Shown here: in pieces, positions 1 through 64,000 of the stretch
Layout: each line of letters opens with the position of its first letter
How positions within the stretch are numbered: the stretch's first letter is position 1
Assembly (NCBI GenBank): GCA_938027655.1
Contig: CALJAP010000021.1
Span: forward strand, 15,879 to 79,878
Reading direction: 5' to 3'
Length of the DNA stretch: 64,000 nt
Source: an uncultured bacterium
GTDB lineage: Bacteria > Armatimonadota > HRBIN16
Translations under genes and position numbers: made by a program
The notes under the pieces: generated by a model
The model's database searches: none
What the model was told of the DNA's origin: nothing
The model's input: only the letters and a program-made list of their open reading frames with translations

Positions 1-312
1 CGCCCTGCGTAAAGGCATAGCGCGGAAGGAATCGCTTCAGCAGAAGAACGTTCACAAGGATAAGTATCATCAGGCAGAAAACGGTGTTCCAGAACAGCGA
101 CATCGCGGTGGCGTGGTTGCGATGCCAGATGCCTTCTACCTGGATAATCCAGTAGGTGTTAACGGGAATAAGCACCGTGCCGATAAGCACCGAGCGCGGG
201 GTCACTCCTCGCTCGCGGGCTGCCTCTTCAACGGCTTCTCGCTCCCCTACCCGTGTCCAGGGCACAGAAGGAGCCTGCACAGCGAAACGCGCTTTGATCG
301 AATCAAACATAC
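1..312 (-). CDS. Polytopic membrane protein, N-terminal part. The start codon is at 312 and the gene continues beyond the window edge. It is a paralog of the 29316-31349 protein.
   Basis: Manual translation of the minus strand from ATG at 312 gives MFDSIKARFAVQAPSVPWTRVGEREAVEEAAR... followed by hydrophobic helices. The architecture resembles the N-terminus of the 677-aa membrane protein at 29316-31349. There is no stop in the window. Confidence 0.4.
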
Positions 313-490
313 AGGATGCTCTCCATGTGTTTGTCGCGTGAAGCAGTTGCGCCACTATTTTAGAATATTTGTCCGGTGGTTGCAAGGGCTAAAGGATGCA
401 TGGGATTATCTACTAGAGGATAACCCTCTCTCAGGCAAGAATCAAAATAGGTACTGGAGCAATTTTTAGCAACGGAGGAATCTTCTGCAA

Positions 491-2380
491 ATGGTAGTAG
501 ACGCGCCTCGAGGCACTGCAGAAACCAGGGTAACGAACATCGCACAGCTGGTGGTGATAGGGATAGTGTCACTGGCTGTCGTAGCGGCAGTTCTTGGCTT
601 GTTTTATCGCGCCCGTTTTACGGGTCCTACAGACGAGGCGATGGACTATGGACAAATAGCTTACAACCTGTCTAAAGGACGCGGTTTTGTGACCAACAAC
701 ATTGTACCTCTCGGGCTATATTTCTGGGAGGACGTGCGCAAGGCGTACGACCTTGAACACGGTCCCGCCTATCCAATGTATTTGGCTCTTCTCCTGTACA
801 GGGGCACGCAGGACAGCACTCTCGCGCTGGGTTCAATGATATGGTTCGTGCTCAGTCTGATACTGGTGTATTTTGTGGGCAGCCGTCTATTCAGCCGACG
901 GGTGGGGTACTGGGCGGCGGCGTTACTTCTTTTGGCAGAGGGCGCGCTGGCATGGCTTGCCATTTCGGGGCTGCCCGCAGCGATGGCGGGTTTCTTGCTG
1001 TTAGCTGCTTGCTATTTGCTGTATCGTCCCAGCCGGGAGGAGCTGGACCCCCAGTCGGGGCAGGTTATCGTGGTCTGGGAGGAACGAACCCCACGGCGCA
1101 GCTTCTGGGCTGGTGTTGTGGCAGGGTTGGGGTATCTCACGCAGTTATCGTTGTGGCTGCTGTTGATACCCGCTACCATCTACCTGATGATTACCAACCC
1201 AGAGCATCGCAGAAAGCATGTGCTGTTGTTTCTACTGGGCTTTGTGCTCATCAGTCTGCCGTACTGGATACGCAACGCGCGCCTGTTCGGCAATCCGTTC
1301 TTCAACCTGCGAGTGTACGAAGTGGGAATGGCAATCAAACCGTACCCGGGGTATTCGCTGTATCGCCGTTATGAAGCGGGCGGCCGTCCCCCCGGGGTTA
1401 CCGCGCTGTTCATGGAGAACGCCCAGCAGGTACTGGGCAAGTGGTCGCGCAATCTGCGCAACGGCATCGGCGCTCTGCTCACGTTCCCCCATCCGGTTAT
1501 CACCGCTTTGGCGTTCGCAGGACTGTTCATCCCGATGCGCCAGCGTGCGCTGGCGCTGTGGCGCAACATGGTGTGGTGGACGGCGATACTGGTGCTTATA
1601 GCATGTTCGTTCGGGGTGCCCGGTGCGAATGTGTTTGCGCTGTACTGTTTTGCGGTGCCCTTCAGTGTGCTGGCGGTGGGCACGCTGGAGGATTTGACAC
1701 AGGCTTTATTCGAGGATGCCCGGCGCGTGTGGCGGTGGGGAATAACGGGCGTCCTCTTGATAGCGTTCGTACCGCTGGCGTTGACGCTTGTTTTTAGAGA
1801 GCCCATAGAGACACGCGAGGAGTTGATGGCGTTTAGAGTCATCTCCCAACGGTTGGACACGGTGCTTGCCGACATGAAACAGCGCAACCCAGCCAGTAGC
1901 CTGCCGACACCCGTTGTCGGTATCAGTGACGTGCCCTGGCGTGCTGCGTGGTATACCCACCATGTGTGGGTGTGGTTGCCCGAGACCCCGCTGGTGGAGG
2001 TGCCTGTGGAGGTGGGGGAAGGGCAGAACAAGTTCAAAATCAATCAGCCCTTGCCCAACATGGGCGCAGTCAAGGAAGTGCTTCAAAAGGTACAGCCCAT
2101 ATTCGCCATCATCACGCCGGCGGTCGGCGGAGCACCGGATGGGGAGCGACTGCAGGGATGGGTTAATCATTACAACACGGCGTCGCAGTTTGTCTTCCAA
2201 TCGTATTTTGTGCGTGACCAGAAGCAGGCACAACAGCTATCCCAGGCGTGGAAGTCACGAAGACGTGCGCCATATGACCCGGTGATAGGCGGGGTCTATC
2301 CGATGCCGCAGGCATCCCGTGCACGCGTCGTTCGCGACCTCGTGCCGCCGCGCTATATCCTGTTTATCTTCGCGCCTTAA
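491..2380 (+). CDS. GT39/PMT_2-family (ArnT/Pmt-like) membrane glycosyltransferase
   Basis: 629-aa multi-pass membrane protein. The N-proximal motif DEAMDYGQIAYNLSKGRGFVTNNI matches the DE..Y...A.NL..G.GY signature of PMT_2/ArnT glycosyltransferases. RBS GGAGGAA precedes the ATG. Confidence 0.55.
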   Translation: MVVDAPRGTAETRVTNIAQLVVIGIVSLAVVAAVLGLFYRARFTGPTDEAMDYGQIAYNLSKGRGFVTNNIVPLGLYFWEDVRKAYDLEHGPAYPMYLALLLYRGTQDSTLALGSMIWFVLSLILVYFVGSRLFSRRVGYWAAALLLLAEGALAWLAISGLPAAMAGFLLLAACYLLYRPSREELDPQSGQVIVVWEERTPRRSFWAGVVAGLGYLTQLSLWLLLIPATIYLMITNPEHRRKHVLLFLLGFVLISLPYWIRNARLFGNPFFNLRVYEVGMAIKPYPGYSLYRRYEAGGRPPGVTALFMENAQQVLGKWSRNLRNGIGALLTFPHPVITALAFAGLFIPMRQRALALWRNMVWWTAILVLIACSFGVPGANVFALYCFAVPFSVLAVGTLEDLTQALFEDARRVWRWGITGVLLIAFVPLALTLVFREPIETREELMAFRVISQRLDTVLADMKQRNPASSLPTPVVGISDVPWRAAWYTHHVWVWLPETPLVEVPVEVGEGQNKFKINQPLPNMGAVKEVLQKVQPIFAIITPAVGGAPDGERLQGWVNHYNTASQFVFQSYFVRDQKQAQQLSQAWKSRRRAPYDPVIGGVYPMPQASRARVVRDLVPPRYILFIFAP

Positions 2381-2384
2381 TACG

Positions 2385-2700
2385 TGCCATACACGATTAT
2401 TGGGGTATGAGCGGAGCAGTTCCGCTTTCCTGTGATTCTAAGCGAAGCGAAGAATCTCGTGTTAACGACAGGATGAGATGCTTCGCTTGCGCCCAGCATG
2501 ACAAAATAGGCTGAAAAGCGTCTGCGTAGTCTCCCCACCATCGAAATGGTGGGCACTGGTGAGGAGAAACCTGTCTCCACACTCCGTTCAATTCGCGCAG
2601 GCGGATTTTGCTTCCCTCATAGCCCGTGATTTCAATCGTGGGGTTCAGCATGGTGAAGACGTAAAACCACCTTGCCTGCATCCAATAATCACGTGTGAGG
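2385..2700. repeat. Dispersed intergenic repeat, copy A (MITE-like, about 315 bp, with terminal inverted repeats)
   Basis: Left end ACACGATTATTGG and right end CCAATAATCACGTGTG are inverse complements. The internal blocks GGAGCAGTTCCGCTT, GATTCT-loop-AGAATC, GATGAGATGCTTCGCT, CAGCATGACAAAAT and ATGGTGAAGACGTAAAACC recur at 31440-31590 and 56375-56565. Confidence 0.6.
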
Positions 2701-2731
2701 CTCTAATAGCGTTTGCGACTACAGATTAACT

Positions 2732-2766
2732 AATGGCAAAAGTGGGACGGGCGTGAAGCCCGTCCC
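2732..2766 (-). terminator. Putative intrinsic terminator of the groESL operon
   Basis: Stem GGGACGGGC-gtgaa-GCCCGTCCC. On the minus strand it is followed by ACUUUUGCCAUU, directly after the groEL stop. Confidence 0.45.
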
Positions 2767-2793
2767 AACTCTCATACCAGGCAGTCTCCTGCG

Positions 2794-4404
<1,611 letters not shown>

Positions 4405-4418
4405 TCATCCCTCCTCTC

Positions 4419-4730
4419 TTATTTCTCCAGAACTGCCAGCACGTCGTCCTGGCGCAGGATAACGTACTCTTCGCCGTTGATTTTGATTTCGGTACCACCG
4501 TACTTGGAGTAGAAGATAACGTCGCCCACTTTGACTTCCATCTCCACCACTTTGCCGTTGTCCAGCATCTTACCGGGACCGACGGCGACAACCTCGCCCT
4601 TCTGGGGTTTCTCTTTGGCAGTATCGGGCAGCACGATGCCTCCACTGGTTACCTCTTCGGCTTCCATCGGCTTGACGACAATGCGGTCTGCAAGCGGTTT
4701 GAGCTGTACCTTGACTGCAGTCTCAGGCAT
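4419..4730 (-). CDS. groS: Co-chaperonin GroES (Cpn10)
   Basis: 103-aa product ending ILAVLEK; lies immediately upstream of groEL in the operon. Confidence 0.95.
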
Positions 4731-4757
4731 CGCAGAGTCACCTCCTCAAGCAGAATT

Positions 4758-4784
4758 TTAGCACTCGACAATGCCGAGTGCTAA
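4758..4784 (-). promoter_or_regulatory. CIRCE operator (HrcA binding site)
   Basis: Perfect TTAGCACTC-N9-GAGTGCTAA inverted repeat between the promoter and groES. Confidence 0.9.
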
Positions 4785-4794
4785 TCCACGAATG

Positions 4795-4823
4795 ATAATA
4801 CCTCAAGTTTGATAAGAATGCAA
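4795..4823 (-). promoter_or_regulatory. Sigma70-type promoter of groESL (TTGCAT-17-TATTAT)
   Basis: On the minus strand, -35 TTGCAT is at 4818-4823 and -10 TATTAT at 4795-4800, with a 17-nt spacer. It lies 10 nt upstream of CIRCE. Confidence 0.6.
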
Positions 4824-4906
4824 GGGTTTAGATGGGTCGTTCGGTTTCGCAGGCTCGTATCTCGAATCGGTTTGCAATCGCTTCGTTCCCATGCTTTAGT
4901 GTTCTG

Positions 4907-6016
4907 CTATTTCTCCAGCCATGGGGCAAGGAAGCGGCTGTGTACTGCTACGCGCTCCCCCGTTTCTGCCGATTTCTGCGCAGCAAGCATGACCTCCAGC
5001 ACATGAAAGGCGTGCTCGGCAGTCATCAAAGGCTTTTCACCGGTGGCAAGGCATCGCGCCAGATACGAACCTCCCTGATTCCAGTTATAGCCCTTCTGGT
5101 CTTCGCAGACCACCTTCCACGCGCCCGCCTCGGTATCCCACACCTCCACGCCTTTGGGGTGCCAGTCCCATCCCAGCATATTGATACTCCCTTTTGTGCC
5201 AACCAGTTCGATAGTGCGCTCCTCATGGTAGGGACCGTATACGAAGCCCGTCATCACACACGAGAAAACGCTGTTACCATGGTCCATCAGCACGATAGTG
5301 TTATCGTCGGCTTCCACCTTGACATGCTGTCCTTCCACAAATCGTTCTTTGATGGCGGTTCCCATCAGCGCGGTAACGCTTTCGGCAGGGCCGAGTAGCC
5401 CGGTGAGTGTGGTGATATTATAAACGCCCAGGTCAAACAGGCATCCCCCGCCCTTCCGGTAAAACCAGGGTCCCCAGCCGGGTCCGCCGTGCCCGTACCA
5501 CGCTCGGGCGACGTATACGTCACCTACCGCCTTCGCCGCCAGCAGTTTCGCCATGCACTGGAACGCCGGACTGGTGACCACCGTCGGCGCGCCCCAGAGG
5601 TAAACGCCGTGTTGTCGGGCGGTTTCTATCAGCGTGCGCCCTTCCTCCAGTGTGGTGGCAAACGGCTTTTCACACAACACGTGTTTGCCTGCCTGTAGTG
5701 CCTGCAGATTAATCGGATAGTGCTGTTGCATGGAGGTCAGGTTAATGAGCATGTCGAACTCACATTGGCTGAGCAGGTGCTCCACGTCGGTGTACACCTG
5801 TGGTACACCGAACTGCTCCGCGCGTTCGCGAGCACGGGCTTCCTTGACATCACACACAGCAACCACCCGTGCGTGTTTGCTGGTTTTCAGGTCATTCAAG
5901 TAATGCCAACTCACGCTGCCGCATCCTGCGATGGCGATGCGGATCACAGACATGTGTACCCTCCTGACATGGTTCGCCTGCGGTGCGACCCGCGGTCGTA
6001 CCCTTAGATTCGCCAT
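4907..6016 (-). CDS. Gfo/Idh/MocA-family NAD(P)-dependent oxidoreductase
   Basis: Rossmann N-terminus IRIAIAGCGSVSWHYL followed by the C-terminal alpha/beta domain typical of this family. Confidence 0.7.
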   Translation of the reverse strand: MANLRVRPRVAPQANHVRRVHMSVIRIAIAGCGSVSWHYLNDLKTSKHARVVAVCDVKEARARERAEQFGVPQVYTDVEHLLSQCEFDMLINLTSMQQHYPINLQALQAGKHVLCEKPFATTLEEGRTLIETARQHGVYLWGAPTVVTSPAFQCMAKLLAAKAVGDVYVARAWYGHGGPGWGPWFYRKGGGCLFDLGVYNITTLTGLLGPAESVTALMGTAIKERFVEGQHVKVEADDNTIVLMDHGNSVFSCVMTGFVYGPYHEERTIELVGTKGSINMLGWDWHPKGVEVWDTEAGAWKVVCEDQKGYNWNQGGSYLARCLATGEKPLMTAEHAFHVLEVMLAAQKSAETGERVAVHSRFLAPWLEK

Positions 6017-6115
6017 GCATGTGCCCCCGCCCTCTTGCCAGATAGTGGGTTTTTGTGTTAATCTGTATCACCGCAGGTGACATCAGCCGGAACGGGCAGG
6101 CGAGGAGCGTCAGCG

Positions 6116-7051
6116 GTGGCATTCGTCGAAACACACAACCTGACCAAAAAGTACGGTAATCTGGTAGCGGTGAATAATCTGAATCTGCGCCTGGACGAAG
6201 GGGACATTCTCGGCTTTATTGGACCCAACGGTGCAGGCAAGACCACGACCATCCGGATACTTGCCACCCTGCTGGAACCGACGAGCGGTACCGCTACCAT
6301 CGCAGGGCACGACGTGGTGAAGGAGCCGGAAGCGGTGCGACGGATTATCGGCTACATGCCCGACTTTTTCGGCGTGTACGATGATGTGAAGGTGTGGGAG
6401 TATCTGGACTTTTTCGCGTGCGCCTACCGCGTGCCTCGCTCGGAGCGGGCAAAGCTGATCGATGATGTGCTCGCGTTAACCGACCTGTCGCATAAGAAAG
6501 ACGACTACGTGGAAGCGCTCTCGCGCGGAATGAAGCAGAGGCTATGCCTTGCCAAAACCCTGCTGCACAACCCGCAGGTGCTGTTGCTGGACGAACCGGC
6601 ATCGGGCTTGGACCCACGCGCCCGCATCGAGATAAAAGAACTGTTGAAAGAACTGCGGAACATGGGCAAGACCATCCTTATCTCCTCGCACATTCTGCCC
6701 GAACTGGCGGATATCTGCAACAAGATTGCCATCATCGAGCGCGGAGAACTGCTCATCAGCGGCGAGATCGATACCATCATGCGCCAGCTGACCGGCTCGC
6801 ATGTGCTGGAGATCAAGGTTGCCGACGATGAGGAAGCCGCCGTGCAGGTGCTGCAGAACCAGCTGGAGGACATCCGTGAGGTGCGGGTGGAGGATGGGGT
6901 TATTCGGGCGCACTATGTCGGTCCCCCAGGCGAACACTACCGCGTGGTGTGGGCACTGGCTGAAAAACGGGTAAAGGTGCTCTCCTTTGCCGAGCAGCCT
7001 ACCGACCTCGAAGACATCTTTATGCGCGTCACACAGGGAGTGGTGCAGTAG
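6116..7051 (+). CDS. ABC transporter ATP-binding protein (ABC-2 type)
   Basis: Walker A GPNGAGKTT, LSRGMKQRL signature and Walker B LLLDEP. The start is probably GTG at 6116, with GAGGAG 7 nt upstream. The ORF track extends the frame to 6077. Confidence 0.85.
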   Translation: MAFVETHNLTKKYGNLVAVNNLNLRLDEGDILGFIGPNGAGKTTTIRILATLLEPTSGTATIAGHDVVKEPEAVRRIIGYMPDFFGVYDDVKVWEYLDFFACAYRVPRSERAKLIDDVLALTDLSHKKDDYVEALSRGMKQRLCLAKTLLHNPQVLLLDEPASGLDPRARIEIKELLKELRNMGKTILISSHILPELADICNKIAIIERGELLISGEIDTIMRQLTGSHVLEIKVADDEEAAVQVLQNQLEDIREVRVEDGVIRAHYVGPPGEHYRVVWALAEKRVKVLSFAEQPTDLEDIFMRVTQGVVQ

Positions 7052-8469
7052 TGATAGAACGACTGGAGAACCCCGTTTTTCGACAATCCTCGCGTCAAAG
7101 GATGCGCGGCGCGCGGACGTATGGCTGTCTGTTGGCTTACCTGCTGGTGCTGGGGCTAGTGGTTATTATCTCATACGACCAGTTTGTAGCGCATGGAGTA
7201 CAGCGCACCACCACCGGTTTGGCGCAGATGCTGTTCGGTACGCTCGCGATGACCCAGTGGTTTCTGGTGGCTTTTATAACGCCGGCTCTCACCACCAGCG
7301 CGATCACGATGGAGCGCGAGCAGCGCACGTACGACCTGTTGATGATGACACCCCTTTCCCGTTTTACCATCGTGTGGGGCAAGTTCGCTTCCGCGCTGGC
7401 GTTCACGGTGGTGATGATTGTGTGTGGGATGCCACTGGTAGCGGTGCTGTTCCTGATGGGCGGCGTAGACGTTGGCTTAATGCTCACCCTGTACCTCGGT
7501 ATGCTCGCTACCGGAGCGGTGCTGGCAGCGTACGGTCTGATGATGAGTACAATATGTGCAACCTCCACCCTAGCAAACCTGCTCACTTACGGCAGTCTGG
7601 CAGTCGGGTACTTTGGGGCTGCTGTTACTGGGACGGCTTATACGCTCAGTCGGGCGTTCGGGGGCGGTTCTTTCAACATGTTGTGGCTGGGCGCCGGTTT
7701 GACCTCCTGGCAGATGTGGACTTTCGTGGTGTTAACCCTGCTTCTTACTGTTTGGCTGTTGTTGCAGATAGCCAGCAACTATCTGCTTGCCGACCCCCGT
7801 GCGGGAGCGTGGAAGACTCGATCGCTGTTGATTGCGTTGTATCTGCTTATTCTCGTTGCTACCCTCCTCGACGCACAAGCGACAACTCGCACCTCCGCCT
7901 CAGCCAATTATCTGGGTGGACTGTTCGCGTTCTTGTGGGCATTGGTGATTCCTGCGTTGTTCACGGGGGTTCCTTACGGCAGCAAGAAGTGGTATGAGTG
8001 GCTGTACCCAAGTAGTCTACGGGTGGGCGCGATACAGAGCGCGTTGCCCTTCATGTGTCTCATCGTGCTCACGGCGATTGTGGCAGACCGTTTCATGCCC
8101 GCACCGTTGCGCACACAGCCGCTCGTCTGGGCATATGTCATGGGCTACTTCTGCTGGATTTGGTCACTGGGCTACCTGTTGTCGTTTGCCATCCGAAACC
8201 GGTGGGGCGCGCTGTTCGCACTGGTCGGTGTTCTGGCGGTGCTTGTGCAGCTCATCTCCACGGTCAGCATAGTGGACGCCAACAGAGGCGGGCAGCAGCG
8301 GTTTGAATTGCTGCTAAACGTGGCGTTGCCGATTGCTCCATGGGAAGCCAGCGGTAAGATGGACTATCGGATATGGGTGGTGTTGTATCCGCTGATGGCT
8401 ACGGCGAGCCTACTGCTGACCGGTTGGCTTCGCAGATTCCGGAAGAGCGCGGTGACGGAAGGCTCATGA
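7051..8469 (+). CDS. ABC-2 family transporter permease
   Basis: 472-aa multi-pass membrane protein. Its GTG start overlaps the ATPase stop (TAGTG). Confidence 0.7.
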   Translation: MIERLENPVFRQSSRQRMRGARTYGCLLAYLLVLGLVVIISYDQFVAHGVQRTTTGLAQMLFGTLAMTQWFLVAFITPALTTSAITMEREQRTYDLLMMTPLSRFTIVWGKFASALAFTVVMIVCGMPLVAVLFLMGGVDVGLMLTLYLGMLATGAVLAAYGLMMSTICATSTLANLLTYGSLAVGYFGAAVTGTAYTLSRAFGGGSFNMLWLGAGLTSWQMWTFVVLTLLLTVWLLLQIASNYLLADPRAGAWKTRSLLIALYLLILVATLLDAQATTRTSASANYLGGLFAFLWALVIPALFTGVPYGSKKWYEWLYPSSLRVGAIQSALPFMCLIVLTAIVADRFMPAPLRTQPLVWAYVMGYFCWIWSLGYLLSFAIRNRWGALFALVGVLAVLVQLISTVSIVDANRGGQQRFELLLNVALPIAPWEASGKMDYRIWVVLYPLMATASLLLTGWLRRFRKSAVTEGS

Positions 8470-9317
8470 TGCAGTGGCTGGAGCTGCAAATAGTGGTTCC
8501 TTCGGAGTCTCATGAAGCGGTGGCGGAAATCTGTCGTCAAGCGGGGGCGCAGGGTGTTCGGCTGGAAGAGGACAGGGTGATTACCAGCTTGCCCGTAACC
8601 GAACGACTGGAGAAACGCCGGCAGTTTCTGAGGGCGCAGCTGTCGCGCCTATCGGAGTGGGGGCTTCCCCCGGTTCAGCGCATCGAAGAGGGGGTAAGGG
8701 ACGAATCCGAGTGGGCGCAGGCATGGAAGCAGTTTTTCCATGTGCTGCGAGTGGGGGAGCGTGTGGTGATTAAGCCTTCGTGGGAGGAGTACACCGCGCA
8801 GCAAGGGGACGTCGTGGTGGAGCTGGACCCAGGTATGGCTTTCGGCACGGGACAGCACGAGACCACGCAGTTGTGTATAGACTTTTTGCAAAAAATTATA
8901 CAGGATGGCATGACAGTATTGGACGTCGGCACAGGTTCGGGTATATTAGCAATTACGGCAGCGAAGCTGGGAGCCGGTGCGGTGTGGGCCGGTGACAACG
9001 ACCCGGTGGCGGTGTTGACGGCTCAGCGAAATGTTGCTCGCAACGGTGTGGAACAGGTGGTATCGGTGCATCTAGCGGAGGGATGTGAGGGTGCGCCAGA
9101 GTGCGACCTGCTGGTCTCGAATATCACTGCGCAGGCTATCGAGGCTTTACTGCCCGACTTCACGCGGCGTGTGCGGCGAGGAGGATGGCTGATAGTGAGC
9201 GGAATAGTGCAGGAGCGGTGTGGGCGCATTCGCGCTATCCTGTCGCAACCGCCATGGCAGAACATGCAGTATCGACAACGCGGCGAGTGGTGTGCATTCG
9301 CTGCGCAGCGAGGTTAG
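8466..9317 (+). CDS. prmA: Ribosomal protein L11 methyltransferase
   Basis: MMQWLELQIVVPSESHEAVAEI... with the SAM motif VLDVGTGSGILAI. The probable ATG at 8466 overlaps the permease stop (ATGA). The track start at 8373 is an upstream in-frame extension. Confidence 0.85.
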   Translation: MMQWLELQIVVPSESHEAVAEICRQAGAQGVRLEEDRVITSLPVTERLEKRRQFLRAQLSRLSEWGLPPVQRIEEGVRDESEWAQAWKQFFHVLRVGERVVIKPSWEEYTAQQGDVVVELDPGMAFGTGQHETTQLCIDFLQKIIQDGMTVLDVGTGSGILAITAAKLGAGAVWAGDNDPVAVLTAQRNVARNGVEQVVSVHLAEGCEGAPECDLLVSNITAQAIEALLPDFTRRVRRGGWLIVSGIVQERCGRIRAILSQPPWQNMQYRQRGEWCAFAAQRG

Positions 9318-9320
9318 GGC

Positions 9321-10094
9321 GTGTGTAAATATCGCTTTTTCGTCCCGCCTGAGCAGTTCTCGGATGGTATCGTGTGCATCACGGGGGAGGATGCCCGCCA
9401 GATTCGCGTGGTGCTTCGGCTACAACCGGGCGACGAAATCGGTGTGCTGGACGGCTCGGGCAAAGAATATCGTTGTGTGCTGGAATCGGTACGTAAAGAG
9501 GAAGCGGTCGCACGCATTGGTGAGCAGAGGCTTCCGGAGGTGGAGCCGAAGACGCATATTACGGTGGTACAATCGTTGGCGAAGGGCGACAAGGTGGAAC
9601 GGGTCATTCAGCACGGCACGGAGATAGGGGTTTCCCGTTTCGTGCTGGTACAGACCGAACGCAGTGTGGTGCAACTGAACGGGGAGCGCGAGAGGGAGCG
9701 CGTAGAGCGATGGCGGCGAATCGCGAAGGAGGCAGCGGAACAGGCGCATCGGGCAATAGTGCCGGCGATAGAGGGAGTGACCTCACTCCGGCGCGCGCTG
9801 GAGCAGATGAGCAGCACGAGTATTGTGACACTCCATCCCGACGGCAGCACCCTACCTCTGGTAGAATGGATACGACGCAGACCGCCGACAGGACGGGTCG
9901 CCGTTATCGTCGGTCCCGAAGGCGGACTGACGGATAAAGAGGTAGACCTCTGTGTAAGGTATGGCGCAGTGTCTGTTTCGCTGATGCCTCGTATTTTGCG
10001 TACAGAGACGGCGGCGCTGGTAGCGGTAAGCCAGATACTGTTCGTCACGGAGCATCTTGCTGACACGGGCTTCGTCGGGCAGGATCTTACATAA
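9321..10094 (+). CDS. rsmE: 16S rRNA (uracil1498-N3)-methyltransferase RsmE
   Basis: RFFVPPEQ N-terminus, PUA-like domain and C-terminal SPOUT domain ([12 protein letters not shown]). Confidence 0.8.
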
Positions 10095-10123
10095 AAAAGA
10101 GACCATTCGGAGAGGAGGAAACT

Positions 10124-11677
10124 ATGCAAAATCTGGGAGTGAACCCCAGCCGGTATGGGCTGGAGATGCACGGGATTAAGGATGCAAGGGTAGCGCTGTG
10201 GAATCTCGGCACTGCCCAGCTGATAGAGTACAGCTTAAGCCAGCAGGAAGGTGTGCTGGCATCAGGGGGCGCGCTGGTGGTGCGTACCGGGCAGCACACC
10301 GGGCGTTCACCACAGGACAAATTCGTCGTTCGCGACCCCGACGTTGCCGACAAAATCTGGTGGGGGTCGGTAAACCAGCCGTTCGAGCCGGAGAAGTTCG
10401 ACGCGCTTTACAAGCGAGTGCTGGCGTACCTGCAAGACAAACGCCTGTTTGTGCAGGACTGCTTCGTGGGAGCGGACGAGCGTTATCGCATCCCGATTCG
10501 TGTGGTGACGCAATATGCGTGGCACAACCGGTTTGCCCGCCAGCTGTTCGTTCGCCCTGACTGGACAAAAACCGGTGAGCACAAGCCGGAGTTCGTTATC
10601 GTGTCCGCGCCCGGTTTTCACTCGGACCCAGAGACAGACGGCACGCGGTCGGGGGCGTTCATCATTGTCAACTTCACCAGACGAATCATCCTCATCGGCG
10701 GCACCGAGTATGCCGGTGAGATGAAGAAGTCCATCTTTACGATTATGAACTACCTGTTGCCCGAACAGGGCATACTGTCCATGCACTGCGCTGCGAACAT
10801 GGGACCGGGAGGCGATGTGGCGCTGTTTTTTGGGCTGAGCGGCACCGGCAAGACCTCCCTTTCTGCGGACCCCGAGCGACGCCTCATCGGCGACGATGAG
10901 CATGGCTGGAGCGATGATGGTGTCTTCAACTTCGAGGGCGGATGCTATGCCAAGTGTATTCGTCTCTCGAAGGAGAACGAGCCACAAATCTGGAACGCCA
11001 TCCGCTTCGGCGCGGTGCTGGAGAACGTGGCGATCGATATGCAGACACGCTTACTGGATTTCAACGATGCCAGCCTTACCGAGAACACCCGCGCGGCATA
11101 CCCGCTGAGTTTCATCGAGAACGCGGTCATCCCCAGCGTAGCAGGGCATCCGAAGAACGTGTTCTTCCTGACCTGCGATGCCTTCGGCGTGTTGCCTCCG
11201 ATTGCCCGCCTCACCGAAGAGCAGGCGATGGAACAGTTTCTGCTGGGCTATACGGCGAAGGTAGCAGGTACCGAAACCGGCGTCACCGAACCGCAGGCGA
11301 CCTTCAGCACTTGCTTTGGCGCTCCCTTCTTGCCGTTGCCGCCAAAGACATACGCCAACCTGTTAGGCGAACGCCTGCGCAAGCACAAGGCGCAGGTGTG
11401 GTTGGTGAATACCGGCTGGACAGGTGGTCCCTACGGAGTCGGACATCGAATCAGTATCCCATATACACGAGCGATGGTGCGCGCCGCGCTGAAGGGCGAA
11501 CTGGATGACGTGGAATACCGCTTAGACCCCGTGTTCGGCTTGCGTGTGCCGACGGTGTGCCCGGGTGTCCCTTCCGAGATACTGGACCCGCGCCAGACGT
11601 GGCAAAACAAAGAGGCATATGATGAACAGGCTCGCAAGCTGAAAGCGATGTGGGACGAGCAGATGAAGAAGATATAA
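10124..11677 (+). CDS. pckA: Phosphoenolpyruvate carboxykinase (ATP)
   Basis: 517 aa, with kinase-1a motif GLSGTGKTS and ...RSPQDKFVV.... Strong RBS GGAGAGGAGGA. Confidence 0.92.
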
Positions 11678-11682
11678 CACGG

Positions 11683-11706
11683 GGGCAACCGCAGAGGTTG
11701 CCCCAA
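11683..11706 (+). other. GC-rich hairpin GGGGCAACC-gcaga-GGTTGCCCC just after the pckA stop, with no U-tract
   Basis: Perfect 9-bp stem. The same GGGGCAACC/GGTTGCCCC motif seeds the 19-bp tandem array at 61163. Confidence 0.5.
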
Positions 11707-11764
11707 CAAAGGGAGTGCCCGCCGACATGGCGAACCGGGAAGCGCTGAATCTCTGGAGGGGACA

Positions 11765-14700
11765 ATGAATAGACTGTTTCTGGCATGTGCTGCTTTGTGG
11801 TTAGCCTTCGCCCTCTTTGTGCCGCCGGTGTGGTCCGCTCCCCTTTCACTGCTGCGCAACGGTGGCTTCGAGACAGATGCAGGCTGGAGCATGGCAAGCG
11901 GTGCCTCGTACGACCTCCACCACCAGCGCAGTGGACGGCGGAGCCTGCGTGTGGACAGCACGCAAAGCGTGCAGGTGGAACAGATTATCTATACCGTTGT
12001 GCCCGGCGAAAAGCTGACGGTATGCGGCTGGGTGGCGACGCAGAATGTGGTTCCTGTTTCGGGAGCCGGGTATGCCTTTATGGCAATCTATCAGTATGAT
12101 GCTGCCGGGCGTATGGTGGAAGCGCACGACTTTGCCCAATACACCGGCACTCGCACATGGACAGTCGCGCAGTACACGTTCACGGTGAATGTGCGGACAG
12201 AATACGTTGCCGTGCGCGTGGGCATCTACAATGCAAGCGGCACCGCGTGGTTCGATGACCTCAATCTGGTGAAGGGGGAAAGGGCAGTGGAATGGGTAGA
12301 ACCTGCAGGTACCCCGCGGCGGACAGACTATCGCGCGGCGATACTGCATGAACCAGCGTTGCCGGTAAAAGGGGCGCGCACGCCGATAGAAGCTTTCCAA
12401 CGTGCTCTGACTGCGGAAGGTATCCCGCTGACCCCGTTGAGCGCGTCTCAGCTCGCCGACCCCGCCTTGTTCAACGCCGAAAAGTTTGACCTGCTTATCG
12501 TACCAACGGGCGCGTCGTTTCCGGTGGAGGCAAGGAAATGCCTGCAGGCTTTTCTGACGCAGGGGGGCGACCTGCTGTGTACTGGCGGGTATGCGTTCGA
12601 CCATCTGCTGATGAAACGGGACGGCAAATGGGTATCTTACGCAGAGTTCATCCAACAGCAGATGCAACGGGCACGGGACCCCCGTTTTGCCTTGGCGCCC
12701 AACGGCGGTTTTGAGGAGGGAGGAGCCGGTTGGGAAGCGGACGTGCGCGAGCAGTGTCGTATCGTCACCGAAAACCCCGCTGCCGGGGAACGTTGTGCCA
12801 GGGTAACGGCGAACAGTGTGCAATCAGGGGCACGCTTCAGCTACACGTTGCCTGTAGAGCCGGGCGGTATTTACCTGGTTGGGGCGTCGATACGCACCGA
12901 GAACGTGCAGGGACCGGGCTTCGCCTTTCTGGCGGTATACCAGTACGACCGCGAGGGCAAGCTGGTGACCTTTAAAGATTTCGCTCAGGTGCGCGGCACA
13001 CAGCGCTGGAGACGCTACGAAGAGCGGTTTGAAATCGCACCGGACGCGGCGAAAGTGGTGTTTCATGCCGGGCTATACCTCGCTACGGGTGCAATGTGGT
13101 TCGATGAAGTGACCTGCGCGCCGGTTCCGCGCGAGGAGCGTATCAACGCCCACTATGGCAAACCTGAGGACGGACTGGTGATTACCCCCACTCAGCTCAC
13201 CCTCTTTAGCCCGGACCAGCCGATAGCCGGCAAACAGCTGGTGTCCGCGCCGTGGATTGGGACGAACTGGCGTTCCGACGGGGAGGTAAGGGGTTACGAA
13301 GCCACTGCCCAGCTCCGTCAAAATGCGCGGTGGCTGCCGCTGGTGACGGCGCAGGATGAGTACGGACGTTTTGCGGGGGTGGCGGGTGCGCTGGTGCGCC
13401 ATTTTGCCGGAGCATTTACCGACTCCGCCTGGGCGATTTTCGGTGTAGCCAATCGCGACATCTTCGCAGGCGCGCAAGGACAGACGTTGCTCCGGCAAAC
13501 GATGCGGCTGCTACGGGCAGGCGTGTTCGCCCAGCTCCTACGAAGCGACTACGCCAGTTACCAGCGCGGCGAGACCGTGCGGATGCACCTGGAGATACGG
13601 AATACCTCTCCGCGCCCGCAGACGGTGAGCGTTGTCTGGCGTTTGTTATCGCCGGAGGGGGCGTCTCTACAGCAGCAACGGAGCAGGCTGGAGATACCTC
13701 CCACAGGGAAGTCAGACGCTGAGTGGACATGGACAATTCCACAAAACGCCCCCGATTTCGTGGTGATACAGGTGGACATCCGGCAGGGCGATCTCACGCT
13801 GGACCGCGTGGAAAGCGGCTTCTGCGTGAAAGACGAAAGTGTGCTGCAAAACGGTGTGCGCATCACCTATCGCGATAATGCCTTCACCCTGACCTATCCT
13901 GACGGCTCCGCTCGGCGGGTGCTCCTGCTGGGTACGGATACGTACGGCAACTGGTTCGGGTCACGCAGTCATAGTCCGCTCACCTGGTTCCGCGAAATCG
14001 GTCTGATGCGTGATTATGGGCTCCATACCTACGAGAACCTGCAGTTTCACCCGCAAGGCTATCAGTTCACCGAAGCACAGTGGAGGCAGCTGGACGCGGT
14101 GGTGCAGTTGTCGCAACGTTTTGGGCTGCCCTACATGGCTGGTCTGTTGATAGGGCAGGATGTGGTGGTAGACGATGCGACGCTGAAGCAGCAGGCGGAG
14201 ATGTGCCGGCAGTTCGCCGCGCGATACAAGCACGTGCCCGGGTTGATTTACTATCTCAACGGCGATTTTCAACTCAACCTGAAAGACATCCCGGATATCC
14301 GTCGTTTGTGGAACGAGTTCCTTCGCCAGCGCTACGGCAGCGATGAAGCGTTGCGCCGGGCATGGGCGCCCCATGTTCCGGAGGCGAAGCTTGGCGAGAT
14401 ACCGGTGCAGAACGCCGTTTCGGGTAGCTGGTACGAGGTGCGAACCCGCGACGTGCGCGAGTTTCAGACGTTTCTCATGCGGCGGTGGATTGGTGCGCTC
14501 TGTGAGGCGATTCGTTCCGAAGACACCCAACACCCTATCACCAGCGAATACTACCAGCGTCCTTTCAACGGCATCGACCTGCGCCTGTCTATCGACGGGA
14601 TGGACGCCTCGAACATCGGCTACTTCAACCCACCACAGCAAGACCTGGCTCTACTCATGGCGACCATCAAGTGGAACGACATGCGCTTCGCGGGTAAAAC

Positions 14701-16126
14701 AGTGAATCTGGGCGAGTTCGGGGTTAAAACGCATGACGCCTGGAAGCCTGAACTGGGCGGGACTCACTATCACATCCGGCGCACCGAATGGCAACAGCGG
14801 CAGCTGTTCTGGTGGGTAGTACATGCCGCGCTCGCGCTGGATGTCACCAAGATTCAAAACTGGTGCTGGACAGACGACCCCGACAGCGTGTTCCCCTGGG
14901 GCATCGCGTGGAATAATCCCCTACGCCCGAAGCCTGTTTTGAAACTCTATCGCAACCTGCGCCTCTTTTCCGACAGGGTGCCTCGTGAGCATCGAAAGTC
15001 GGATGTGGTGCTGGTGCTTCCCGATAACTGGCGTCTGGGTGCGCCGGAGGGGCTGGCGCATACCGCACTGATGAACGCGATAGAGTGCTTGCTGGCAACA
15101 GGTGTGCCCTTCGACGTGGCAAACGAGGCGGATTTGCCCTTGCTGACACAGAATCCTCCGCAGGCGGTGCTGATGCCTCTGGCGTACGCTCTATCGGACG
15201 CCTCGGTAACCGCCCTGTCCACACTGGCAGAGGCGGGATGCCGGGTATATCTCTCTGGCGACCCTTCCACCGACCCGCTGGGGGGGCGCAATGCGTCCCG
15301 TCTGGAAAATCTGTGCGGAGTGCGTCTGCAAGAAGCGCGGGAACACCCTTCAGGCTTGCCACTGCCGATAGTGGAAGCGACTGGTGCAGAAGTGCTGTCC
15401 CTGTCCGAAAGCGTGCCGGTGTATCGCCATCGTCTGGGGAAGGGCACGGTATTCTATGCACCGACCCCATGGGAGACACTGCCCGGCATAGACATTTTCG
15501 GGCAGGAGGTGTCTCTCACCGCCGATAGCAGAGTCAACCTGTATCTGGGCATTCTGCAGTCGATGGGCTTGAAACCGCCTGTGATGCTAGAATCTGCGGA
15601 GGGGGTATGGCGGACGACCCTGTCCGGCGGTGACTCCCTTCGGCTGGTGTCGCTCTTCCCGCGCCATGTTCAACAGCCGACAACAAGCGTCGTTTTACAA
15701 GTTGGGGGGCATCGGCTGGATATAGAAGCCCGAAACGACCTGCCCTGTGCAGTGTTGATGGACGGTACAGCGCAGCCGGTGGCAGCATCCGGCGGGGGCA
15801 GGTTACGCATCGATGGCACGCAGGTGGCTGCTGGGGAGAGCGCGTGGATGCTGGTGAGCCTGGATGATAAGCCGCTCTCGCGCGCGGAAACGCTGGCAAT
15901 GACCACGATGGACGGCGGCAAGCTGCAATGGCGAAGCGACGTGCAGGGTTTGTCGGCATGGATTGTGGAGTGGCACAATGGCGTGGCGCAGTCGGTAACA
16001 GGGGTACCTTTACAGAAAACAGCAGAGGGATGGGTGCTTGCGTGCCCACCGGGTGAGCTGGTAGTTGTGTGCCGGAAAGAGGTACTGCCCGCCGTTCTGG
16101 AAAAGATTTCCTTTACAAAACCTTAA
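11765..16126 (+). CDS. Large secreted multidomain carbohydrate-active protein: two CBM-like beta-sandwich modules followed by a putative glycoside hydrolase TIM-barrel region
   Basis: Signal peptide MNRLFLACAALWLAFALFVPPVWSA. Two NGGFE...WFDD modules, at about aa 30-170 and about aa 310-450, resemble CBM4/9/22 modules. The C-terminal 900 aa resemble beta-galactosidase-like GH domains. Confidence 0.5.
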   Translation: MNRLFLACAALWLAFALFVPPVWSAPLSLLRNGGFETDAGWSMASGASYDLHHQRSGRRSLRVDSTQSVQVEQIIYTVVPGEKLTVCGWVATQNVVPVSGAGYAFMAIYQYDAAGRMVEAHDFAQYTGTRTWTVAQYTFTVNVRTEYVAVRVGIYNASGTAWFDDLNLVKGERAVEWVEPAGTPRRTDYRAAILHEPALPVKGARTPIEAFQRALTAEGIPLTPLSASQLADPALFNAEKFDLLIVPTGASFPVEARKCLQAFLTQGGDLLCTGGYAFDHLLMKRDGKWVSYAEFIQQQMQRARDPRFALAPNGGFEEGGAGWEADVREQCRIVTENPAAGERCARVTANSVQSGARFSYTLPVEPGGIYLVGASIRTENVQGPGFAFLAVYQYDREGKLVTFKDFAQVRGTQRWRRYEERFEIAPDAAKVVFHAGLYLATGAMWFDEVTCAPVPREERINAHYGKPEDGLVITPTQLTLFSPDQPIAGKQLVSAPWIGTNWRSDGEVRGYEATAQLRQNARWLPLVTAQDEYGRFAGVAGALVRHFAGAFTDSAWAIFGVANRDIFAGAQGQTLLRQTMRLLRAGVFAQLLRSDYASYQRGETVRMHLEIRNTSPRPQTVSVVWRLLSPEGASLQQQRSRLEIPPTGKSDAEWTWTIPQNAPDFVVIQVDIRQGDLTLDRVESGFCVKDESVLQNGVRITYRDNAFTLTYPDGSARRVLLLGTDTYGNWFGSRSHSPLTWFREIGLMRDYGLHTYENLQFHPQGYQFTEAQWRQLDAVVQLSQRFGLPYMAGLLIGQDVVVDDATLKQQAEMCRQFAARYKHVPGLIYYLNGDFQLNLKDIPDIRRLWNEFLRQRYGSDEALRRAWAPHVPEAKLGEIPVQNAVSGSWYEVRTRDVREFQTFLMRRWIGALCEAIRSEDTQHPITSEYYQRPFNGIDLRLSIDGMDASNIGYFNPPQQDLALLMATIKWNDMRFAGKTVNLGEFGVKTHDAWKPELGGTHYHIRRTEWQQRQLFWWVVHAALALDVTKIQNWCWTDDPDSVFPWGIAWNNPLRPKPVLKLYRNLRLFSDRVPREHRKSDVVLVLPDNWRLGAPEGLAHTALMNAIECLLATGVPFDVANEADLPLLTQNPPQAVLMPLAYALSDASVTALSTLAEAGCRVYLSGDPSTDPLGGRNASRLENLCGVRLQEAREHPSGLPLPIVEATGAEVLSLSESVPVYRHRLGKGTVFYAPTPWETLPGIDIFGQEVSLTADSRVNLYLGILQSMGLKPPVMLESAEGVWRTTLSGGDSLRLVSLFPRHVQQPTTSVVLQVGGHRLDIEARNDLPCAVLMDGTAQPVAASGGGRLRIDGTQVAAGESAWMLVSLDDKPLSRAETLAMTTMDGGKLQWRSDVQGLSAWIVEWHNGVAQSVTGVPLQKTAEGWVLACPPGELVVVCRKEVLPAVLEKISFTKP

Positions 16127-16223
16127 AACCTTGTTAACACTAAGGGGGTAGGATGATATTAGAAGGTCGCCTTAGAAATGCAGAACACAACACGCACCTG
16201 AGGCGCCCCGTAATCCCCCGGCT

Positions 16224-16260
16224 TCGGCGGCGGTTGGTGAAACTGCCGCCTTTTTCTTTT
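16224..16260 (+). terminator. Intrinsic terminator (GGCGGCGG-ttggtgaaact-GCCGCC followed by TTTTTCTTTT)
   Basis: GC stem followed by a T-tract, downstream of the 11765-16126 gene. Confidence 0.75.
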
Positions 16261-16352
16261 AACCGATGCAAAAACCGGTAACAGACTTCTGGCGGTTTTG
16301 TGACCGGAATGATATACTGACATTAGAAGGGTAGCATGTAAAGGAGGCGATT

Positions 16353-17096
16353 GTGATGGTTCGTATCAGCGAAGACCTGCGTCTGGTTGACCAGCGTGTC
16401 ACCGAATCTATCCTACGTCTGCGCAGTATCGAGGAGATACAGAGGCGAGAGAAAACGCGCGCTGTGCTTCCCGTGATAACCATCTCCCGCCAGATAGGAA
16501 CCGGCGGCTCGGAGGTGGCGCAGAAACTGGTGGAGAGGCTCGGTCCGCCGTGGCAGATATGGGACCAGCAGATTATCGATGCCATCGCCAATCACGCAGA
16601 AGTGCGCAAGGAGATGGTACAGTCGCTGGACGAGCAGGCTCAAGATGAGGTTGAGACGGTGGTCAAATCCTTGCTGGGGGTCGGGGTTATCGAAAGCCCG
16701 AGCTACCATAAGCATCTGGCGGAAGTGCTACTGACCATCGAGCGGGCGGGGTTTGCCATCATTCTCGGGCGGGGAGCGAACTTCTTATTGCCTCGTGCCC
16801 TGCGCGTGCGATTGAAGGCGTCTATGCCGGTGCGCGTTGAGCGTGTGATGAAACAGATGAACTTGACGCGCGAGCAGGCAGAACGCACGATTCGGGACTC
16901 CGACAGGCGACGCGCCGCCTTTGTCAAACAGATGTTCGGTCGGCAAATCGATGAAGAGGGGATCTACGACCTGGTTATCTACACCGATGACCTCTCGCCC
17001 GAGGGAGTGGCACGGATTATCCATACTGCTGTGCTGGTTAAATATCCTGAGCTGGAGAAGCCGTCGTCGGTGTATGCGCTGGTGCAGAGGCGCTAG
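16353..17096 (+). CDS. Cytidylate kinase-like family protein (AAA/P-loop)
   Basis: VITISRQIGTGGSEVAQKLVERLG matches the cytidylate-kinase-like family N-terminus. AGGAGG RBS and an extended -10 TGaTATACT lie upstream. Confidence 0.6.
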   Translation: MMVRISEDLRLVDQRVTESILRLRSIEEIQRREKTRAVLPVITISRQIGTGGSEVAQKLVERLGPPWQIWDQQIIDAIANHAEVRKEMVQSLDEQAQDEVETVVKSLLGVGVIESPSYHKHLAEVLLTIERAGFAIILGRGANFLLPRALRVRLKASMPVRVERVMKQMNLTREQAERTIRDSDRRRAAFVKQMFGRQIDEEGIYDLVIYTDDLSPEGVARIIHTAVLVKYPELEKPSSVYALVQRR

Positions 17097-17940
17097 CGCG
17101 CAGGTCAAGTAGGGTAACTTCCGGCGGACAAAACAGACGCGCTTTGAACAGGGGAGTACCCACCGTCGCCACGCCCGGAGAGACGACAACGTAAGGCTGG
17201 GGCAGTGAGCGATTCAGTCGGCGGGCGATACGGTCGGGGGTGAGAACGCAATCGCCAGCCCACCGTCCAAGGCGCGTGTGGCTCCACAAAGCCCCCCATC
17301 CGGGAATCCGTATCTGCCCACAGTGCGTATGTCCGCACAGGATGAGGTCGAATCGCGCGGTGAGAGAATGGCGCAGAATGTCGGGGGAATGCGCCAGCAA
17401 CAGGTGCAGGTCTGCACAGCGCGAGGCAGGGGCGATTTGCACCAGATGCTCATGTCCCGAATACGGGTCGTCTACTCCGGCAAGCCAGATAGTGGCGTCG
17501 CCCACCCTGAGCGTTGTGGTTTCGTTGGTAAGCACGTGTACTCCGGCTCCTGCCAGCACTCGCTCCAGAACGTCACGGTGAGAAAGCTTCTCGGGTTTGT
17601 GCTCAGCGTTGCCCCACACCGCGTAACTGCCCGCAGTTGTCCGAAGGTGTGAAACCACCTCTCGCAACGGCTGGACGCCGCTGTCCGAGTCCACCAGGTC
17701 TCCGGTCAGAACCGCTATATCCGCCGATGTGCGTGAGAGCAACCCGATAAGCTTGCGCTCCAGTAATCCCATCTTGCGGATATGCAGGTCGCTCAGGTGC
17801 AGGATGGTCAACCCATCCAGCTGGGCAGGCAAGCAGGGTAGAAGCAGAGAGCGTTGTCGCAGGCGCAGGTGGAACGGCTCTATCAAATTCGTCCACGTCC
17901 ACGCGGTTGCAGCTGCTATCAGTGCCCACTCGCTGCTCAT
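17038..17940 (-). CDS. Calcineurin-like metallophosphoesterase (YkuE/YaeI-like)
   Basis: Motifs LSDLH, GDLVD, VWGNAEH and GHTHCGQ. Its 3' end overlaps the convergent 16353-17096 gene by 59 bp. Confidence 0.7.
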   Translation of the reverse strand: MSSEWALIAAATAWTWTNLIEPFHLRLRQRSLLLPCLPAQLDGLTILHLSDLHIRKMGLLERKLIGLLSRTSADIAVLTGDLVDSDSGVQPLREVVSHLRTTAGSYAVWGNAEHKPEKLSHRDVLERVLAGAGVHVLTNETTTLRVGDATIWLAGVDDPYSGHEHLVQIAPASRCADLHLLLAHSPDILRHSLTARFDLILCGHTHCGQIRIPGWGALWSHTRLGRWAGDCVLTPDRIARRLNRSLPQPYVVVSPGVATVGTPLFKARLFCPPEVTLLDLRASASAPAHTPTTASPAQDI

Positions 17941-18668
17941 GGCTTTCGCAGCACAGCAACCACGCTAACCCCCCATGGAAAGCGCAGGTGCGACAGCATG
18001 GCGGTCTCGATGCGCTGAACGCGGATGAGCAGTCGGTTCAGCCACGCTGGCAGGGAGGGAAGCTGGGCTTCTGGTTCCTTACCGGGTGCCGGTCGGCGTT
18101 TGAGCAGGCGCATGACCAGCGCAAGCGGAAACAGGAAAAAGAGGGCATACGTCAGGCGGGTTATCTCGAAGCCGGCAGCACAACTGCGCTTTGCCAGCAC
18201 ATGAGCGACGTAACGTCGTCGGTGCATCAAGGCGAGGTCATGCTCGCTCCAGAGGATACTGTAGGCGGGTACGGTAATTACCACATATCCGCCCGGCTTC
18301 AATGCGCGATAAAACTCTTTCAGCACCGCCACATCGTCATCCAGATGTTCCAGAATGTCGGTAGCGACGATAACATCCACGCTTTCATGAGCGATAGGCA
18401 GTCTCTCGGCGGCGGCGAGCAACAGGTTGTTCAGCCCGCGCTGCCGACTCCAGGAAAGGGCGAGAAGGGAGATGTCTATTCCAATGACCGTGCCGTAGCG
18501 GCGTAGCTGCATGGCGGTTGCGCCGGTACCACATCCCACATCGACAATAATCGCATGGTGAGGCAGGGGCAGTCGGCGCACCAGCGAGTCCACCAACTCA
18601 CGGCGGCTCACGAACCACCAGTAGTGGTCCTCGTAGCGATACATGCGTTCGTACTCGGCGGGGTTCAT
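17937..18668 (-). CDS. Class I SAM-dependent methyltransferase
   Basis: VDVGCGTGATAMQL glycine-rich SAM motif. Shares 4-bp overlaps with both neighbouring genes (operon). Confidence 0.7.
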   Translation of the reverse strand: MNPAEYERMYRYEDHYWWFVSRRELVDSLVRRLPLPHHAIIVDVGCGTGATAMQLRRYGTVIGIDISLLALSWSRQRGLNNLLLAAAERLPIAHESVDVIVATDILEHLDDDVAVLKEFYRALKPGGYVVITVPAYSILWSEHDLALMHRRRYVAHVLAKRSCAAGFEITRLTYALFFLFPLALVMRLLKRRPAPGKEPEAQLPSLPAWLNRLLIRVQRIETAMLSHLRFPWGVSVVAVLRKP

Positions 18669-19444
18669 GGCGCCTGATGGGGTTCTTGCACGACCGCCCG
18701 CAACGCATGATGGCGTCGAGAGATGCGCAGCAACGCGAGAAACATGCGCACCGCATCGCGCAGCAAGCGCACTTTAGACCCTTCGCGGTGCATCCAGTGT
18801 ACCGGCACTTCCGCTATCCGGTATCCCAGACGCAGGGCGACGTGTAGCACCTCGATATCGAAGCTGAAGCCGTTCTCTTCACAGCGGGAGAATATCTCCT
18901 GGGCGGCTTCTTGCCGAAATAGCTTGAACCCGCACTGCGTGTCGTGGATACCGGGCACTGCCAGCAACTGCACCATCAGATTGAAGCTGCGCCCAGCGAA
19001 CTCGCGGTACCACGGCTGTCGCACCACCAGCTTTGCACCCCGCACCGCCCGCGAGGCGATGGCGATATCATATCCCTCGCGCAGCTTGGCAGCAAGGTTC
19101 GGCAGCTCCTCGATGGGAGTAGCCAGGTCGGCGTCGGAAAAGAGCACCCACTCCCCCTGCGAACGCAAAACACCGGTGCGTACCGCATGCCCCTTGCCCC
19201 GGTTCGGCTGGTAAGAGATGAGACGCACCTCCGGGTGGTGTTGTGCAAACTCCTGAACAATGACAGGGGTGCGGTCGGTGGAACCATCGTCCACCACAAG
19301 TAGCTCAAACTGAGGGAAGTGCTCCTGCAGATAAGCGTACATCACGGGCAGGGTGTCACCCAGCCTGCTTTCCTCGTTATAAGCAGGTACCACCACCGAG
19401 ATAGTTGGCAAGTCGGTAAAGGACACAGGGTTCTTTTCACTCAA
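18665..19444 (-). CDS. GT2-family glycosyltransferase (polyprenol/dolichol-phosphate mannosyltransferase-like)
   Basis: ISVVVPAYNEE ... VVDDGSTDRT ... DADL motifs of DPM1-like GT2 enzymes. Likely TTG start. Confidence 0.75.
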   Translation of the reverse strand: MSEKNPVSFTDLPTISVVVPAYNEESRLGDTLPVMYAYLQEHFPQFELLVVDDGSTDRTPVIVQEFAQHHPEVRLISYQPNRGKGHAVRTGVLRSQGEWVLFSDADLATPIEELPNLAAKLREGYDIAIASRAVRGAKLVVRQPWYREFAGRSFNLMVQLLAVPGIHDTQCGFKLFRQEAAQEIFSRCEENGFSFDIEVLHVALRLGYRIAEVPVHWMHREGSKVRLLRDAVRMFLALLRISRRHHALRAVVQEPHQAP

Positions 19445-19488
19445 GGGCGTCCGTCCCCATTCTCAAGAGTTGGCATGTTTTCCGTTTC

Positions 19489-19497
19489 ATTATACCA
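19489..19497 (-). promoter_or_regulatory. Extended -10 promoter (TGgTATAAT) for the GT2-methyltransferase-phosphoesterase operon
   Basis: Minus-strand TGGTATAAT lies about 45 nt upstream of the GT2 start. Two GC hairpins (GTCACG..CGTGAC and GGACGCG..CGCGTCC) sit further upstream. Confidence 0.45.
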
Positions 19498-19611
19498 TTT
19501 TTGCTCGATGGGAGCCTTGCCCTCCAACGGGTTGGGTGGAGGGTCACGCTCCGTCGTGACCACAGTTTGGACGCGACAGAGCGCGTCCCCCCAACGGGTT
19601 GAGTGGAGTAT

Positions 19612-20721
19612 CTACAGTTTAATCGCCGTAGATTTTGACGCCTGGCGCACCTCGTCTGCAGTCACCTCGCGTCCCAGACGGTCGGAGAGGTAGATGCCCT
19701 CGCTGATGAGCATAGTAGCCAGAGCGATTTCGGCAGTAGGCAGCAGTTCCACCCGTCCCTGCAGTGCGGCAATCCAGTGGTGCTGCGGCGAGTCGTATGC
19801 GTCGGTGTTTTCAACCAGCTGGTGCCAGCGCCAGTCCGCGCTGTTCAGGTCAAAAGTAGCGTTCATGTCCATGTCAGCGATGGTAGTGAAGTAGCCGAAC
19901 GGATGTAGACGCACGCCGCCTTTGGAGCCGAAGATACTGCTGCCCTCGAAGCCGTCAAGATGCACTGCCCATGCCTCGATGATGTCTATAGTGACATCGT
20001 TGGCGCACTTGACAAAGCCCAGCCCGAGCTCTTCCACATCGTAGCCGCTGATTTCCCGTCGGCGGCAGTCCATGTCAGTTTCCTGGTAGGTCTTGCCGCT
20101 GATGCGTTCGACCTTCGGCAAGCCGAGCAGGTACAGCACCTGTGCGATGTGGTAAACGCCCATATCGTATAGCGCGCCGCCCGCCGCGACCGCTTTCTGC
20201 ACGAAAGAAGCTGTGCCGTATCCGTCCACGTACGGTCTGCCGCGCCGTCGGAAGCCTGTGGAGCGCGCGTGGTACAATTTTCCCAGATAGCCTTCATCGA
20301 TTAGCCTCTTGGCGGCTTTGGTCTCTTTGGAGAAGAGGGTTGCCAGCTGAATCGAGAGCTTCCTGCCTGTGCGTTTAGCCGTTTCGTACATGGCAAGAGC
20401 GTCTATATAAGCACCTGCCATCGGCTTTTCGCAATAGACGTGCTTGCCAGCCTGCAGAGCCTCGATGGTCACGGGAGCGTGCAGGTTGTTGTGCAGGCAC
20501 ACATCGACGGCGTCGATGTCGTCACGTTCCAGCAGTTTGCGGAAGTCGGTTGTCGTATAGGGGATGTGGTAATCCGCGGCAACACGTTGTAGCTCTGCTT
20601 CGTTGATGTCTGCGGCGGCAACTATTTGCGCGCCGGGTATCTGGGCGTACTGGTGTAGATGCATCTTACCAATCTGCCCCACACCAATCATTCCAATGCG
20701 TATCGGTTGCATCAGTTCCAC
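19612..20721 (-). CDS. Gfo/Idh/MocA-family oxidoreductase
   Basis: [21 protein letters not shown] Rossmann N-terminus. Confidence 0.75.
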
Positions 20722-20824
20722 CCCTTGGCAAACAAGTTGTGTACACGATACTGTTCGTTCTGGGTGCGCCGGTTACCTTGTGGTGTGCCGCAGAAAATTT
20801 CTCGAAGAATCACCGGATTCCCCC

Positions 20825-20853
20825 TTGACAAAGATATGGAAATGATGTAGTGT
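20825..20853 (+). promoter_or_regulatory. Candidate sigma70 promoter TTGACA-17-TAGTGT driving the downstream structured RNA
   Basis: Perfect -35 TTGACA at 20825-20830 and a 17-nt spacer. The -10 TAGTGT keeps the invariant A2 and T6. Confidence 0.4.
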
Positions 20854-20859
20854 ATAAGT

Positions 20860-21066
20860 AGAGTGGACCCGTCCCGGTAGAGACCGGGCTACGGAGCCAA
20901 GAGGGGGTTTGCCTGCCCGAGCTGAAGTCGAGAGGCGGGAGGTTTCCCGTCCGGCTTGGTTCGGTACCTGCCCCGCCCTCTCCGGTGTGAAAGCCCCCCG
21001 CTCAGGGGTAAGCCGCTGGATCAAGAGCGCGGAGGTAAGGATTCAACCCCCTCTCCGATTTTTTAT
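20860..21066 (+). ncRNA. Candidate structured small RNA of about 200 nt with unknown identity (possibly 6S-like). It has its own promoter and a 3' U-tract.
   Basis: AGAGGGGGTT at 20900-20909 pairs perfectly with AACCCCCTCT at 21045-21054, closing a GC-rich domain of about 145 nt. Internal helices include GAGAGGCGGG/CCCGCCCTCTC, CCCGG-tagaga-CCGGG and CCCC-gctca-GGGG. The element ends in AUUUUUUA. No ORF is supported. Confidence 0.4.
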
Positions 21067-22853
21067 GCCCCCTTTTTCTGCTCCGGCAACACCACGCGCA
21101 GATGCAGTTCCCGCAGCTGTTTTTCGTCTACCGGCGCAGGTGCACCAAAGAGCAGGTCCTGCGCGGTAGCGGTCTTGGGGAAAGCGATCACCTCACGGAT
21201 GTTCTCATCATCGGTGAGGAACATCACCAGACGGTCAATGCCGGGCGCGATGCCGCCGTGAGGGGGCGCACCGTACTCAAACGCTTCCAGCATGTGTCCG
21301 AAGCGAGCCTGCGTCTCCTCCTCGCTGTAATTGAGCAACCGGAATACTTTCTGCTGGATGTCGCGCCGGTGGATACGGATGCTGCCGCTTGCCCATTCCA
21401 CACCGTTGCACACCACGTCGTAACAGGATGCACGCACGCGGGCGGGGTCGGTATCCAGCAGGGGCAGGTCCTCCGGGTGGGGCATGGTGAAGGGGTGGTG
21501 CATCGGGTCCCAACGTCCCTCCTCCTCGTTCCATTCCACCAGCGGGAAGTCCACAATCCAGCAAAACGCCAGCATGTTCGGGTCCAGTAGCCCTAGCCGC
21601 TTGCCGAACTCGTTGCGCAGACGCGAGAGCACGTTCGCTACCACCTTTGGCTGGTCGGCGACGATGGCTACCATATCGCCTTCCTGCGCTTCGGTGGCGT
21701 GGCGGATGGAGGCTATCTCCTCGCCGGTGAGGAACTTAGCGATGGGCGATCGCACACCTGTTTCCATCCATTGAATCGTCGCCAGCCCCTTCGCACCGAA
21801 TCGCCGGGCGAACTCGGTGATTTCGTCCAGGTCTTTACGGCTGTACTGTGCGCCACCGGGGATGCGAATGGCTTTCACCTGTCCGCCGTTGTCCAGCACA
21901 CTGCGGAAAATCTGCGCCTGAGTGTTTGCCAGCACCGGGGAGAGGTCTACCAGCTCCAGCCCGAAGCGCAGGTCGGGTTTATCCGTGCCGTAGCGCGCCA
22001 TCGCCTCGTCGTAGGTGAGGCGGGGCCAGGGTTTAATCATCTTTTTACTGGACACCGACTCTACCACGAAGACGGTGAGCTCCTCAATCAGCTGCAGGAT
22101 GTCCTCCTGCTCTACGAAGGACATCTCCAGGTCCAGCTGCGTGAACTCGGGTTGGCGGTCGGCACGGGTGTCTTCGTCGCGAAAGCACTTGGCTATCTGG
22201 TAGTATCGCTCCACACCTGCCACCATCAGCAGCTGCTTGAGCTGCTGGGGCGACTGCGGGAGAGCGTAGAAATGCCCGGGATACAGACGCGAGGGTACCA
22301 GATAGTCACGTGCCCCCTCCGGTGTAGATTTGATAAGGATTGGCGTCTCAACTTCTATAAATCCGCGCTCGTTCAGAAACTGACGTATCAGGTTCACCAC
22401 CTTGTGGCGCAGTTCCAGACGATAGAACATCTCCGGGCGGCGCAGGTCCAGATACCGGTAACGCAGGCGCAGCGATTCGTCTACGTTCAGGTTCTCGTCC
22501 GAAATCTGGAAGGGCAGAGGGCGACAGGTATTCAGCACCTCCACATCGGATACCAGCACTTCAATCTCGCCGGTAGCCAGTTTGGGGTTTTCCAGCCCTT
22601 CCGGTCGACGCCGGACGGTTCCTTCTACCGCCAGCACATATTCGGCGCGCACTGTCTCGGCGACCGCGTGTGCTTGTGGGGCGGTGCTGGGGTCAAACAC
22701 CACCTGCACCAGTCCGCTGCGGTCGCGCAGGTCAATAAAGATAAGTCCTCCATGGTCGCGGCTGCGGTGTACCCAACCGTTGAGTATCACCTGTTGTCCG
22801 ATATGTTCCGGGCGCAATGTTCCGCAAAAGTGCGTACGTTTCCACCGTTGCAA
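21063..22853 (-). CDS. aspS: Aspartate--tRNA ligase
   Basis: 596 aa with N-terminal OB-fold anticodon-binding domain and class II synthetase motifs ([18 protein letters not shown]..., GGSIRIHR). Confidence 0.95.
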
Positions 22854-23011
22854 GGGTCACAACCTCCCATGATGCTGACTGAAGCAGGATTATTATACAC
22901 CGTTTTGGTTCCCCTGTCATCGTGGAGATTGGGTTTGCTTTTTGGTGCGGGCGTGCTACAATATCAGTGGGAAGACCGGCACCCTTTGCAGGCACATAGG
23001 AGGGATGTACC

Positions 23012-23566
23012 ATGCCGTACAAATTCAAGGAGCGGTGGCTGGATCGCGCCCTGCACCGCCGCCACTTCGAAGCCTTTGTGGTGTTCCTGATCATGCTGAC
23101 CGTGTTGGGCATGGTGTTGAATCTCTATGGCAAAGGCAGTGAAGCCGCCAACCGCACCGTCTGTCGTGCCAACCTTCGCCATCTGGTGCAGGCGCTGCGG
23201 TTATACGCCCAGGATTACGACGACCACTACCCTGCACAGACGCGCTGGGTGCGCCTGGTCTCCGCTTACACTGACAACCTGAACGTGTTCTTCTGTCCAT
23301 CGGATAACCGTCCCCGCCCCAGACGCGAACGCGCGGAAGTTGCGGTATCCTACTGGTACAGCCGCCCGCCGTCCGCCGGCGACGAAAGCTCCCTTGCGGT
23401 CTTTGGCGACGTGATGTACTCGAACTGGATTGGCAACCACGAGGACGGCGGCAACGTGGCATATCTGGATGGACATGTGTCGTGGCGCAACGTGGAGCAG
23501 TGGCAAGAGGAGAGGTTGCCTGTGGAACAGCTGGTACGGAAGGGGAAACGTCGGTCAGCGAAGTAA
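23012..23566 (+). CDS. H-X9-DG domain protein (DUF1559-like) with a degenerate N-terminal pilin-like helix
   Basis: C-terminal HEDGGNVAYLDGHVSW (H-X9-DG) plus NVFFCPSD and RLYAQDYDDHYP motifs. The N-terminus HRRHFEAFVVFLIMLTV lacks the canonical G|FTLIEL prepilin cleavage motif. Confidence 0.55.
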   Translation: MPYKFKERWLDRALHRRHFEAFVVFLIMLTVLGMVLNLYGKGSEAANRTVCRANLRHLVQALRLYAQDYDDHYPAQTRWVRLVSAYTDNLNVFFCPSDNRPRPRRERAEVAVSYWYSRPPSAGDESSLAVFGDVMYSNWIGNHEDGGNVAYLDGHVSWRNVEQWQEERLPVEQLVRKGKRRSAK

Positions 23567-23606
23567 CTAAGCATAACCACGCGGTAGAAGGGATGCACAG
23601 GAAAGG

Positions 23607-25109
23607 ATGCTGGCAGCAATAGACATCGGCTCTAATGGAATACGAATGCAGGTTGTCCGACTGGTGGAAGCCAGTCGGTTTGAGTTGGTAAACTACCAGC
23701 GTGCGCCGGTGCGCCTTGGGCAGGATGTCTTTTCGCTGGGCTACATTACGGAAGCCAGCATGGAGGCAACGGTGCAGGCGTTGACCCGTTTCCGCAGCAT
23801 CGTGGAACATCTTGGCGTGCCGCGCCTGCGAGCGGTCGCAACCAGCGCGGTGCGCGAGGCGGAAAACAGTGACATCTTTGTGGACAGAATTGCTTTGCAC
23901 ACAGGCATCACGCCTGAAGTTATCAGCGGCGAGGAGGAGGCGCGCCTTGTCCACCTGGCGGTGAGCAAGGTGTTGGACCTGAGGGAGAAGTACGCGGTAC
24001 TTATCGAAATCGGTGGGGGCAGCGTTGAGGTAACTCTCAGCTACGGCGAAACCATTCTCTCCAGCGAAAGTTATCGTCTGGGCACCGTGCGCCTGTTACA
24101 GAAGTTCGGTAGTGTCACAGACAACCTTCTCTTTTTTAGCCGCATGGTGTTGGAATACGCGGAGCTGGCGCGGCAACGCATCGACCGCGAAATCGGCTCC
24201 CAGAAGATAGACCTCTGCATCGGTACGGGTGGCAATGTGGACGCGCTGGGAGAGCTGCGGCAACGGTTGTTACGGCGACGCAGCAACGAGTTCATCACCC
24301 TCGACGAACTGGCTACCCTAGTAGAGACCGTCGGACAAATGCCCGTTCAGGAACGCATCGACAAGCTGGGATTGCGCCCCGACCGCGCCGATGTGATTAT
24401 CCCTGCGGGCATCGTTCTGCACATGATTGCACGCGAGACGCGCGTGCGCCAGATAACCATTCCACATGTGGGTTTGAAAGAGGGCATCCTCTGGGATATG
24501 TTGCCAGCTGCCATCGGGCAACGCCCCTCCATTGAGCAACAGGTAAAGGCTTCCGCCTTGCGCCTGGCGCAGAAGTACCTGATGGATATTCGGCATGGGC
24601 AGCAAGTAGCCCAATTGGCAGACAGGCTCTTTGAGCAGTCGGAATGCCTGCATCGTCTTGGGGGAGAGGAAAGACTATTGCTCTGGTTAGCCAGCCTGCT
24701 GCATGACATCGGGCAGTTCATTCAGCCAGCAGACCATGAAAAGCATGGCTACTACATCGTGAAGCACAGCCCGCTCATCGGTCTGTCGCCAGCGCAGCAG
24801 GAAGTGGTCGCTCATATCATCCGCTACCACCGCAAAGAGGCTCCTTCACTTCAGGACGACGGGTTCAGAAGCCTACCACAGAGAGACCGATTGACAGTAA
24901 TGAAACTGACTGCTATACTGCGTCTGGCGGATAGTATGGACACCAGCCGCACACGCGCGTTGACAGACGTTTCTCTACAGCCCACAGGGCGGAACGGCTG
25001 GCGCTTGCTGGTGGAAGGAGAGGGTGACCTGCTGCTGGAAAAATGGCAGTTGCGCAAACGCAAGAAGATGTTTGAGGATGTCTTTGGTGTGTCGCTGGAA
25101 ATCACATAG
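23607..25109 (+). CDS. ppx: Ppx/GppA-family exopolyphosphatase with C-terminal HD domain
   Basis: MLAAIDIGSNGIRMQVV actin-like ATPase N-terminus and HD motif LASLLHDIGQF...HEKHGYYIV. Confidence 0.85.
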   Translation: MLAAIDIGSNGIRMQVVRLVEASRFELVNYQRAPVRLGQDVFSLGYITEASMEATVQALTRFRSIVEHLGVPRLRAVATSAVREAENSDIFVDRIALHTGITPEVISGEEEARLVHLAVSKVLDLREKYAVLIEIGGGSVEVTLSYGETILSSESYRLGTVRLLQKFGSVTDNLLFFSRMVLEYAELARQRIDREIGSQKIDLCIGTGGNVDALGELRQRLLRRRSNEFITLDELATLVETVGQMPVQERIDKLGLRPDRADVIIPAGIVLHMIARETRVRQITIPHVGLKEGILWDMLPAAIGQRPSIEQQVKASALRLAQKYLMDIRHGQQVAQLADRLFEQSECLHRLGGEERLLLWLASLLHDIGQFIQPADHEKHGYYIVKHSPLIGLSPAQQEVVAHIIRYHRKEAPSLQDDGFRSLPQRDRLTVMKLTAILRLADSMDTSRTRALTDVSLQPTGRNGWRLLVEGEGDLLLEKWQLRKRKKMFEDVFGVSLEIT

Positions 25110-25124
25110 GGAGGGTAGACCGGT

Positions 25125-26183
25125 ATGGACAGCAATGCCTTCGGTTTACTGGACAAGGCGATACGGGAGCGCACGCGCGTTCTACGTGCGCAGGTGAAGC
25201 GGTGTCGTAAATCGTTCAGCGAGCAAGCGGTGCATGACTTGCGCGTTGCGATGCGACGATTACTGGCATTGATGGATTTTCTGGCGTTTTTCAGCCAGTC
25301 GCCAGCCCTGCGAAAGGCAAGACGTGACATCAAAGGTCACCTCGACGCCTTTGACACCCTGCGCGATACACAGGTCATGCTGCTGGAAACCTCGCAGCGG
25401 ATAACTGAGCTGCCCGCCGTCGAGCCGTTCCATCGCTTCCTGCAGAAGCAGGAGAAACGCTACCTGCGTCGTGCGCAGAAGGACATCAACACCCTGAAGA
25501 ACGGTTATGCGAAACCCCTGCGCAGCGCGCTCAAAACAGCGTCCCAGTACGGCGAGGACGTGCTGGCACCGGTGGATGACGCTTATCAAACCGTTTTGCA
25601 TCGGCTTGCCTTTGTGGACGAGTCCAACACGGCAACGGTTCACCGCGTGCGCATCGCCTTCAAACGCTTTCGCTACAGCGTGGAGGTGGTGAGGCCTCTT
25701 CTGAGCACCATGCCCGATGACCTGATACAGCGTCTCCACGACTACCAGACGCTGATGGGAGAGATTCAGGATATGGAGGTAATGCTGCGAAGTATTGACG
25801 AGTTCGCCACAAGGAATCAGCAGTGCATGATGGAGCCGGTGCGCCAGTTTTATCAGCAGAAGCATCAGGAGAGGGTGTCGGCGTATATCCAGCGCATGAA
25901 CGAGGTATACTCATTCTGGCGCACGGCGCCGGAGCGACCGTTACCGTGGGATGTATCTGCTGTTGCGGAAACGGTGGTTGCGCTGGCCCAAGGGCACGAA
26001 AAAGCTGCTTTCGAGCCGCCGTCCGAAGCCGGGCTTCCCTCTGAACCCGCCGAGGTAGATATACCGGAGGCACAGCCTGCCGAGCACGGCAAGGAAGGGG
26101 ATAGCGGGACAGCAGTTCCCGAAACAGATGCGGAGACAGTACCAGCCAGCGCATCGCCAGAGCAGGAGGAGGTCAGCGCATGA
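25125..26183 (+). CDS. CHAD domain-containing protein
   Basis: VHDLRVAMRRLLALMDFLAFF and RIAFKRFRYSVE are conserved His/Arg helices of CHAD, followed by an acidic C-terminal tail. Confidence 0.7.
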   Translation: MDSNAFGLLDKAIRERTRVLRAQVKRCRKSFSEQAVHDLRVAMRRLLALMDFLAFFSQSPALRKARRDIKGHLDAFDTLRDTQVMLLETSQRITELPAVEPFHRFLQKQEKRYLRRAQKDINTLKNGYAKPLRSALKTASQYGEDVLAPVDDAYQTVLHRLAFVDESNTATVHRVRIAFKRFRYSVEVVRPLLSTMPDDLIQRLHDYQTLMGEIQDMEVMLRSIDEFATRNQQCMMEPVRQFYQQKHQERVSAYIQRMNEVYSFWRTAPERPLPWDVSAVAETVVALAQGHEKAAFEPPSEAGLPSEPAEVDIPEAQPAEHGKEGDSGTAVPETDAETVPASASPEQEEVSA

Positions 26184-26686
26184 ACCTGTATCTGGTACGG
26201 CACGCTATCTCTGTACCGCACGACGCACCGGGATACGAGGACGATAGCAAACGCCCTCTGACCGATAAAGGAAGAGCGAAAATGCGCGATATCGCGCGCG
26301 GCTTGAAGGTGCTGGGGGTATGTCCGCAGCTTATCCTCACCAGCCCGTACGTGCGCGCCCGCCAAACTGCCGAAATCCTCAAGGAGGTTCTCGGCACGAC
26401 AGAAGGGCTGGTGTTTACCGAGAACCTGCTTCCCCTAGCTCATCCCGACCACCTGTGGGAAGAACTTCGCGCCTATGCGGGTGTCGACTCGGTTGCGCTG
26501 GTGGGACATGAGCCGAGCATCAGTGCGCTGGCGAACCTGCTGCTCGGAGTCAGCGGGCTGCAAATCGTGTTCAAAAAGGGAGGCGTGTGCTACCTCACCG
26601 TCGATTCCTTTGGCGGGGAGCCTCACGCTACACTGCACTGGCTACTGACACCAAGGCAGATGATAGCAATCGGTACGAAGAGATAG
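26180..26686 (+). CDS. sixA: SixA-type phosphohistidine phosphatase (histidine phosphatase superfamily, branch 1)
   Basis: LYLVRHAISVPH carries the RHG/A catalytic motif. The 168-aa size is typical of SixA. Its start overlaps the CHAD stop (ATGA). Confidence 0.7.
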   Translation: MNLYLVRHAISVPHDAPGYEDDSKRPLTDKGRAKMRDIARGLKVLGVCPQLILTSPYVRARQTAEILKEVLGTTEGLVFTENLLPLAHPDHLWEELRAYAGVDSVALVGHEPSISALANLLLGVSGLQIVFKKGGVCYLTVDSFGGEPHATLHWLLTPRQMIAIGTKR

Positions 26687-26694
26687 CTCCCCCG

Positions 26695-28806
26695 ATGAGG
26701 TTGGTGCGCGACATGGGTGATTCTAAGTCACGTCACAACTCTTCCCCACGCTACGTCAACAGGGAGCTCAGCCTGCTCGAGTTCCAGCGACGGGTTCTCG
26801 AGGAAGCTGAAGATGAGCGCAACCCGCTGTTGGAACGGGTGAAATACCTCGCCATCTTCGGCTCTAACATGGACGAGTTCTTTATGGTGCGCGTGTCGGG
26901 CATTCGCGAACAGATTGAAGCGCAACTGAACCAGGTGTCCCCTGACGAGATGAGCCTGCACGAGCAGATAGCAGCCATTCGCAGGGTCTCGCTGGAGCTG
27001 TACGGGCGCGCGCTTTCCTGTCTGCACCGGAAGCTCCTGCCGCAACTGCGTCGTGCTGGCATCTACGTTGTGGACTACCATAAGCTGACCCCCTCTCAAC
27101 GACAAAGAGCGGACCGGTATTTCAAAGAGGTCGTCTACCCTGTGCTGACGCCGCTGGCGCTGGACCCGGCGCATCCTTTCCCGCATATCTCTAACCTTAG
27201 TCTGAACCTAGCTGTCATCGTTCGGGATGCGGAAGGCACCGAGCGATTTGCCCGTGTGAAAGTTCCCAACACTCTGCCTCGCCTGGTACCGGTGAAGCGC
27301 TTCTCAGGGAGCAGACGCCCTGATGGTACTGCGCCCCACCGTCATTACTTTACCTGGCTGGAACAGCTGGTAATAGCGAATTTACAGGACCTCTTCCCCG
27401 GTGTGCAGGTCATGGCTGCCTACCCATTCCGCGTCATCCGTGATGCCGACATCGAAATCCGTGAACTGGAAGCCGATGACCTGTTGGAAACCGTCCAGCA
27501 AACGATTCGTGAGCGCAAGTTCGGCTCGGTCGTGCAGCTGGCTGTCGGCGAGGAGATGCCCTTCCGGGTGCGAAACCTGCTGATGCAGAACATGGAGCTC
27601 TACCCAACCGATGTGTATACGTTGGGACATCCGCTGGGGCTCAGCCAGCTGATGTATCTGTACGACACCCTACCCCGAAACGACCTCAAGTTCGTGCCGT
27701 ATCGTCCAGCCATACCTGTCGAACTGCAAGCCACCTTGCAGAACGACAGCATTTTCGATGCCATCCGTCGGGGCAACATCCTGCTGCATCATCCCTATGA
27801 CTCCTTTGAACCGGTAGTTCACTTTCTTCGCACTGCCGCACACGACCCAGACGTTTTAGCTATTAAGCAAACGGTGTACCGTGTGGGTAAAAACGCACCA
27901 GTCGTGCAGGCTCTGCTGGAAGCCGCAGAAGAGGGCAAACAGGTAGCGGTGCTGGTGGAGATCAAGGCACGGTTCGACGAGGAGAGCAACATCGGTTGGG
28001 CGCGTACGCTGGAGCGCGCGGGAGTGCATGTCGTGTATGGAGTGGTCGGGCTCAAGACTCACTGTAAGGTGGCAATGGTAGTGCGTCAAGAAGGCGACCA
28101 GATTCGGCGCTACGTCCATCTATCTACTGGTAACTACAACGCCACAACCGCTCAGATTTACGAAGACATCGGCATGTTCACGTGCGACGAAGACATCGGT
28201 TCCGATGTAACAGACCTTTTCAACTACCTCACCGGCTACTCGTACAAGCAGGACTACCGCAAGCTGCTCGTAGCACCTGTGAACTTGCGCCAGAAACTGG
28301 GCGAGTTAATCCGTCGGGAAACAGAACATGCCACTCGGGGAAGGGAGGCACATATTATCTTCAAGATGAACTCACTGGTGGACAAGGAGATGATAGACCT
28401 ACTATACGAAGCCTCGCAGGCGGGAGTACGAGTGGACCTGTTGGTACGCGGCATCTGCTGTTTGCGCCCAGGCGTCAAGGACCTCAGCGAAAACATCTGC
28501 GTCATCAGTATCGTGGGACGTTTCCTAGAGCATAGTCGTATCTACTACTTCTGGAACGGCGGACAGGAAGAGGTATACTTGGGCAGTGCAGACCTGATGC
28601 CTCGCAACCTCGACCATCGGGTGGAAGTGCTCTTCCCCGTGCAACAACCGGAACATATTCGCTACTTGCGTGACCGGGTGCTAGAGACCTACCTAAGAGA
28701 CAACATACGCGCTCGCCGCATGTTGGTAGATGGTAGCTATCAACGATTGCACCCAGCGTTCGGCGAACCGTGCGTCGATGCTCAGGCACAGCTGATGCGA
28801 TGGTGA
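26695..28806 (+). CDS. ppk: Polyphosphate kinase 1
   Basis: RYVNRELSLLEFQRRVLEEA N-terminus and full PPK1 architecture, including PLD-like C-terminal domains. The probable start at 26695 lies 9 nt after the sixA stop. The track start at 26587 overlaps sixA in another frame. Confidence 0.9.
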   Translation: MRLVRDMGDSKSRHNSSPRYVNRELSLLEFQRRVLEEAEDERNPLLERVKYLAIFGSNMDEFFMVRVSGIREQIEAQLNQVSPDEMSLHEQIAAIRRVSLELYGRALSCLHRKLLPQLRRAGIYVVDYHKLTPSQRQRADRYFKEVVYPVLTPLALDPAHPFPHISNLSLNLAVIVRDAEGTERFARVKVPNTLPRLVPVKRFSGSRRPDGTAPHRHYFTWLEQLVIANLQDLFPGVQVMAAYPFRVIRDADIEIRELEADDLLETVQQTIRERKFGSVVQLAVGEEMPFRVRNLLMQNMELYPTDVYTLGHPLGLSQLMYLYDTLPRNDLKFVPYRPAIPVELQATLQNDSIFDAIRRGNILLHHPYDSFEPVVHFLRTAAHDPDVLAIKQTVYRVGKNAPVVQALLEAAEEGKQVAVLVEIKARFDEESNIGWARTLERAGVHVVYGVVGLKTHCKVAMVVRQEGDQIRRYVHLSTGNYNATTAQIYEDIGMFTCDEDIGSDVTDLFNYLTGYSYKQDYRKLLVAPVNLRQKLGELIRRETEHATRGREAHIIFKMNSLVDKEMIDLLYEASQAGVRVDLLVRGICCLRPGVKDLSENICVISIVGRFLEHSRIYYFWNGGQEEVYLGSADLMPRNLDHRVEVLFPVQQPEHIRYLRDRVLETYLRDNIRARRMLVDGSYQRLHPAFGEPCVDAQAQLMRW

Positions 28807-29315
28807 CCCCAAGCGATTGGAAAGAGAAAATACTGAGCCTACCATTATGGGCTCTGCTATGCGTTGTCACCTGCGCAGGCTTGACGGTAGGGGTGGTGCT
28901 GGCTATAGCGGTATCCCGTCTGCAACAGGGCACTTTCGCACAAGTGACCGCTCTATCTACTGTGGGCGGCTTGGCGGTTCCTCTGATGACCGTATTCACC
29001 GTTTTCAAGTGGCTGTTCGACACGCTCATCCTGTGGATAGGCGTGCGGGTAACGGGTAGCATCGCCGGCGAGCCGTTTCAGGTGGGTTTTCTGGAGGGCT
29101 ACCGCAACATGCTGGCGATTACGATGTTGATGGTGCTGAACTCCAGCATTGTCTTATTGCTGGCACTGCTCACCGGCTTCTGGCTGCTGCTGGTGCTCGC
29201 CTGGTTCGTTGACTTGCTGATATTGCGCGCCTTCCTCGAGATGGACTGGTACGAGATATTCCTGCTGAACGCCGTGCTGGGCTTCTTCAGCTGCGTGACC
29301 GGTGGGCTGCTGTGA
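28800..29315 (+). CDS. Yip1/DUF1282-like small multi-pass membrane protein
   Basis: Four or five TM helices. The ATG at 28800 overlaps the ppk stop (ATGGTGA), suggesting translational coupling. Confidence 0.45.
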   Translation: MVTPSDWKEKILSLPLWALLCVVTCAGLTVGVVLAIAVSRLQQGTFAQVTALSTVGGLAVPLMTVFTVFKWLFDTLILWIGVRVTGSIAGEPFQVGFLEGYRNMLAITMLMVLNSSIVLLLALLTGFWLLLVLAWFVDLLILRAFLEMDWYEIFLLNAVLGFFSCVTGGLL

Positions 29316-31349
29316 CTACGGCCATGGGAAGGTTGGCGTAGGCAACTGCCAGAACCATGCGATAAGCGACCACATGCACGCCGAGAGAAACTCGCCGAAT
29401 ATCAACCCCAAGAAGAACGGACGTAGCAGGCGGAAAGTGCGCATCCCCCCATAGCGTACCAGAGGTACCTTAATCAGCCACGCCGCCAGCATCGAGAACC
29501 AGAAGACCACGATACCCCAGGAGGGTGCCATGGCGTAGCCTAACGGGTGCAGCGGGAACCCTGCGATGCGCCAGCGGAAGTAGCTCAACAGCGCGCACAC
29601 CAGAGCGCCGATCATCGCGAACAGAGGACCGTTGGGATACTCGCGCTGGGTGGGCACACTACCCATGAATGGTGCATTCTCGCGGAAGAACTGGATGCTT
29701 GCTGCGCTGTAGACGTAGCTGTACAGATTCACCGCGCCGTATTTGTAGGGCAACCACATCTGCACTACCAGCGCGATGGCGATGGCGAACAGTACCCCGC
29801 CCACCAGCAGCCAGAACACCCGACGCGCGCGCAGGCGTGCCTGCTCCGTCACCTTTTGCGCGTCCAGCAAGCCGGTCAGCAACATCCCGCGCAGGTCGCG
29901 CGTGTGCATCCCGTCCAGAAAAGAGAGCAACGTCAGCTGGCGCGCGCCTAACATCTGCCGCTCGCCAAAAGTGTAAATGTCCGTCGGCGTAAAGCAACCT
30001 TCCGTAATCAACAAACCACCCTCCGCCGTGCAACGCGACATGATGATTGCCTGAACAAACAGGTACACGCCAAAATGGAACAACGCCACCTGCCACGTCA
30101 TCCCGAAATAGCGCGCCCACAGCAGAATCACCAGCAGGCTCGCCATCAGCCCCCAGACCGCCACGCGGTAGGAGAACATCTCTCGATTCTCCGCCTCGTC
30201 GGGGGGGGCGGCACCGATCGCGCGACGCCACACATGGCGCAGGTGATGCCGTGCGCTGAAAAGAGTGAGTATCGCCAGCATGAAGAACGCCCCTGCCCCC
30301 TGATATGCCACATGCGCGCCGAAGGTGGCGTGCTCGAAGGGGATGTTCTCGCTATAGGCGGCGGCAATCGCTTCTTGAAACTTGCCCAGCAGGTAAAACA
30401 GCCAGAAGGAAAAAAGCAAATCGGTAGGCATTAGGTAGAAGAAGCCGATAGCCGCCGGAGAAATCCAGATAGCCCAGTAGGTCACCTGATTCCAGGGACG
30501 CTCCGTGAACAACGGGTTCAGGTGAAACATTAACGGAACCTCGGGCACCGTCGGAACCCACTGGTGCAAACCGTTCAACAGGAACAGCCCGAACGATACC
30601 GTAAACCCAGCCCACATTAATCTATTGCGCAGGAACGATTGCGGTTGCAACATCATCTCCAGAGGCAGTTGCACCAGCGGAAAGGAGAGCTTTTCGCCTT
30701 CCACCCAGTGCCTGCGCAGGATGACGGTCATGCAGAAGAAGGCGGCGTAGACAGCGAGTATCAGAATGAGCCATACGAGAAGTGGTAGTATCCACTGCGC
30801 CCATGGCAGCACCACGCCGTAGGGCAGTCGCTCGTAGAACCAGACCGCTACGTCCTGCCTTGCTCCCTTATCGGGATGCCAGGGTACGAGCGCGGGTGGA
30901 ATGTGCGGGAAGAAGAGCACATCCCAGCGGTTACCCGGGGCGTAGTAGTTGACCCCCACCAGCAGAGGCAGCCATCGTTCCATCAACCCTCGTGAGGCAA
31001 TCATCGGGGCAGGAATCATCAGGATGTAAGCCACTGCCAGTTCCGCAGGGGTTAGCTTCGCACGGGGAAATACCCAACCCAGCAGCTGGTTGCCAGCCAC
31101 CAGCACGAACAACACTCCCACCAGCGCGGGAGCCAGCTGCATCATCCCAATCTGGATGTTTTTCGCAATCAGCTCGCCGGCGGATACAATCACGCACAGG
31201 GCAACAATGCCTACAAATCCTACCACCAGCGCGCGCAGACGTACCGGCGGGGTTACCGAGGCGGGTTCACCTGTGCTTCGGGCCGTCCCCGAGGGGGCAG
31301 TAACCACTGCCTTTTGCATCGATGGATTTCTTCCTCCGATATATAACAC
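29316..31349 (-). CDS. Large polytopic membrane protein of unknown function, about 16 TM helices (paralog of the 1-312 fragment)
   Basis: 677 aa, highly hydrophobic throughout. The N-terminus is similar to the partial gene at the window start. Confidence 0.5.
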   Translation of the reverse strand: MLYIGGRNPSMQKAVVTAPSGTARSTGEPASVTPPVRLRALVVGFVGIVALCVIVSAGELIAKNIQIGMMQLAPALVGVLFVLVAGNQLLGWVFPRAKLTPAELAVAYILMIPAPMIASRGLMERWLPLLVGVNYYAPGNRWDVLFFPHIPPALVPWHPDKGARQDVAVWFYERLPYGVVLPWAQWILPLLVWLILILAVYAAFFCMTVILRRHWVEGEKLSFPLVQLPLEMMLQPQSFLRNRLMWAGFTVSFGLFLLNGLHQWVPTVPEVPLMFHLNPLFTERPWNQVTYWAIWISPAAIGFFYLMPTDLLFSFWLFYLLGKFQEAIAAAYSENIPFEHATFGAHVAYQGAGAFFMLAILTLFSARHHLRHVWRRAIGAAPPDEAENREMFSYRVAVWGLMASLLVILLWARYFGMTWQVALFHFGVYLFVQAIIMSRCTAEGGLLITEGCFTPTDIYTFGERQMLGARQLTLLSFLDGMHTRDLRGMLLTGLLDAQKVTEQARLRARRVFWLLVGGVLFAIAIALVVQMWLPYKYGAVNLYSYVYSAASIQFFRENAPFMGSVPTQREYPNGPLFAMIGALVCALLSYFRWRIAGFPLHPLGYAMAPSWGIVVFWFSMLAAWLIKVPLVRYGGMRTFRLLRPFFLGLIFGEFLSACMWSLIAWFWQLPTPTFPWP

Positions 31350-31439
31350 TTGTGTAAAACAGCCATAACGTTTTGAAAAAACAGGAGTAAAATCCTGCTG
31401 CTTCTTATTCTGCAGAAGGGGAAGAGTTCCTGCCGTGCG

Positions 31440-31590
31440 GACAGGACGAGGCTCTTGCTGAGTGGAGCAGTTCCGCTTGCTGTCATTCTGAAGAATCTCG
31501 GTATCGCGATGGATTGAGATGCTTCGCTATCGCTCAGCATGATAAAATGGATTGAAACGCCTTTTCGGGTCAGAACACGTATATCCAAAG
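31440..31590. repeat. Dispersed intergenic repeat, copy B (short form)
   Basis: GAGTGGAGCAGTTCCGCTTGCTGTCATTCTGAAGAATCTCG...GATGAGATGCTTCGCT...CAGCATGATAAAATGG matches the core of copy A. Confidence 0.55.
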
Positions 31591-31591
31591 G

Positions 31592-33649
31592 TTGAAAAGA
31601 GGTCAAGTACTCGGCGTATCGGGTAGCCAGAAATCCGTGCAGGAATCACCCGCCAGCCTGTGTAATGCCCTCATCAGGAAAAAGATGCGTGCACAATGTC
31701 CACCCAATCTGTCCTTTACCCGCGACACGCTCCATCGGATAGAAGCCTCGTGTCGAAGAGAGTGGCTGTTGACCAACGGCATCGGAGGCTTCGCGTGCAG
31801 CACCATCGCTGGATTGCGCACGCGACGCTACCATGGGTTGCTCACCGCTGCCACTCCACCCCCTACCGGTAGAGTGCTGGTGCTGGCGGAAGTGGAGGCG
31901 TGGGTGGATGTCGATTCTCAAAGCCACCCGATTTCCAGCCACCTGTACCACGGCGCCATTCACCCGAACGGCATCCACCACCTGCAACGGTTTAGCTTGC
32001 ATCCTTGCCCTGCCCATTTATACACGGTGGGCAACGTCGTGATTCAACGACAGGTGTGGCTGGTTCCGTATCATAACGCGGTCGTGGTGCGCTACACTCT
32101 GCTCTCGAGGCAGAGGACAGTGCGGCTACATCTGATCCCCCTATTCGCCTGTCGCGACTACCACACGCTCACACACGCCAATGACGCCCTGAATCCGTAC
32201 GCCGAAGAGTTGGCGTCTGGGGTGTATCTGTTGACACCGTACCCTGGCTTTCCCGCTGTTTACCTGCGTACCGGCGACGCTCACTTGATCGCGCGTCCCG
32301 ACTGGTACTACGCCTTCCACTACCCCGCGGAAACCGAGCGCGGACTGGACGATACAGAAGACCTGTGGACGCCCGGCACGCTGGTTTGCGACCTGCAGCG
32401 CGGTCAAAGCGTCACCGTTGCGGTATCGCTGGAGCCCTTTGTGGAGATGCCTGCGAAGCCGCCCGAAGAGCAGGAGGTGCCGCCTCCATTCTGCGAGCAT
32501 CCGCTGGCGAGCGCGCTGTGGTGTGCGGCAGAGCAGTTTGTTATCCACCGCCCACAGGGCACGAGTATCGTTGCGGGATACCCCTGGTTTACCGACTGGG
32601 GGCGCGATGCGATGATTTCCCTGCGCGGTATCTTGCTGGTGCGAAATCGTTACGAACAGGCGCGAGAGGTGTTGAGCCTTTTTGCTGGATACATGCACGA
32701 TGGGCTGATTCCCAATCGCTTCCCGGATGCAGGCGAAGAGCCGGAATATCACGCCGCCGATGCCACGCTGTGGTTTGCCTGGATGGCGGACTGTTATCGG
32801 CGGGAGACGGGCGACGAGCGGTTCTTCAGGGAGGAGATATACCCCCGTCTGCGGGAGTGTTTACAGGCATATCGCGAGGGCACGCGCTTCGGTATCCGAG
32901 TGGACCCTGCGGACGGCATCTTGCGCGTGGGTGAACCCGGCTGGCAAGTCACCTGGATGGATGCGAAGGTGGGCGATTGGGTGGTTACCCCGCGCGAGGG
33001 CAAGCCGGTGGAAATCGCCGCTTTGTGGTTGCAGTTTCTGCAGGTGCTCGCTGAGGCGGCGCAACGCTACGGCGACGCAGCTACCGCTTCGGCGGCTGGT
33101 GACTTGTTGAGACAGGCGCGTGAGGCGTTCATGAGCGCGTTCTGGATTGCGGAGCTGCATTATCTCGCCGATGTGGTAGATGACCGGGGCAGGCAAGATT
33201 GCCGTTTGCGCCCCAACCAGCTGATTGCGCTGGCAATACCACAGCCTCCTGTTCCGCGCGAGTTGGCAAGACAGGTGGTGCGTACTGTGGAACGTCACCT
33301 GCTCACTCCGTATGGATTGCGCACGCTGGCCCCTTTCGACCCTGAATATCGCGGGCATTATGGAGGCGATGTCACCACCCGCGACAGCGCGTATCATCAG
33401 GGTACAGTGTGGACGTGGCTGCTGGGACCCTACGCGGATGCGGTGCTCTTCACCTCCGGCAGAACGCCGGCTACCCTTTCGCATCTGCGCAGTTTGCTGA
33501 AGCCCTTCGAAAAGCACCTGCGCGATGTCGGATTGGGCACGGTATCCGAAATCTTCGACGGCGACCCTCCTCATCATCCGCGCGGCTGTTTCGCGCAGGC
33601 ATGGAGCGTCGCGGAGCTGCTTCGAATATGGCACGTAACGACCCTCTAG
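31592..33649 (+). CDS. Glycogen debranching enzyme (amylo-alpha-1,6-glucosidase, GDE_C family)
   Basis: SIVAGYPWFTDWGRDAMISLRGI matches the amylo-alpha-1,6-glucosidase domain signature. The true start may be an internal Met around 31688. Confidence 0.75.
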   Translation: MKRGQVLGVSGSQKSVQESPASLCNALIRKKMRAQCPPNLSFTRDTLHRIEASCRREWLLTNGIGGFACSTIAGLRTRRYHGLLTAATPPPTGRVLVLAEVEAWVDVDSQSHPISSHLYHGAIHPNGIHHLQRFSLHPCPAHLYTVGNVVIQRQVWLVPYHNAVVVRYTLLSRQRTVRLHLIPLFACRDYHTLTHANDALNPYAEELASGVYLLTPYPGFPAVYLRTGDAHLIARPDWYYAFHYPAETERGLDDTEDLWTPGTLVCDLQRGQSVTVAVSLEPFVEMPAKPPEEQEVPPPFCEHPLASALWCAAEQFVIHRPQGTSIVAGYPWFTDWGRDAMISLRGILLVRNRYEQAREVLSLFAGYMHDGLIPNRFPDAGEEPEYHAADATLWFAWMADCYRRETGDERFFREEIYPRLRECLQAYREGTRFGIRVDPADGILRVGEPGWQVTWMDAKVGDWVVTPREGKPVEIAALWLQFLQVLAEAAQRYGDAATASAAGDLLRQAREAFMSAFWIAELHYLADVVDDRGRQDCRLRPNQLIALAIPQPPVPRELARQVVRTVERHLLTPYGLRTLAPFDPEYRGHYGGDVTTRDSAYHQGTVWTWLLGPYADAVLFTSGRTPATLSHLRSLLKPFEKHLRDVGLGTVSEIFDGDPPHHPRGCFAQAWSVAELLRIWHVTTL

Positions 33650-34353
33650 CTCAGGCGACGCAGGATACACAGCGGGGTCTGCTGACTGCCCTGTCCCAGC
33701 GGGTTATCGCGAAACAGCTCCGTGACCAGCGTGCGGTTCAGCCCGCGGCTGGCGCCCAGCACCTCCACACCCAAATCGTTGGCGTCCACAATAGCGACGG
33801 GCACACCTATTTCGTCCGCAATATCCTGAGCCACTTTGTCGGGATTCTTCGGAGCCAGCGACGCATAGCGGTTATATGGCGGCAGAGTGTAGGGTGTGGG
33901 ACCGTCTATCGCCGCCACACTGCGCCCCGCGATGCGGTAGAACATCCCGCGGATACCCAGCGGCTTGGTGATCGCCGCCACCGCCGCCGCCAGCAGAATG
34001 CGCCATACTCCTGCCTCGCGCAGTGCCAGCTCCATCGTTACCGGACTGCCAATGCCGATGCCGTGCGGCGTTTTGGTGACGTAACGGCTGAGCCAGCGAG
34101 CCAGAGGGCGGGGCTGGAGCTCGTCTATCGGAAAAGCCCTCCTCTGGCATATCGCGACGACCTTCTCGCTTATTGCCAGAATATCGCCCGGTTGGAGATG
34201 AGGTCCGGCGTACTGCCGAACGATTGCTACGATGTCTTCCCCGGTCTGCACCACGTGTGTGCGTACCGGATAGCGTGCCCATTCCTGCCCTTCAAACAGG
34301 CGCGTGAGCTCTTTGCCAGGGTTCGGTGACCATTGCATGTTCACACACCTCAT
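33646..34353 (-). CDS. CofE-like F420-0:gamma-glutamyl ligase family protein
   Basis: DILAISEKVVAICQRRAF and the C-terminal GVPVAIVDANDLG resemble the F420-ligase fold. Confidence 0.5.
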   Translation of the reverse strand: MRCVNMQWSPNPGKELTRLFEGQEWARYPVRTHVVQTGEDIVAIVRQYAGPHLQPGDILAISEKVVAICQRRAFPIDELQPRPLARWLSRYVTKTPHGIGIGSPVTMELALREAGVWRILLAAAVAAITKPLGIRGMFYRIAGRSVAAIDGPTPYTLPPYNRYASLAPKNPDKVAQDIADEIGVPVAIVDANDLGVEVLGASRGLNRTLVTELFRDNPLGQGSQQTPLCILRRLS

Positions 34354-34604
34354 CGATTACATCTTACATCCCGCGCTTTTTAGTGTTTCCACACACAAAC
34401 GGAACTCACAGATACGGTTTGACATCTATGTATAGTGAAATGTCACCGGTGTATAGCATCCGTCTCCGGCGTATTCCTCGTGACATTACCGGTTTGTGTC
34501 GGTCTACGATTGACACGCGCAAACGTGCTGTAAAACAGGCACTGATTATGGAATATTCCCTCTGGAGGCGGCGCGAAAAACGGAAAAGGAGCTAAAAGGA
34601 GCAA

Positions 34605-34880
34605 ATGAGTACCATGGCTACACCGAAGCATAAAGGTTCTGACGAGCGCTCGGTTAAGCTGACAAAGCGCGAGATTGAGGTGCTGTCGCTGATTATTGAG
34701 GGGCGCTCCAGCAAGGAGGTCGCGGACCTTCTGTTTGTCAGCAAGCGCACCGTGGATTTCCATCTCGCCAACATTTACGACAAACTGCAGGTATCGAACC
34801 GTGTTCAGGCTTTCCGGCGTGCCGCCAGCCTCGGTTTGATACCCTTCGATACTCACAAAGCGCCTTACGCCGAGTCCTGA
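34605..34880 (+). CDS. Small LuxR/GerE-family HTH transcriptional regulator
   Basis: LTKREIEVLSLIIEGRSSKEVADLLFVSKRTVDFHLANIYDKLQV is a canonical LuxR-type HTH. The product is 91 aa. Confidence 0.8.
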   Translation: MSTMATPKHKGSDERSVKLTKREIEVLSLIIEGRSSKEVADLLFVSKRTVDFHLANIYDKLQVSNRVQAFRRAASLGLIPFDTHKAPYAES

Positions 34881-34933
34881 GAGCTCCCTCTCGGTAGCCT
34901 TTTGGCAACACAGTGACCGGTGCAGCAAACCGG

Positions 34934-35542
34934 TCACTGTTGCTTTCGATATGCACGCACCATCTCCACGAAATAGCCATGCAACCGCAAATCCTCCGTC
35001 AGCTCCGGATGGAACGCGCCGCCCAGCAGGTTTTTCTGCTGCACCAGCACAATCTTGCCGTTCAGGCTCGCCAGCACTTCGACGTTCTCGCCAACGCGGG
35101 TCACGTAAGGCGCACGAATGAACACCGCCCGAAGCGGAGGCTCACCCAGTTTGGGCACGGGCAGGTCTATCTCGAAGCTGTCTACCTGCCTGCCGAAGGC
35201 GTTACGTGCCACCGCCACGTTCAACAATCCCAGCCTGGGCTGCTGGGGGTAGCCTTCAATCTCCCGTGCCATCACAATTAACCCGGCGCAGGTTCCGTAC
35301 ACAGGCATCCCTTGCTCTGCCCGCTGCCGCAGGAGCGTGTCCAGTCCGTACCGCTGCAACAACTTCATGATAGTCGTGCTTTCGCCGCCCGGGATGATTA
35401 AGCCGTCCACCTCTTGCAGCTGCTGTATGGTGCGCACCTCCTGCGCGTGCACACCGCATCGTTGCAGTGTGCGCAGGTGCGCCTCAAAATCGCCCTGTAG
35501 CGCCAGTACCCCGACCGTTAAAGGCTTGTGTTCCCGTTCCAT
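34934..35542 (-). CDS. pdxT: Pyridoxal 5'-phosphate synthase glutaminase subunit PdxT
   Basis: VGVLALQGDFEAH, GLIIPGGESTT and TCAGLI catalytic Cys motifs. Confidence 0.9.
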   Translation of the reverse strand: MEREHKPLTVGVLALQGDFEAHLRTLQRCGVHAQEVRTIQQLQEVDGLIIPGGESTTIMKLLQRYGLDTLLRQRAEQGMPVYGTCAGLIVMAREIEGYPQQPRLGLLNVAVARNAFGRQVDSFEIDLPVPKLGEPPLRAVFIRAPYVTRVGENVEVLASLNGKIVLVQQKNLLGGAFHPELTEDLRLHGYFVEMVRAYRKQQ

Positions 35543-35544
35543 CT

Positions 35545-36711
35545 TTACCGTTCTGCCTGCAAGAGCGGTGGCTCAACATGCGTATTCTCAGGGGCTGTCT
35601 CGTGCCCGCTCTCGACCATATCCTGAACGAACCTCTTTCGCAGCACATCGACAGGAAACATCGTCCCCTCCCGCTTATCGTAAAAGTACCAGTGCTCCCA
35701 TCCATTGCAGGGAGCTCCTGTAATCAGGCGACCCATCTGGTGGATGGAGCCTTGCTCTTTGCCCATGCGGATATGTCCGTTCGCCAGCACCGTTGCCTGC
35801 AGCTCTCTCTTTGCCTGAAAGAACAGTGTTTCCCCCGGCGCGATGTAGCCGTTCTCCACCAGTGCCCCGAAGGGCACTCTCTTCGTTTTGTGGACTGGCG
35901 TTGATGCAGGTTCTATGGCTTCAAACAAGACAGGCAGCACCCGGTCAATACGCTCTCTGGCGACGGCGACATAACGCGGGTCGCGCTCGATGCCTATCCA
36001 GTTCCTGTGCAGGCGTTTGGCAACTGCTCCGGTGGTACCCGTACCGAAGAACGGGTCGAGTACCACATCACCTGCGTCCGTGCTGGACAGGATGACCCTG
36101 TACAGCAACGCTTCAGGCTTCTGGGTAGAGTGCGCTTTCTCCCTATTGATACGGATTCGCTCGCTTCCTGTGCAAATGGGGATGCACCAGTCGCTGCGCA
36201 TCTGCAAGCCATCGTTCAGCGCTTTCATGTCGTGATAGTTGAAGGTGTACTTCGCGCCCTTCACCTTCTGCGCCCAGATGAGCGTTTCATGCGCGTTCGC
36301 AAAGCGTACCCCCCTGAACTGCGGCATCGGGTTGGTCTTCACCCACACGATGTCGTTCAGTATCCAGAAGCCCAGGTCCATCAGAATCTTACCGATTCGG
36401 TAGATGTTGTGGTAGGTTCCGATGACCCAGAGTGTGCCTGTGTCTTTCAAGACGCGCCGCGCGGCGGACAGCCATGCTTCGGTAAACCGGTCGTAGTCGG
36501 CTAGGCTCTGGAACCTGTCCCATTCGTCGTCCACGCCGTCCACAACGGTCATGTTGGGGCGGTACAGCTCCTGACGAATCTGCAAGTTGTACGGCGGGTC
36601 GGCGAAGACCATATCCACGCACCCCTCCGGCAGACCCTGCATCACCTGTATGCAGTCGCCCACCAGTATCTGGTTCAGCGGTAATCTCGCCATGTTTGTT
36701 TCCGTATTCAT
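35545..36711 (-). CDS. ccrM: CcrM-like N6-adenine DNA methyltransferase (beta-class; GANTC specificity predicted by homology)
   Basis: DMVFADPPYNLQ (motif IV) and VLDPFFGTGTTGAVAKRL (motif I). The roughly 90-aa C-terminal extension ...GSIHQMGRLITGAPCNGWEHWYF... is characteristic of CcrM. No cognate restriction endonuclease lies nearby. Confidence 0.8.
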   Translation of the reverse strand: MNTETNMARLPLNQILVGDCIQVMQGLPEGCVDMVFADPPYNLQIRQELYRPNMTVVDGVDDEWDRFQSLADYDRFTEAWLSAARRVLKDTGTLWVIGTYHNIYRIGKILMDLGFWILNDIVWVKTNPMPQFRGVRFANAHETLIWAQKVKGAKYTFNYHDMKALNDGLQMRSDWCIPICTGSERIRINREKAHSTQKPEALLYRVILSSTDAGDVVLDPFFGTGTTGAVAKRLHRNWIGIERDPRYVAVARERIDRVLPVLFEAIEPASTPVHKTKRVPFGALVENGYIAPGETLFFQAKRELQATVLANGHIRMGKEQGSIHQMGRLITGAPCNGWEHWYFYDKREGTMFPVDVLRKRFVQDMVESGHETAPENTHVEPPLLQAER

Positions 36712-36736
36712 GATACCCCAGAAACCCTTGAGGCGT

Positions 36737-38134
36737 TCACTGTATCCGCTGAATGGCTATCGGGCCAAACACCGGCACTGCCATGTCCGCTTCATCTACC
36801 ACGTTGCAATAGGGGTCAATGCCAAAGCCGTACCACAGGGTGGCGTTTTGCGGACAGGTTTCGGTAAGGTGCAATAAGATGTCGGTCGGCGAGGCTTTAT
36901 CCACCTCCATCTTGTAGATAATACGATAGGGGTGGTGCTGTGCGCTGCGGATGGAAAAACCGGAGATTCTGCCGGCTGCCGTCAGCCTACCGTTCACCTC
37001 CATAAAACGCACGCGGATGCGAGTGCCCTCCGGGTTATCCACGAATGCCCCTGCCGGGCGGGGTCCCTTCTGGATATCGCTTCGCCCGAACAGCTCTCTC
37101 AACGCGATATTTGCCAGACGCTTCCCCAATCGCTTTAGCCCCTGCGTGCCGACATGGATGAGGTCATCCAGCTCTAGGTCTACCGATGCAACCACCGCCG
37201 TGTTGGGTATCTGCTCGGCGAGGCGACGCTGCATATCCTGCACCTGATTCCACGCGAGCTCGCCTTCCTCCGGCATTGCCACCACGAACCGCCCGATTTG
37301 CACCGTGTAGAACGGCAGGTTCGGGTCGCCAAAATCGGTGCGGACGCTTTGCACGAGATGGGTAAATCGCTCGGCAAACAGCGGAGCATCGTTCGGGTTG
37401 GCGTCGCTTTCCCCCTGATACCAAAGCAGACCTTTCACCTTGCCGCCAACGGCATTCACGCGCCTCAACATGGAGCCATACAGCGAGCCGCCGCCAAGAT
37501 GGGCTAAGTCCGGGCTCCACTGCGACAGTGAGGTGCCGCCATGCGCACAGGGGATGAGACCCACCGGCACGCCGGTCGCCTCTACCATTGCCTTCGCAAA
37601 GGTTAAGCCTAACCCTGCTCCCTTGTTGCGGGTGCGGTGCCATTCTGCGTGTTGTTCGTCGCCGGGGATGACGCCGTTCGGATTATGCACCGAATCGATA
37701 GAGCAACACAGCCAGTGCAGCGGCTCCTGCGCCATCTCCCAGCTCTCCGCCATTGTATAGCTGTGTACCAGAGGATGCGGCGTTTCCACATCCACCAGGT
37801 CGCCCACGCCTTCCATGTTGGACTGCCCGGCAAGCACCCACAGGTCGCCCACCAGCACCTCTTTGACTTCGACAATCTCTTCTGGCTGGCGACGCAGGCG
37901 AAAGCGTAATGTATAGGCGCCGCCGGTTTGCAGGTGGAGAGAAGCCTGCCACTGCCCCCCCTCCGCTTTGCCTGCCTCTGTCCAGTTCTGGACAGAACCA
38001 TCCGGTTTGACAATCTGTGCTTCTACCGCGTCTGCTGTGTCCGTATGACACCGCCCGCTAACGGCTACAACTGCTTGCTCTCGTTCATCACGTTGAAATA
38101 CCTGATAGTCAACCGCTCCGTGTTCTATCTGCAA
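36737..38134 (-). CDS. Sialate O-acetylesterase-like SGNH hydrolase (SASA/DUF303 family)
   Basis: VLVGDLWVLAGQSNMEGVG motif of the SASA family. Confidence 0.6.
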   Translation of the reverse strand: MQIEHGAVDYQVFQRDEREQAVVAVSGRCHTDTADAVEAQIVKPDGSVQNWTEAGKAEGGQWQASLHLQTGGAYTLRFRLRRQPEEIVEVKEVLVGDLWVLAGQSNMEGVGDLVDVETPHPLVHSYTMAESWEMAQEPLHWLCCSIDSVHNPNGVIPGDEQHAEWHRTRNKGAGLGLTFAKAMVEATGVPVGLIPCAHGGTSLSQWSPDLAHLGGGSLYGSMLRRVNAVGGKVKGLLWYQGESDANPNDAPLFAERFTHLVQSVRTDFGDPNLPFYTVQIGRFVVAMPEEGELAWNQVQDMQRRLAEQIPNTAVVASVDLELDDLIHVGTQGLKRLGKRLANIALRELFGRSDIQKGPRPAGAFVDNPEGTRIRVRFMEVNGRLTAAGRISGFSIRSAQHHPYRIIYKMEVDKASPTDILLHLTETCPQNATLWYGFGIDPYCNVVDEADMAVPVFGPIAIQRIQ

Positions 38135-38534
38135 CGTCGGTTCCTCCTGTCGTCCGGTTACTATCTGTTTTCCGCAGCAGATGGGCAGCTACCTGCCTTA
38201 TGTGAGACTGCTTGACGTTGAAGCGTGGAGAGCGTATCGTAAGGAAGGAGAATACTTAGGAGATGCCGGAAAGCACGCTGGAAAGAAAGTTGCAGGCTGA
38301 ATGCAGCGGTTCACTGCATGTGTACCGAGGGCACGAGATGGGCGAAGGAGCTGCTGCGCGAGCACGCCGTACGGATGGACTGGAGCTACTTGCGCCAGCG
38401 GGCACGGGTTGGCGAAGGCATGTCCAGCGCCAGCGAAAACGTGTATCTTCATTTTCGTGAATGCGGGGCAGGAGAACGGGGTGCAGGAGCAGGAATCCTT
38501 ACAAAGCTCCAATACGAGGGAAGGGTCTATTGGT

Positions 38535-39131
38535 ATGGCAGCTTTCTGGCGCCGGTGGCTAGGGCGCAAGCAGGTTGTCCTCTCTTTGGGCAAAGGTGCG
38601 GAGATCCGCCAGCTGACCCTGCAAGATGCTCCGGCGTTGTTCGACCTGACCGTGCGCAACCGCGAACGCTTGCGTCGCTGGATGAGCTGGGTGGATTTCG
38701 TGCGCAGTGAGGAGGATACGCGGGGCTTTATTCGCGAGTCGTTACGCAAATTTCGTTCAGCACGCAGCCTGCAGATGGGGATATGGTGGAACGGTAGCCT
38801 GGTAGGTACGGTTGGGCTGTTTCGCACTGCCAGCGCGGAGCAGGAGGCGGAAATCGGCTACTGGATCGATGAGGCGGCAGAAGGACAGGGGTTGGTAACC
38901 CGCGCCACACGAGAACTGGTTCGTTACGCCTTTGAGCAGTGGCAGGTGCCGGCGGTGCGCATTCGTGTGGAGCCCGAAAACGTCCGCAGTCGCGCTATCC
39001 CTGAGCGGTTGGGCTTTCGCCTGCGCGGGGAGGTAACAGAGGACTGGGCGGACGGCAGCCAACGCACTTTGCTGATATATGTGATGCGTGTCTCCGAGTT
39101 TCATGATCAGCACACAGAAGAACACGGGTGA
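38535..39131 (+). CDS. GNAT-family N-acetyltransferase (RimJ/RimL-like)
   Basis: GTVGLFRTASAEQEAEIGYWIDEAAEGQGLVTRATRELVRYAFE. The start is probably ATG at 38535 (RBS GAGGGAAGGG). The track ORF begins upstream at 38301. Confidence 0.75.
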   Translation: MAAFWRRWLGRKQVVLSLGKGAEIRQLTLQDAPALFDLTVRNRERLRRWMSWVDFVRSEEDTRGFIRESLRKFRSARSLQMGIWWNGSLVGTVGLFRTASAEQEAEIGYWIDEAAEGQGLVTRATRELVRYAFEQWQVPAVRIRVEPENVRSRAIPERLGFRLRGEVTEDWADGSQRTLLIYVMRVSEFHDQHTEEHG

Positions 39132-39160
39132 GACGGATTGATGCGGATTGCCCAACCGTC

Positions 39161-39456
39161 TTCATCCGTATGCTATTTCCCGGAAGGACACGGATTGACA
39201 CAGATGAGACGAATTGGCACAGATACTATCCGTGTTCATCCGTTGCATCGGTGTTTATCCGTGTGCTATTTCCCGGAAGGACACGGATTGACACAGATGA
39301 GACGGACCGGCACAGATACTGTCCGTGTTCATTCGTTGCATCGGTGTTTATCCGTGTGCTATTTCCCGCAAGGACACGGATTGACACAGATGAGACGGAG
39401 CGGCACAGATACTATCCGTGTTCATCCGTTGCATCGGTGTTTATCCGTGTGCTATC
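39161..39456 (+). repeat. 93-bp tandem direct repeat, about 3.2 copies, each unit a strong hairpin
   Basis: Unit TTATCCGTGTGCTATTTCCCGGAAGGACACGGATTGACACAGATGAGACGGACCGGCACAGATACTGTCCGTGTTCATTCGTTGCATCGGTGT contains the stem ATCCGTGT/ACACGGAT. Copies are 90-95 % identical. Confidence 0.85.
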
Positions 39457-39475
39457 AAGCCGTGAGGAGGTTCTC

Positions 39476-39856
39476 ATGCTACACAAACAGTTGACCAACA
39501 AAATCATCGCTGCATTCTACAAGGTGTACAACACACTGGGGTACGGCTTTCTGGAAAAAGTGTATGAGAACGCGCTCGCCCACGAGCTGCGTCAGCAAGG
39601 TTTGGATATACGTCAACAGATGCCTATCAAAGTGTATTATGACGGTCAGGTGGTAGGAGAGTATGTCGCTGATTTATGCGTAGAGGGATGCGTGATCGTG
39701 GAGATTAAAGCGGCAGAGTCGTTATGTCCTGAGCACGAAGCACAGCTGCTCAACTATCTGAGAGCCACCGAGATAGAAGTTGGATTGCTGTGCAATTTTG
39801 GTCCGCAACCTGTATTCGCTCGAAAAATACTCACCAACGACAGAAAAGAAACCTAA
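39476..39856 (+). CDS. GxxExxY protein (PD-(D/E)XK-like small protein, TIGR04256-type)
   Basis: GYGFLEKVYENAL matches the GxxExxY motif. The product is 126 aa with a strong RBS GGAGG. Local GC is below that of its surroundings. Confidence 0.7.
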   Translation: MLHKQLTNKIIAAFYKVYNTLGYGFLEKVYENALAHELRQQGLDIRQQMPIKVYYDGQVVGEYVADLCVEGCVIVEIKAAESLCPEHEAQLLNYLRATEIEVGLLCNFGPQPVFARKILTNDRKET

Positions 39857-39945
39857 TCCATAAAGGCCTCTTTCCTGAAGCGGCATTTCGCTATTGAAAA
39901 TGTTGGCTTCGCTGGGGTACACTGGGAACACCAGGTAAGCAGGAG

Positions 39946-40740
39946 GTGTCCGCTATCGCACACGTAGCACACGAACATGACGAGGGGCGCAGACGCTTCC
40001 TCAAAGCCTCGGCGCTGGGCATCGCGGCAATCGCCAGCGGTTTGCCTGCCGTCGAGAGCTTGGCAGAAACAACAGGGAACGTTTTCAGACTCAACAGGAG
40101 GATAGGAGCGATGGAGGTTGTGAAGATCGTAGCGAAGCCGCTGCCGGAGAAAGTGTACAACACCGAGAGCGCAGGCATTTCACGCAAGACACACGATGAA
40201 CACTACAAGCTGTATCAGGGCTATGTGAACAAAGCGAATGAGATCCGCGAGAAGCTGGCTGCGTTGGACAAAGACCCGGCAAAGGCGAACCAGACCTATT
40301 CGGACATCCGCGTGCTGAAGGTGGAGTACACCTTTGCGCTGGGCGGCGTGAAGAACCATGAACTGTACTTTGACATTCTGGGTGGCAAAGGCGGCGCGCC
40401 TACGGGACCTGTAGCCGAGGCGATTAACAAGCACTTCGGCTCGTACGAGGCGTGGGCGCAGGACCTGAAAGCGACCGGCATCGCCGCGCGCGGGTGGGTG
40501 TGGCTTGCGCTGGACCACGACGATGGGAGCCTGTTCAACTATATCGGTGACGCGCAGAACACTTTCCCGATATGGAACGCCACGCCCATTCTCGCGCTGG
40601 ACACTTACGAGCATGCCTACTACTACGACTTCCAGACCGCCCGCGCCAAGTACATCGACGCCTTCTTGCAGGTGATCGACTGGGATGCGGTGAACGCACG
40701 GCTGGAACAGGCATTAAAGATGTATAACGCGGGGAGATAA
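39946..40740 (+). CDS. sodA: Fe/Mn superoxide dismutase with an N-terminal twin-arginine (Tat) signal
   Basis: Tat motif RRRFLKASALGIAAIASG. SOD signatures THDEHYKLYQGYVN, GWVWLALD and DTYEHAYYYDFQTARAKYIDAF are present. The start codon is uncertain; GTG at 39946 is proposed. Confidence 0.8.
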   Translation: MSAIAHVAHEHDEGRRRFLKASALGIAAIASGLPAVESLAETTGNVFRLNRRIGAMEVVKIVAKPLPEKVYNTESAGISRKTHDEHYKLYQGYVNKANEIREKLAALDKDPAKANQTYSDIRVLKVEYTFALGGVKNHELYFDILGGKGGAPTGPVAEAINKHFGSYEAWAQDLKATGIAARGWVWLALDHDDGSLFNYIGDAQNTFPIWNATPILALDTYEHAYYYDFQTARAKYIDAFLQVIDWDAVNARLEQALKMYNAGR

Positions 40741-40805
40741 ACGCAAGCGGGGGCGACCCGCTGGCCGCCCCCTACCCGTAGATATGCACCAGCCCGTGCC
40801 AACCC

Positions 40806-43109
40806 TCAGTACGCCCACCCTCCGCCTGTCTCCAGCGACTGCCCGAACTGTCCGATGCCAAACCTCTGCACCTCGTGGAAGGCTTTGATGCGTAGGCGGA
40901 AGATCACCTCGCGGTCGGCACGGAAGCCCAGCGGGTTGTCGATATACCCTACGCTCAACTCCCAGCAGTGCAGGTCCCACGTCAGCAGGAGCTGCCTGCC
41001 CTCAAAGCGATTCACGTAGCCGTTGTAGGTGAGAACGGTCTGCACGCGCAGGGGCATTCGGAATATCTGCGTGTCCAGCCAGAGGTTCGCGCTCGCCCAG
41101 CGGTGGCGGATGGGGTCGTACACTCCGTTCAAGTTCATCGAGAAGGGGGCGGTGCGGGCACGCAGGTATGCACGCAGATAGTTCCACTGCCCCTCGTTAA
41201 GGTTCAGCGTGGATTGCACATTCAGCTGCCATGCGGGGTTCGGTTGCCACAGCACGCCCAGGTTCAACGGCTGCCAGGGGCGGCTGCCACGCTGTCGGGC
41301 AAAGAGGTCGTAGCCGGTATACGCCCGGACGGATAGAGCGCGGCTCGCGTTCCACTCCAGCCCCGCCGAGGCGAAGTTCGTGGCGCCAGTATACTCCGTG
41401 CGCAGGGGGGTAAATCCATACGGACGCAGATAACGGTAGTTCATATACCATCGGCTGTTTTGCCCGAAGCGCAGCTGCCAGTCGGAGTTACCTTGCAGGA
41501 TATACTGGGCGGTTCCATCGCTGGTAAACACCTGTCGGAAGAGGGCGGAGGTGCTCAACGAGCTTCTGCCTCCGCTGGAGGTGGTAGGGGTCCAGCGGGC
41601 TTCAAACAGCACACGCTGAATCGGATTGCCCTGCGGCAGCTCGCGGAAACTGCCCAGCCCCAGCTGCATCTGTAGTCCCATCTCCTTACCGAACAGACGG
41701 CGGTCGGTGGTAGAGAGGAGCAGCTCGGGCGTTTTTTCGATGCCGCCGAAGGTGAAGCCTCCCGTCTGCCCACCGATGGGGATAATCCGGTTGAAGGCGA
41801 GGCTCCAGTCAAACTTGCTACTGCTGCCGCTTAGTGAGGCTTGCGTGGCGAGCTGTTCTTGCTCGGAGCGCACCTCCCCGCCCGATTGCGAGCGGAAGCG
41901 CGACAGGTCGGTAGAGAAGGTCAGCGAGGCGCGCGTGCCCCAGCGTTGATTCCATCGGAGTGAACTGGTGGAGGAATCGGTAGAATAGCCCGCACTGCTC
42001 TGCTGGCTGAGACGCGAGAGAAGGGACAGGTTGCCCGACGACCACGCCCGGCTCAAGCTCACCTGCCAGCTGGATGCACGGGTATCCGAGTAGTACAGAT
42101 AGCTTCCCGAACGCAGGTCGCCAGTAAGCCGTGCGTTAAAGCCCAGCAGTTGCTGTTCATGGCGCAGCTGCGCGGTGACGGAGCGGGTAGCGCGACTGCG
42201 GTCGTTCAGGTAGTAGAACGAAAGGAGCCCGGCAGCGCCCTTCCAGAGATACTGCTGGTCGACGCCCAATCCGATACCCTTTTTCTGCATCAGGTCAATG
42301 CGCGCCGTGCCCGCGTTGTCGCCCAGCAGGTAGCCCAGCGCGGTCTTCACATAATACCCCTCTTCCACCGACTGCCCGACCTGCGGCAGGGTACCACGCG
42401 AGAGGCGTCTGTCCAGCGGCACCACCAGCGTGGGTAAGGTAAACAGTTTGCGACCCAGCGCATTCAAGCTGACCGCTCGTGCTACCAGACGCTTATCCAC
42501 CACCACGTCCACGCTGCGGGTGGAAAAATGGTAATGTGGGTGCTCCAGCAAACAGGTAGTCGCCTCACCGTGTTGCATCTGGGCATGCTGTTGCTCTCCT
42601 TGCAGTTGCTGCCCGGACAGACGCACCGCACCACGCAGCTGATTTTTGAGAAACTCGGGCAGGAGGTCTGCGCTCGCGCCCTGCATCTGCCACGAGCGTC
42701 GGCGCACATTCAGGCGAAGCATCTCGCCACGTGCGTCCATTCCACCGCCCTCCAGAGTGACCCTGCCCTGAAACAGGTACTCGCCCCTGTCCAGATTGCC
42801 TTCCACGCTTTCTGCCTGAATGGTGTACTCGCGCCAGCGGGCGAGGATGTCGCTCGCCAGCAGGTTGTTCTGGGCGTCCAGAAAAAGGGTGCCGAACCGC
42901 TCGACATCCAGTCGTTCCACCCTGCGCGAGATGGCTTCGGCAGGTGGTTGCGGTTGTTGGGCGAGGGCAATGCCACTATAGAACAGCAGGAGGGTGAGGA
43001 AGAGGGGGAGGAACCTAACCCCCTGTCCCCCTTCCCTACAAGGGAAGGGGGTGCTTTCTGCGCGGCTCCCCTCTCCTCGTAGGAGAGGGGTCGGGGGTGA
43101 GGTCATCAT
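40806..43109 (-). CDS. Outer-membrane beta-barrel protein, possibly LptD/OstA-like
   Basis: The signal-like segment FLPLFLTLLLFYSGIALAQQ follows an odd 30-aa N-terminus. The protein is 768 aa, beta-rich, and ends in an aromatic residue (GGGWAY). ATG ATG at 43109 has RBS GGAGGTGA. The track ORF runs upstream to 43547. Confidence 0.4.
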   Translation of the reverse strand: MMTSPPTPLLRGEGSRAESTPFPCREGGQGVRFLPLFLTLLLFYSGIALAQQPQPPAEAISRRVERLDVERFGTLFLDAQNNLLASDILARWREYTIQAESVEGNLDRGEYLFQGRVTLEGGGMDARGEMLRLNVRRRSWQMQGASADLLPEFLKNQLRGAVRLSGQQLQGEQQHAQMQHGEATTCLLEHPHYHFSTRSVDVVVDKRLVARAVSLNALGRKLFTLPTLVVPLDRRLSRGTLPQVGQSVEEGYYVKTALGYLLGDNAGTARIDLMQKKGIGLGVDQQYLWKGAAGLLSFYYLNDRSRATRSVTAQLRHEQQLLGFNARLTGDLRSGSYLYYSDTRASSWQVSLSRAWSSGNLSLLSRLSQQSSAGYSTDSSTSSLRWNQRWGTRASLTFSTDLSRFRSQSGGEVRSEQEQLATQASLSGSSSKFDWSLAFNRIIPIGGQTGGFTFGGIEKTPELLLSTTDRRLFGKEMGLQMQLGLGSFRELPQGNPIQRVLFEARWTPTTSSGGRSSLSTSALFRQVFTSDGTAQYILQGNSDWQLRFGQNSRWYMNYRYLRPYGFTPLRTEYTGATNFASAGLEWNASRALSVRAYTGYDLFARQRGSRPWQPLNLGVLWQPNPAWQLNVQSTLNLNEGQWNYLRAYLRARTAPFSMNLNGVYDPIRHRWASANLWLDTQIFRMPLRVQTVLTYNGYVNRFEGRQLLLTWDLHCWELSVGYIDNPLGFRADREVIFRLRIKAFHEVQRFGIGQFGQSLETGGGWAY
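43015..43095. repeat. Two adjacent REP-like palindromes (CCCCCTTCCC-tacaa-GGGAAGGGGG and CCCCTCTCC-tcgta-GGAGAGGGG)
   Basis: Perfect 9-10-bp GC stems. A third copy, CCCCTCTCCC-tgtg-GGAGAGGGG, lies at 45861-45885. Confidence 0.6.
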
Positions 43110-43114
43110 CGGCT

Positions 43115-44809
43115 TCACTGCCTCACCTCCCTCTTGCGCTGGGCGGCGCGCATGTTCAAGGTGAGCAGCACGGTAAAGAACAGCGTGTAAAACGCCGCGA
43201 TGCTCCACCGCGAAGGAGCAGGTAACGCCATACTCGCCCATGCCGGGAGTGCTAGCAACCGAACGCTTTTGTCCACCGTCCACGCGCTCAACGCTATTGG
43301 GGCGCAGAGCAAGTCGGGCAGCCAAGGTAGGCACGCTGCCACCAGCCCCGCGCAGGTAAGCACCTGCACCGGCATGGCGATAACAAGGTTGGCTATGGGC
43401 GCAATCAAGGACATTTGACCATAGTATAACGCGGTCAGCGGGGCGGATGCCAGCGTGCAGATGACACTCAAGCACACGACAGCGAGGATTGCTCGCAAGG
43501 GGCGCAGTCTGTCGCTTGCCGCGCCTGTGGCGATAGCCCCGGTCCATCCTGCCGAAGCCACTATCGCAGCCACCAGCGTAAACGAGAACTGAAAGCTGGG
43601 GTCACGCAGTGCGCCGGTGTCTGACAGCACAATCAGGAACCCCGCCAGCGCGAGCGAGGTTGGCAAGTCGCCCTCTCGTTGCAGAGCAGTGGCTCCTGCG
43701 ATAAGCGTGCCCATGATGGCGGCGCGCAAAGAGGGGTCTCCACCTGCAGCCACTCCTGCGAACAACCAAATAACCAGTATAACCGCCAGCGCAGAAGCCT
43801 TGCGTGACAGGTTGGCAAACCGGCATATCGCCCACACCGCTATCGCCAGCATCGAAACGTGCGTTCCCGATGGCGAGAGGATATGTACTGTGCCGGTACG
43901 CCGGAAGTTTTCGCGAATGGCATCGTCCAGTTTTACACGGTCGTTCAGCACAATTGCAGCGGCGATGTGTCCTTCGCGCGTGGGCAGATGGAGGCGCAGG
44001 TTGCGTATCAACATCCGGCGCAAGCGCGAGAAGAGAACGCTCCAGTGCGGTTGGGGCAGGTGCTGGATGCGGTATGGACGCAACGTTCTGGAGATGCCTT
44101 GCCTGCGCAGGTATCGCGCAAACGATGCGTCCGGGTCTGTCGGCGTGGCGGAGGGCATCCGTAACCTGCCCTCCAGGTGCACACGTTCACCCGCGAATAC
44201 GTTGTCTACCAGCGTTTCCGGCACATGCACCCACAGACGCACCGGCGTGCGAATGGTGCGGTGTGCAGTAACCAGGCTTTCTGTGCGCAGGACAAACCGC
44301 CATGTACCCGCTTTTCGGGTCGGCTCTGTGGTCACCACGCCGGTAGCCGCCACCACCTCGTCGCGGGGCAGGGTGCGCCAGAGCAGGTCATCGCGGTAGG
44401 CGTAGCGAATGCCCTGTGTTGCGCCCAACCACAGCGCCAGCACACTCAACAGGGCGGTTGTTGCGGAAAGCAGCCGATACCGCTGGAGTAGCCATCCGCC
44501 AGCGGTCAGGAGCAGACATCCCTGTATCACCGGCAGGGGAGAAAAGGTCACGCCTGCGGCAGCTCCCGCCAGGTAGCCGCCGCAGAAAGTTGCCAGCGGT
44601 CTGCCGTTGACCGCTTGAAACCGTTTGCGCCACCTCTTCTCAAAGGCTGCAGATTGCATCCGTGCCCGCGCTCCGGCGTAGTGGTTCGTTATACCGCTTT
44701 CTCTGAAGGGCGTCATGTTCCTGCCGTACCGTTTGGGACAGGAGAGGGTTTCAGTCCCAGTGCGCGCCCGACAGATTGCCCGCACAAAAGGAAAATCCCC
44801 CTCCTGCAT
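43115..44809 (-). CDS. comEC: ComEC/Rec2-family DNA internalisation channel protein (no beta-lactamase domain)
   Basis: Polytopic membrane protein with the competence domain motif ILSPSGTHVSMLAI. Confidence 0.6.
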   Translation of the reverse strand: MQEGDFPFVRAICRARTGTETLSCPKRYGRNMTPFRESGITNHYAGARARMQSAAFEKRWRKRFQAVNGRPLATFCGGYLAGAAAGVTFSPLPVIQGCLLLTAGGWLLQRYRLLSATTALLSVLALWLGATQGIRYAYRDDLLWRTLPRDEVVAATGVVTTEPTRKAGTWRFVLRTESLVTAHRTIRTPVRLWVHVPETLVDNVFAGERVHLEGRLRMPSATPTDPDASFARYLRRQGISRTLRPYRIQHLPQPHWSVLFSRLRRMLIRNLRLHLPTREGHIAAAIVLNDRVKLDDAIRENFRRTGTVHILSPSGTHVSMLAIAVWAICRFANLSRKASALAVILVIWLFAGVAAGGDPSLRAAIMGTLIAGATALQREGDLPTSLALAGFLIVLSDTGALRDPSFQFSFTLVAAIVASAGWTGAIATGAASDRLRPLRAILAVVCLSVICTLASAPLTALYYGQMSLIAPIANLVIAMPVQVLTCAGLVAACLPWLPDLLCAPIALSAWTVDKSVRLLALPAWASMALPAPSRWSIAAFYTLFFTVLLTLNMRAAQRKREVRQ

Positions 44810-44846
44810 CAGGAGAGGGATGTGGAGGGAAGGAAGTGTGTTGCTG

Positions 44847-45683
44847 TTAAGCCTTTTTGCGCAGGCGCAGCGCCACCGGCGCCAACCCGCTCAGCATCAG
44901 TGCCCACGTGCCCGGCTCGGGAATGACGGGAGCGGGAGGAGGCGGATTGTAACTCAGGTTCACCATTTTGGTCAACCTGCCTTCTAGCGTCTGTTGACCG
45001 GATATCACCTTGCCGCGCCACTGGAACACGTTGGTCATGTCGCCCTGTCCGAAAGGCAGACCCGAATTAGACACGTTGTAAACCGCGTTGTCGTTCAGCA
45101 GGGCGCGCAGGGTTGAGAATGCGCCTGCCTCATACCCAACGAGTCCTGCCTCACTGGCGATAAGGTCTGCCGCGGTGGTACCGTCCACATATCGCACCGT
45201 CTGCGGATTGACGAGAACACCGCTGTCGTCCCACCCTGTGCCGTTCAGGTGAAAGTCCGAATAGGAGAAGAAATCTACATCGAGAGTTGGTCCGGCAGAC
45301 TTGACGGAGAAGTCGATATCCACTTTGGCTACTGTGGGGCTGACACCGGAGAGAGTATAGTTTAGCTCGATGACCAACCCTGCCTGCGCGAAAATCAGTC
45401 GCGCCGTATTTGTGGGGTTTGGAGTTACAAAACTCGGGTTGGACAACGCCTGCTCCGCGTTCATTGTACTGGTGCGGAACCACCACCAGTTCTGATGCAT
45501 ATGGTCTGTACCAGAAGGGTCTTTGAAATCCCCCAAGCCCTGGCTGCCGACGTATTCAGAGTAAGTCCATCCGTTATCGGTTAAGGTAAACGTCTGAGCC
45601 TGCGAACCGCCAGCCAGTATCCAGCCCAGCGTAGCCACCAGGGCGAGACACCACAGGAACCTGCTGCTTGCCATATCAGGCAC
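44847..45683 (-). CDS. PEP-CTERM sorting-signal secreted protein
   Basis: N-terminal signal peptide. The C-terminus VIPEPGTWALMLSGLAPVALRLRKKA is a canonical PEP-CTERM: PEP motif, TM helix and basic tail. Confidence 0.8.
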   Translation of the reverse strand: MPDMASSRFLWCLALVATLGWILAGGSQAQTFTLTDNGWTYSEYVGSQGLGDFKDPSGTDHMHQNWWWFRTSTMNAEQALSNPSFVTPNPTNTARLIFAQAGLVIELNYTLSGVSPTVAKVDIDFSVKSAGPTLDVDFFSYSDFHLNGTGWDDSGVLVNPQTVRYVDGTTAADLIASEAGLVGYEAGAFSTLRALLNDNAVYNVSNSGLPFGQGDMTNVFQWRGKVISGQQTLEGRLTKMVNLSYNPPPPAPVIPEPGTWALMLSGLAPVALRLRKKA

Positions 45684-45860
45684 CTCCTATCGAAATGTGT
45701 TCTCGCCCTTAATTTAATGCAAAGTCTGTACCAAAGGTGCTGGGCAAAATACGGGTTGTTGGCATAGTGCGGCAGAAAAACGGCAAGATTGCTGTCAGTA
45801 AACTTGCGGGGAAACCCGTTGCAAAAGCTGGTCTAACGATGATGAAAGCAGGAGCATCTC

Positions 45861-45885
45861 CCCTCTCCCTGTGGGAGAGGGGACG
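45861..45885. repeat. REP-like palindrome CCCCTCTCCC-tgtg-GGAGAGGGG downstream of ggt
   Basis: Same stem sequence as the palindrome at 43063-43085. Confidence 0.55.
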
Positions 45886-45917
45886 GGGGAGAGGTTACAA
45901 TCAGATTCTTCGCTGTG

Positions 45918-47480
45918 TTACCACCCCGCCGCGTGACCGTCACAGCGGGGGTCGGAACCGGCAAGGAGCGCCTTGCTTTGGGGATGCACCGCAATCACCT
46001 GCACCGCTCCCGATTGCCCCCAGTCGGGTAACAGCAGCACGCGATGCCCCTTGCGCTCCAGCTTTTGCAGGGTCTCCATCGGCGTGCGACGCTCGACTTT
46101 CAGCCCTTCCGGGTCGTGCTGCCAGCGGGGGGCTTCCACTGCCTCCTGGGGGTTCATGCCGAAGTCTATCAGGTTGCAGATAATCTGCGTGTTGCTCTGT
46201 ACCTGCACATCGCCACCCGGCGTGCCGCCCACGAAAGCCAGTTCGTCGCCGCGCGTCAGCAGGTAGGCGTTGAGGGTGTGCGCGGTACGCTTGACCGGCT
46301 CCAGCGCGTTGGGGCTGTTGGGGTCTAACGAGAAGCCCGTCATACGGTTGTTGAACAGGATGCCCGTGCCTTCCGCTACCTGCATACACCCAAAAGAGTG
46401 GAAGATGCTCTGGATAAAGGAGATGGCGTTGCCGTAGCGGTCCACGACGCAGAAGTAGGTGGTGTCATGCTCAATCTCGCCGGCGGTGACGCGGTCGGCG
46501 GCGCGGTTCAGGTCTATCTGCTGGCGGCGTCGCTCTGCATACCCTTTGCTCAGCAGAACGTTCATCGGCACGTCCACAAAGCGCGGGTCGCCAAGGTAGG
46601 CGTGCCTGTCCGCGAAAGCGAGTTTCTTCGCCTCCACCTGCAGGTGGATGACCTCCGCGCTGAGCGCGCCCATACTGCGCAGGTCGTAGCCCTCCAGCAG
46701 GTTCAGCATCTGCGCGAGGATATGTCCTTGTGATACGGGCGGTTGCGCGTGCAGGGTGTACCCGCGGTACTCCACGCGAAGCGGTTCCAACCACTCGGCG
46801 GGCGGCTGCGCGAGGTCCTCTTCCGTACACAGTCCCCCGTGGTGCTGGCAATGACGCACGATGCGCTCGGCAATCTCGCCCCGATAGAAGTCCATCGGTC
46901 CGGCGGTGGCGATGCGGGTCAGCGTCCAGCCGAGGTTCGGCTGGGTGACCATCTTGCCCGGGTAGGGTAGCTCCCCGTCAGGCACCAGCTCGCGCCAGGT
47001 GATGGGGAACTGTCGCAGCAGGTGCTCATGCGCAGCAAACACCTGACTGTAACGGTAGCCGGCGGGAAACCCCTGCTGGGCGTAGCGGATAGCGGGCTGG
47101 AGCAGTTCCGAAAGCTCACGGGTGGCGTATCGCTCGTGCAAAAGCGCCCACGCAGATACCAGCCCGGGTACCGACGCGCTCTGCATACCGCGTGCAGGGA
47201 TACCGTCGTGGAAACGCTCGCGTGTCGCCGCACGCGGGGCAGGACCGGAGGCGTTGAGCGCATGCGTCTGACGTGTGCGGGCGTCGTACACTATCACAAA
47301 AGCGTCTCCACCGAGGTGGCTGTTGTAGGGCTCGATCACCGTCAGCACCGCGCTGATGGCGATCGCGGCATCTACGAAGTTACCACCTTCCTGTAGCACA
47401 TGCAGTCCCACTGCCGTTGCCAGCGGTTGAGAGGTTGCCACCGCCCCGTTTCGGGCAACCACGACGCCACGATAGGTCAT
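45918..47480 (-). CDS. ggt: Gamma-glutamyltranspeptidase
   Basis: 520 aa, with the autoprocessing-site region ...TTYFCVVDRYGNAISFIQS.... Confidence 0.85.
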   Translation of the reverse strand: MTYRGVVVARNGAVATSQPLATAVGLHVLQEGGNFVDAAIAISAVLTVIEPYNSHLGGDAFVIVYDARTRQTHALNASGPAPRAATRERFHDGIPARGMQSASVPGLVSAWALLHERYATRELSELLQPAIRYAQQGFPAGYRYSQVFAAHEHLLRQFPITWRELVPDGELPYPGKMVTQPNLGWTLTRIATAGPMDFYRGEIAERIVRHCQHHGGLCTEEDLAQPPAEWLEPLRVEYRGYTLHAQPPVSQGHILAQMLNLLEGYDLRSMGALSAEVIHLQVEAKKLAFADRHAYLGDPRFVDVPMNVLLSKGYAERRRQQIDLNRAADRVTAGEIEHDTTYFCVVDRYGNAISFIQSIFHSFGCMQVAEGTGILFNNRMTGFSLDPNSPNALEPVKRTAHTLNAYLLTRGDELAFVGGTPGGDVQVQSNTQIICNLIDFGMNPQEAVEAPRWQHDPEGLKVERRTPMETLQKLERKGHRVLLLPDWGQSGAVQVIAVHPQSKALLAGSDPRCDGHAAGW

Positions 47481-48169
47481 TCGCCCGGCTCCTTTCCCCG
47501 TTGCAGTTCCGCCTCCAGCGCGCGCACACGGGCTTCCAGTTCCGCTGCCTGTTCGGCGAGCTCCATTGCGGTCGGGATGGCACGTCCTTTCGTGGGATCG
47601 TAGAGCCGCACCTTATATCCCTCATCCTCTGCCCGTACCACGATGGATAACCCCAGCCGCTCGCTATGAGCGCGCCACTCACGGTCGTTCGGTCGCTCGT
47701 TGGGAATCCGCTGGTACTCATGCCCAACCAGGCGGTGCAGCATCACAGGCTCTATGAGGTAATCGCGTGTGACATCTATCAGGATGTACTCCTTCACGCC
47801 CAGTCGTTGGTAGAGCCGGTATTTCCTGCCCAAATCCTCCGGTGCGGTAGAGCGGGAGGTCAGTTCGAATATCACATCCGGCGCTTTGCCCATCTCCCAC
47901 ACTTTCCACGTGGGGCGCCAGGGGCGTTTAGGCACTCCGAATGCCACATACACATCGGGAGCAACGCGCTGAGAGGGGTTGCCCTCAATCCAGTACATGA
48001 ACTGATTACCCGCTACATACACATCTTCGCGCCCGGCGAAGTACCGCATCAGCGCGTCCAGCAGATACAGCATCGCTTCCAGATGTTCAGGCGTCTCTGC
48101 CATTGGCTTCCCATCCGACACAGGATAGCGTACGCTTTCTATTGCCTGCGAGATTGCCATCGGCATCAC
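47477..48169 (-). CDS. Uma2-family (DUF820) putative restriction-endonuclease-like protein
   Basis: YVAGNQFMYW...APDVYVAF...APDVIFELTS...EYILID (PD-(D/E)XK). Coiled-coil C-terminal tail. Confidence 0.75.
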   Translation of the reverse strand: MMPMAISQAIESVRYPVSDGKPMAETPEHLEAMLYLLDALMRYFAGREDVYVAGNQFMYWIEGNPSQRVAPDVYVAFGVPKRPWRPTWKVWEMGKAPDVIFELTSRSTAPEDLGRKYRLYQRLGVKEYILIDVTRDYLIEPVMLHRLVGHEYQRIPNERPNDREWRAHSERLGLSIVVRAEDEGYKVRLYDPTKGRAIPTAMELAEQAAELEARVRALEAELQRGKEPGE

Positions 48170-48193
48170 CTCTTGGCTCTATTATAACCGATT

Positions 48194-48847
48194 TCACCCG
48201 TGTTCGAGGTGCAGGTGCCGCAGCGCGGACAACGCCTCCGCCGTTTGCGCCACCCCTTCGAACTCACCTGCCAGTATCGCCGCCTTCGGGAACAACGCCC
48301 CACCCACTCCTACCATGTCCGCCCCTGCGTGCAGGTATTCGGCGGCGTTGTGCGCATTCAGCCCGCCTACCGCCATCAGCGGTATGTGCGGCAGCGGCGC
48401 CTTCACCTCTTTGAAAAACTGAGTGCCCAGCGTCACCGCCGGAAACACCTTCACGATGGGCGCACCCATCCGATAGGCGGTGAAAATCTCCGTGGGACTG
48501 AAAACACCGGGAATGGGTGGAACATTTGCCTCCAGACTGGTCTCCACCATGCCAGCATCCAGTATTGGCGATACCACAAACTGCGCCCCCGCATCTATCA
48601 CCCGTTTGGCGTTCTCCGCATCCAGCACCGTGCCCGCGCCCACCAGTGCTTTGCCGTCCCATCGCTGGCGAGCCTCGCGCAGAATCTCCAGCGCGTTGGG
48701 TGTGGTCATGGTCACCTCGACCGCCAGCAAACCGTGCTCAATAGCCACTTCCAGCGCACGCAGCGCAAGGTCCGACTGCGGCAGGCGCAGGATGCCCACC
48801 ACCCGTTGCGCGAGCAGTTGCTGTATGAGTTCTTGCATCGCAATCAC
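48194..48847 (-). CDS. eda: KDPG/KHG aldolase
   Basis: VVGILR ... VEVTMTTPNA ... GAGTVL ... FVVSP motifs. Confidence 0.85.
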   Translation of the reverse strand: MIAMQELIQQLLAQRVVGILRLPQSDLALRALEVAIEHGLLAVEVTMTTPNALEILREARQRWDGKALVGAGTVLDAENAKRVIDAGAQFVVSPILDAGMVETSLEANVPPIPGVFSPTEIFTAYRMGAPIVKVFPAVTLGTQFFKEVKAPLPHIPLMAVGGLNAHNAAEYLHAGADMVGVGGALFPKAAILAGEFEGVAQTAEALSALRHLHLEHG

Positions 48848-48954
48848 CTCTCCAGTACGGTTCGCCGAAGTGTGAGGAAAAGCCTGCAGGCAACGCGGAT
48901 AGTCATCGGGCGTTCGGTGTTGGAATCTTCCCGCTAGTGATTCACCACACGTGA

Positions 48955-49230
48955 TTATTCAGGTTTGATAGGCCCTTCGGGCGCATCTCGGTCCGGCATC
49001 ACCACCAGCGGACACCTGCCTGCTGCGAGGAAACCCAGTCGGCGTGTGGGTATGTGCAGGATGAGGATGTACTTTCCCAGCGCGAACACCACGTAGTCGC
49101 CGGGCAGACAGGTTGCCCAACGGGTGGGCCATGCGACGAAAGGGGTCTCCATACCGAGAACATAAGCCCTCTGTTGGCGGTGATACACCTGTAACCCTCT
49201 CTCCGCCCACAGGAGAACCCTCCGGCGCAT
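48955..49230 (-). CDS. Small hypothetical protein (91 aa)
   Basis: GAGGAA RBS 7 nt upstream of the ATG. Lies directly downstream of the DUF4838-like gene. No recognisable domain. Confidence 0.3.
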   Translation of the reverse strand: MRRRVLLWAERGLQVYHRQQRAYVLGMETPFVAWPTRWATCLPGDYVVFALGKYILILHIPTRRLGFLAAGRCPLVVMPDRDAPEGPIKPE

Positions 49231-49242
49231 TGCGTCATTCCT

Positions 49243-51570
49243 CTAATCAGGTGGTGTTGCCCGCGTCGGTATCTGTAGCGGACGCCCCACGCTATCGGTG
49301 AAGCGTACCGTCAGATTCCAGAGGTTGCCGTGATTGACGACCTTGACCACCAGCAGGTGCCACCCTGCACCATTTCCGGGCACCGACACGCGGTCTTGGT
49401 CGGGCTGGAAGCCGCGAGGCACATCTGCTACCAGAATCGGCTTGCCGTCCAGCCACACCGCCGCGCCGTCGTTGCTGCCCAGCCGCAGGCTGATGACTGG
49501 GAGACCGGGCAGCTGTACCCAGCAGGCAGCGTACGCGCTCACCCAAGGGTCACTGCACAACAGGCTGCGCAGATCGAGTAAGCCGAAGGGGTGATTGACG
49601 CTTACTTGCCGCCAGCCCGCTTCCCCTGACAATGTGGAGAACTTCTGGGAAAGGTTAACTGCATCTACCGGAATGTCCGCGTTGCTCAGCTCGCCCGGGT
49701 TGCAGCGGAACGGTCCTATCACCTGCCACTCGGTGATGAAGCCCAGCTTGTGGGCGAACGCCGCGCCTTCCTTTTGCGCCTCGCGCCACGCCTGTCCGCG
49801 CGCCTCGGTGGTAGTGTAGCCTGCGCTTGTCAGCAGTTCCACGTATGCCTGCGCCTCGCTACCGCGCTCTTGCGACTCGTGCCGTGCCAGCCACATATCG
49901 ATGATGTCATGCTGACCGCTGTTTTGCAGCTCCTGCACCATCTGCGCGAACTGCAGGTCCGCCTCCCAGGCGCGCATGATGTCGCCAGCGCGTCGGGCGG
50001 TTGCCGCCTGCCACTGGAGGGTGTAAACGCGGTGCCCGATTTGCAGCTTGCGTACCCGCTGTTTCACCGCCTCCGAACGCGCTTTGCTGAACGCCTCCTC
50101 CAGCAACTGGCGCCCCTGTTCCATTGCTTCCGAGGAGGGATACACCCACCAGTCCTCGTGGTTCTTCGCCTTCAGGGGCATACTCGCCATCAGGTTCTCA
50201 TACAGGGTGAAGTATCGGTACACCGGCTCGGCGGATTCGGCGAACAGATGCTGGCAAAACTCACGGATTAGCGCGTCGGTATCGGTTTGCGGATTCCACA
50301 CCAGCTTCACCGCCGCGAAGATATTCAGGGGCTGCGTCCACCAGTCATCATGTGTCTCACTGTTCAGGTGCTCGATGCCCACCTTCGCATAGAAGGGGAT
50401 GTCTACCTTCAGCGTATGCACCAGCGGCCATTGCCCGAACCACTGCCAGTGCCCGTAGTAGTCGTAGATGCCCACATGGGGACACAGCTCGCGCCAGCGC
50501 AGTACCGCTTGACGAAACCGTCTGCACGGGGCGCAGTCAGCGGTGATGGGATGGGCGTGACAGAACTCCCACGGCGTGTGACATATCACCGGCATCAGAT
50601 TGGGGTGAGGCTTTACCTTCAGGGGTGGGTCGGTGTGCGTGAGGTAGGCGTAAAAGCAGAGTATCTTATCCGGGTAGCGCTTCGCTACCTCTTCCGCAAT
50701 CTGGTTGAAAAACACCAGCAGGCGGTCGGTGAACTGTCCTCCGGGCGCGAAGGGGTCTACACCCAGCTCTCGGTCCAATGCACGGCAACGTTCGCACTGG
50801 CAAAACTTGCCGGAGTCGTTGGGTGACAGAGAGAAGGTTTTCGCCTGCGGGTTTTTCTCAAAGTAGTCCAGCACCCTCTGGATAGCGAGACGGATGACCT
50901 CGGGATGGGTGGTACACAGCTGCCACTTCCGTTGCCCGTCGATGAGCGCGAACCATTCGGGATGTCGGTCCACCTCCTTCAGGGAGATAATGCCTTCCCA
51001 GTTGTGGCTGTGCCAGTAGGGTTGAAACCCTGCCAGGCGGTTGCGCCGTCTCCACTCTGCGCCTCTAGGCGGGTCTGCCTGATAGCCGCCGAAGCCGGTG
51101 ACGCTAGGGATGGCAGGCTCGCGCGTTTCATCCAGCGCAGGTATCGTGACGGTTTTCTGCCGGGGTACATACTCGCCCAAATCGCCCGGGATGTACCAGC
51201 GTACACCCAGATGGTCCTCCAGTAAACCGTAAATGCCGTTGACCACGCCCGCTTCGGTCGCCCCCTCAATGAAGAGGCGGTTGCCCTCTGTGCGCAGGCG
51301 GTACCCCACATCCGACAATCCCCGCATGCCGGCACGCAGCACGATAGCGGCACGGTTCGCAGGCGGTTCCGAGACCACAGGCAGACGCGCCCCGGACATC
51401 TTCTCGATGTAAACCTGCAGGTCGTTTACCGCTGCAGAGAGGTCGCCGCGAGCTTCGGGGGGTGCCACGATTACCGCTTGTGGATTGCCGTTGCGCACCA
51501 GGGTAACCCGCGCAGCCGCGTTCACGGGAGCCATAGCGAGCAACAAACCGATGAAGCAACAAGCGATCAC
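49243..51570 (-). CDS. Secreted DUF4838-like putative glycoside hydrolase
   Basis: Signal peptide MIACCFIGLLLAMAPVNAAA. The N-terminal region resembles DUF4838/GH-like proteins. 775 aa. Confidence 0.4.
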   Translation of the reverse strand: MIACCFIGLLLAMAPVNAAARVTLVRNGNPQAVIVAPPEARGDLSAAVNDLQVYIEKMSGARLPVVSEPPANRAAIVLRAGMRGLSDVGYRLRTEGNRLFIEGATEAGVVNGIYGLLEDHLGVRWYIPGDLGEYVPRQKTVTIPALDETREPAIPSVTGFGGYQADPPRGAEWRRRNRLAGFQPYWHSHNWEGIISLKEVDRHPEWFALIDGQRKWQLCTTHPEVIRLAIQRVLDYFEKNPQAKTFSLSPNDSGKFCQCERCRALDRELGVDPFAPGGQFTDRLLVFFNQIAEEVAKRYPDKILCFYAYLTHTDPPLKVKPHPNLMPVICHTPWEFCHAHPITADCAPCRRFRQAVLRWRELCPHVGIYDYYGHWQWFGQWPLVHTLKVDIPFYAKVGIEHLNSETHDDWWTQPLNIFAAVKLVWNPQTDTDALIREFCQHLFAESAEPVYRYFTLYENLMASMPLKAKNHEDWWVYPSSEAMEQGRQLLEEAFSKARSEAVKQRVRKLQIGHRVYTLQWQAATARRAGDIMRAWEADLQFAQMVQELQNSGQHDIIDMWLARHESQERGSEAQAYVELLTSAGYTTTEARGQAWREAQKEGAAFAHKLGFITEWQVIGPFRCNPGELSNADIPVDAVNLSQKFSTLSGEAGWRQVSVNHPFGLLDLRSLLCSDPWVSAYAACWVQLPGLPVISLRLGSNDGAAVWLDGKPILVADVPRGFQPDQDRVSVPGNGAGWHLLVVKVVNHGNLWNLTVRFTDSVGRPLQIPTRATPPD

Positions 51571-51640
51571 GATGATAACCTCCGATTGCGTTTCAGTTAG
51601 AGGTTCTCACTGCGCAGGCGTTTTCCTGCAGAGTATAATG

Positions 51641-52798
51641 TTATTCAGGCCCCGCAGGAATTGCCTGCCCCTGTGCGCTATCCCAACCATGCAGGTTGCC
51701 GTCCAGCGCGCACAGCACGTTCGAATGCTGTGCCTCCAGTTTTGCTTCCTCGGTGATGTCGTGTCCACCCACTGCTGCCATGCAGGGATAGCCCGCCTTG
51801 CGCATCAGCTCGGCACGACGACGCGCCCGGGCAACATCGCTTACATCGACCACCATCGAAACTTCCATCACCAGATAAATATCCCTGTCCGGTGCGTCTA
51901 GTGGGCGTCCGCGCGCGATGATGTCCGCCGAGAAGATGTCCACTATTTCATCGCCAGCGAGCGCTTGCCTGACCTGCTCCTCGATGTCCGGCGGTGACAA
52001 CAGCCGTACGCGGCGCATTACCTTGCCCAAGTAGGCGTGGATGTGCTTGGCGTAGTGCATCTCCAGACGCCAGCCGCGCAGGTCGTCGATGTGCACATCG
52101 CGCACCTTCTGCCATTCCACCAGCCTGTCTATCTTCTCTGCCAGTAGCGCTATCTGCATATCGATGCGGTCTAGCCTGCTGTTAGTTGCCTCACGATAGG
52201 AGGAGAACTCCTCCACCACACGGTTGTGGCTTTCGGTCAACGCCTGTAATGCCGCCTCAATGCGTGCGAAACGCTCCTCTGATGCCTGGCGATACGCGGC
52301 AAACTCCTGTGCCAGATGCTCCAGCGCCGCCTCAATGCGTGCGAAACGCTCCTCCGATGCCTGGCGATAGGCAGCGAACTCCTGAGCCTGACGCTCCAGC
52401 GCCGCCTCGATTCGTGCGAAACGCTCCTCCGACATCTGGCGGTAAGACACGAACTCCTGAGCCTGACGCTCCAGCGCCGCCTCAATGCGTGCGAAACGCT
52501 CCTCCGATGCCTGACGATACGCGGCAAACTCCTGTGCCAGATGCTCCAGCGCCGCCTCAATGCGTGCGAAACGCTCTTCCGACATCTGGCGGTAAGACAC
52601 AAATTCCTGTGCCTGACGCTCCAGAAGGGACTCGATCCGCGCGAATCGCTCGGCGGATTGCTCGGCTAATCGCTCCACCTTTGCAGGCAGGGCGAGGAAC
52701 TCGTCCGGCGCGAGGGCGACAAACACCTTTCGGCGCAGCTCCGCATTGCTACGCAGAAGCTCTATCAGTTCTTCTACATCGGGAGTGTCGATAGGCAT
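51641..52798 (-). CDS. Coiled-coil protein built from 25-aa (75-bp) tandem repeats, with a C-terminal domain possibly of restriction-endonuclease-like fold
   Basis: EERFARIEAAL(E/H)(R/L)(Q/A)AQEF(V/A)(S/A)YRQ(M/A)S repeated about 5.5 times at near identity. The C-terminal 150 aa contain D...DIYLVMEVS...D in a PD-(D/E)XK-like arrangement. Confidence 0.5.
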   Translation of the reverse strand: MPIDTPDVEELIELLRSNAELRRKVFVALAPDEFLALPAKVERLAEQSAERFARIESLLERQAQEFVSYRQMSEERFARIEAALEHLAQEFAAYRQASEERFARIEAALERQAQEFVSYRQMSEERFARIEAALERQAQEFAAYRQASEERFARIEAALEHLAQEFAAYRQASEERFARIEAALQALTESHNRVVEEFSSYREATNSRLDRIDMQIALLAEKIDRLVEWQKVRDVHIDDLRGWRLEMHYAKHIHAYLGKVMRRVRLLSPPDIEEQVRQALAGDEIVDIFSADIIARGRPLDAPDRDIYLVMEVSMVVDVSDVARARRRAELMRKAGYPCMAAVGGHDITEEAKLEAQHSNVLCALDGNLHGWDSAQGQAIPAGPE

Positions 52799-52858
52799 TG
52801 TGTCACTCCTGTTGGTATTGCCATCCGTATTTTACCACATCGCGGGAGAATCAGCCTC

Positions 52859-53476
52859 TTACCTGCCCGCTATCGCTGCCTGCCAGGGTTCGCGGTGCGC
52901 GGCTTCGTACGCGGCAATCTTGTCCTCGTGCTGGAGGGTCAAGCCGATGTCGTCCAGCCCTTCCAGCAGGCACTTCTTGCGGAAGGGGTCTATCTCAAAC
53001 CGGCAGGTGAAGCCGTCGCTGCCTGTCAGTGTTTGCGCCTCCAGGTCTACCTCTATCTGGTAGCCTTGCTGTGCGGTCACCCGGCGAAACAGGTCGTCCA
53101 CCACCTCCGCCGGCAGTTCCACAGGCAGGATGCCGTTCTTGAAGCAGTTGCTTTTGAAGATGTCGGCGAAGGAAGGGGCGATAATCACCCGAAAGCCGTA
53201 GTCCAGCAGCGCCCAGGGCGCGTGCTCGCGGCTGGAGCCGCAGCCGAAGTTCTCGCGGGTGAGCAAAATCTGCGCCCCCTGATAGCGCGACTGATTCAGC
53301 ACGAAATCCGGATTGGGCGAGCCATCTGGCAGAAACCGCCAGTCGTAAAAGAGGAACTGTCCAAAGCCGGTGCGCTCCACCCGTTTCAGGAACTGCTTGG
53401 GCACAATCTGGTCAGTGTCCACGTTCGGCTGGTCCAGCGGAGCCACCAGCGCGTTTATTTTCTCAAAAGGTTTCAT
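52859..53476 (-). CDS. leuD: 3-isopropylmalate dehydratase small subunit
   Basis: [33 protein letters not shown]... Confidence 0.92.
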
Positions 53477-54903
53477 CGGCGTAGTAACTCCTCGGCGACT
53501 TTGCCCTCACGATACCACTCGCGGATGTCCACAAAATGCCCGGCGATGGCTGCAGCAGCTGCCATTTGGGGGCTCACTAGGTGCGTGCGTCCACCGCGCC
53601 CTTGCCTGCCTTCGAAGTTGCGGTTGCTGGTCGACGCAGAGCGTTCGCCGGGCTGTAGAATATCAGCATTCATGCCCAGACACATGCTACAGCCCGAATC
53701 GCGCCACTCGAAGCCCGCTTCGATGAAGATGTGATGCAACCCCTCTTCCTCCGCCATCTTCTTGACGCGCTGTGAGCCGGGAACCACCATCGCCCGCACG
53801 TGCGGAGCTACCTTCTTGCCCTTGGCCACCGCCGCTGCCGCCCGCAGGTCGCTGAGCCGACCGTTGGTGCACGAGCCGATAAACACCCGGTCTACCCGTA
53901 TCTCCTGAATAGGCGTGCCGGGCTTTAGCCCCATGTACTGCAGGGCGCGTTCTGCCGCCTTTGCCTTCGTCTCATCGGTGAAGGAGGCGGGGTCTGGCAC
54001 GCAGTCGGTCACGCTTACTACCTGCTCAGGGCTGGTGCCCCAGGTGACCTGTGGTGCAAACTCTGCAACGTCAAACTGCACCTCACGGTCGAACCGCGCA
54101 TCGGGGTCAGACGGTAGGGTTTGCCAGTAGGCAACTGCTCGCTCGAACTGCTTGCCCTGCGGGGCGAAGCGTCTGCCTTCCAGATAGGCGAAGGTGGTCT
54201 CGTCTGGGGCAATCATGCCAGCACGTGCACCCGCTTCGATGGACATGTTGCATATCGTCAAGCGCTCCTCCATGCTCAGCGAACGAATAGCCTCGCCCAT
54301 ATACTCAATCACGCAGCCGGTTCCTCCCCCCGCGCCGATGCGCCCGATGATACTCAAGATGATGTCCTTGGCGGTAACGCCCAGCGGAAGCGTTCCCTCT
54401 AGCCGAATCGCCATCGTGCGGGGCTTTGTCTGCAGCAGGGTCTGAGTTGCCAGCACATGTTCCACTTCCGACGTACCGATGCCAAATGCCAGCGCACCAA
54501 ATGCGCCATGCGTAGAGGTGTGGCTATCCCCGCACACAATGGTCAGCCCCGGCAGGGTAATGCCCAGATGGGGTCCGATAACGTGCACAATACCGTTGTC
54601 TTCGCTGTCGAGGTCGAACAGCGTAATGCCGAACTCTTCGCAGTTGCGACGTAACACCTCAATCTGCCTGCGGGAGATAGGGTCGGTAATGTTCCAGCGG
54701 TTATCCGTAGGCACGTTGTGGTCCATCGTGGCGAAGGTCAGGTCGGGACGACGCACCTTGCGTCCTGCTTCGCGCAAGCCATCAAACGCCTGTGGCGAGG
54801 TGACCTCATGCACCAGGTGGCGGTCGATGTATAGTAAAGTCGGTCGTCCTGGCTCCTCATGGACGACGTGCGCGTTCCAGATTTTCTCAAACAGGGTGGG
54901 CAT
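53473..54903 (-). CDS. leuC: 3-isopropylmalate dehydratase large subunit
   Basis: Aconitase-family Cys ligands (...GSCTNGR...) and overlap with leuD. Confidence 0.92.
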
Positions 54904-54932
54904 AGAGCAGCATCCTCCTTTGGGTTTTTATT

Positions 54933-54941
54933 ATACCACGT
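54933..54941 (-). promoter_or_regulatory. Extended -10 promoter (TGgTATAAT) for leuCD
   Basis: Minus-strand ACGTGGTATAAT lies about 30 nt upstream of the leuC ATG, followed by RBS GGAGGA. Confidence 0.5.
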
Positions 54942-55030
54942 GCAGCACGCGGCGCAGTACCCTTGCAAGTTTGCCGGTTCCCCTGCACCTTTTTCACAAA
55001 AAATTCTGGAGCAAATACGCTTCACCGTAT

Positions 55031-55059
55031 TGACTCTTTTGGAAGGCTCGCGTATACTA
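55031..55059 (+). promoter_or_regulatory. Sigma70 promoter TTGACT-17-TATACT
   Basis: Near-consensus hexamers with a 17-nt spacer, about 110 nt upstream of the 55174 gene. The leader contains the hairpin GACAGC-cgtatgc-GCTGTC. Confidence 0.65.
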
Positions 55060-55173
55060 AAAGTACTTAATCGTTTCATGACAGCCGTATGCGCTGTCTC
55101 TCTATAGCGGCTTGCTCCGAGAGTCAGGGCGGCACATTGACAACGCTACTCGATTCAAAGAAGGAGGTCTCCC

Positions 55174-55944
55174 ATGAAACACGGAAGGGCTTTTACCCTT
55201 ATCGAGCTGCTTGTTGTCATCGCGATTATCGCGATACTGGCAGCGATCCTGTTCCCGGTGTTCTCGCAGGCGCGCGAGAAGGCAAGGCAGACGCGGTGTC
55301 TGTCGAACTGCAAGCAGATCGGGCTGGCGACCATGATGTACATTCAGGACTACGACGAAGTGATGCCGCCCGGGTACGACTACCGGCAGGGAGGCGACAC
55401 TACGGTCTGGTACATGTAACTGCTCTGGCCCTACATCAAGGACGGGCAGGTATGGACGGGTGCGGGCATTCGGGGGTGCCCGTCGGCAACATGGCCGTCG
55501 GCATGGGCGTATGCCTATAACGACGTGCTGAACTACAAATCGCAGGCGGCGATGCCCCGTCCTGCGGAGACCATCTTGCAAGGCGATACCGGACAGGTAC
55601 CCGAATGGGGTGGTTACTGCTCCTCCACCTTCTGGAACTGGTGGACTCCGGAGGTATGGCAAGACCCCGTCACCGGTTCGGTTCCGCCCCCGAACTACTG
55701 GGACGATAACCAGGTGAACCCGCTGTCGGTGCTGCTGTGGAAACTCCCTGACGGCACCAACATCGACGATGATGCGCCCAACCCCATCCAGATTTGGAGC
55801 GCGGTTGGCAAGGTGGGTAACCTGCGTTACCGCCACAACGAGGGCGCAAACATCACCTTCGCCGACGGTCACGCCAAGTGGTTCAAGCGCGGCGGAACGG
55901 TGAAGCTGTACCACTTCCGGTTTGCCCTGCAGAACCGGCTGTAG
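55174..55944 (+). pseudogene. H-X9-DG (DUF1559) prepilin-like protein gene interrupted by a single in-frame TAA at 55417-55419
   Basis: ORFs 55174-55419 and 55525-55944 are in the same frame with only one stop between them. The read-through product [63 protein letters not shown]...WYM*LLWPYIKDGQVW...CPS...HNEGANITFADGHAKWFKRGG is a complete family member. Confidence 0.7.
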
Positions 55945-56029
55945 TATTGGACACGGCTGTCATGAAGAGGGGGAGCCTGGACGGCTCCCCCTTACTGTTC
56001 CCCCCGGCGCTGTGTCCCGAACGGGATGT

Positions 56030-56347
56030 TCACCTGTTTTCCCGCGCTGCGCCCGAAAGGCTCTGCGCGTCTATTTTTCCTTTCAGTTTGCCATCTGCGC
56101 CGTAAAAGGCGACGCTTTCGGTGCCTATTGTCGCGCGAAGGCGTCCCTGTGCATCGTACAGCACCAGCAGGGTATCCTCGCCGGAGGTTTTCAGCTCGGC
56201 GCGGATTCTGCCCTCCCCGTCTACCAGCTCAATTCGCTGCGTGCGGGTGACGGCAGCAGTCGGTACTCTAGATTGCGCCCACAGAGTGCCTATTGCCAGC
56301 AGAAATGCTGCGGCAAGCAGCGGCATCGCCAGTCCTCTGGTTCTCAT
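56030..56347 (-). CDS. Small secreted hypothetical protein (105 aa)
   Basis: Signal peptide MRTRGLAMPLLAAAFLLAIGTLWAQS. No recognisable domain. Confidence 0.35.
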   Translation of the reverse strand: MRTRGLAMPLLAAAFLLAIGTLWAQSRVPTAAVTRTQRIELVDGEGRIRAELKTSGEDTLLVLYDAQGRLRATIGTESVAFYGADGKLKGKIDAQSLSGAARENR

Positions 56348-56374
56348 CCTCTCGCCTCCTTCGTCCTGTTTGCT

Positions 56375-56565
56375 TCAACATAGCATATTTGGATTACCGG
56401 AGACAAGCTGTCCGCTCTGCAACATGCTCGCCCTTGTCTTTTTTGTCATACTGAGCACAGCGAAGGCGGCTGAGATTCTTCACCGGCACTTAGAATGACA
56501 GTTTTCATGATGGTGAAGACGTAAAACCGCCTCGTCTGCATCCAAATAATCGCGTGTGGTCAAGT
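56375..56565. repeat. Dispersed intergenic repeat, copy C (core block inverted relative to copy A)
   Basis: ATGGTGAAGACGTAAAACCGCCTCGTCTGCATCCAAATAATCGCGTGTGG matches the 3' end of copy A at about 90 %. CTTAGAATGACAG and GAGATTCTTC are reverse complements of copy A blocks. Confidence 0.55.
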
Positions 56566-56669
56566 AGGGTTTACTTTCTGGTATGCAACTTCGAGGCAAG
56601 GGCAGGACACTGTGCCCTCAATGCCCAACTCGATAGCAGCATGAACGCTACGACGAAAGGGGAACAGCA

Positions 56670-59600
56670 ATGGCGCAGCGTACCTGCACCTACGTGGTGC
56701 CCGGCTTCCATTCGGATGTGGTGTGGTTGGAGGACCAGCGCGATTATGCGGTGAGCCTGCTGGGAGATATGCACCAGAACCTGCAGATTCTTCGCATCGA
56801 CCCGCGCTACGGCGTCTTCCTGCACGAACTGACCTACCTCAAACCCTACCTGGACACGCATCCCGAAGCGTTACCCGAAGTACGCCGCTGGGTTCAGGAA
56901 GGGCGTATCGGCACGGGTGGCTCGCACAGCCAACCGACCGAAACGGTCATCGGCGGCGAGGGCATCGTGCGTAATATCCTGTACGGACGCTGGTACCACG
57001 AGGGCGTGCTGGGTGACCAGCCATGGATATATATGCCCTGGGACGTATTCGGACACACTGCGCAGCTGGGGCAGATTCTGCGCAAGTCGCGCTTCAGAGG
57101 CTGTATCTGGAGCAAAGATATCCGCGGCGCGCTGGCGGTGTTCTGGCACCTCGCGCTGGACGGCGAGCCTCTGTTGTTCAAACGCATGGGCTACTGGTTG
57201 CCCAGCGGTGACCCCGAAACCTTCCTGAAGGCAATAGACGATTTCTTCCAGGAGATGCGTTCGCTGGGCTTCACCGCCGACTGTCGGCTGGACTGTGTGG
57301 ATTTTAAACCTCCCACCGCGTGGATGGCTGGACGCTGCGAGGAGCTGGCAGGACGCGAACACGCGGTTATCATCAGCGGTATCGGGCATGAGCAGTGGTT
57401 CGAGCACGCATTCCGCCAGCACGAGGAGCGCACCGTTTCCATCCCCGTCACTTCCCGCGACTATGAGTGGCATCATCAGGGTACGGGGCTGTCGCGCATC
57501 GAGCTCAAAATCGGCAACCGGCTGGCGGAGCAGAACCTGCATCAGGCGGAGTTCTTCGCCACCGTTGCCCACCTGCTGGGCGCGGAATACCCGGATAAAG
57601 CTCTGGACAAGGCGTGGCGCCAGCTGCTGTTCAACCAGCACCACGACGGCATCGCCGGACCATCTTGCGACCGCGCTTACTTAGACATGATGGCGGGGTT
57701 CCGCGAAGCGCTGGAACTGGCACACGACGTGCGTTCCCGTAGCCTGCGCTACATCTGCGACCAGACCGACACCGCCTATACCGCTCCACCGCCTACCGTC
57801 ATCGCCCTGCAGGTGCATAATGCACTGGGGTGGAGCCGAACCGATGCGGTGCACGTCACCCTGCGCTTCCCCAAACCGGTCAGCGGTTTTCGCATCGAGG
57901 ACTCGGAAGGCAACGCGGTGCCATGCCAGCTGGAATCACCCGTCCCGCCGCGCCTACCCCTGCACGAGGCGGAGGTCACCCTGCTGGCACGAGATATTCC
58001 GGCGATGGGTTTCCGCACCTACCGCGTGGTAGAGACCGACAGCCTGCCTCCTGCGCCCCGGCTGATACCCGGATACGCTATCGAGAACGAGTTCTTCCGC
58101 GTGACGGCAGACCCGCAGCTTGGCGGCGGGCTGAGCAGCCTCTTCGACAAGCAGGCAGGGCGTGAGGTGCTGAACCCGCAAGCCGGACCGGGCAACGAAA
58201 TCGTCGCTCTGCTGGAGAAGGCAGACCGCGCGGAGCCAGCATGGGAGTGTTATACGCTGGGACCGAAGTGGTTCTCGCGCGACTACGCGGCAAACGTGCA
58301 GGCGTGGCAGGGACCGGTGCAGTCGAGGCTGGTGATTCGCGGCGAGATGCGCTCCTGTGAGCGAGAGCAGGTGGTGAGCCTGACGCAGGGCGTGCGCCGC
58401 ATCGACTTCGCCACCCAGCTGCAACGCTACCGCGGCGAAAACGAGCTGTTCGTGGTCACCTTTCCGGTGAACGTGCAAAACGCGGAACCAGTGTTCGAAG
58501 AACGCTTCGGAGCCATCACCAAGCGCAAGAGCAAGGGCAAGCTGGACTTCCGCTTCCACCAGTGGCGTAACTTCTCGGAGTGTGGGGCAAGGCACGCCTG
58601 CCAGTGGGTAGACCTGTCGGGCGCGGCGTGGGTGCGCTTTGCAGACGGTCAACAGCGACCCTTCGGCATGTGCCACCTGGTCACCTCGCACCACCCTGCC
58701 AGTGTGCAGGCGGCGTATACTCTGCAGCGTGCGCTGATTCGCAAAGGCGTGCCCTGTACTCCCGTTTACGATGACTTCGACGCCCCGCGTCGCCTGCAGC
58801 TGCCTGTGGAAGACACCATCCTGCCCTTCCCGAATAACCCCAACGAAGACCTGTCGCTGGGTATGTCCTTCCGCGTGGTGTTCAGCCTGAACGGGGATAA
58901 CACCTATCTCTCCGACCTGATGGCACACCTCCCCGAAACGCAGGCGACCCGCTTGCAGGCTCTCCTCAGCGAGCAGCAGGGCATCGCGCTGGTGGACGAC
59001 CCCGATATGCCCGACGGCTGGCAGCCTCTGCCCGTGCTGGTCATTGCCGCGAAAGACGAGGCCACATTGCAGCAGATGGTGCAACAGCTGTCTGAGCAGA
59101 TAGAGCAGTCCGCCGCCATCGTTCTGCCCGCCGAGGCAAACCTGCTACAACGTCCCATCCCTGCCGACAGCTACGGCGTCGCACTGGTAAACACGGGCAA
59201 CGTGCTCAACTCGGTGGAGAACGACAACACCATGGTACTGTTCCTCATGCACACCGCCGCGTGGGGAGGCACACCGTGGGGCAAGCCGGACAGACTGCCC
59301 TTCGTCTTCATCCCCGAACACAAGACGCATCTTTTCCGCTACAGCCTCTATCCGCACCGCGGCGACTGGAGAGAGGCGCAAACCGCCCGCGTGGGTTGGG
59401 AGGTGAACAACCCGCTGCAGACCGTACAGGGGATGCTGCACGGCGGTGCGTTACCGCTGGACTACTCCTTCCTGCAAGTGGAGGCAAAAGGGGCTATCCT
59501 CACCGCACTCAAGCCCGCAGACAACCCAACGGGGCGGTTTGAATCAGGGGCGGTGGATGCCGAGAGGGGGAGCATCGTCGTACGTCTTTATGACCCCACC

Positions 59601-60485
59601 GGCTTCGGCGACAGGGTACGCTTGCGATGGCATACCGGCATCGTCGGGGCGCATCATGCCAACCTGCTGGAGGAACCCCTGCAAGCCCTTTCTCTGCAGG
59701 ACGGAGCGGTAGAGTTCCCGCTGGATAGCTTCGCCATCGAAACCTTCCTGCTGAAGCCGAAACCTTTTACCCCGAAGGGCGGACGCCGTGTGCTGGGCGC
59801 AACGACCGAACCCGTGCAGCCGGTGTACGTGCGCTACTGGCAACACAATCTCGGCGCCGACCCCATCGGCTACCTGCCGGTGGCGGTGAGCCTGCGCGGA
59901 GAGGTGAAGACGGGTATCCACATCCGCCAGGGAGGCGTGACGGTCAACACGATCGAGGTGGGCGTCGTGAATAACCTACGCGACCGCAACGCGACGGGCG
60001 TCGTTCGCCTAATCGTCCCGGAAGGCTGGCACACTGTGCCTGCGGAGATTCCGTTTGACCTGCCTCCGGGCGAGGCACACTGCTGGAAGGTGCTGCTCTG
60101 CTTCGACACACCGCGGCGGACGGGTGTGGTGCGCGCCCGGCTGGAGTGGGATGGGCAAACTTATGAGGATATTCTGGAGGTCGGACGCGAGTACTTCCCC
60201 GAATGGGATGTACATCTCGTTCGGAATGCGCTGCTCGTGCGCCTGCGCAACGGCACAGACGACCTCATCCATGGCGCGGTGCAGGTGATTACGCCACTGG
60301 AGACATGGGGCGACGCCGCGGGACTATACCGCCTGACCGCTGGCGGCAAGCACACGCAGGGTTTCGGTCTGCAACCCGACGAGCGTGCGGAGATACGCTT
60401 CGAGGGGGAGCCACCGCCCGGGCGAGGCTTCATCATCGTAAAGGTGATGGCGCATGGCAAGGTAGAGTACCGCAAGGTACAATAA
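56670..60485 (+). CDS. GH38-family alpha-mannosidase
   Basis: VVPGFHSDVVWLEDQ and ...GGSHSQPTETVIGGEGIVRNILYGRWY... match the GH38 N-terminal catalytic domain. 1271 aa. Confidence 0.7.
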   Translation: MAQRTCTYVVPGFHSDVVWLEDQRDYAVSLLGDMHQNLQILRIDPRYGVFLHELTYLKPYLDTHPEALPEVRRWVQEGRIGTGGSHSQPTETVIGGEGIVRNILYGRWYHEGVLGDQPWIYMPWDVFGHTAQLGQILRKSRFRGCIWSKDIRGALAVFWHLALDGEPLLFKRMGYWLPSGDPETFLKAIDDFFQEMRSLGFTADCRLDCVDFKPPTAWMAGRCEELAGREHAVIISGIGHEQWFEHAFRQHEERTVSIPVTSRDYEWHHQGTGLSRIELKIGNRLAEQNLHQAEFFATVAHLLGAEYPDKALDKAWRQLLFNQHHDGIAGPSCDRAYLDMMAGFREALELAHDVRSRSLRYICDQTDTAYTAPPPTVIALQVHNALGWSRTDAVHVTLRFPKPVSGFRIEDSEGNAVPCQLESPVPPRLPLHEAEVTLLARDIPAMGFRTYRVVETDSLPPAPRLIPGYAIENEFFRVTADPQLGGGLSSLFDKQAGREVLNPQAGPGNEIVALLEKADRAEPAWECYTLGPKWFSRDYAANVQAWQGPVQSRLVIRGEMRSCEREQVVSLTQGVRRIDFATQLQRYRGENELFVVTFPVNVQNAEPVFEERFGAITKRKSKGKLDFRFHQWRNFSECGARHACQWVDLSGAAWVRFADGQQRPFGMCHLVTSHHPASVQAAYTLQRALIRKGVPCTPVYDDFDAPRRLQLPVEDTILPFPNNPNEDLSLGMSFRVVFSLNGDNTYLSDLMAHLPETQATRLQALLSEQQGIALVDDPDMPDGWQPLPVLVIAAKDEATLQQMVQQLSEQIEQSAAIVLPAEANLLQRPIPADSYGVALVNTGNVLNSVENDNTMVLFLMHTAAWGGTPWGKPDRLPFVFIPEHKTHLFRYSLYPHRGDWREAQTARVGWEVNNPLQTVQGMLHGGALPLDYSFLQVEAKGAILTALKPADNPTGRFESGAVDAERGSIVVRLYDPTGFGDRVRLRWHTGIVGAHHANLLEEPLQALSLQDGAVEFPLDSFAIETFLLKPKPFTPKGGRRVLGATTEPVQPVYVRYWQHNLGADPIGYLPVAVSLRGEVKTGIHIRQGGVTVNTIEVGVVNNLRDRNATGVVRLIVPEGWHTVPAEIPFDLPPGEAHCWKVLLCFDTPRRTGVVRARLEWDGQTYEDILEVGREYFPEWDVHLVRNALLVRLRNGTDDLIHGAVQVITPLETWGDAAGLYRLTAGGKHTQGFGLQPDERAEIRFEGEPPPGRGFIIVKVMAHGKVEYRKVQ

Positions 60486-60505
60486 AGGCCGGAGGTGGGC
60501 GAAGC

Positions 60506-61162
60506 ATGCAACCCGCGCTGAAAACCGACAAGATGACCATGACCTATGAGGAGTTCCGTCAGTGGGCAGGGGAAGATACCTGTGCCGAGTGGGTGGATGG
60601 GGAGGTCATTTTACCGAGGCCACCAAAGAGAAAACATCAGTCTATCACTATATTCCTGACCCGATTGCTGAGTGATTTTCTGGAACTCACCGGGCAGGGA
60701 GAAGCGATTGCCGCTCCTTTTGAGACCTTTTTACCCTCTCGCCCAGCATCGCGCGAGCCGGATATAATCGTGGTGCTCAGTGAGAATCTGCAAAAGTTGA
60801 GCGAGGAACGCTTCACCGGTGCCCCTGACCTTGTGGTGGAGGTGGTTTCGGAGGATAGCGTGCGCCGTGACCGGATGGAGAAGTTTCTGGAATACGAGCG
60901 CGAGGGCGTGCGCGAGTACTGGCTGGTCGATTCGCGCCCGGCGCATCTGGGGGTAGATGTCTTCACGCTGGAGCAAGGCAGTTTCGTGCCTCTCGTGCCG
61001 AGTGAAGAAGGCTGGCTGGAGAGCAAGGTGCTGCCCGGCTTCCGGGTGAAGGAGACGTGGTTTACCGGGCAATCGCTTCCTGACGTGTACAGCGCGTTGA
61101 GCGAGATGCTGTCTCCCGATTTAAAGCAGAAGCTGGCGCAGAAGCTGGGCATCCCCCTGTAG
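60506..61162 (+). CDS. Uma2-family (DUF820) putative endonuclease
   Basis: MTYEEFRQW...AEWVDGEV...PDIIVV...APDLVVEVVSE...REYWLVD. The ATG at 60506 has RBS GGAGGTG. The track ORF extends upstream to 60203. Confidence 0.8.
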   Translation: MQPALKTDKMTMTYEEFRQWAGEDTCAEWVDGEVILPRPPKRKHQSITIFLTRLLSDFLELTGQGEAIAAPFETFLPSRPASREPDIIVVLSENLQKLSEERFTGAPDLVVEVVSEDSVRRDRMEKFLEYEREGVREYWLVDSRPAHLGVDVFTLEQGSFVPLVPSEEGWLESKVLPGFRVKETWFTGQSLPDVYSALSEMLSPDLKQKLAQKLGIPL

Positions 61163-61397
61163 GGGCAACCCTATGTGGTTGCCCCTACCCTATGTGGTTG
61201 CCCCTACCCTGTGTGGTTGCCCCTGCCCTGTGTAGTTGCCCCTGCGCTATGCGGTTGACCCTACCCTATGCGGTTGCCCCTGCGCTATGTGGTTGCCCCT
61301 GCCCTGTGTGGTTGCCCTGCCCTATGTGGTTGCCTCTGCCCTATGTGGTTGCCCTGCCCTATGCGGTTGCCCCTGCCCTATGTGGTTGCCCCTGCCC
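61163..61397. repeat. Tandem array of a 19-bp unit CTATGTGGTTGCCCCTGCC, 12 copies with point variants (two units are 18 bp)
   Basis: Head-to-tail copies with no spacers. The period is not a multiple of three. The array begins with the hairpin GGGGCAACC-ctatgt-GGTTGCCCC. It fills the entire gap between the convergent stops at 61162 and 61405. Confidence 0.9.
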
Positions 61398-61404
61398 GCG
61401 CAAT

Positions 61405-62550
61405 CTATCCTATCGCTTCCAGCTCTTTCTGCAGCACCTCGGTATAGGTTGGGTCGTCTTCGTCAATCTTCTCCAGCACCGCCTTCAGCAGGTTGATGTA
61501 GCTGATGTCGGTGGGGTTCACGCCGTAGAGCAGCGCGAGGTAGCAGCTCACCCAATCGCCGAAGTAGATGGCATAGAGCATTCGCGCCAGCAGGCTCTGC
61601 CCCTCGGCAAACACTTCGTGCACCTGCGCTGCGCGGGCAAACAGTCGTTTCGTCGTCTCCACACGCGCCACGATTTTCGGTCGCTCCGCATGGTCGCGCA
61701 ACAGCACTACTGCCAGATTGGGAACCTGTTGCTTCGCCAGCACCCACCCCAGGATTTCGTTGTGGTTCATCTCGGGGTAGCCATTGGAGAAAGCGTGAAT
61801 CTTGGTGTTCTCGTTCAACTGCGTCTTCCAGCGAAAGGCGACGACGGTGGAATACGCCTGCGAGCCGTAGATGAGGGGCAGCTTGCCGTACAGCCCCGCA
61901 GCAAGCTGCTTGGCAGGGTTCTTCTCGAACGGCACATCGGCGTTCCACTGCTCTCGTGCCCGCTCCAGCAAGGCGATAGCGTTCTGCAGGTCACCGGTGG
62001 GATCACGTCGGAGGACACCCGCCTTATGCGCCGCCATCAGCATAGGGATAAACAGGTAGCCCATCGCGCTGCGAGGGGGCTGTCCCTTAGGGATAAACGC
62101 GACAGGGGTGCCGTAGTGCGCCGCGCGTTGAGCCAGCTCGCCACCGCTGGTTACGCACGCCAGAAGCGCGCCCCGGTCCTGTGCGTCCTCGAACGCGCTC
62201 AGCGTTTCCTCGGTGTTGCCGGAATAGCTGGCAGCGATCACGAAGGTATGGTCGTTCACGAAAGCGGGCATCTGGTAGTCACGGTTCACCACCAGAGGCA
62301 CTTCGCCGTTGTCTTCTACCAGCACGCGCAGCAGGTCGCCCCCTACCGCCGAGCCGCCCAGCCCCGTCACCACAACATTCTGGATAGGCATGCGCGGTGT
62401 AGGAGGATTGAACTGCTTCGCGATGTCCAGTGCTTTGCGACATTGTTCGGGGAAGTCATGGGTCAGGGGAATCATATTCTGAGCATCCAGCACGGAACGA
62501 CGCGCCGCATCGTCCAGCACGCTGGTGTCTACCGCAACCTGATCGGACAT
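61405..62550 (-). CDS. Bifunctional phosphoglucose/phosphomannose isomerase (SIS-domain PGI/PMI family)
   Basis: SYSGNTEETL, tandem SIS domains and the C-terminal PGI/PMI signature. Start at 62550 has RBS GAAGGAGGAG. Confidence 0.75.
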   Translation of the reverse strand: MSDQVAVDTSVLDDAARRSVLDAQNMIPLTHDFPEQCRKALDIAKQFNPPTPRMPIQNVVVTGLGGSAVGGDLLRVLVEDNGEVPLVVNRDYQMPAFVNDHTFVIAASYSGNTEETLSAFEDAQDRGALLACVTSGGELAQRAAHYGTPVAFIPKGQPPRSAMGYLFIPMLMAAHKAGVLRRDPTGDLQNAIALLERAREQWNADVPFEKNPAKQLAAGLYGKLPLIYGSQAYSTVVAFRWKTQLNENTKIHAFSNGYPEMNHNEILGWVLAKQQVPNLAVVLLRDHAERPKIVARVETTKRLFARAAQVHEVFAEGQSLLARMLYAIYFGDWVSCYLALLYGVNPTDISYINLLKAVLEKIDEDDPTYTEVLQKELEAIG

Positions 62551-62569
62551 TACCTCAGCTCCTCCTTCA

Positions 62570-62800
62570 TCACTCCGCCACAAAGGGCAGTAGAGCCAGA
62601 TGGCGCGCCCGCTTAATCGCCTTAGCCAGCTGTCGCTGGTGCTTGGCGCAGTTACCACTGGTACGTCGTGCGACAATCTTGCCCCGATCCGTGATGTATC
62701 GGCGCAAGCGAGCCACGTTCTTGTAGTCGATATAGGCGACTTTATCCACGCAGAAGCCGCACACCTTGCGGCGTCGCCGGTAGCGCGGTTTGTTGGTCAT
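62570..62800 (-). CDS. rpsR: 30S ribosomal protein S18
   Basis: [55 protein letters not shown]. Confidence 0.95.
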
Positions 62801-62812
62801 GATTTCCTCCGT

Positions 62813-63322
62813 TTACTCTTCGTCGGTTTCAGCAAAGGGGTCGTAGTCCTCGAACTCCTCCTCTTCTATCATCTCCTCGTCGCCCAGGAAGGGGTCACTC
62901 ACCTCCCCCGGCGCCGCCTGAACAGGCGGTGCAGCCGTTTTCGTCGGCGAAGCGGCACTCACGGTGGGCACAGGCTCTTCTTCCGGTACGCCAGCCGCCT
63001 CTCTGGGGCGGTCCAGTCCCGCCAGCCGGTCTACCACCACTTCGTAGGCGCGGCGTCGGTCACCCTGCGGAGAGAGCCAGTCACGCACTTGCAGGCGCCC
63101 TTCCGCCATAATCAGCCGCCCCTTCTTCAGGTAGTTGATGGCAAACTCCGCTTGCTGGCGCCACGCCACCAGGTCGATGAAATCGGTCTGGCGTTCGCCT
63201 GTCTCGCGGTTTCGCATCCGGTCCACAGCGATGGTCATCCGCGCCAGGGTCACTCCCTCCGGCGTGGAGCGATACTCCGGATCCCTGACAAGTCGTCCGA
63301 TAAGGATAACGCGGTTGTACAT
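62813..63322 (-). CDS. ssb: Single-stranded DNA-binding protein
   Basis: MYNRVILIGRLVRDPEYRSTPEGVTLARMTIAV OB-fold and an acidic C-terminal tail ending DPFAETDEE. Confidence 0.9.
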   Translation of the reverse strand: MYNRVILIGRLVRDPEYRSTPEGVTLARMTIAVDRMRNRETGERQTDFIDLVAWRQQAEFAINYLKKGRLIMAEGRLQVRDWLSPQGDRRRAYEVVVDRLAGLDRPREAAGVPEEEPVPTVSAASPTKTAAPPVQAAPGEVSDPFLGDEEMIEEEEFEDYDPFAETDEE

Positions 63323-63355
63323 GGTGATTTCCCCTTCCTGAGCGAGAAGTGGTGT

Positions 63356-63832
63356 TTACGCTTGCTCCTCCTCGACGCCCGCTGGTTCCCCTCCTTCAGA
63401 GGCCGATACCTCTACGACGCCCTCCTCGACCGCCGATTCCGCTTCGGCAGCTTCGGGTTCCTCAAGAGGTTCCTCTACCACCACCTCTTCCTCAGCAATC
63501 GGTTCGGCAGTCTCTTCTGTGGTGGGAACGGTCAGCACCAGATGCGGTTTATCGTGACGAACGATAAGATGGCGTATCACCTCATCGCTGATTCGGAACA
63601 GCCTGTCTAACTCCGCAGGAACCTGCGGGTCGGCGCGGAAGTACATCAAGACGTAGGTGGCTTCCTGCACCTTGTTGATGGGGTATGCGAGGCGACGCCG
63701 GTCCCACTTACCGGAGTGATCGATGACACCTCCGGCGCTTTCCACCACCTGATTGTAACGAGCGATGATCTCTGCCAGTCGCTCCTCGTCCACGCTGGGG
63801 TGGACGAGATACATGGCTTCGTAAAACGGCAC
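63356..63832 (-). CDS. rpsF: 30S ribosomal protein S6
   Basis: MPFYEAMYLVHPSVDEERLAEII... with a long acidic C-terminal extension. Confidence 0.9.
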   Translation of the reverse strand: MPFYEAMYLVHPSVDEERLAEIIARYNQVVESAGGVIDHSGKWDRRRLAYPINKVQEATYVLMYFRADPQVPAELDRLFRISDEVIRHLIVRHDKPHLVLTVPTTEETAEPIAEEEVVVEEPLEEPEAAEAESAVEEGVVEVSASEGGEPAGVEEEQA

Positions 63833-63912
63833 TGTCGTGTTTCCTCCCTCTGGACTGATTTGGCTCCACCTCTACCGGGCGGAGCAGGAAGGGTGCTCTA
63901 AAGCCTCACGTT

Positions 63913-63942
63913 ATTATACTATTGCGCGGACGGAGTTTGCAA
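63913..63942 (-). promoter_or_regulatory. Sigma70 promoter TTGCAA-18-TATAAT for the rpsF-ssb-rpsR operon
   Basis: On the minus strand, -35 TTGCAA is at 63937-63942 and -10 TATAAT at 63913-63918, with an 18-nt spacer. Confidence 0.6.
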
Positions 63943-64000
63943 GGGATTGAATCTCTGTTTTTTCGATATTCTCAAGCAGTCGGCTGCAAGTTCTGGTCGG

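Follow-up and report, generated by a model that had tools for sequence, protein, structure and literature searches.

The Correia/NEMIS MITEs of Neisseria and the Nezha MITEs of cyanobacteria are non-coding units of 100-400 bp with 15-30-bp inverted ends. They fold into long hairpins, occupy intergenic sites, vary in presence or absence between strains and carry TA at their ends. At a smaller scale, the CGTC-tagged REP superfamily, which includes Neisseria dRS3 and Rickettsia RPE-4 and RPE-6 (Di Nocera, De Gregorio and Rocco 2013, PMC3733652), consists of hairpins with a CGTC (or TGTC/CCTC) head, an 8-9-bp stem with A-T residues at positions 1-2, and a loop of 4-5 nt; other loops are allowed, and most, not all, tails fit CCA (PMC3733652). 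Neither a tyrosine transposase flanked by CGTC-tagged repeats nor a dedicated transposase was found for this superfamily (PMC3733652). Hairpin repeats of similar size are also found in organelles: the Bpu elements of Cycas and Ginkgo mitochondria are 36-nt interspersed repeats, with the Cycas sequence AAGGTTATCCCTTTCCTGAGCGTAGCGAAGGGAAGG (consensus quoted in PMC8297867).

Within the 64-kb window, by which we mean the whole stretch of DNA that was analysed, one intergenic repeat, element A, resembles the Correia/NEMIS and Nezha MITEs in size, non-coding content, inverted ends, fold, location, strain variation and terminal TA. It is about 335 bp long and non-coding, has inverted ends, occurs at dispersed non-homologous sites and is polymorphic for presence or absence; an autonomous element with the same ends was found neither among the about 50 genes of the window nor beside other copies. 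The whole unit is present or absent between strains, and at least two related genomes and several hot-spring metagenome populations carry it at unrelated loci; its modules are also found alone or in other orders. We give a probability of roughly 0.62 to the reading that A is a non-coding, non-autonomous MITE-type repeat that is assembled from smaller hairpin repeats and mobile in trans.

Based on similarity to three copies in bacterium HR16 (GCA_002898895.1, BEHS01; copies L053, L190 and L191), the full-length element occupies positions 2378-2712 on the + strand, from the boundary TA/ATACGTGCCA up to the boundary GGCTCTAA/TA/GCG, and its profile match spans 2381-2709 (nhmmer, E=2e-114). Two convergent genes, identified from ORF lists and Pfam, have their stop codons on either side of it: a PMT_2 glycosyltransferase (491-2380, + strand) and GroEL (2794-4401, - strand). 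The terminator hairpin of GroEL (2744-2767) is intact and adjoins A. The inverted repeats that the original prediction had placed around about 315 bp are real: the arms at 2388-2403 (CATACACGATTATTGG) and 2682-2697 (CCAATAATCACGTGTG) are 16 nt long and 81% complementary. They are subterminal and not, as proposed, terminal, because similarity between copies extends 10-14 nt past them on both sides. The left inverted repeat, CATACACGATTATTGGG (2388-2404, + strand), also occurs as a motif at the left end of L053 and L191. Inverted repeats are kept at both ends in A, L053 and L191, with arms of 16-17 nt in A and about 26-28 nt in the two HR16 copies, and the left arm is degenerate in L190. The end motif common to the copies is CCACACRTGATTATTTGG, and similarity extends 5-10 nt outward from it. 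A TA dinucleotide stands where similarity stops at 11/12 ends, and it is not distinguishable from the element's own terminal bases. A solitary match to the inverted-repeat motif, CACACGTGATTATTCAG, lies in an intergenic region at 48946-48962 (+ strand); it could represent a remnant or have arisen by chance, with about 0.2 exact 14-mers expected at random.

Within the window, only A is a full-length element. Two further loci, B and C, had been taken as copies of the same element; they are two unlike fragments, B corresponding to the left third of A and C to its last ~65 nt. In local alignments, A 2408-2526 matches B 31459-31567 at 72% identity over 119 nt (E=3e-15; nhmmer E=6e-18), and A 2644-2714 matches C 56504-56572 at 80.6% over 72 nt (E=2.6e-11). 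No direct local alignment between B and C was obtained in the same orientation except for the short hairpin motif. Copy B is a solo left module of ~110 nt (31459-31567, + strand) made up of the small hairpin, doublet and linker described below, and both the inverted ends and the core are absent. Its hairpin unit 1 (31481-31499) is missing 10 nt of the apex, and unit 2 (31516-31544) is inverted. Copy C comprises the last ~63 nt of the element (56504-56566, + strand), with the 3' tail, the right inverted repeat at 56542-56558 and the terminal TA at 56565-56566. Beside it, at 56444-56499, are two degenerate hairpin units, TGTCATACTGAGCACAGCGAAGG on the + strand and GAGATTCTTCACCGGCACTTAGAATGAC, which is inverted and has its apex replaced.

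At the level of short motifs the earlier reading was accurate. The conserved blocks GGAGCAGTTCCGCTT, GAGATGCTTCGCT, CAGCATGAYAAAAT and ATGGTGAAGACGTAAAACC are present, and the hairpin reported to keep its stem while its loop varies does so: A reads GATTCT-aagcgaagcga-AGAATC, the apex is deleted in B and it is replaced in C. The proposed location of all three loci, intergenic and next to gene starts, applies to B and C only. B is flanked by divergently oriented genes for a DUF6785 protein and a glycogen debranching enzyme, and C is in the divergent intergenic region between a 105-aa ORF and a GH38 mannosidase, whereas A lies between two gene ends. The C fragment is present and unchanged in strain contig L088, the sole other strain contig found for this site. 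Exact-protein look-ups for PMT_2, the DUF6785 protein, the debranching enzyme and a 94-aa ORF returned no records, and no other site-B alleles were retrieved.

Internally, element A is a mosaic of separable modules, in the order left inverted repeat, small hairpin, doublet, linker, ~110-nt palindromic core, and 3' tail with the right inverted repeat. The small hairpin (AGCGGA-gcagt-TCCGCT; 2410-2426, + strand) is common to B and kept in L053 and L191. In the doublet, a 23-27-nt hairpin occurs twice, the copies inverted relative to each other, on either side of a conserved spacer of 15-16 nt (16 nt in A, at 2459-2474, + strand, from the doublet alignment). Unit 1 (TGTG ATTCT AA GC GAA GC GA AGAAT CTC; 2431-2458, + strand) is a TGTC-tagged REP-like hairpin with ATTCT/AGAAT arms and a GNA loop; unit 2 (TGTC ATGCT GG GC GCAA GC GA AGCAT CTC; 2475-2503, - strand) is inverted and has ATGCT/AGCAT arms and a GNNA loop. 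The linker, AAAATAGGCTGAAAAGCGTCTGCG (2503-2529, + strand), is also found in B and most long copies. It is followed by the palindromic core (2533-2643), with 22-nt inverted hairpin arms at 2533-2554 and 2622-2643; inside these arms, consensus folds and nhmmer self-complementary matches place two small hairpins at about 2566-2583 and 2590-2607. The 3' tail (2644-2698, + strand), recognised as a direct repeat and in the alignments, contains the invariant ATGGTGAAGACGTAAAACC and the right inverted repeat (2681-2697). Together, core and tail (~175 nt, palindromic) are the lineage-specific part of the element. The modules recur in other combinations: the heterodimer with spacer and linker AAAATAGGNTGAAAAG is found in A, B, L053 and L073 and twice in L078, solo doublets with the conserved spacer occur in B and at L078 10944-11014, and the core is found without a doublet in L083 and with doublets downstream in L078.

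For a strain comparison, an exact look-up of the GroEL protein retrieved four metagenome contigs (L001-L004) from near-identical strains; such strains are present in the hot-spring samples ERZ6863514, ERZ6864144, ERZ6863697 and ERR9287617. The filled allele of site A spans 2378-2743 (+ strand), 366 nt here versus 14 nt in all four strains (blastn). In L003, the 14 nt replace window positions 2378-2743 between flanks that are 99.8% (up to 2744) and 99.4% (from 2377 downwards) identical; L001, L002 and L004 likewise carry the short form and have site A empty. No clean insertion separates the filled from the empty alleles: towards the end of PMT_2 (its last ~35 nt), 8/38 positions are different, and positions 2712-2743 are neither family sequence nor a clear match to the empty-site sequence. 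The PMT_2 protein ends in ...APQ* in the short form and in ...AP* here, where its stop codon comes from the first three bases of the inserted stretch. We looked for a target-site duplication at site A and could demonstrate none; the empty alleles are too diverged at the junction for comparison. An old insertion fits this polymorphism, and two other events explain it just as well: loss by deletion in the other strains, or recombination that brought in a diverged haplotype carrying the element. The element at site A is probably without a function of its own.

Relatives outside the window were few. When one genome per species was scanned with a 17-mer, 67 matches were returned; 65 of them are at the number expected by chance (~69 expected), and only two loci, both in bacterium HR16, are real; blastn and nhmmer confirmed these two as true copies. 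L053 is 82.5% identical to A over 326 nt, both inverted ends included, and its neighbours are unrelated. The three full-length HR16 copies (L053, L190 and L191) are ~82% identical to A over 326 nt and lie at unrelated loci. A 19-mer scan of metagenome contigs likewise gave two real loci only and added L073. When both orientations of the element were translated and used as queries, a protein collection yielded 16 short predicted 'proteins', three of them annotated as HRbin16 hypothetical proteins, and their contigs supplied L078-L087 and L190-L196. Additional copies with unrelated neighbour genes are L055, L073, L078, L083 and L192. Altogether, very large collections yielded about a dozen distinct copies; A, L053, L190 and L191 have the full length and both ends, the left end of L190 being degenerate. 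Four contigs (L084-L087) start within the element, as is expected of an assembly-breaking repeat. Neither plasmids nor cultured phages showed similarity to the whole element. In a viral scan with the core 19-mer, the matches lay either in phage coding sequence or in a hairpin of unrelated kind, and nhmmer ruled them out.

The short hairpin of the doublet has a much wider distribution. Its 23-27-nt unit reads TGTC-ATTCT-GA-GC-GNA-GC-GA-AGAAT-CTC, and the pattern CATTCTGAGCGNAGCGAAGAATC (22 specified bases) is matched exactly 113 times, in 93 stretches of viral contigs with a G+C content of 32-69%. Among 122 perfectly paired units, the head is TGTC in 105 and CGTC in 10 and the tail is CTC, and the flanks are otherwise not conserved; in the window and HR16 set, 9/11 units have the TGTC head. 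The stem ATTCTGAGC/GCGAAGAAT has nine positions, starts A-T, T-A and holds an internal tandem G-A. We read the hairpin as a 5-bp stem, a tandem G-A/A-G, two G-C pairs and a GNA triloop. Its apex, GCGNAGC, corresponds to the exceptionally stable DNA mini-hairpin of Hirao and colleagues. All four bases occur at the variable loop position (GAA 44, GCA 42, GTA 17 and GGA 17), and the arms vary as compensatory pairs (ATTCT/AGAAT, ATGCT/AGCAT, ATCCT/AGGAT, ACCCT/AGGGT and ATTTT/AAAAT) around a GNA or GNNA loop.

In the viral contigs, 75/107 units lie outside long ORFs as called by a simple greedy ORF caller, in either orientation, and units between convergent genes (16) outnumber those between divergent genes (5). 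Many of the hairpin-bearing viral contigs belong to one tailed-phage group with common portal, terminase and capsid genes. Cyanobacterial, acidobacterial and Bacteroidota plasmids (from Calothrix, Planktothrix, Oscillatoria, Granulicella, Hymenobacter and Phocaeicola) also carry the hairpin; the Granulicella variant has a CGTC head and a fully paired stem, and the Hymenobacter plasmid has an inverted homodimer with ATGCT arms. A search of the searchable literature with the exact hairpin sequence and its translations returned nothing relevant except the Bpu element. One wider reading, which we put forward tentatively and regard as doubtful, is that this is a single horizontally spreading, ultra-small mobile or enzyme-recognised DNA hairpin that is common to several phyla, tailed phages and their plasmids, is perhaps related to Bpu via CTGAGCGTAGCGAAG and spreads via a conserved hairpin-specific enzyme; the composite element would then be one lineage's elaboration.

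How might element A move? The original prediction had left two options, a non-autonomous mobile element and a small RNA family. The former is supported by the filled and empty forms of site A, by the copies at unrelated loci with the same inverted ends and by the non-coding sequence. The element would spread at the DNA level, by means of an enzyme that acts in trans and has its gene at another genomic location. Inverted ends of 17-28 bp, together with TA at 11/12 ends, suggest a DDE-type enzyme for the whole unit, and a TA-targeting DDE transposase, IS630/Tc1-mariner-like as proposed for Correia/NEMIS, would be a plausible candidate. The hairpin doublet, on the other hand, would spread more probably via a hairpin-recognising mechanism, as proposed for REP/REPIN. 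The autonomous partner transposase that the original prediction suggested looking for was absent both from the about 50 genes of the window (64 kb; ordinary housekeeping) and from the surroundings of every fetched copy.

The rival that survives best holds that these repeats are host-maintained motifs of the BIME/NIME type, serving as bidirectional terminators, mRNA stabilisers or nucleoid-protein sites, and that they have spread mainly by recombination or gene conversion, not by transposition. The shuffled module order does resemble BIME and NIME mosaics, and the diverged junction haplotype at site A points to recombinational exchange. The hairpin's mostly intergenic position, its either orientation and its excess between convergent genes in viral contigs also fit, as does the absence from the literature of a dedicated transposase for CGTC-tagged REPs (PMC3733652). 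However, recombination alone does not readily explain why one 335-bp unit, complete with its two inverted ends, is found at unrelated loci in two genomes. A terminator would do harm in the divergent promoter regions that hold B and C; a terminator scan of the element was empty, and GroEL has retained its native terminator beside A. We consider this explanation unlikely.

Alternatively, a HUH tyrosine transposase (RAYT or IS200/IS605-like) could move the element or its hairpin modules through a single-stranded DNA stage, in which case the inverted ends would be incidental basal stems. The doublet has the layout of a REPIN, with two inverted imperfect palindromes and a conserved spacer, and its unpaired 4-nt head is TGTC or CGTC in 115/122 perfectly paired units, which recalls the GTAG of RAYT substrates. 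A stable GCGNAGC mini-hairpin apex would suit a single-stranded DNA intermediate, and no duplication of flanking sequence is visible. Against these points, the head is not GTAG, no Y1 transposase was found in the window or near any copy, and in the published survey CGTC repeats were not found to flank any tyrosine transposase (PMC3733652). Inverted ends as long as those of the full element are, moreover, more typical of DDE substrates, and we regard movement by a HUH enzyme as quite improbable.

The small RNA option, the other of the two originally proposed, gained no support. In its most specific form, it would treat core and tail together (~175 nt) as a multicopy gene for a structured small RNA or as a cis-regulatory RNA, with the surrounding repeats incidental. 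The core is highly conserved (about 90% between genomes) and folds far above shuffled sequences (z about -5), and the + strand model has an excess of wobble pairs, 50 G-T versus 8 A-C, a count that is biased by the strand used for prediction. By eye, a gene in the same direction follows in 5/7 copies checked (C, L053, L055, L078 and L083). The reverse strand folds as well, however, both as single sequences (z-scores of -4.96 and -4.97 for the two strands against shuffled sequences) and as consensus folds of nine cores (-48.8 versus -48.2 kcal/mol), with no strand preference. Covariation in the core is almost absent, with a double change in only 2/44 pairs, and variation is too little for more. 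Because both strands fold equally well and the wobble excess is an artefact of the prediction strand, the structure is a property of the duplex palindrome and therefore gives no pointer to a strand-specific RNA.

Searches for known RNAs were equally negative. Rfam 15 gave no match over the window at the gathering threshold and only chance-level matches at E<=10 over 2350-2800, the HEARO and IS605-orfB motifs had no covariance-model match (Rfam 15), and a consensus scan detected neither a promoter nor a terminator inside the element. A weak Rfam match to CRISPR-DR28 (21 bits versus a gathering score of 35) is a chance match, and a hammerhead-like reading of CUGAGCG...CGAAG was ruled out by inspection and Rfam. 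Since A is also directed into the 3' end of a convergent gene and is dispensable in near-identical strains, we judge an RNA gene or RNA regulator to be very improbable. A small protein gene was rejected, as the copies do not agree in their open frames over the core and their substitutions are non-synonymous. Promoter conservation between paralogous genes is excluded, the six flanking genes of A, B and C being unrelated.

For annotation, the ~335 bp between GroEL and PMT_2 are best recorded as a dispensable repeat, most likely a small parasitic mobile element, not as a gene or regulatory RNA. Repeats of this element family break metagenome assemblies of this hot-spring lineage. The short cross-phylum hairpin is the wider lead: its stem is exactly conserved and its loop is GNA across genomes of 32% to 69% G+C, and it offers a sharply defined sequence for tracing the mobilising enzyme by co-occurrence.

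Set against known systems, the hairpin unit fits what is described for the CGTC/TGTC-tagged REP superfamily. Common to both are an unpaired TGTC/CGTC head, a nine-position stem starting A-T/T-A, a small loop and a 3-nt tail, as well as inverted heterodimers with a conserved spacer, a mostly intergenic location and the lack of an adjoining transposase. The unit differs in its loop of 3-4 nt (GNA/GNNA) as opposed to 4-5 nt, in its tail (CTC as opposed to CCA) and in the tandem G-A/A-G pair within its stem, and its dimers have their tails facing, an arrangement that is rare for CGTC repeats (PMC3733652). The hairpin sequence is absent from the supplements of that survey, and its hosts extend beyond the published list to Cyanobacteriota, Acidobacteriota, the HR16 lineage and phage contigs (PMC3733652). 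Bpu elements match the hairpin exactly over a 15-nt core, CTGAGCGTAGCGAAG; their complementary arms fall in the same register and their apex has the same design (GA, GC, GNA loop, GC and GA), but they differ in their outer arms, in their AAGG terminal direct repeats and in their organelle host. This resemblance, found by a 15-mer text search, is a lead only and may be convergent or due to chance.

At the level of the doublet, the closest likeness is to REPINs and their RAYTs (Bertels and Rainey 2011, PMC3116915), which are likewise inverted doublets of short palindromes with a conserved spacer that act as a replicating unit. The doublet differs in having a TGTC and not a GTAG head and in that its two units are consistently unlike in arm and loop; no RAYT or Y1 transposase gene was found in the 64-kb window. 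The BIMEs of E. coli and the NIMEs of Neisseria resemble the mosaic in combining REP-like hairpins of alternating orientation with short conserved motifs in variable order, whereas the mosaic of element A is bounded by inverted repeats and recurs as a fixed 335-bp unit at several loci. From the Correia/NEMIS and Nezha MITEs, which it otherwise matches, element A differs in that no autonomous partner was found and the recovered copy number is low, and in that its interior is built of other repeat families and not of a decayed transposase gene.

Around the PMT_2 and GroEL genes that flank the full-length copy of the element, we compared the window with four metagenome contigs from near-identical strains (L001-L004), which carry the exact GroEL protein and lack the element at this site. 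At the end of the PMT_2 gene (last ~35 nt, window 2343-2377), 8 of 38 positions differ from these strains, and the protein, which ends in APQ* in the strains, ends in AP* in the window; elsewhere, the window and the four strains are 99.4-99.8% identical. Next to the PMT_2 gene end, L001 is just 95% identical to the window over 170 nt and L002 just 89% over 84 nt. Exchange between strains appears to have a hot spot at the end of the PMT_2 gene. The strains are mosaics, because the GroEL protein of L002 is identical to that of the window, yet its neighboring ABC transporter genes (L002 5832-9574 versus window 4827-7593) are only 83% identical and an additional 319-aa gene precedes groES in L002.

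Further into the window, a ~400-nt stretch bordered by a KDPG aldolase gene on one side and a DUF4838 gene on the other contains an isolated CACACGTGATTATT (window 48946-48962), which matches the inverted-repeat motif of the element and may be a remnant of it or a chance match. Genes for a RAMA-domain DNA methyltransferase and a putative endonuclease of the Uma2 family are present at window 35545-36711 and 47477-48169, and a DNA methylase adjoins the element copy on metagenome contig L073.

The window also holds three sets of repeated units. Twelve tandem copies of the 19-nt unit CCCTATGTGGTTGCCCCTG (window 61169-61397), a period not divisible by three, overlap the start of a 474-aa ORF without a Pfam match; this array comes after GGGGCAACC, so the GGGGCAACC/GGTTGCCCC arms are able to pair. 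A 93-nt unit is present in three tandem copies (94% matches; window 39164-39455) at the 5' part of ORF 39128-39856, in which a PD-(D/E)XK nuclease domain (PDDEXK_3) forms the C-terminal half. The third is a 75-nt unit, equal to 25 residues, that occurs five times (window 52251-52624) within a 385-aa ORF on the minus strand (51641-52798), for which the only Pfam matches are weak and coiled-coil-like.

The hairpin unit of the element (window 2431-2458, 2475-2503 and 31516-31544) recurs far outside the host lineage as TGTC-ATTCT-GA-GC-GNA-GC-GA-AGAAT-CTC (loci L089-L181, L189 and L197-L199). It is present on plasmids of Cyanobacteriota, Acidobacteriota and Bacteroidota, and viral contigs contain 113 exact matches in 93 stretches with a G+C content of 32-69%. 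There, the full unit is often preceded at a distance of ~28 nt by a half unit (TGTCATTCTGAGC or GTCATTGCGAGC), and a ribosome-binding site often follows the unit by a few bases. Several viral contigs carry GGAGAGGGG-like motifs close to hairpin units. GGAGAGGGG itself is part of a second family of hairpin repeats, CTCCCCTCTCC-nnGTnG-GGAGAGGGG followed by TCGGGGGTGAGGT, which has two copies in the window (43066-43116 and 45858-45908) and directly adjoins the element copy at the bacterium HR16 locus L055 (about 6520-6560).

Among known repeats, Bpu is a 36-nt interspersed repeat of Cycas mitochondria, where ~500 copies have been reported (PMC8297867). Bpu and the hairpin unit at window 2431-2458 share an identical 15-nt core, CTGAGCGTAGCGAAG, and in both the arms around this core are complementary in the same register.

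Follow-up and report, generated by a model that had tools for sequence, protein, structure and literature searches.

The raiA motif RNA and similar Breaker/Weinberg motifs are orphan structured bacterial non-coding RNAs that came to light through comparative genomics. A typical 6S RNA is about 200 nt long, has a strong promoter, is very highly conserved and is encoded by a stand-alone gene. Riboswitch-controlled antisense RNAs include a case in Listeria, where a B12 riboswitch is found with AspocR. At the ubiG operon of Clostridium acetobutylicum, a downstream, convergent S-box riboswitch controls an antisense RNA (PMC2566862). Here we analysed a 64,000-nucleotide stretch of DNA (64 kb, hereafter the window), whose aspS protein places it among Armatimonadota/Chthonomonadia-like MAGs. 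Few studies have dealt with the phylum Armatimonadota, most of which is uncultured, and a search of the literature on their non-coding RNAs, on 6S RNA in the phylum and on aspS-linked RNA motifs found nothing relevant.

The predicted RNA lies in a gap between aspS and a gene for a GFO/IDH/MocA oxidoreductase (Table 1). Pfam confirmed both of these flanking genes, which are on the minus strand, and the gap is bounded by the aspS stop codon (21063-21065) and the oxidoreductase start, ATG 20712. A sequence-only reading of the same DNA had given the length of the gap as 340 bp; if the oxidoreductase starts at ATG 20712, the length is about 350 bp (20713-21062). The RNA gene, on the plus strand, converges on aspS, with a U-tract that overlaps the stop codon of aspS. 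Like the raiA-type motifs, the candidate has a stand-alone gene, a multi-stem junction, invariant junction and bulge nucleotides, compensated stems and a narrow range. It differs from them in its Armatimonadota host, in its aspS-convergent position and in having no sequence or structure match in Rfam. We consider it probable that the locus encodes, as a gene in its own right, a structured non-coding RNA of about 205 nt that falls outside all described families and works as a partner-binding fold. The gene and the fold themselves are very likely real, judging from the comparisons of related sequences described below.

Table 1. Features of the candidate RNA gene and of aspS, in window coordinates. 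The helices P1 to P4 and the junction are those of the predicted fold.
Feature	Position	Strand	Remarks
-35 hexamer, TTGACA	20825-20830	+	Invariant in 12/12 window-clade variants
-10 hexamer, TAGTGT	20848-20853	+	17-nt spacer; TACTGT, TAATGT or TATAAT in orthologues
P1, two-tier 5' hairpin, GG..CCG.CCCGG-loop-CCGGG...CGG..CC	20865-20898	+	From MFE and RNAalifold; apical loop ends GAC
P2, 5' strand, AGAGGGGGTT	20900-20909	+	Perfect inverted repeat with 21045-21054
Junction J2/3, TGCCTGC, unpaired	20910-20916	+	Invariant across both lineages (alignments A5 and A6)
P3, long hairpin with internal loops	20917-20964	+	Variable apical tetraloop (GGTT in the window)
P4, long hairpin	20967-21040	+	TGAAA bulge, CCCC-gctca-GGGG, TAA bulge and internal loop
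TGAAA bulge in P4	20988-20992	+	Conserved, 5 nt
P2, 3' strand, AACCCCCTCT	21045-21054	+	Perfect complement of AGAGGGGGTT
U-tract, ATTTTTTA	21058-21065	+	Presumed 3' end; 4 nt past P2; overlaps the aspS TAA at 21063-21065 (minus)
aspS (aspartyl-tRNA synthetase)	21063-22853	-	Pfam tRNA-synt_2, GAD and anticodon-binding OB domain

The predicted RNA consists of a 5' hairpin (P1) followed by a three-way junction, which is closed by P2 and carries the long hairpins P3 and P4. The same layout emerged from the MFE fold of the window, from RNAalifold with 5 and with 13 sequences, and from an independent MFE fold of a diverged copy at locus L088. The plus strand of the region 20858-21066 has an MFE of -101.2 kcal/mol (z = -3.77), a value that none of 200 shuffled sequences equalled, while the minus strand of the same region gives a weaker fold (z = -2.06). 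The sequence-only reading had proposed a structured RNA of about 200 nt on the plus strand, and the plus-strand fold, the shuffles and the relatives all agree with this. Several of the elements it named were found again. These were the 5' hairpin CCCGG-tagaga-CCGGG (20873-20888), the hairpin CCCC-gctca-GGGG (20996-21008, within P4), the U-tract after the domain and the 10-bp GC closing helix, which proved perfect in an inverted-repeat search, with 135 nt between its arms.

One proposed element, the internal helix GAGAGGCGGG/CCCGCCCTCTC, did not hold up. The complementary sequence is present but is used by neither the MFE fold nor RNAalifold, and in alignment A3 three of the six outer pairs break in L088. 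A local hairpin, GGCGGGA/TCCCGTC, is kept in its place. Inspection by eye of possible pseudoknots among J2/3, the GAAA bulge and the hairpin loops revealed none that both lineages keep. In P3, AAGUCG/CGGCUU resembles helix P4 of RNase P, a likeness that was dismissed because L088 does not keep it, and GGA motifs of the CsrA type were too few and not conserved in L088.

The sequence-only reading had named conserved homologues in relatives as something to look for. Such homologues were found, and their core is conserved far above its flanks. We recovered 11 distinct orthologous variants from Armatimonadota/Chthonomonadia-like MAGs and metagenomes, all of them at the 3' end of aspS. Orthologous gaps are present in two GTDB genomes with aspS proteins 95% and 93% identical to that of the window (L004 and L005, respectively) and in a lineage with 90% aspS identity (L084-L086). 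A pattern scan of metagenomes returned 13 matches, 12 of which were true (L097-L107 and L109); all of these belong to the window clade and adjoin aspS, and two of them, L101 and L106, are repeats of L005 and L084. The remaining match, L108, was a chance match.

Outside the window clade, a diverged copy is carried by the P0004 lineage (loci L088-L090), whose aspS is 73% identical. This copy was detected by nhmmer (E = 6e-14) and by a covariance model (142.8 bits), and in L088 it lies directly downstream of aspS and convergent with it, as in the window clade. We searched about 800 kb of sequence with nhmmer and with covariance model R1, covering 80 GTDB-species aspS loci and the flanks of sister lineages with up to 10 kb on each side, and found no further homologue. 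By these two methods, no copy was present within 3-10 kb of aspS in nine sister lineages with 68-72% aspS identity (P0003, P0005, P0006, P0008, P0009, P0010, P0017, P0022 and P0024), nor at the other GTDB aspS loci (L006-L083, aspS 57-66% identical). Within the window, R1 also matched about 66 nt of the minus strand at 42993-43058 (12.5 bits, E = 0.37), which is probably noise. Viral contigs scanned with the pattern used for the metagenomes yielded nothing, and there was no sign of a phage or mobile origin. Among the loci searched, homologues are thus confined to a single Armatimonadota clade and a sister lineage, which fits the lineage-specific sRNA that the sequence-only reading had left as one option. 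Since the RNA was not found near aspS in the sister lineages, it is not a housekeeping RNA of universal occurrence, unless those lineages have it at another place or in a form too diverged to be detected.

Gene order around the RNA is variable except for aspS, which is the only conserved neighbour and whose adjacency is shared by the window clade and L088-L090. On the far flank, the window clade has the GFO gene whereas L088 has CorA, encoded on the same strand as the RNA. Upstream of aspS, the gene also varies, being a hypothetical protein/Ppx, URO-D (L084) or hisS (L088).

Sequence conservation is concentrated in the RNA. Over its core (20866-21056), identity to the window was 97.9% in L004, 95.8% in L005 and 96.3% in L084. 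In the same order, the values were 85.4%, 84.9% and 81.8% for the aspS coding sequence, 83.4%, 84.0% and 80.1% for the GFO coding sequence, and 70.6%, 76.7% and 64.4% for the rest of the gap, where the portion adjoining the oxidoreductase start was the least conserved. Judged from these identities, the candidate RNA is under stronger purifying selection than the adjacent essential gene aspS. Variation is also unevenly spread within the RNA: among the 12 clade variants, only 5 of 128 paired columns vary, compared with 28 of 68 unpaired columns (Fisher p = 1e-10). Three stem changes fall within the junction domain, and all of them replace G-U by G-C or A-U so that pairing is kept; pairs of P3 survive such changes, while its apical loop (columns 86-89) varies within the clade. 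Loop positions of P1 are likewise variable among the window-clade variants.

The comparison with L088 provides double changes in paired positions. In the MAFFT alignment A5, 98.0% of cells pair when aligned in register, versus 35-52% in slid registers, and six pairs have double changes, a number that none of 500 shuffles reached. The model-fitted alignment A6, which leans towards the model, has 10 such pairs; over both alignments, slid registers range from 35% to 53%. Three (A5) to six (A6) compensatory pairs are located in the basal part of P4, and the apical hairpin of P4 has a change from C-G to U-A in L088. P2 has seven invariant pairs out of ten and one pair that changes from U-A to C-G in L088. 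At the place equivalent to P1, L088 has a hairpin with another sequence, GGCA..ACCGA-ugacu-UCGGU..UGCC, and J2/3 belongs to a 13-nt block, TGCCTGCCCGAGC, that is identical between the window and L088. All of the compensatory changes come from this one diverged lineage and are effectively one independent comparison; they are supportive of the predicted fold, at a level below R-scape grade.

We assign the RNA to the plus strand by the direction of its promoter and by seven G-U pairs in the conserved structure, which would become C-A on the minus strand. An element of the minus strand would belong either to aspS itself, as its 3' UTR or terminator, or to an operon of aspS and the oxidoreductase gene, as a leader or intercistronic structure. 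Such an element would suit the shared strand of the two genes, the lack of an aspS terminator ahead of the RNA gene and a minus-strand fold that is somewhat better than shuffles. The fold is nevertheless weaker on that strand, where the G-U pairs turn into mismatches, the conserved promoter faces the other way, and the gap sequence near the oxidoreductase start is the least conserved. In L088, moreover, CorA takes the place of the oxidoreductase gene downstream and shares the strand of the RNA, and a terminator is called for that strand only. We regard a minus-strand element as highly improbable.

Equally, the region could be read as a small protein gene, for example the ORF at 20909-21169 (plus) or at 20773-21024 (minus), as ORFs of 83-101 codons do overlap the RNA. 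These ORFs begin with TTG, run into antisense aspS and have no Pfam match. Indels of 1 nt and 2 nt between close relatives, and of +2, -4 and -1 in L088, shift every frame, and a conserved reading frame or peptide is therefore excluded. Substitutions track stems and loops, not codon positions. A protein gene at this place has next to no likelihood.

A TTGACA-17-TAGTGT promoter had been proposed from the window sequence. The hexamers and the spacer are present as described, but our promoter scan makes no call there, because TAGTGT agrees with the -10 consensus at only three of six positions. In the orthologues the -35 hexamer is invariant and the -10 hexamer keeps TAnnnT, that is, a sigma-70-type promoter is conserved upstream at a fixed distance. 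One orthologue, L104, has a promoter that matches the consensus at 12 of 12 positions, TTGACA-16-TATAAT, together with an upstream TG. Transcription probably starts near 20859-20861.

At the other end, every clade variant keeps a run of 4-7 T, of which aspS constrains the TTA only. The sole stem before this run in the window clade is the long-range P2 (135 nt enclosed, 4-nt spacer), and a terminator scan makes no call; the window-clade terminator is atypical. L088, on the other hand, has a canonical terminator (an 8-bp stem, then T7) 25 nt after P2, called on the RNA's strand only. In the window, transcription would stop at the U-tract after P2, and a transcript running from near 20860 to this point would be about 205 nt long.

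In neither lineage does aspS have its own terminator (window 21058-21065; L088 11786-11814), and the RNA's U-tract in the window, or its terminator hairpin in L088, starts 0-4 nt from the aspS stop codon. Transcripts of aspS must therefore cross the RNA gene in antisense or use that hairpin in reverse.

Known RNA families gave no match. Rfam 15 (4227 families), run on the whole 64-kb window, produced no match at the gathering score, and at E-values up to 10 the gap and the L088 copy returned only noise (E > 5 for the gap). The noise comprised PyrR207, TLS-PK6, ar7, STnc130, a CRISPR direct repeat, mir-564 and suhB, with scores between a quarter and well under half of the gathering scores. ARAGORN found no tRNA and no tmRNA in the 64-kb window. 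These results bear out the view that the candidate is none of the ubiquitous RNAs (SRP RNA, RNase P RNA and tmRNA). The window as a whole is unusually RNA-poor, having no tRNA, tmRNA or Rfam family at the gathering score.

The sequence-only reading had further suggested a 6S-like RNA. As a divergent 6S RNA or an analogue, the candidate would be abundant, mimic an open promoter and bind or sequester the sigma-70 RNA polymerase holoenzyme. It resembles 6S RNA (ssrS) in its size of about 200 nt, its own strong promoter, its very high conservation, its stand-alone gene and its non-coding nature, and the 64-kb window contains no canonical 6S RNA, which says little for the whole genome. However, 6S covariance models did not match the gap or the L088 copy at E-values up to 10. 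The predicted structure differs as well: the 5' end folds on itself instead of pairing with the 3' end, and the supported core is a three-way junction without a long rod or large central bubble. The rod-like helix GAGAGGCGGG/CCCGCCCTCTC of the sequence-only reading breaks in L088. Nor was the RNA found in the sister lineages within 3-10 kb of aspS. We consider a 6S-type function very unlikely and the 6S-like label a poor description of this RNA.

The position of the gene raises another explanation, in which the RNA is a sensor that gates antisense transcription into aspS, its fold setting stop versus read-through at the U-tract. The folded domain, possibly held stable by a ligand (aspartate or tRNA-Asp, for example), would form P2 and halt the polymerase where aspS has its stop codon; if folding failed, the polymerase would read on, and the resulting RNA, antisense across aspS, would lower aspS expression. 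The only context conserved between the two lineages is that the RNA gene runs convergently up to the stop codon of aspS, and in the window clade P2, which closes the domain, is also the only stem before the U-tract. The convergent S-box at the ubiG operon of C. acetobutylicum is a precedent (PMC2566862). As in riboswitch-controlled antisense RNAs, there is a gene-convergent promoter, a conserved folded domain and a putative terminator that abuts the 3' end of the gene. Unlike in those RNAs, there is no known aptamer and no conserved antiterminator, and read-through is hypothetical. L088 has a strong, separate canonical terminator with no competing antiterminator found, and P2, a very stable 10-bp G+C helix, should form regardless of a ligand. 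The alternative pairings in the window (one inverted repeat and the GAGAGGCGGG/CCCGCCCTCTC helix) are not conserved in L088. The RNA was also not found adjoining aspS in the sister lineages searched. The position expected of a riboswitch leader does not apply here, as the only sequence downstream on the plus strand is antisense aspS and both neighbouring genes are on the minus strand. Taken together, we find a sensor of this kind unlikely.

A more specific form of the sensor involves the aspartate codon. The P1 loop has GAC at its 3' edge, at 20882-20884 in the window (..GACCGG, in 12/12 variants) and at about 11999-12001 in L088 (AUGACUU), despite the difference in the remainder of P1. This is a weak hint in favour of a sensor. 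The shared GAC may be a coincidence, the probability of which we roughly estimate at a few percent. With T-box leaders, the candidate shares its tie to an aminoacyl-tRNA synthetase gene and, in both lineages, a hairpin loop that contains GAC. Its position, however, is antisense to aspS and downstream of it, and not in a 5' leader. Known riboswitch aptamers in Rfam, including the T-box, did not match the gap or the L088 copy at E-values up to 10, and the candidate has no T-box sequence, no antiterminator and no conserved UGGN. That the three-way junction senses tRNA-Asp (via the GAC of the P1 loop) or aspartate and thereby sets stop versus antisense read-through over aspS seems quite unlikely. 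If the sensor reading were true, an aminoacyl-tRNA synthetase would here have a riboregulator that acts by antisense and is not a T-box.

Our preferred reading remains that of an independent RNA that would work via its folded shape, as a stable RNA binding a partner, which could be a protein or a small ligand. The invariant nucleotides of the junction (UGCCUGC) and of the bulge (UGAAA) would then form the binding surface. We give this folded, partner-binding, trans-acting mechanism about an even chance. The RNA probably does not act as a linear antisense RNA or through seed pairing like an sRNA. Comparison of the related sequences gives good support to a new, narrowly distributed family of structured non-coding RNAs, of a kind that is already known, namely the orphan lineage-specific structured RNAs of bacteria. 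The RNA is a clean candidate for a new family with a specific partner, be it a protein, a ligand or possibly the aspS/tRNA-Asp system. Its range known so far is narrow, and for now it would be less a surprise than a solid addition to the list of orphan structured RNAs. At about 200 nt, it is a concrete target for metatranscriptomics, in-line probing and pull-downs.

We also noted several features in the surroundings of the RNA gene. The window contains an imperfect inverted repeat of 12 nt (83%) between 20718-20729 and 20896-20907. The oxidoreductase mRNA has, in its ribosome-binding region, a sequence (GCCAAGGGGTGG, minus strand) similar to GCCAAGAGGGGG, which is located where P1 meets P2 in the RNA. 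The likeness between the two RNAs is one of shared sense and not of complementarity, and L004 and L005 do not keep the oxidoreductase side. On the other side of aspS, the plus strand at 23012-26183 encodes a 184-aa protein without a recorded Pfam match, a Ppx-GppA/HD phosphatase and a CHAD-domain protein, the latter two being a polyphosphate-related pair; these genes were taken from locus L001, which has an identical aspS. In L084 an ABC transporter and URO-D take the place of this flank, and in L088 hisS does. In L087, a sister lineage without the RNA near aspS, an IS110-family transposase (DEDD_Tnp_IS110, Transposase_20) is encoded at 6706-7998, upstream of hisS-aspS.

What the first reader, a model, noticed from the sequence alone, without database searches (positions are those of the whole stretch)
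39161..39856. 93-bp tandem hairpin repeats (3.2 copies) immediately upstream of a GxxExxY/PD-(D/E)XK-like gene in a lower-GC islet
Each repeat unit carries an 8-bp perfect stem (ATCCGTGT...ACACGGAT), a second small hairpin (ACAG-ata-CTGT) and a TTGACAC box. Copies differ only by a few point changes, which suggests recent duplication. The array ends 20 nt before the RBS of a 126-aa GxxExxY protein. The whole stretch 39130-39900 is visibly more AT-rich than its flanks, consistent with horizontal acquisition. It could be a repetitive structured leader, a tandem promoter or operator array, or the footprint of a small mobile element carrying the GxxExxY gene. The long ORF 39128-39856 that reads through the repeats is probably an artefact.
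Basis: seen in the sequence. Interest (0 to 1): 0.6.

Follow-up and report, generated by a model that had tools for sequence, protein, structure and literature searches.

The report
Palindromic repeats partnered with GxxExxY nuclease
The three 93-bp repeats are gene-less palindromic copies of the inverted "arms" that bracket GxxExxY mini-nuclease genes in many bacterial phyla and at least one archaeon; together they form a small, apparently undescribed selfish cassette that resembles REP elements and the intervening sequences of 23S rRNA.

Summary
In detail: a 93-bp unit repeated 3.1 times (39164-39455), directly upstream of a 126-aa GxxExxY/PF13366 nuclease gene, in a low-GC stretch.

Each unit is an imperfect palindrome of two ~41-nt arms. 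Each arm consists of four sub-repeats (core ACACGGAT, general form RCNGAT) spaced 9-11 nt apart.

- **Same arms elsewhere.** Arms with consensus ATAGAAC-RCNGAT-GAC-RCNGAT-N3-RCGGAT-N4-RCGGAT lie within 90 nt of 59 of 75 related GxxExxY genes from many phyla. In 33 of these they form inverted repeats around the gene.
- **Arms without the gene.** They are also common as gene-less hairpins or solo arms. GxxExxY is the only recurrent cargo.
- **Second subfamily.** A GxxExxY subfamily inside BREX and restriction-modification (R-M) operons has arms of the same design with a different core (CGCGAAA).
- **Insertion.** Two close relatives have the acetyltransferase (GNAT) gene directly next to the superoxide dismutase (SOD) gene, so about 0.68 kb is an indel.
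- **Published analogue.** 23S rRNA intervening sequences (IVS) carry a small ORF between inverted arms that contain tandem short repeats.

Best reading: a REPIN/IVS-like selfish cassette whose arms are read sequence-specifically, most likely by the encoded nuclease. This mechanism is inferred, not shown. I found no Rfam family and no paper describing these arms.

The parts
38481..39131 (+). Upstream host gene, a GNAT (RimL-like) acetyltransferase. The start is uncertain. Its last ~8 codons (..HDQHTEEHG*) and its stop codon lie inside the degenerate arm.
   Evidence: PF13302 E 2e-26. Called as 216 aa in L252. The C-terminus differs in the relatives L258 and L256.
39109..39150 (+). Degenerate forward arm F' (AGCACACAGAAGAACACGGGTGAGACGGATTGATGCGGATTG).
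   Evidence: Direct-repeat family D2 and inverted pairs I5/I6. The empty-site relative L258 keeps this arm; L256 lacks it.
39153..39176 (+). Remnant of reverse arm R' (..CTTCATCCGTATGCTAT).
   Evidence: Read from the sequence. The part from about 39163 onward is missing in L258.
39177..39186 (.). 10-nt spacer TTCCCGGAAG. It recurs at 39270-39279 and, as TTCCCGCAAG, at 39363-39372.
   Evidence: A similar motif, TTCCTGAAG, lies at 39869, and TTCCTGAC lies at the L258 junction.
39187..39269 (.). Palindromic unit 1. Forward arm 39187-39226: GAC-ACGGAT-tgac-ACAGAT-gag-ACGAAT-tggc-ACAGAT-ac. Reverse arm 39227-39269, ending GTGTGCTAT.
   Evidence: Inverted pair I3. RNA fold -39.3 kcal/mol, z -5.5.
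39280..39362 (.). Palindromic unit 2 (forward arm 39280-39319, reverse arm 39320-39362).
   Evidence: Fold -41.9 kcal/mol.
39373..39455 (.). Palindromic unit 3 (forward arm 39373-39412, reverse arm 39413-39455). Its outer end GTGTGCTAT lies 20 nt before the ATG.
   Evidence: Inverted pair I4. Fold -43.6 kcal/mol. This unit is kept in the one-unit assemblies L252/L253.
39464..39470 (+). Ribosome-binding site GAGGAGG, 5 nt before the ATG.
   Evidence: Read from the sequence.
39476..39856 (+). GxxExxY protein gene, 126 aa: a minimal RecB/Cas4-like PD-(D/E)XK nuclease. The motifs G24xxE27xxY30, D66, E76-x-K78 and Q90xxxY94 are all intact.
   Evidence: Invariant columns. AlphaFold2 model pLDDT 92.5. 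Best structural matches are Cas4 SSO0001, lambda-exonuclease-like proteins and Hjc.
39163..39845 (.). Approximate extent of the indel relative to the empty-site relatives: end of R', three units and the ORF, about 0.66-0.69 kb. The exact ends are blurred.
   Evidence: Alignment with L258 (SOD 97% identical) and L256 (90%). GC trough.
39946..40740 (+). Downstream host gene, an Fe/Mn superoxide dismutase with a twin-arginine (TAT) signal peptide.
   Evidence: PF02777/PF00081 and the TIGR01409 TAT signal.

Best explanation
The 93-bp repeats are three tandem, gene-less palindromic units of a widespread repeat family. The 'arms' of this family normally bracket GxxExxY nuclease genes as inverted repeats. 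Together with the adjacent gene they form a ~0.68-kb selfish cassette, inserted between a GNAT gene and a superoxide dismutase gene of a probable Armatimonadota genome.

**Design, shown directly.** Each arm begins with a sharply conserved outer heptamer, ATAGAAC. In the window this is ATAGCAC on the reverse arm and GAAGGAC on the forward arm. Four phased sub-repeats RCNGAT follow, with periods of 9, 9 and 10 nt.

**How it most likely works, inferred.**
1. The arms are cis-acting ends that are read sequence-specifically.
2. The same nuclease acts in trans on the far more numerous gene-less hairpins and solo arms, as RAYT transposases are thought to do with REPINs.
3. The gene has no promoter of its own and is expressed by read-through from the host gene upstream.
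4. The tandem array grows and shrinks by recombination between arms.
5. In transcripts or single-stranded DNA the arms can also pair, as in 23S rRNA intervening sequences. I regard this as secondary.
For: **Anatomy of the window.**

**The arm family belongs to GxxExxY genes.**
- The most enriched 7-mers upstream of 80 GxxExxY loci from many phyla are ATCCGTG, ATCCGCG and ATAGAAC. Enrichment is 14-19 fold, in 29-35 loci each.
- 59 of 75 loci have an arm within 90 nt, against a background of 0.12 arrays per kb. 33 of 75 have the layout forward arm - gene - reverse arm.
- A logo of 107 arms shows conservation starting abruptly at ATAGAAC, with sub-repeat periods of 9, 9 and 10 nt.

**Gene-less copies exist, and GxxExxY is the only recurrent cargo.**
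- Of 202 pattern matches in metagenomic and viral contigs, 44 are hairpins and 9 lie next to the gene. 111 of 143 metagenomic matches carry independent hallmarks of a real arm.
- Among arm pairs that enclose gene-sized DNA, 4 enclose GxxExxY and no other family recurs.

**The constraint is on sequence more than on pairing.**
- Arms of one element are only slightly more alike than arms of different elements: 0.74 against 0.63-0.69.
- The central N of the core matches between the two arms in 0.54-0.58 of pairs; the null is 0.49.
- C, G, A and T of each core are nearly invariant across phyla.

**The core co-varies with the protein subfamily.**
- Subfamily A: 58 of 74 loci have RCNGAT arms and 2 of 74 have CGCNAAA arms.
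- Subfamily B (42% identical): 0 of 6 and 6 of 6 respectively.

**Presence/absence and instability.**
- Empty sites occur in L258 and L256.
- Unit number varies in natural populations, with the junction inside an arm.
- At one position in pglX three states are seen: empty, gene-less hairpin, or an S23p cassette.
- The stretch has low GC. PMC3424549 reports multiple transfers for this protein family.

**The nuclease looks active.** The motifs are invariant, and the model is confident with a Cas4/lambda-exonuclease/Hjc-like fold.

**The gene looks promoterless.** It is co-directional with its upstream neighbour in 61 of 69 loci. The median distance from that gene's stop to the GxxExxY start is 91 nt.
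Against: - No biochemical or genetic evidence shows that the protein binds or cuts the arms. The co-variation rests on two subfamilies only, and could partly reflect co-inheritance of arms and gene.
- No consistent target-site duplication was found, and no empty site has ends exactly at ATAGAAC/GTTCTAT.
- The copy-number changes I saw are explained by homologous recombination, not transposition.
- The window itself is atypical: the outer end of a reverse arm abuts the gene, and there is no arm downstream (10 of 75 loci are of this class).
- Any forward arm can pair strongly with any reverse arm: -46.9 kcal/mol within a locus, -39.8 between loci, -15.3 after shuffling. In the published analogue, the Coxiella IVS, the arms are an RNase III substrate (PMC4990558). 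An RNA-level role is therefore not excluded.
- Whether genomes that carry arms always carry a GxxExxY gene could not be tested.
Confidence: 0.5

Rival explanations
1. IVS-like RNA element. The arms work mainly in the transcript. Forward and reverse arms (or each hairpin unit) form long double-stranded RNA stems that RNase III or other RNases cleave, or that block exonucleases. This would insulate, process or stabilise the cassette mRNA and its neighbours. The conserved core would then be a by-product of recent spread.
For: - The published Coxiella 23S IVS has the same design: a small ORF, terminal inverted repeats, and 2-3 tandem GACAGAT heptamers before the ATG. RNase III excises it (PMC4990558).
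- S23p cassettes in L233 and L294 have near-perfectly complementary arms made of heptamers.
- The window units fold at about -40 kcal/mol, z about -6.
- Forward-by-reverse arm duplexes are strong in all cassettes.
- The elements are co-oriented with flanking genes and sit just after stop codons.
Against: - Core sequence, not pairing, is what is conserved across phyla. The central base of the core mismatches between arms in about 45% of pairs.
- The sense strand has no folding advantage: it is more stable in 2 of 9 cases.
- In subfamily B the left and right arms differ consistently (G,G,T against G,T,G) in six contexts.
- Solo arms are common and cannot form a stem.
- There is no Rfam family and no terminator-like tail.
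Confidence: 0.27
2. Type III toxin-antitoxin-like module. The tandem repeats are transcribed into a repetitive antitoxin RNA, which the adjacent nuclease processes and which in turn inhibits it, as in ToxIN.
For: - A tandem array lies immediately upstream of a small nuclease gene.
- Similar arrays of 2-3 units lie next to GxxExxY genes in six other lineages.
Against: - The protein is PD-(D/E)XK, not a ToxN/AbiQ, CptN or TenpN type.
- The units are 93-nt palindromes, not 34-40-nt direct repeats.
- There is no terminator between the array and the gene.
- Most loci have single inverted arms on both sides of the gene rather than arrays.
- In other loci the arrays lie downstream of the gene.
- The arms mostly occur without the gene.
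Confidence: 0.03
3. Tandem promoter or operator array. The phased sub-repeats are binding sites for a regulator (a host factor, or the GxxExxY protein acting as a repressor) that controls transcription of the gene or of sod.
For: - The 9-10-nt phasing places the sites roughly on one face of the DNA helix.
- The array lies directly upstream of the gene.
Against: - No promoter-like site lies in the array.
- The same arms also lie downstream of the gene, inside coding sequence (pglX) and in phage intergenic regions.
- They are conserved in phyla with different promoter types and in an archaeon.
- The gene usually has no room for a promoter of its own.
Confidence: 0.08
4. A functionless local duplication, or an assembly artefact, of an otherwise ordinary intergenic hairpin.
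For: - Same-strain assemblies carry one unit instead of three.
- Short-read contigs break at the repeat.
Against: - The three copies differ at specific positions, so they are not a simple assembler loop.
- The unit belongs to a conserved cross-phylum family.
- Diverged two-unit and one-unit alleles exist in other populations.
Confidence: 0.05

Closest known systems
REP/BIME elements and REPINs with their RAYT transposases (PMC3116915, PMC3337134, PMC3733652)
   Same: - Short imperfect palindromes sit in intergenic DNA, mostly just downstream of co-directional ORFs.
- They often occur as inverted dimers and tandem arrays.
- Gene-less copies far outnumber a single associated gene, and that gene is itself flanked by the repeats in inverted orientation.
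   Different: - The associated gene is a PD-(D/E)XK (RecB/Cas4-like) mini-nuclease, not an HUH Y1 transposase.
- The arms are built from 3-4 phased sub-repeats and lack the GTAG/CGTC tag.
- The arm consensus is shared across phyla and by one archaeal locus, rather than being lineage-specific.
- Copy number within a single genome is unknown.
ORF-bearing intervening sequences (IVS) of 23S rRNA, from Leptospira and Coxiella (PMC4990558)
   Same: - A small ORF of about 120 aa sits between terminal inverted repeats.
- Short tandem repeats (GACAGAT, 2-3 copies, number varying by strain) lie between the terminus and the start codon.
- GC is low and distribution is sporadic, pointing to horizontal spread.
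- These elements are described as selfish, with unknown mobility.
- S23p cassettes and GxxExxY-type hairpins occupy the same site in pglX.
   Different: - The ORF here is PF13366, not PF05635.
- The host site is an mRNA intergenic region, not 23S helix 9, 25 or 45.
- Sub-repeats are 9-10 nt rather than 7 nt.
- GxxExxY arms conserve sequence rather than perfect pairing.
- RNase III cleavage has not been tested here.
Miniature inverted-repeat transposable elements (MITEs) and their autonomous TIR transposons
   Same: - Terminal inverted repeats have a sharply conserved outer end.
- Gene-less derivatives exist.
- Presence/absence polymorphism is seen.
   Different: - There is no DDE transposase.
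- No consistent target-site duplication was found.
Type III toxin-antitoxin loci (ToxIN)
   Same: A tandem repeat array lies directly upstream of a small nuclease gene.
   Different: - The toxin family is different.
- The units are palindromic and 93 nt long.
- There is no intervening terminator.
- The array is optional, and in other loci it lies on either side of the gene.
Cas4 / RecB-family nucleases
   Same: The fold and the motifs D..ExK and QxxxY are shared. The best structural match is SSO0001.
   Different: - The protein is half the size.
- The sequence match to the Cas4 profile is only marginal (E 0.0034).
- I saw no cas genes in the loci examined.

Membership tests
GxxExxY protein (TIGR04256 / Pfam PF13366 PDDEXK_3) | Profile match above the curated cut-off | tested here: met
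   PF13366 scores 144.9 bits (cut-off 22). TIGR04256 scores 144.8 bits (cut-off 35).
GxxExxY protein (TIGR04256 / Pfam PF13366 PDDEXK_3) | GxxExxY motif together with the PD-(D/E)XK catalytic residues | tested here: met
   G24-F-L-E27-K-V-Y30, D66, E76-I-K78 and Q90..Y94 are present; these columns are invariant or nearly invariant in the 23-sequence alignment. The fold is confirmed.
GxxExxY-associated inverted arms (the class defined in this report) | Arm of about 41 nt made of 3-4 RCNGAT cores at 9-10-nt period | tested here: met
   The window arms have four cores each, with periods of 9-11 nt.
GxxExxY-associated inverted arms (the class defined in this report) | Conserved outer heptamer ATAGAAC / GTTCTAT | tested here: inconclusive
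   The reverse arms end GTGCTAT (6 of 7 positions). The forward arms start GAAGGAC (4 of 7 positions).
GxxExxY-associated inverted arms (the class defined in this report) | Forward arm upstream and reverse arm downstream of the gene | tested here: not met
   The window has complete hairpins upstream and no arm downstream. It belongs to the minority class (10 of 75 loci).
REP / REPIN-RAYT | Associated gene is a RAYT (HUH Y1 transposase) | tested here: not met
   The only associated gene is PF13366.
REP / REPIN-RAYT | Short extragenic palindromes, mostly downstream of ORFs, often as inverted dimers | tested here: met
REP / REPIN-RAYT | GTAG or CGTC tag at one end (PMC3733652) | tested here: not met
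   The terminus is A-T-A/G-G-A-A-C.
REP / REPIN-RAYT | Tens to hundreds of copies within one genome | not testable with these tools
   Only 64 kb of this genome is available, and it holds a single cluster.
23S rRNA IVS-type element | Small ORF between terminal inverted repeats, with short tandem repeats before the start codon | tested here: met
   Met at class level. In the window the hairpins precede the gene. The published description was read.
23S rRNA IVS-type element | Located inside a 23S rRNA gene | tested here: not met
   There is no rRNA or any other Rfam match in the window.
23S rRNA IVS-type element | ORF belongs to the S23p family (PF05635) | tested here: not met
   The ORF is PF13366. 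True PF05635 cassettes were seen in L233 and L294.
23S rRNA IVS-type element | Excision of the element from the transcript by RNase III | not testable with these tools
   Only folding and duplex energies could be computed.
Type III toxin-antitoxin | ToxN/AbiQ, CptN or TenpN endoribonuclease toxin, 34-40-nt direct repeats, and a terminator before the toxin gene | tested here: not met
MITE / TIR transposon | Target-site duplication flanking the inverted repeats | tested here: inconclusive
   No consistent duplication appears in 14 canonical loci. One locus (L079) has a 31-nt imperfect flanking repeat.
Integron gene cassette | attC recombination site with core sites RYYYAAC and GTTRRRY | tested here: not met
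   By reading, ATAGAAC and GTTCTAT do not fit these consensus sites. I did not search for an integron integrase (IntI).

The most novel reading that the evidence does not exclude
GxxExxY proteins are the mobilising or homing nucleases of a previously unrecognised, cross-domain class of selfish cassettes. A minimal RecB/Cas4-like nuclease reads inverted ends built from phased 9-10-nt sub-repeats and propagates both itself and gene-less palindromes. These insert into operon junctions, defence operons (BREX, R-M) and even coding sequences. The class would be the sister of the long-unexplained ORF-bearing 23S rRNA intervening sequences.
Probability: 0.3. Interest if true: 0.85.

Novelty: new variant of a known kind. 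Interest (0 to 1): 0.68.

Why it matters
- **A testable role for a large family.** GxxExxY/PF13366 is very large (18,171 clusters at 50% identity), and its function was listed as 'Unknown' in the one survey I found (PMC3424549). A conserved, subfamily-specific cis element on both sides of the gene gives it a concrete hypothesis: protein and arm recognise each other.
- **A link to two older puzzles.** One is what moves ORF-bearing rRNA intervening sequences. The other is what mobilises REP-like palindromes that lack a dedicated transposase.
- **Practical consequences.**
  - The arms create spurious N- and C-terminal extensions and long false ORFs, such as 39128-39856.
  - They break short-read assemblies.
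  - They insert into BREX and R-M operons, and even into pglX coding sequence. This matters for annotating defence systems.

Tried and rejected
- **Rfam.** At gathering thresholds there was nothing in the window or in 20 canonical loci. At permissive E-values only miRNA-like hairpin noise appeared.
- **Solved structures by sequence.** No relative was found.
- **Defence and phage libraries.** PADLOC gave only a marginal Cas4 hit (E 0.0034). PHROGs gave none.
- **Promoter and terminator scan of 38900-40100.** No promoter lies in the array and there is no terminator.
- **Target-site duplications.** None was consistent.
- **Exact insertion ends relative to L258.** They are blurred by about 10% divergence and probably by more than one event.
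- **Strand asymmetry of hairpin folding, as a test for an RNA role.** Only 9 cases were informative, with no advantage for the sense strand.
- **Other cargo genes between or after arms.** ORFs downstream of gene-less arms are ordinary, unrelated host genes. Apart from GxxExxY and one phage structural-gene group, nothing clusters.
- **Plasmids.** The gene is rare there, in 8 of 72,556 records.
- **Literature.**
  - GxxExxY, PF13366, PDDEXK_3, TIGR04256 and IPR026350 returned nothing on function or on flanking repeats.
  - Ralph & McClelland 1993 is not held.
- **Integron attC and CsrA-site resemblances.** I considered these from memory and dropped them. The consensus sites do not fit, and core variants lack GGA.
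Full report
**1. The observation**

Tandem Repeats Finder reports a 93-bp period, 3.1 copies, 94% matches and score 528 at 39164-39455. The copies are 91-92% identical. The octamer ATCCGTGT/ACACGGAT occurs eight times in the 64-kb window, all between 39188 and 39450. Shuffles give 1.5, and none of 100 reaches 8.

The ORF 39476-39856 encodes a 126-aa protein that matches PF13366 PDDEXK_3 (E 1.7e-42) and TIGR04256 GxxExxY (E 1.3e-42). GC drops from about 0.60 to 0.46-0.51 across roughly 39100-39900. The finding is therefore real.

Minor corrections:
- The array ends 20 nt before the ATG, which is 8 nt before the RBS.
- The 'TTGACAC box' is the junction of two sub-repeats, and the scan does not flag it as a promoter.
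- The small tip hairpin is perfect only in copy 2.

**2. Anatomy**

Each 93-bp unit is an 83-nt imperfect palindrome plus a 10-nt spacer (TTCCCGGAAG). Each arm is about 41 nt and consists of four sub-repeats.
- Forward arm: GAC-ACGGAT-tgac-ACAGAT-gag-ACGAAT-tggc-ACAGAT.
- Reverse arm, read as its complement: ATAGCAC-ACGGAT-aaac-ACCGAT-gca-ACGGAT-gaac-ACGGAT.

The cores pair and the spacers mostly do not. The result is a stem of short helices interrupted by 1-nt mismatches. It folds at -39 to -44 kcal/mol on either strand, z about -6. A fourth, degenerate unit (39109-39176) overlaps the last codons and the stop codon of the upstream GNAT gene.

**3. Related loci**

One scan of species-representative genomes returned 80 GxxExxY loci. 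They come from Chloroflexota, Bacteroidota, Ignavibacteria, Acidobacteriota, Planctomycetota, Desulfobacterota, Nitrospirota, Armatimonadota and others, plus one Methanoperedenaceae archaeon.

- **Enrichment.** The most enriched 7-mers in the 300 nt upstream are ATCCGTG, ATCCGCG, ACACGGA and ATAGAAC. Enrichment is 14-19 fold, in 29-35 loci each.
- **Typical layout.** The upstream gene's stop is followed by ATAGAAC-RCNGAT-GAC-RCNGAT-N3-RCGGAT-N4-RCGGAT. Then come 6-50 nt containing an RBS, the ORF, and the reverse complement of the arm ending GTTCTAT. That reverse arm often overlaps the last codons.
- **Frequency.** With a two-core detector, 59 of 75 loci have an arm within 90 nt (background 0.12 arrays per kb). 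33 of 75 have the forward arm - gene - reverse arm layout. The window belongs to a minority of 10 of 75 in which the outer end of a reverse arm abuts the gene.
- **Logo.** A logo of 107 arms shows conservation beginning abruptly at ATAGAAC. Sub-repeat periods are 9, 9 and 10 nt, and conservation fades after the fourth core.
- **Tandem arrays elsewhere.** Arrays of hairpin units next to the gene recur independently in L006 (104 nt x 3.1), L008 (101 x 3.0), L019 (171 x 3.0), L033 (94 x 3.2), L047 (92 x 2.6) and L067 (126 x 2.2). The window's arrangement is thus a recurring variant.

**4. Are the arms tied to the gene?**

I scanned for GAACRCNGATGACRCNGAT without reference to the gene.

- 111 of 143 metagenomic matches carry independent hallmarks of a real arm, either an AT[AG] prefix or a third core. 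For viral matches the figure is 26 of 57.
- Only 9 of 202 matches are next to a GxxExxY ORF. 44 are gene-less hairpins. Most of the rest are solo or degenerate arms upstream of ordinary host genes.
- Thirteen related phage contigs share a solo arm placed just after a stop codon.
- Among arm pairs that enclose gene-sized DNA, four enclose GxxExxY and no other family recurs.

The relationship is therefore REP-like: many gene-less copies and one specific associated gene.

**5. Sequence constraint versus pairing constraint**

- Arms of one element are only slightly more alike than arms of different elements. For gene-flanking arms the values are 0.74 against 0.69, and for hairpins 0.74 against 0.63.
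- Between paired cores, the purine (R) position matches in 0.76 of cases (null 0.52). The central N matches in only 0.54-0.58 (null 0.49).
- C, G, A and T of every core are close to invariant across phyla.
- I found no folding advantage for the sense strand, though only 9 cases were informative.
- However, because all arms follow one consensus, any forward arm can pair with any reverse arm. Duplex energies are -46.9 kcal/mol within a locus, -39.8 between loci and -15.3 after shuffling. A stem around the ORF is therefore always possible.

**6. A second subfamily**

Proteins about 42% identical to the window protein (L276, P0241-P0360) sit inside defence operons with 4-nt start/stop overlaps:
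- brxC-[G]-pglX-[G]-pglZ
- hsdS-YhcG-[G]-hsdR
- hsdR-..-[G]-hsdM
- SNF2-DUF4391-[G]

The canonical BREX type 1 gene order has brxC directly before pglX; this is established knowledge, not tested here.

Their arms have the same design but a different core. Upstream is TTAAC-CGCGAAA-ag-CGCGAAA-ga-CGCTAAA, and downstream is its near-complement, with an exact 9-nt period. These arms are translated as ..DLTAKSAKDAKEE.. and ..NFRDFSAFRG*.

The contingency is clean:

| Subfamily | RCNGAT arms | CGCNAAA arms |
|---|---|---|
| A | 58 of 74 | 2 of 74 |
| B | 0 of 6 | 6 of 6 |

All sub-repeats of an arm changed together with the protein. This is my main argument that the encoded protein reads the arms.

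**7. Insertion and instability**

- **Empty sites.** Close relatives L258 (SOD 97% identical) and L256 (90%) have GNAT directly followed by SOD. Alignment places the indel at about 39163-39845. L258 keeps the degenerate forward arm and L256 does not. The exact ends are blurred.
- **Copy number in this strain.** Same-strain assemblies carry one complete unit instead of three.
- **Copy number elsewhere.** In another population, alleles with one and two diverged units differ by a junction inside a reverse arm. That pattern indicates recombination between arms.
- **Assembly breaks.** Short-read contigs end at the arms.
- **Three states at one site.** At a single position in pglX the site is empty (L287), holds a gene-less B-type hairpin (L293), or holds a PF05635 cassette with heptamer arms (L294). 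In L294 the host reading frame stays open through the insert.

**8. The protein**

- The alignment keeps G24xxE27xxY30, D66, E76-x-K78 and Q90xxxY94 invariant or nearly so.
- The AlphaFold2 model is confident (pLDDT 92.5). Its best structural matches are Cas4 SSO0001 (E 5e-5), lambda-exonuclease-like enzymes, Hjc and tRNA-splicing endonucleases.
- No solved relative was found by sequence, and there is no defence-system or phage family match.
- The family has 18,171 clusters at 50% identity. It includes two-domain fusions, which hint at a dimer.
- In the 80 loci the gene is co-directional with its upstream neighbour in 61 of 69 cases. The median stop-to-start distance is 91 nt, most of it arm. 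I infer expression by read-through.

**9. Comparison with what is known**

I found no Rfam family. I found no paper on GxxExxY function or its flanking repeats. PMC3424549 lists PF13366 as 'Unknown' with multiple transfers.

- **REP/REPIN-RAYT (PMC3116915, PMC3733652).** This is the closest functional analogue, but its defining transposase and end tags are absent here.
- **ORF-bearing 23S rRNA IVS.** This is the closest structural analogue. In Coxiella a 428-nt 'selfish' element carries an S23p ORF, a 28-bp terminal stem cut by RNase III, and 2-3 tandem GACAGAT heptamers before the ATG, with the number varying by strain (PMC4990558).
- **S23p cassettes in my own loci.** The two I found also have arms made of tandem heptamers. 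Their cores are unrelated to each other but their arms are almost perfectly complementary. GxxExxY arms show the opposite pattern.

**10. Verdict**

Shown:
- the anatomy of the repeats;
- the cross-phylum arm family and its statistical tie to GxxExxY genes;
- the existence of gene-less copies;
- subfamily-specific cores;
- the indel and the copy-number instability;
- an intact nuclease fold.

Inferred:
- the nuclease reads the arms;
- the cassette is or was mobile;
- the hairpins are non-autonomous copies.

The IVS-like RNA role remains a serious rival, and both could hold at once. I file the finding as a new variant of a known kind (REPIN/IVS-like palindromic cassette with a different partner protein). 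There is about a 30% chance that it represents a genuinely new class of nuclease-driven mobile element.

Noticed in passing
window 61169-61397: 12.2 tandem copies of a 19-nt unit (CCCTATGTGGTTGCCCCTG) lie in the gap between convergent ORFs 60203-61162 (+) and 61405-62676 (-). They are preceded by GGGGCAACC, which is complementary to part of each unit.
   Followed up: no
window 52251-52624: A 75/150-nt tandem repeat (5 copies, 84-87% matches) lies inside ORF 51641-52798 (-). It probably encodes a repetitive protein.
   Followed up: no
L277-L299 (e.g. L277 1501-1953, L287 1501-1968, L296 1501-1965): A second GxxExxY subfamily is embedded in BREX and type I R-M operons with 4-nt gene overlaps, sometimes twice in one BREX locus. 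Its arms use the core CGCGAAA and are translated as part of the ORF.
   Followed up: partly
L294 ~470-920, L293 and L287 (same pglX position): One position inside the BREX methyltransferase gene pglX exists in three states: empty, a gene-less GxxExxY-type hairpin, or a PF05635 (S23p) cassette with heptamer arms. The pglX reading frame stays open through the ~430-nt cassette, although the cassette's own ORF is in another frame.
   Followed up: partly
L233 2330-2830: A PF05635 (23S rRNA IVS protein) ORF is flanked by perfectly complementary arms of four heptamers: GGCTGTC-GGCATTC-GGCTATC-GGCGTTC and its reverse complement.
   Followed up: partly
L079, flanks of the cassette around 2900-3500: The cassette is flanked by a 31-nt imperfect direct repeat (26 of 31 identical). 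The repeat duplicates the last ~10 codons of the upstream carboxyltransferase gene.
   Followed up: no
L203, L207, L226 and 10 related viral contigs: A solo forward arm (TGA-ATAGAAC-GCAGAT-GAC-GCAGAT-..) is conserved between two phage genes, 35-53 nt before a 162-aa ORF.
   Followed up: partly
L022 1806-2249 and L080 2950-3387: These GxxExxY ORFs are interrupted by an in-frame stop, so they are probable pseudogenes.
   Followed up: no
P0361-P0365 and similar proteins: Proteins of 250-270 aa contain two GxxExxY domains in tandem, which suggests the single-domain protein works as a dimer.
   Followed up: no
window 39177, 39270, 39363, 39869; L258 junction: The spacer motif TTCCCGGAAG recurs as TTCCTGAAG downstream of the gene and as TTCCTGAC at the empty-site junction in L258. 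It may be a target or recombination site.
   Followed up: partly
L001, L009, L014, L020: In four Chloroflexota genomes the GxxExxY cassette sits in the same place: L001, L014 and L020 share the upstream 4-hydroxyphenylpyruvate dioxygenase-like gene, and L001 and L009 share the downstream homogentisate dioxygenase-like gene. Gene names are inferred from the translated ends, not from a profile search.
   Followed up: no

Follow-up and report, generated by a model that had tools for sequence, protein, structure and literature searches.

The repeats closest to the palindromes described here are the triplex motif (TM) repeats, G/C-rich intrastrand elements known as TMECO in E. coli and identical with the BoxC and PIT elements (Holder et al., Nucleic Acids Res 2015; PMC4666352). 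By definition (PMC4666352), a TM has a pyrimidine arm and a purine arm that pair as a stem of 6-15 nt around a loop of 1-6 nt, followed by a third block in mirror order to the purine arm (class II; G.G, A.A or T.A triads). Single-stranded TMECO DNA was shown by CD and NMR to fold into an intramolecular triplex, which was not detected in vivo; in E. coli, PIT/TM elements acted neither as promoters nor as terminators, and instability was reported around TMs (PMC4666352). Two other families of short palindromes are relevant for comparison. REP/BIME palindromes carry a GTAG or CGTC tag and are mobilised by RAYT (IS200/IS605-like) transposases (PMC3733652), and Rickettsia palindromic elements (RPE) are, according to the summary of Ogata et al. 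2000 in PMC10969869, AT-rich elements of about 100-150 bp that occur in Rickettsia only and are read in one frame as a conserved peptide.

We analysed a 64-kb stretch of DNA (the window), in which an earlier note had described two adjacent palindromes at the start of an outer-membrane protein (OMP) gene and a third one near ggt. All three palindromes are real, and the coordinates given before were off by only 1-3 nt. Palindrome 1 (CCCCCTTCCCT-aca-AGGGAAGGGGG, 43027-43051) has a perfect 11-bp stem, palindrome 2 is CCCCTCTCC-tcgta-GGAGAGGGG (43068-43090), and the third is TCCCCTCTCCC-tgt-GGGAGAGGGGA (45859-45883). Each pattern occurred 0 times in 100 dinucleotide-preserving shuffles, so none of the three is expected by chance. 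Palindromes 1 and 2 are not independent units: both belong, along with the flanks ACCTCACCCCC ... GGGGGTTAGGT, to a single composite repeat (43013-43103, minus strand), an inverted TM pair made of the reverse complement of TM-1, a 16-nt spacer and TM-2. TM-1 (H1 type, 43068-43103, plus strand) reads CCCCTCTCC(T), loop, (A)GGAGAGGGG, a 3-nt spacer and the mirror third block GGGGTGAGGT; its stem has 10 bp and the third block mirrors the purine arm at 10/10 positions. TM-2 (H2 type, 43013-43051, minus strand) reads CCCCCTTCCCT-tgt-AGGGAAGGGGG, a 3-nt spacer and the third block GGGGGTTAGGT, with an 11-bp stem and a mirror match of 10/11. The spacer between the two hairpins (43052-43067, minus strand, AGCCGCGCAGAAAGCA) is conserved among orthologs in neither length nor sequence. 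The composite has inverted repeats, ACCTCACCCCC and GGGGGTTAGGT, as its outer arms, which pair with each other (fold z = -3.8). The third copy is indeed present downstream of ggt, but as a solo unit with its own flank (45859-45895, plus strand; TCCCCTCTCCC-tgt-GGGAGAGGGGA, a 2-nt spacer and GGGGAGAGGT; 11-bp stem, third block 9/10), placed between ggt (stop 45918) and a PEP-CTERM protein gene (start 45683).

The three-block organisation of a TM was found in TM-1, TM-2 and the solo TM, and judged from its letters the palindrome pair is a pair of TM (BoxC, PIT) repeats. It shares with TMECO the order of parts (a hairpin with its pyrimidine arm first and its purine arm second, then 2-3 nt and a purine-rich mirror block; Table 1 of PMC4666352), a nearly identical core (CCCTCTCCC / GGGAGAGGG / GGGGTGAGGG), dispersal over the genome, inverted ("palindromic") pairs and variation of its loci among close relatives. 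TM-1 and the solo TM fit the G/C-rich consensus built of these three blocks, and TM-2 is a variant of it (CCCTTCCC / GGGAAGGG / GGGGGTTAGG) that departs from TMECO in GGGAAGGGGG / GGGGGTTAGG and accompanies TM-1 in Armatimonadota and cyanobacteria. There are further differences: the host of the OMP pair is a thermophilic member of the Armatimonadota, the third strands lie outside in the OMP pair (rcTM-spacer-TM) and inside in the E. coli pairs, and TMECO was reported as always intergenic in E. coli, whereas the OMP copy lies in a coding sequence and is apparently translated. The label "REP-like" used before is loosely apt (both kinds are short GC-rich palindromes of the extragenic type, with many copies and often in inverted pairs) but imprecise, because the repeats belong to the BoxC/PIT/TM family and have no GTAG head. 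The tetranucleotides GTAG and CGTC are absent beside the stems, where the flanks are CCCCCGA / AGCC and AGCA / ACAG, and this rules out a REP in the strict sense; nor was a RAYT gene observed in the DNA examined. TM stems are moreover homopurine/homopyrimidine with a third mirror block, and the TM sequence is common to several phyla, while REPs are species-specific.

H1 was found by an exact scan of reference genomes in at least 120 stretches, spread over many phyla, and nearly all H1 stretches among the matches listed carry the flank CCCTCACCCC or GGGGTGAGGG. The window contains three TMs, and more copies lie in spacers of the related loci L001 and L009. The composite was also found, with sharp boundaries, in L001, L005, L007, L009 (in three places) and the cyanobacterial L055 and L126. 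It occurs between genes as well, in related Armatimonadota and in cyanobacteria; in L009 it lies in the MCP-GATase and Tricorn-MCP spacers, and the MCP-GATase site is filled in L009 and empty in its close relative L001. In this lineage of hot-spring Armatimonadota, the inverted TM pair is a repeat of about 90 bp that occurs as a dispersed unit. A MITE would have target-site duplications besides its terminal inverted repeats; no target-site duplication was visible at the OMP site or at the filled/empty MCP-GATase site, where the extra bases differ. An Rfam scan of 42900-43250 (E <= 10) returned only sub-threshold chance matches (miRNA precursors and others), and this region is no described RNA family. 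A promoter/terminator scan found no promoter, and its sole terminator-like match over the element was H2 on the plus strand, antisense to the genes.

The gene that carries the pair (40806-43118, minus strand; 770 codons from the GTG discussed below) encodes an outer-membrane protein that may be LptD-like. LptD is the LPS-assembly outer-membrane protein and consists of an N-terminal beta-jellyroll and a 26-stranded beta-barrel. The NCBIfam LptD model NF002997 matched with E = 3e-6 and 25.6 bits against a family cutoff of 683; a Pfam search of the protein gave no match, and a PDB sequence search with its profile gave nothing meaningful. The structure model has about 26 long strands (pLDDT 51), and the top 15 Foldseek matches in the PDB were all LptD (E down to 5e-16), at TM-scores of only 0.16-0.23. 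Directly upstream lies a comEC-like gene (43115-44809, minus strand; Competence and DUF4131 domains; stop TGA at 43117-43115), and the order comEC to OMP gene is kept in all loci compared.

The start codon of the OMP gene probably has to be moved. ATG 43109 had been described as the only in-frame ATG and as having a good ribosome-binding site, but a second in-frame ATG lies at 43106, an in-frame GTG (43116-43118, minus strand) overlaps the comEC stop as GTGA, and GGAGG (43130-43126) is 16 nt from ATG 43109 versus 7 nt from GTG 43118. With the extra G, this Shine-Dalgarno-like motif reads GGGAGG (43126-43131, minus strand). GTG 43118 is most likely the start, in preference to ATG 43109, and would be translationally coupled to comEC. 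It is homologous to the GTG-AAG starts of the element-free orthologs L015, L017 and L022, in which no other start is possible, and all element-free orthologs have an ATGA or GTGA start overlapping comEC. The OMP frame is open far upstream as well, to 43547 within comEC; in GC-rich DNA, openness of a frame is by itself weak evidence.

Numbered from GTG 43118, the composite encodes T6-R35 and the first base of F36. Its translation, MMTSPPTPLLRGEGSRAESTPFPCREGGQGVRF followed by FLPLFLTLLLF, had been read correctly before. The third block of TM-2 reads G-V-R-F, directly N-terminal to the hydrophobic core, and the core and c-region (F36-A53, FLPLFLTLLLFYSGIALA, 42960-43013, minus strand) end in a predicted cleavage site after A-L-A and before Q54. 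The N-terminus has the marks of a Sec (SPase I) signal peptide, for which positive charge in the n-region, a core made of 10-16 hydrophobic residues and small residues at -3 and -1 (A-x-A) are expected: its net charge is +2, R35 lies beside the core FLPLFLTLLLF, and it contains A-L-A|QQ. In the AlphaFold2 model residues 1-35 are disordered and residues 36-51 form a helix. In every ortholog the residue just before the hydrophobic core is R or K, and the AxA|Q site is still present. With 35-77 aa, the n-region would be unusually long compared with other Sec signal peptides.

With a probability of roughly 80%, in our estimate, the TM pair was inserted into the coding sequence of the LptD-like gene and is translated as a long n-region that is later cleaved off, so that the mature protein is unchanged. 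The insertion would lie between codon 5 and the hydrophobic core of the signal peptide. Ribosomes would initiate at GTG 43118, 7 nt downstream of GGAGG, and then read through both hairpins, which would give an n-region of 35 aa versus 3 aa (MKR) in element-free orthologs. The 3' arm of the element, read as G-V-R-F, would provide positive charge beside the hydrophobic core, and signal peptidase would be expected to cut off the whole extension at A-L-A|Q. The site may tolerate the insert because the extension would be removed by cleavage and the mature protein left as it was. A single insertion event in the ancestor of one clade would have been followed by extra copies, a second kind of hairpin or decay of the repeat, always with the frame kept. 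The repeat pair thus appears to be a harmless extension of a signal peptide.

To follow the frame, we compared 25 orthologous loci, whose configurations are related by descent and are therefore not independent trials. The distance from the comEC stop to an anchor motif of the mature protein was 2 mod 3 in all 25: the values were 107, 119, 122, 137, 146, 170, 176 or 263 nt where no TM is inserted, and 212, 224, 233, 242, 275, 287 or 335 nt in the TM clade (seven insert lengths). Element-free orthologs begin with MKR and the hydrophobic core. The element-bearing genes form a single clade, with one or two copies that are complete, partial or decayed and in every case in frame. Five orthologs have H1 in phase 1, while L001 and L009 have it in phase 2, and the phase is restored ahead of the last H2, the 3' arm of which has the identical phase in all orthologs. 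Length changes that shift the frame are always offset by compensating indels, and in L008 and L150 the hairpins are lost but the reading frame is kept. The mature part is under purifying selection (dN/dS 0.05-0.09 at dS 0.35-1.0 over 698 colinear codons). The constant phase, the compensating indels and the reading of H1 in different frames together argue that the repeat is translated as a signal-peptide n-region of 30-77 aa. The earlier note had named conservation of the N-terminal peptide, in place of the DNA palindrome, as what would refute its reading; the outcome favours the insertion, since what the orthologs keep is the DNA repeat and not a peptide, with H1 read in two frames. The comparison thus supports the first suggestion in the earlier note, in which a palindromic repeat that had inserted near the 5' end of the coding sequence lengthened the N-terminus in an unusual way.

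Two described systems resemble such a translated extension. As summarised in PMC10969869, RPE are likewise short palindromic repeats translated in frame with functional genes, at structurally permissive positions, and their peptide is explained by the repeat and not by the function of the host protein. The sequences are unrelated, however, and the OMP hairpins are read in several frames and lie in a signal peptide predicted to be cleaved instead of in the mature protein. The second system is the extended signal peptide region of some secreted proteins, for example the ESPR of autotransporters, an N-terminal extension that precedes a normal n-h-c signal peptide and is removed with it. A function has been proposed for ESPR, which is conserved as a peptide motif, whereas the OMP extension, also expected to be removed together with an ordinary signal peptide, is derived from a repeat, has 30-77 aa and is not conserved as a peptide.

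The strongest competing explanation, which we still consider unlikely, is that the element has been exapted: its RNA hairpins would adjust how strongly the OMP is translated compared with comEC, for instance by unfolding with temperature immediately downstream of the ribosome at initiation, or non-B DNA would drive length variation of the signal peptide. TM modules diverge by 0.11-0.19 versus 0.34-0.45 at fourfold-degenerate sites (2-4 times slower), despite H1 being in different frames. This conservation above synonymous sites is not predicted by pure neutrality; to explain it takes copy-correction by other TM copies or a selected role of some kind. But intergenic TM copies are conserved just as well, so the conservation looks like a property of the repeat family, as by copy-correction, and not of this site. 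The structure starts 15 nt past the start codon, and CCUCCCCCUCUU, downstream of the element, is the pairing partner of the Shine-Dalgarno region in the minimum-free-energy fold; this pairing is missing from the centroid structure, and at 37 and 65 °C the element-bearing mRNAs overlap the element-free ones in the predicted accessibility of the Shine-Dalgarno and start codon (means 0.26 and 0.37, respectively). Copy number at the OMP site differs between close relatives, which fits the reported TM instability (PMC4666352), but the hairpins have decayed in L008 and L150 with no change in the mature protein, and the absence of promoter or terminator activity of PIT/TM in E. coli (PMC4666352) also speaks against a regulatory role.

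The other reading proposed in the earlier note, an untranslated hairpin leader between comEC and the OMP gene with a non-canonical start after the palindromes, is very improbable. It would suit the very stable fold of the palindrome region (-77 kcal/mol), the resemblance of the G-rich 3' arm to a Shine-Dalgarno sequence, as read by eye, and the otherwise intergenic location of TM/BoxC repeats (PMC4666352). But there is no in-frame ATG, GTG or TTG between the palindromes and the hydrophobic segment, and no alternative start-like codon is conserved there among the orthologs, in which the codons after the element vary (TTC CTC, TTC ATC, TTT TTC, TTC TTC). Reading on in frame, a CTG, GTG or TTG is first reached deep within the hydrophobic core, and a start at this codon would leave no signal peptide. 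An untranslated leader also needs none of the frame maintenance seen in 25/25 loci across seven insert lengths and compensated frameshifts, and the element-free orthologs start at a codon overlapping comEC. Least credible of all is a pseudogenised or misassembled 5' end with LptD function supplied elsewhere: repeats are difficult to assemble and the L009 gene is split into two ORFs (451 + 355 aa), but the identical architecture is present in independent assemblies (NCBI, JGI, Logan), the 698 colinear codons of the mature part are constrained as described above, and the synteny and start/stop overlap with comEC are conserved.

The translated signal-peptide extension is not the only TM found inside a gene. 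TMs also lie in frame within MetRS, HypF, Pol I and other genes, where cases were kept only if Pfam domains were present on both sides of the TM. A stop-to-stop ORF screen of TM loci (113 ORFs >= 250 aa) was very noisy in this GC-rich DNA. A family described as strictly intergenic can thus live within essential-type genes, at tolerated positions such as a probably cleaved signal peptide in the OMP gene and, in MetRS, HypF and Pol I, the linkers between domains. At the OMP site, the local length instability associated with TMs now acts on a coding sequence under frame constraint. For annotation, this means that GC-rich peptides of the "PLPxGEGxGVR" type at N-termini or linkers can be real translated repeats and not mis-called starts. 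A protein-database search with the 60-aa element peptide gave no matches and two word-sharing candidates, with a word index ill-suited to low complexity.

To our knowledge, the origin and spread of BoxC/PIT/TM repeats have been unexplained since the 1990s. We tentatively suggest, as a possibility that has somewhat the odds against it, that they are ends, targets or non-autonomous derivatives of small selfish cassettes encoding a DUF559 nuclease (Vsr-like, PD-(D/E)XK), that these cassettes and "empty" TM pairs are built to survive inside genes through in-frame translation, and that the OMP pair is one such empty derivative. In the TM-centred loci, each of the six DUF559 genes found has a TM at a distance of 1-87 bp, in most cases one on either side; upstream of two DUF559 genes picked regardless of TMs (one from Armatimonadota, one from Undibacterium), TM hairpins lie within about 60 nt. 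If DUF559 genes are truly bracketed in this way, the nature of BoxC/TM repeats and their spread across phyla become directly testable questions. Among 25 papers that mention DUF559, as far as titles and abstracts tell, none was identifiable as linking DUF559 to TM repeats. A simple arrangement of inverted terminal TMs with third strands inward around DUF559 was rejected, as TM polarity is not fixed. MetRS, a Type ISP R-M enzyme and an MmeI-like methylase each contain TM-DUF559-TM in frame, and 33 of 120 DUF559 ORFs run into TM-encoded peptides. In E. coli, the stop codon of ycjD lies within a degenerate TM, beside a DUF559 remnant and TMECO #9. In a comparison of E. coli genomes for clean presence or absence of the ycjD cassette, about 38% diverged about 40 nt before TMECO #9, with another island (TetR and RND efflux) in place of the region.

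The genes around the repeat element are coded on the minus strand. Two perfect palindromes, CCCCCTTCCCT-aca-AGGGAAGGGGG (43027-43051) and CCCCTCTCC-tcgta-GGAGAGGGG (43068-43090), were read from the sequence, and a third one of the second type was found at 45859-45883, between ggt and the PEP-CTERM protein gene. All three had been described in the earlier note, and neither palindrome pattern occurred in 100 dinucleotide-preserving shuffles of the window. But the two adjacent palindromes were not separate units, because the outer arms ACCTCACCCCC (43103-43093) and GGGGGTTAGGT (43023-43013) pair and enclose both hairpins, which means that they are halves of one larger unit. The fold of the element region had an MFE of -77 kcal/mol (z = -3.8). 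In the MFE fold of 42990-43135 (minus strand), the Shine-Dalgarno region AAGAGGGAGG paired with CCUCCCCCUCUU, the FLPLFL codons just 3' of the element, and closed a three-way junction; the centroid structure lacked this pairing, which may be fortuitous complementarity of purines and pyrimidines.

In the G/C-rich intrastrand triplex motif (TM; PMC4666352), a pyrimidine arm is followed by a purine arm and then by a third block mirroring the purine arm. Using a purpose-written scan, we found the third block in register in all three window copies (10/10, 10/11 and 9/10 triads). The composite reads rcTM-1, 16-nt spacer, TM-2 on the coding strand (TM-1 and TM-2 being copies of the hairpin types H1 and H2), so its two TMs are inverted relative to each other, with the third strands outside. 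The window repeat is a member of the family first named BoxC, then PIT elements, which Holder et al. 2015 (PMC4666352) characterised as TM/TMECO. "REP-like" holds only in a loose sense, as the GTAG or CGTC head of a REP in the strict sense is absent, and an Rfam scan of the element region returned no similar family. The census of the exact H1 palindrome, as proposed earlier, was run with one genome per species and gave at least 120 stretches. The matches listed came from Planctomycetota, Chloroflexota, Cyanobacteria, Xanthomonadales, Pseudomonas, Acidobacteriota, Gemmatimonadota, Armatimonadota and others, and nearly all of them had a one-sided flank, CCCTCACCCC-NN 5' of the hairpin or its complement NN-GGGGTGAGGG 3' of it.

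The element lies inside the start of an outer-membrane protein (OMP) gene, and the gene upstream is comEC-like. No Pfam match was found in the OMP gene, and we call it LptD-like with moderate confidence because of a weak match to NCBIfam LptD (E = 3e-6, far under the family cutoff), the name of one homolog ("LPS-assembly protein" by JGI), a structure model and its structural matches. The homologs were from hot-spring Armatimonadota only. In the low-confidence model (pLDDT 51), residues 1-35 were disordered and 36-51 formed a helix; the model also showed an N-terminal beta domain and some 26 long strands, and its 15 best structural matches were all LptD chains, with poor TM-scores. The ATG at 43109 had been taken as the only in-frame ATG, but there is a second one at 43106, and an in-frame GTG at 43118 overlaps the comEC-like TGA stop as GTGA. 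GGAGG is spaced 7 nt from this GTG and 16 nt from ATG 43109. We compared 25 orthologous comEC-OMP loci (collected loci bear L numbers), and the distance from the comEC stop to the mature-protein motif [ED]RFGTLFLDA was 2 mod 3 in every one. Element-free orthologs had an ATGA or GTGA overlap with comEC, followed by MKR or MRR and the hydrophobic core (for example MKRLALMGMLVALCTWGSA|QP in L002), and GTG-AAG was the only possible start in L015, L017 and L022. The window GTG 43118-AAG is the homolog of this start. The OMP ortholog of L009 (10001-12381, MAG GCA_017880035.1) was called as two ORFs of 451 and 355 aa, owing either to a frameshift or to misassembly.

The element-bearing genes grouped as a single clade in the mature-protein tree. 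At this site the window and L001 each had one composite, and L005/L010 had two. L006 had two together with a second kind of hairpin, which also accompanied the one composite of L007 and the one or more of L011 (truncated by the contig end). L009 had about one and a half, and L008 and L150 had decayed copies without hairpin potential. This copy-number variation fits the local instability associated with TM loci by Holder et al. For the more diverged pairs, TM module divergence was 11-19% versus 34-45% at fourfold-degenerate sites of the same genes (P 2e-10 to 3e-6). Between the window (43013-43103) and L001, L007 and L009, the modules diverged 2-4 times slower than these sites. Neither the 16-nt inner spacer nor the codons ahead of the element were conserved. 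H1 was in phase 1 in five orthologs and in phase 2 in L001 and L009; since it is read in two frames, conservation is at the nucleic-acid level, and orthologs share the DNA repeat and not the peptide. The slow divergence reflects either concerted evolution, with copy-correction by other genomic copies as is usual for dispersed repeats, or a selected role of the structure. A regulatory or diversity-generating role at the OMP site is unlikely, because the repeat decayed in two lineages, intergenic copies are conserved equally well, and predicted ribosome-binding-site accessibility did not separate element-bearing from element-free mRNAs.

Seven lengths of the comEC-stop-to-motif distance were found within the element clade (212, 224, 233, 242, 275, 287 and 335 nt), all in frame. 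L001 and L009 had 10 extra nucleotides upstream of H1; L001 regained the phase through a spacer 4 nt shorter, and in L009 the first H2 was in the third phase and the frame was regained ahead of the last H2. The final 3' arm of the element was read as G-V-R-F in all. Such compensated frame-shifting changes are expected of selection on a translated region and would be needless in an untranslated leader. A structured 5' UTR with a downstream non-canonical start, one of two readings in the earlier note, was therefore rejected: the codons after the element vary among orthologs with no plausible conserved alternative start, and in the window the stretch from the palindromes to the hydrophobic segment has no in-frame ATG, GTG or TTG. 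In the element-bearing genes, the mature part had dN/dS of 0.05-0.09 at dS 0.35-1.0, which is strong purifying selection, so these genes are not pseudogenes and the insertion is old. From these sequence comparisons we conclude that translation probably begins at the codon coupled to comEC and continues across the repeat, in agreement with the other reading, insertion into the coding region giving an N-terminal extension. The translation given for the element there was also correct.

Numbered from GTG, the element encodes T6-R35, and F36-A53 (FLPLFLTLLLFYSGIALA) forms the hydrophobic core and c-region, with an A-L-A|QQ cleavage motif. The n-region was 30-77 aa across the element clade versus 3 aa in the simplest orthologs, and its net charge ranged from 0 to +8. 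The core always had an Arg or Lys directly on its N-terminal side, mostly the Arg from the element's own 3' arm. The OMP would be exported and its signal peptide cleaved; the whole extension is upstream of the cleavage site, so the mature protein would be untouched, which is the simplest reason why repeated insertion is tolerated at this position. An unrelated palindrome similar to GTAGCCGCAGGC-ttca-GCCTGCGCCTAC, with a GTAG head as in REPs, was also seen in this n-region in one sub-clade (L006 3211-3230, L007 2700-2719, L011 85-104), where it reads VAAGFSLRL directly ahead of the hydrophobic core; it was found nowhere else among the loci compared. Long N-terminal extensions ahead of the core were also present in the more distant, 35% identical homologs P0029 and P0030 (protein database sequences), in L151 and L152, and in the P0022-P0026 clade (for example PPPSGSPRFARGT... 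and SLPPCLSRERERAR...). These may be derived from other GC-rich repeats, which suggests that the OMP n-region is generally permissive.

TMECO in E. coli are "always located intergenically" (PMC4666352) and BoxC was treated as an intergenic family (PMC2267715), whereas the window copy is inside a coding sequence. Rickettsia palindromic elements (PMC10969869) are alike in their in-frame insertion into functional genes, but they have no sequence relationship to the window repeat, which lacks a fixed peptide frame. Our search of the open-access literature turned up no palindromic repeat within the n-region of a signal peptide; the family is known, and the location is undescribed for TM/BoxC/PIT.

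Further copies of the TM pair (about 90 bp), sharply bounded and differing in the inner spacer, were found in L001, in the cyanobacterial loci L055 and L126, and in a related MAG, where they occupy two intergenic spacers (L009 4398-4484 and 6689-6771). The MCP-GATase spacer contains the pair in L009 but is empty in the closely related L001; the Tricorn-MCP spacer contains it in both of these, and L002, a more distant relative, has an empty site there. No target-site duplication was seen at the OMP site or at the filled versus empty MCP-GATase site. The composite is a dispersed, dynamic unit.

We searched loci from other phyla for TMs within long ORFs and checked the best cases with Pfam. In-frame TM peptides were found in MetRS (L033), a Type ISP restriction-modification enzyme (L066), an MmeI-like methylase (L139), HypF (L085, Pfam-confirmed), a HypF-like protein (L122, similar by eye only) and the HAD domain of a P-type ATPase (L136), and DNA polymerase I (L098) had a TM-type hairpin only, between the 5'-3' exo and 3'-5' exo domains. 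The peptides were at linkers or within domains, so coding-region TMs are not unique to the window. In L085, L098 and L136, same-frame Pfam domains stood on either side of the hairpin without DUF559, and in L033 (2110-2650), L066 (4558-5012) and L139 (7323-7843) the TMs bracketed a complete DUF559 (Vsr-like nuclease) domain in frame with the host protein. TM/BoxC-flanked DUF559 was also found in L030, L105, L137 and E. coli K-12 ycjD (L153, NC_000913 1351204-1351760), and TM/BoxC with DUF559 in L155 (16-456) and L156 (1454-1479).

Each of the six DUF559 homologs in TM-centred loci had a TM at a distance of 1-87 bp, at both ends in most cases and without fixed polarity, and 33 of 120 DUF559 ORFs from the protein database ran into TM-like peptides; P0060 was another DUF559-TM-tRNA_bind fusion. 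Both DUF559 genes chosen regardless of TMs (Armatimonadota MAG, Undibacterium) had TM hairpins in the roughly 60 nt preceding the gene start. The window and the related loci compared had no DUF559 gene, and no link of DUF559 to TM/BoxC was apparent in the titles and abstracts of the 25 papers mentioning DUF559. The association is a lead and not a result; TM/BoxC repeats may be parts of DUF559 nuclease cassettes that are adapted to in-frame positions within genes. The K-12 ycjD stop codon is within a degenerate TM hairpin; next come the remains of a second DUF559 3' end and an intact TM, TMECO #9. In a pan-genome comparison looking for clean excision in the fabI-ycjD-sapF region (L153/L154), about 38% of 5,426 complete E. 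coli genomes lost K-12 similarity about 40 nt before TMECO #9, and the one diverging genome inspected, strain TCM3e1, had a TetR and RND efflux island after fabI instead. TMECO #9 lies at a strain-variable junction.

Two minor observations were made in the window. H2 followed by TGCTTTCTGC (43027-43061, plus strand) was flagged as terminator-like, antisense to comEC and the OMP gene, and could stop antisense transcription. Immediately downstream of the solo TM (45859-45895), a secreted 278-aa protein (44847-45683, minus strand) had a weak match to the PEP-CTERM sorting motif (Pfam E = 0.0012, marginally under the cutoff), which indicates an exosortase system in this organism.
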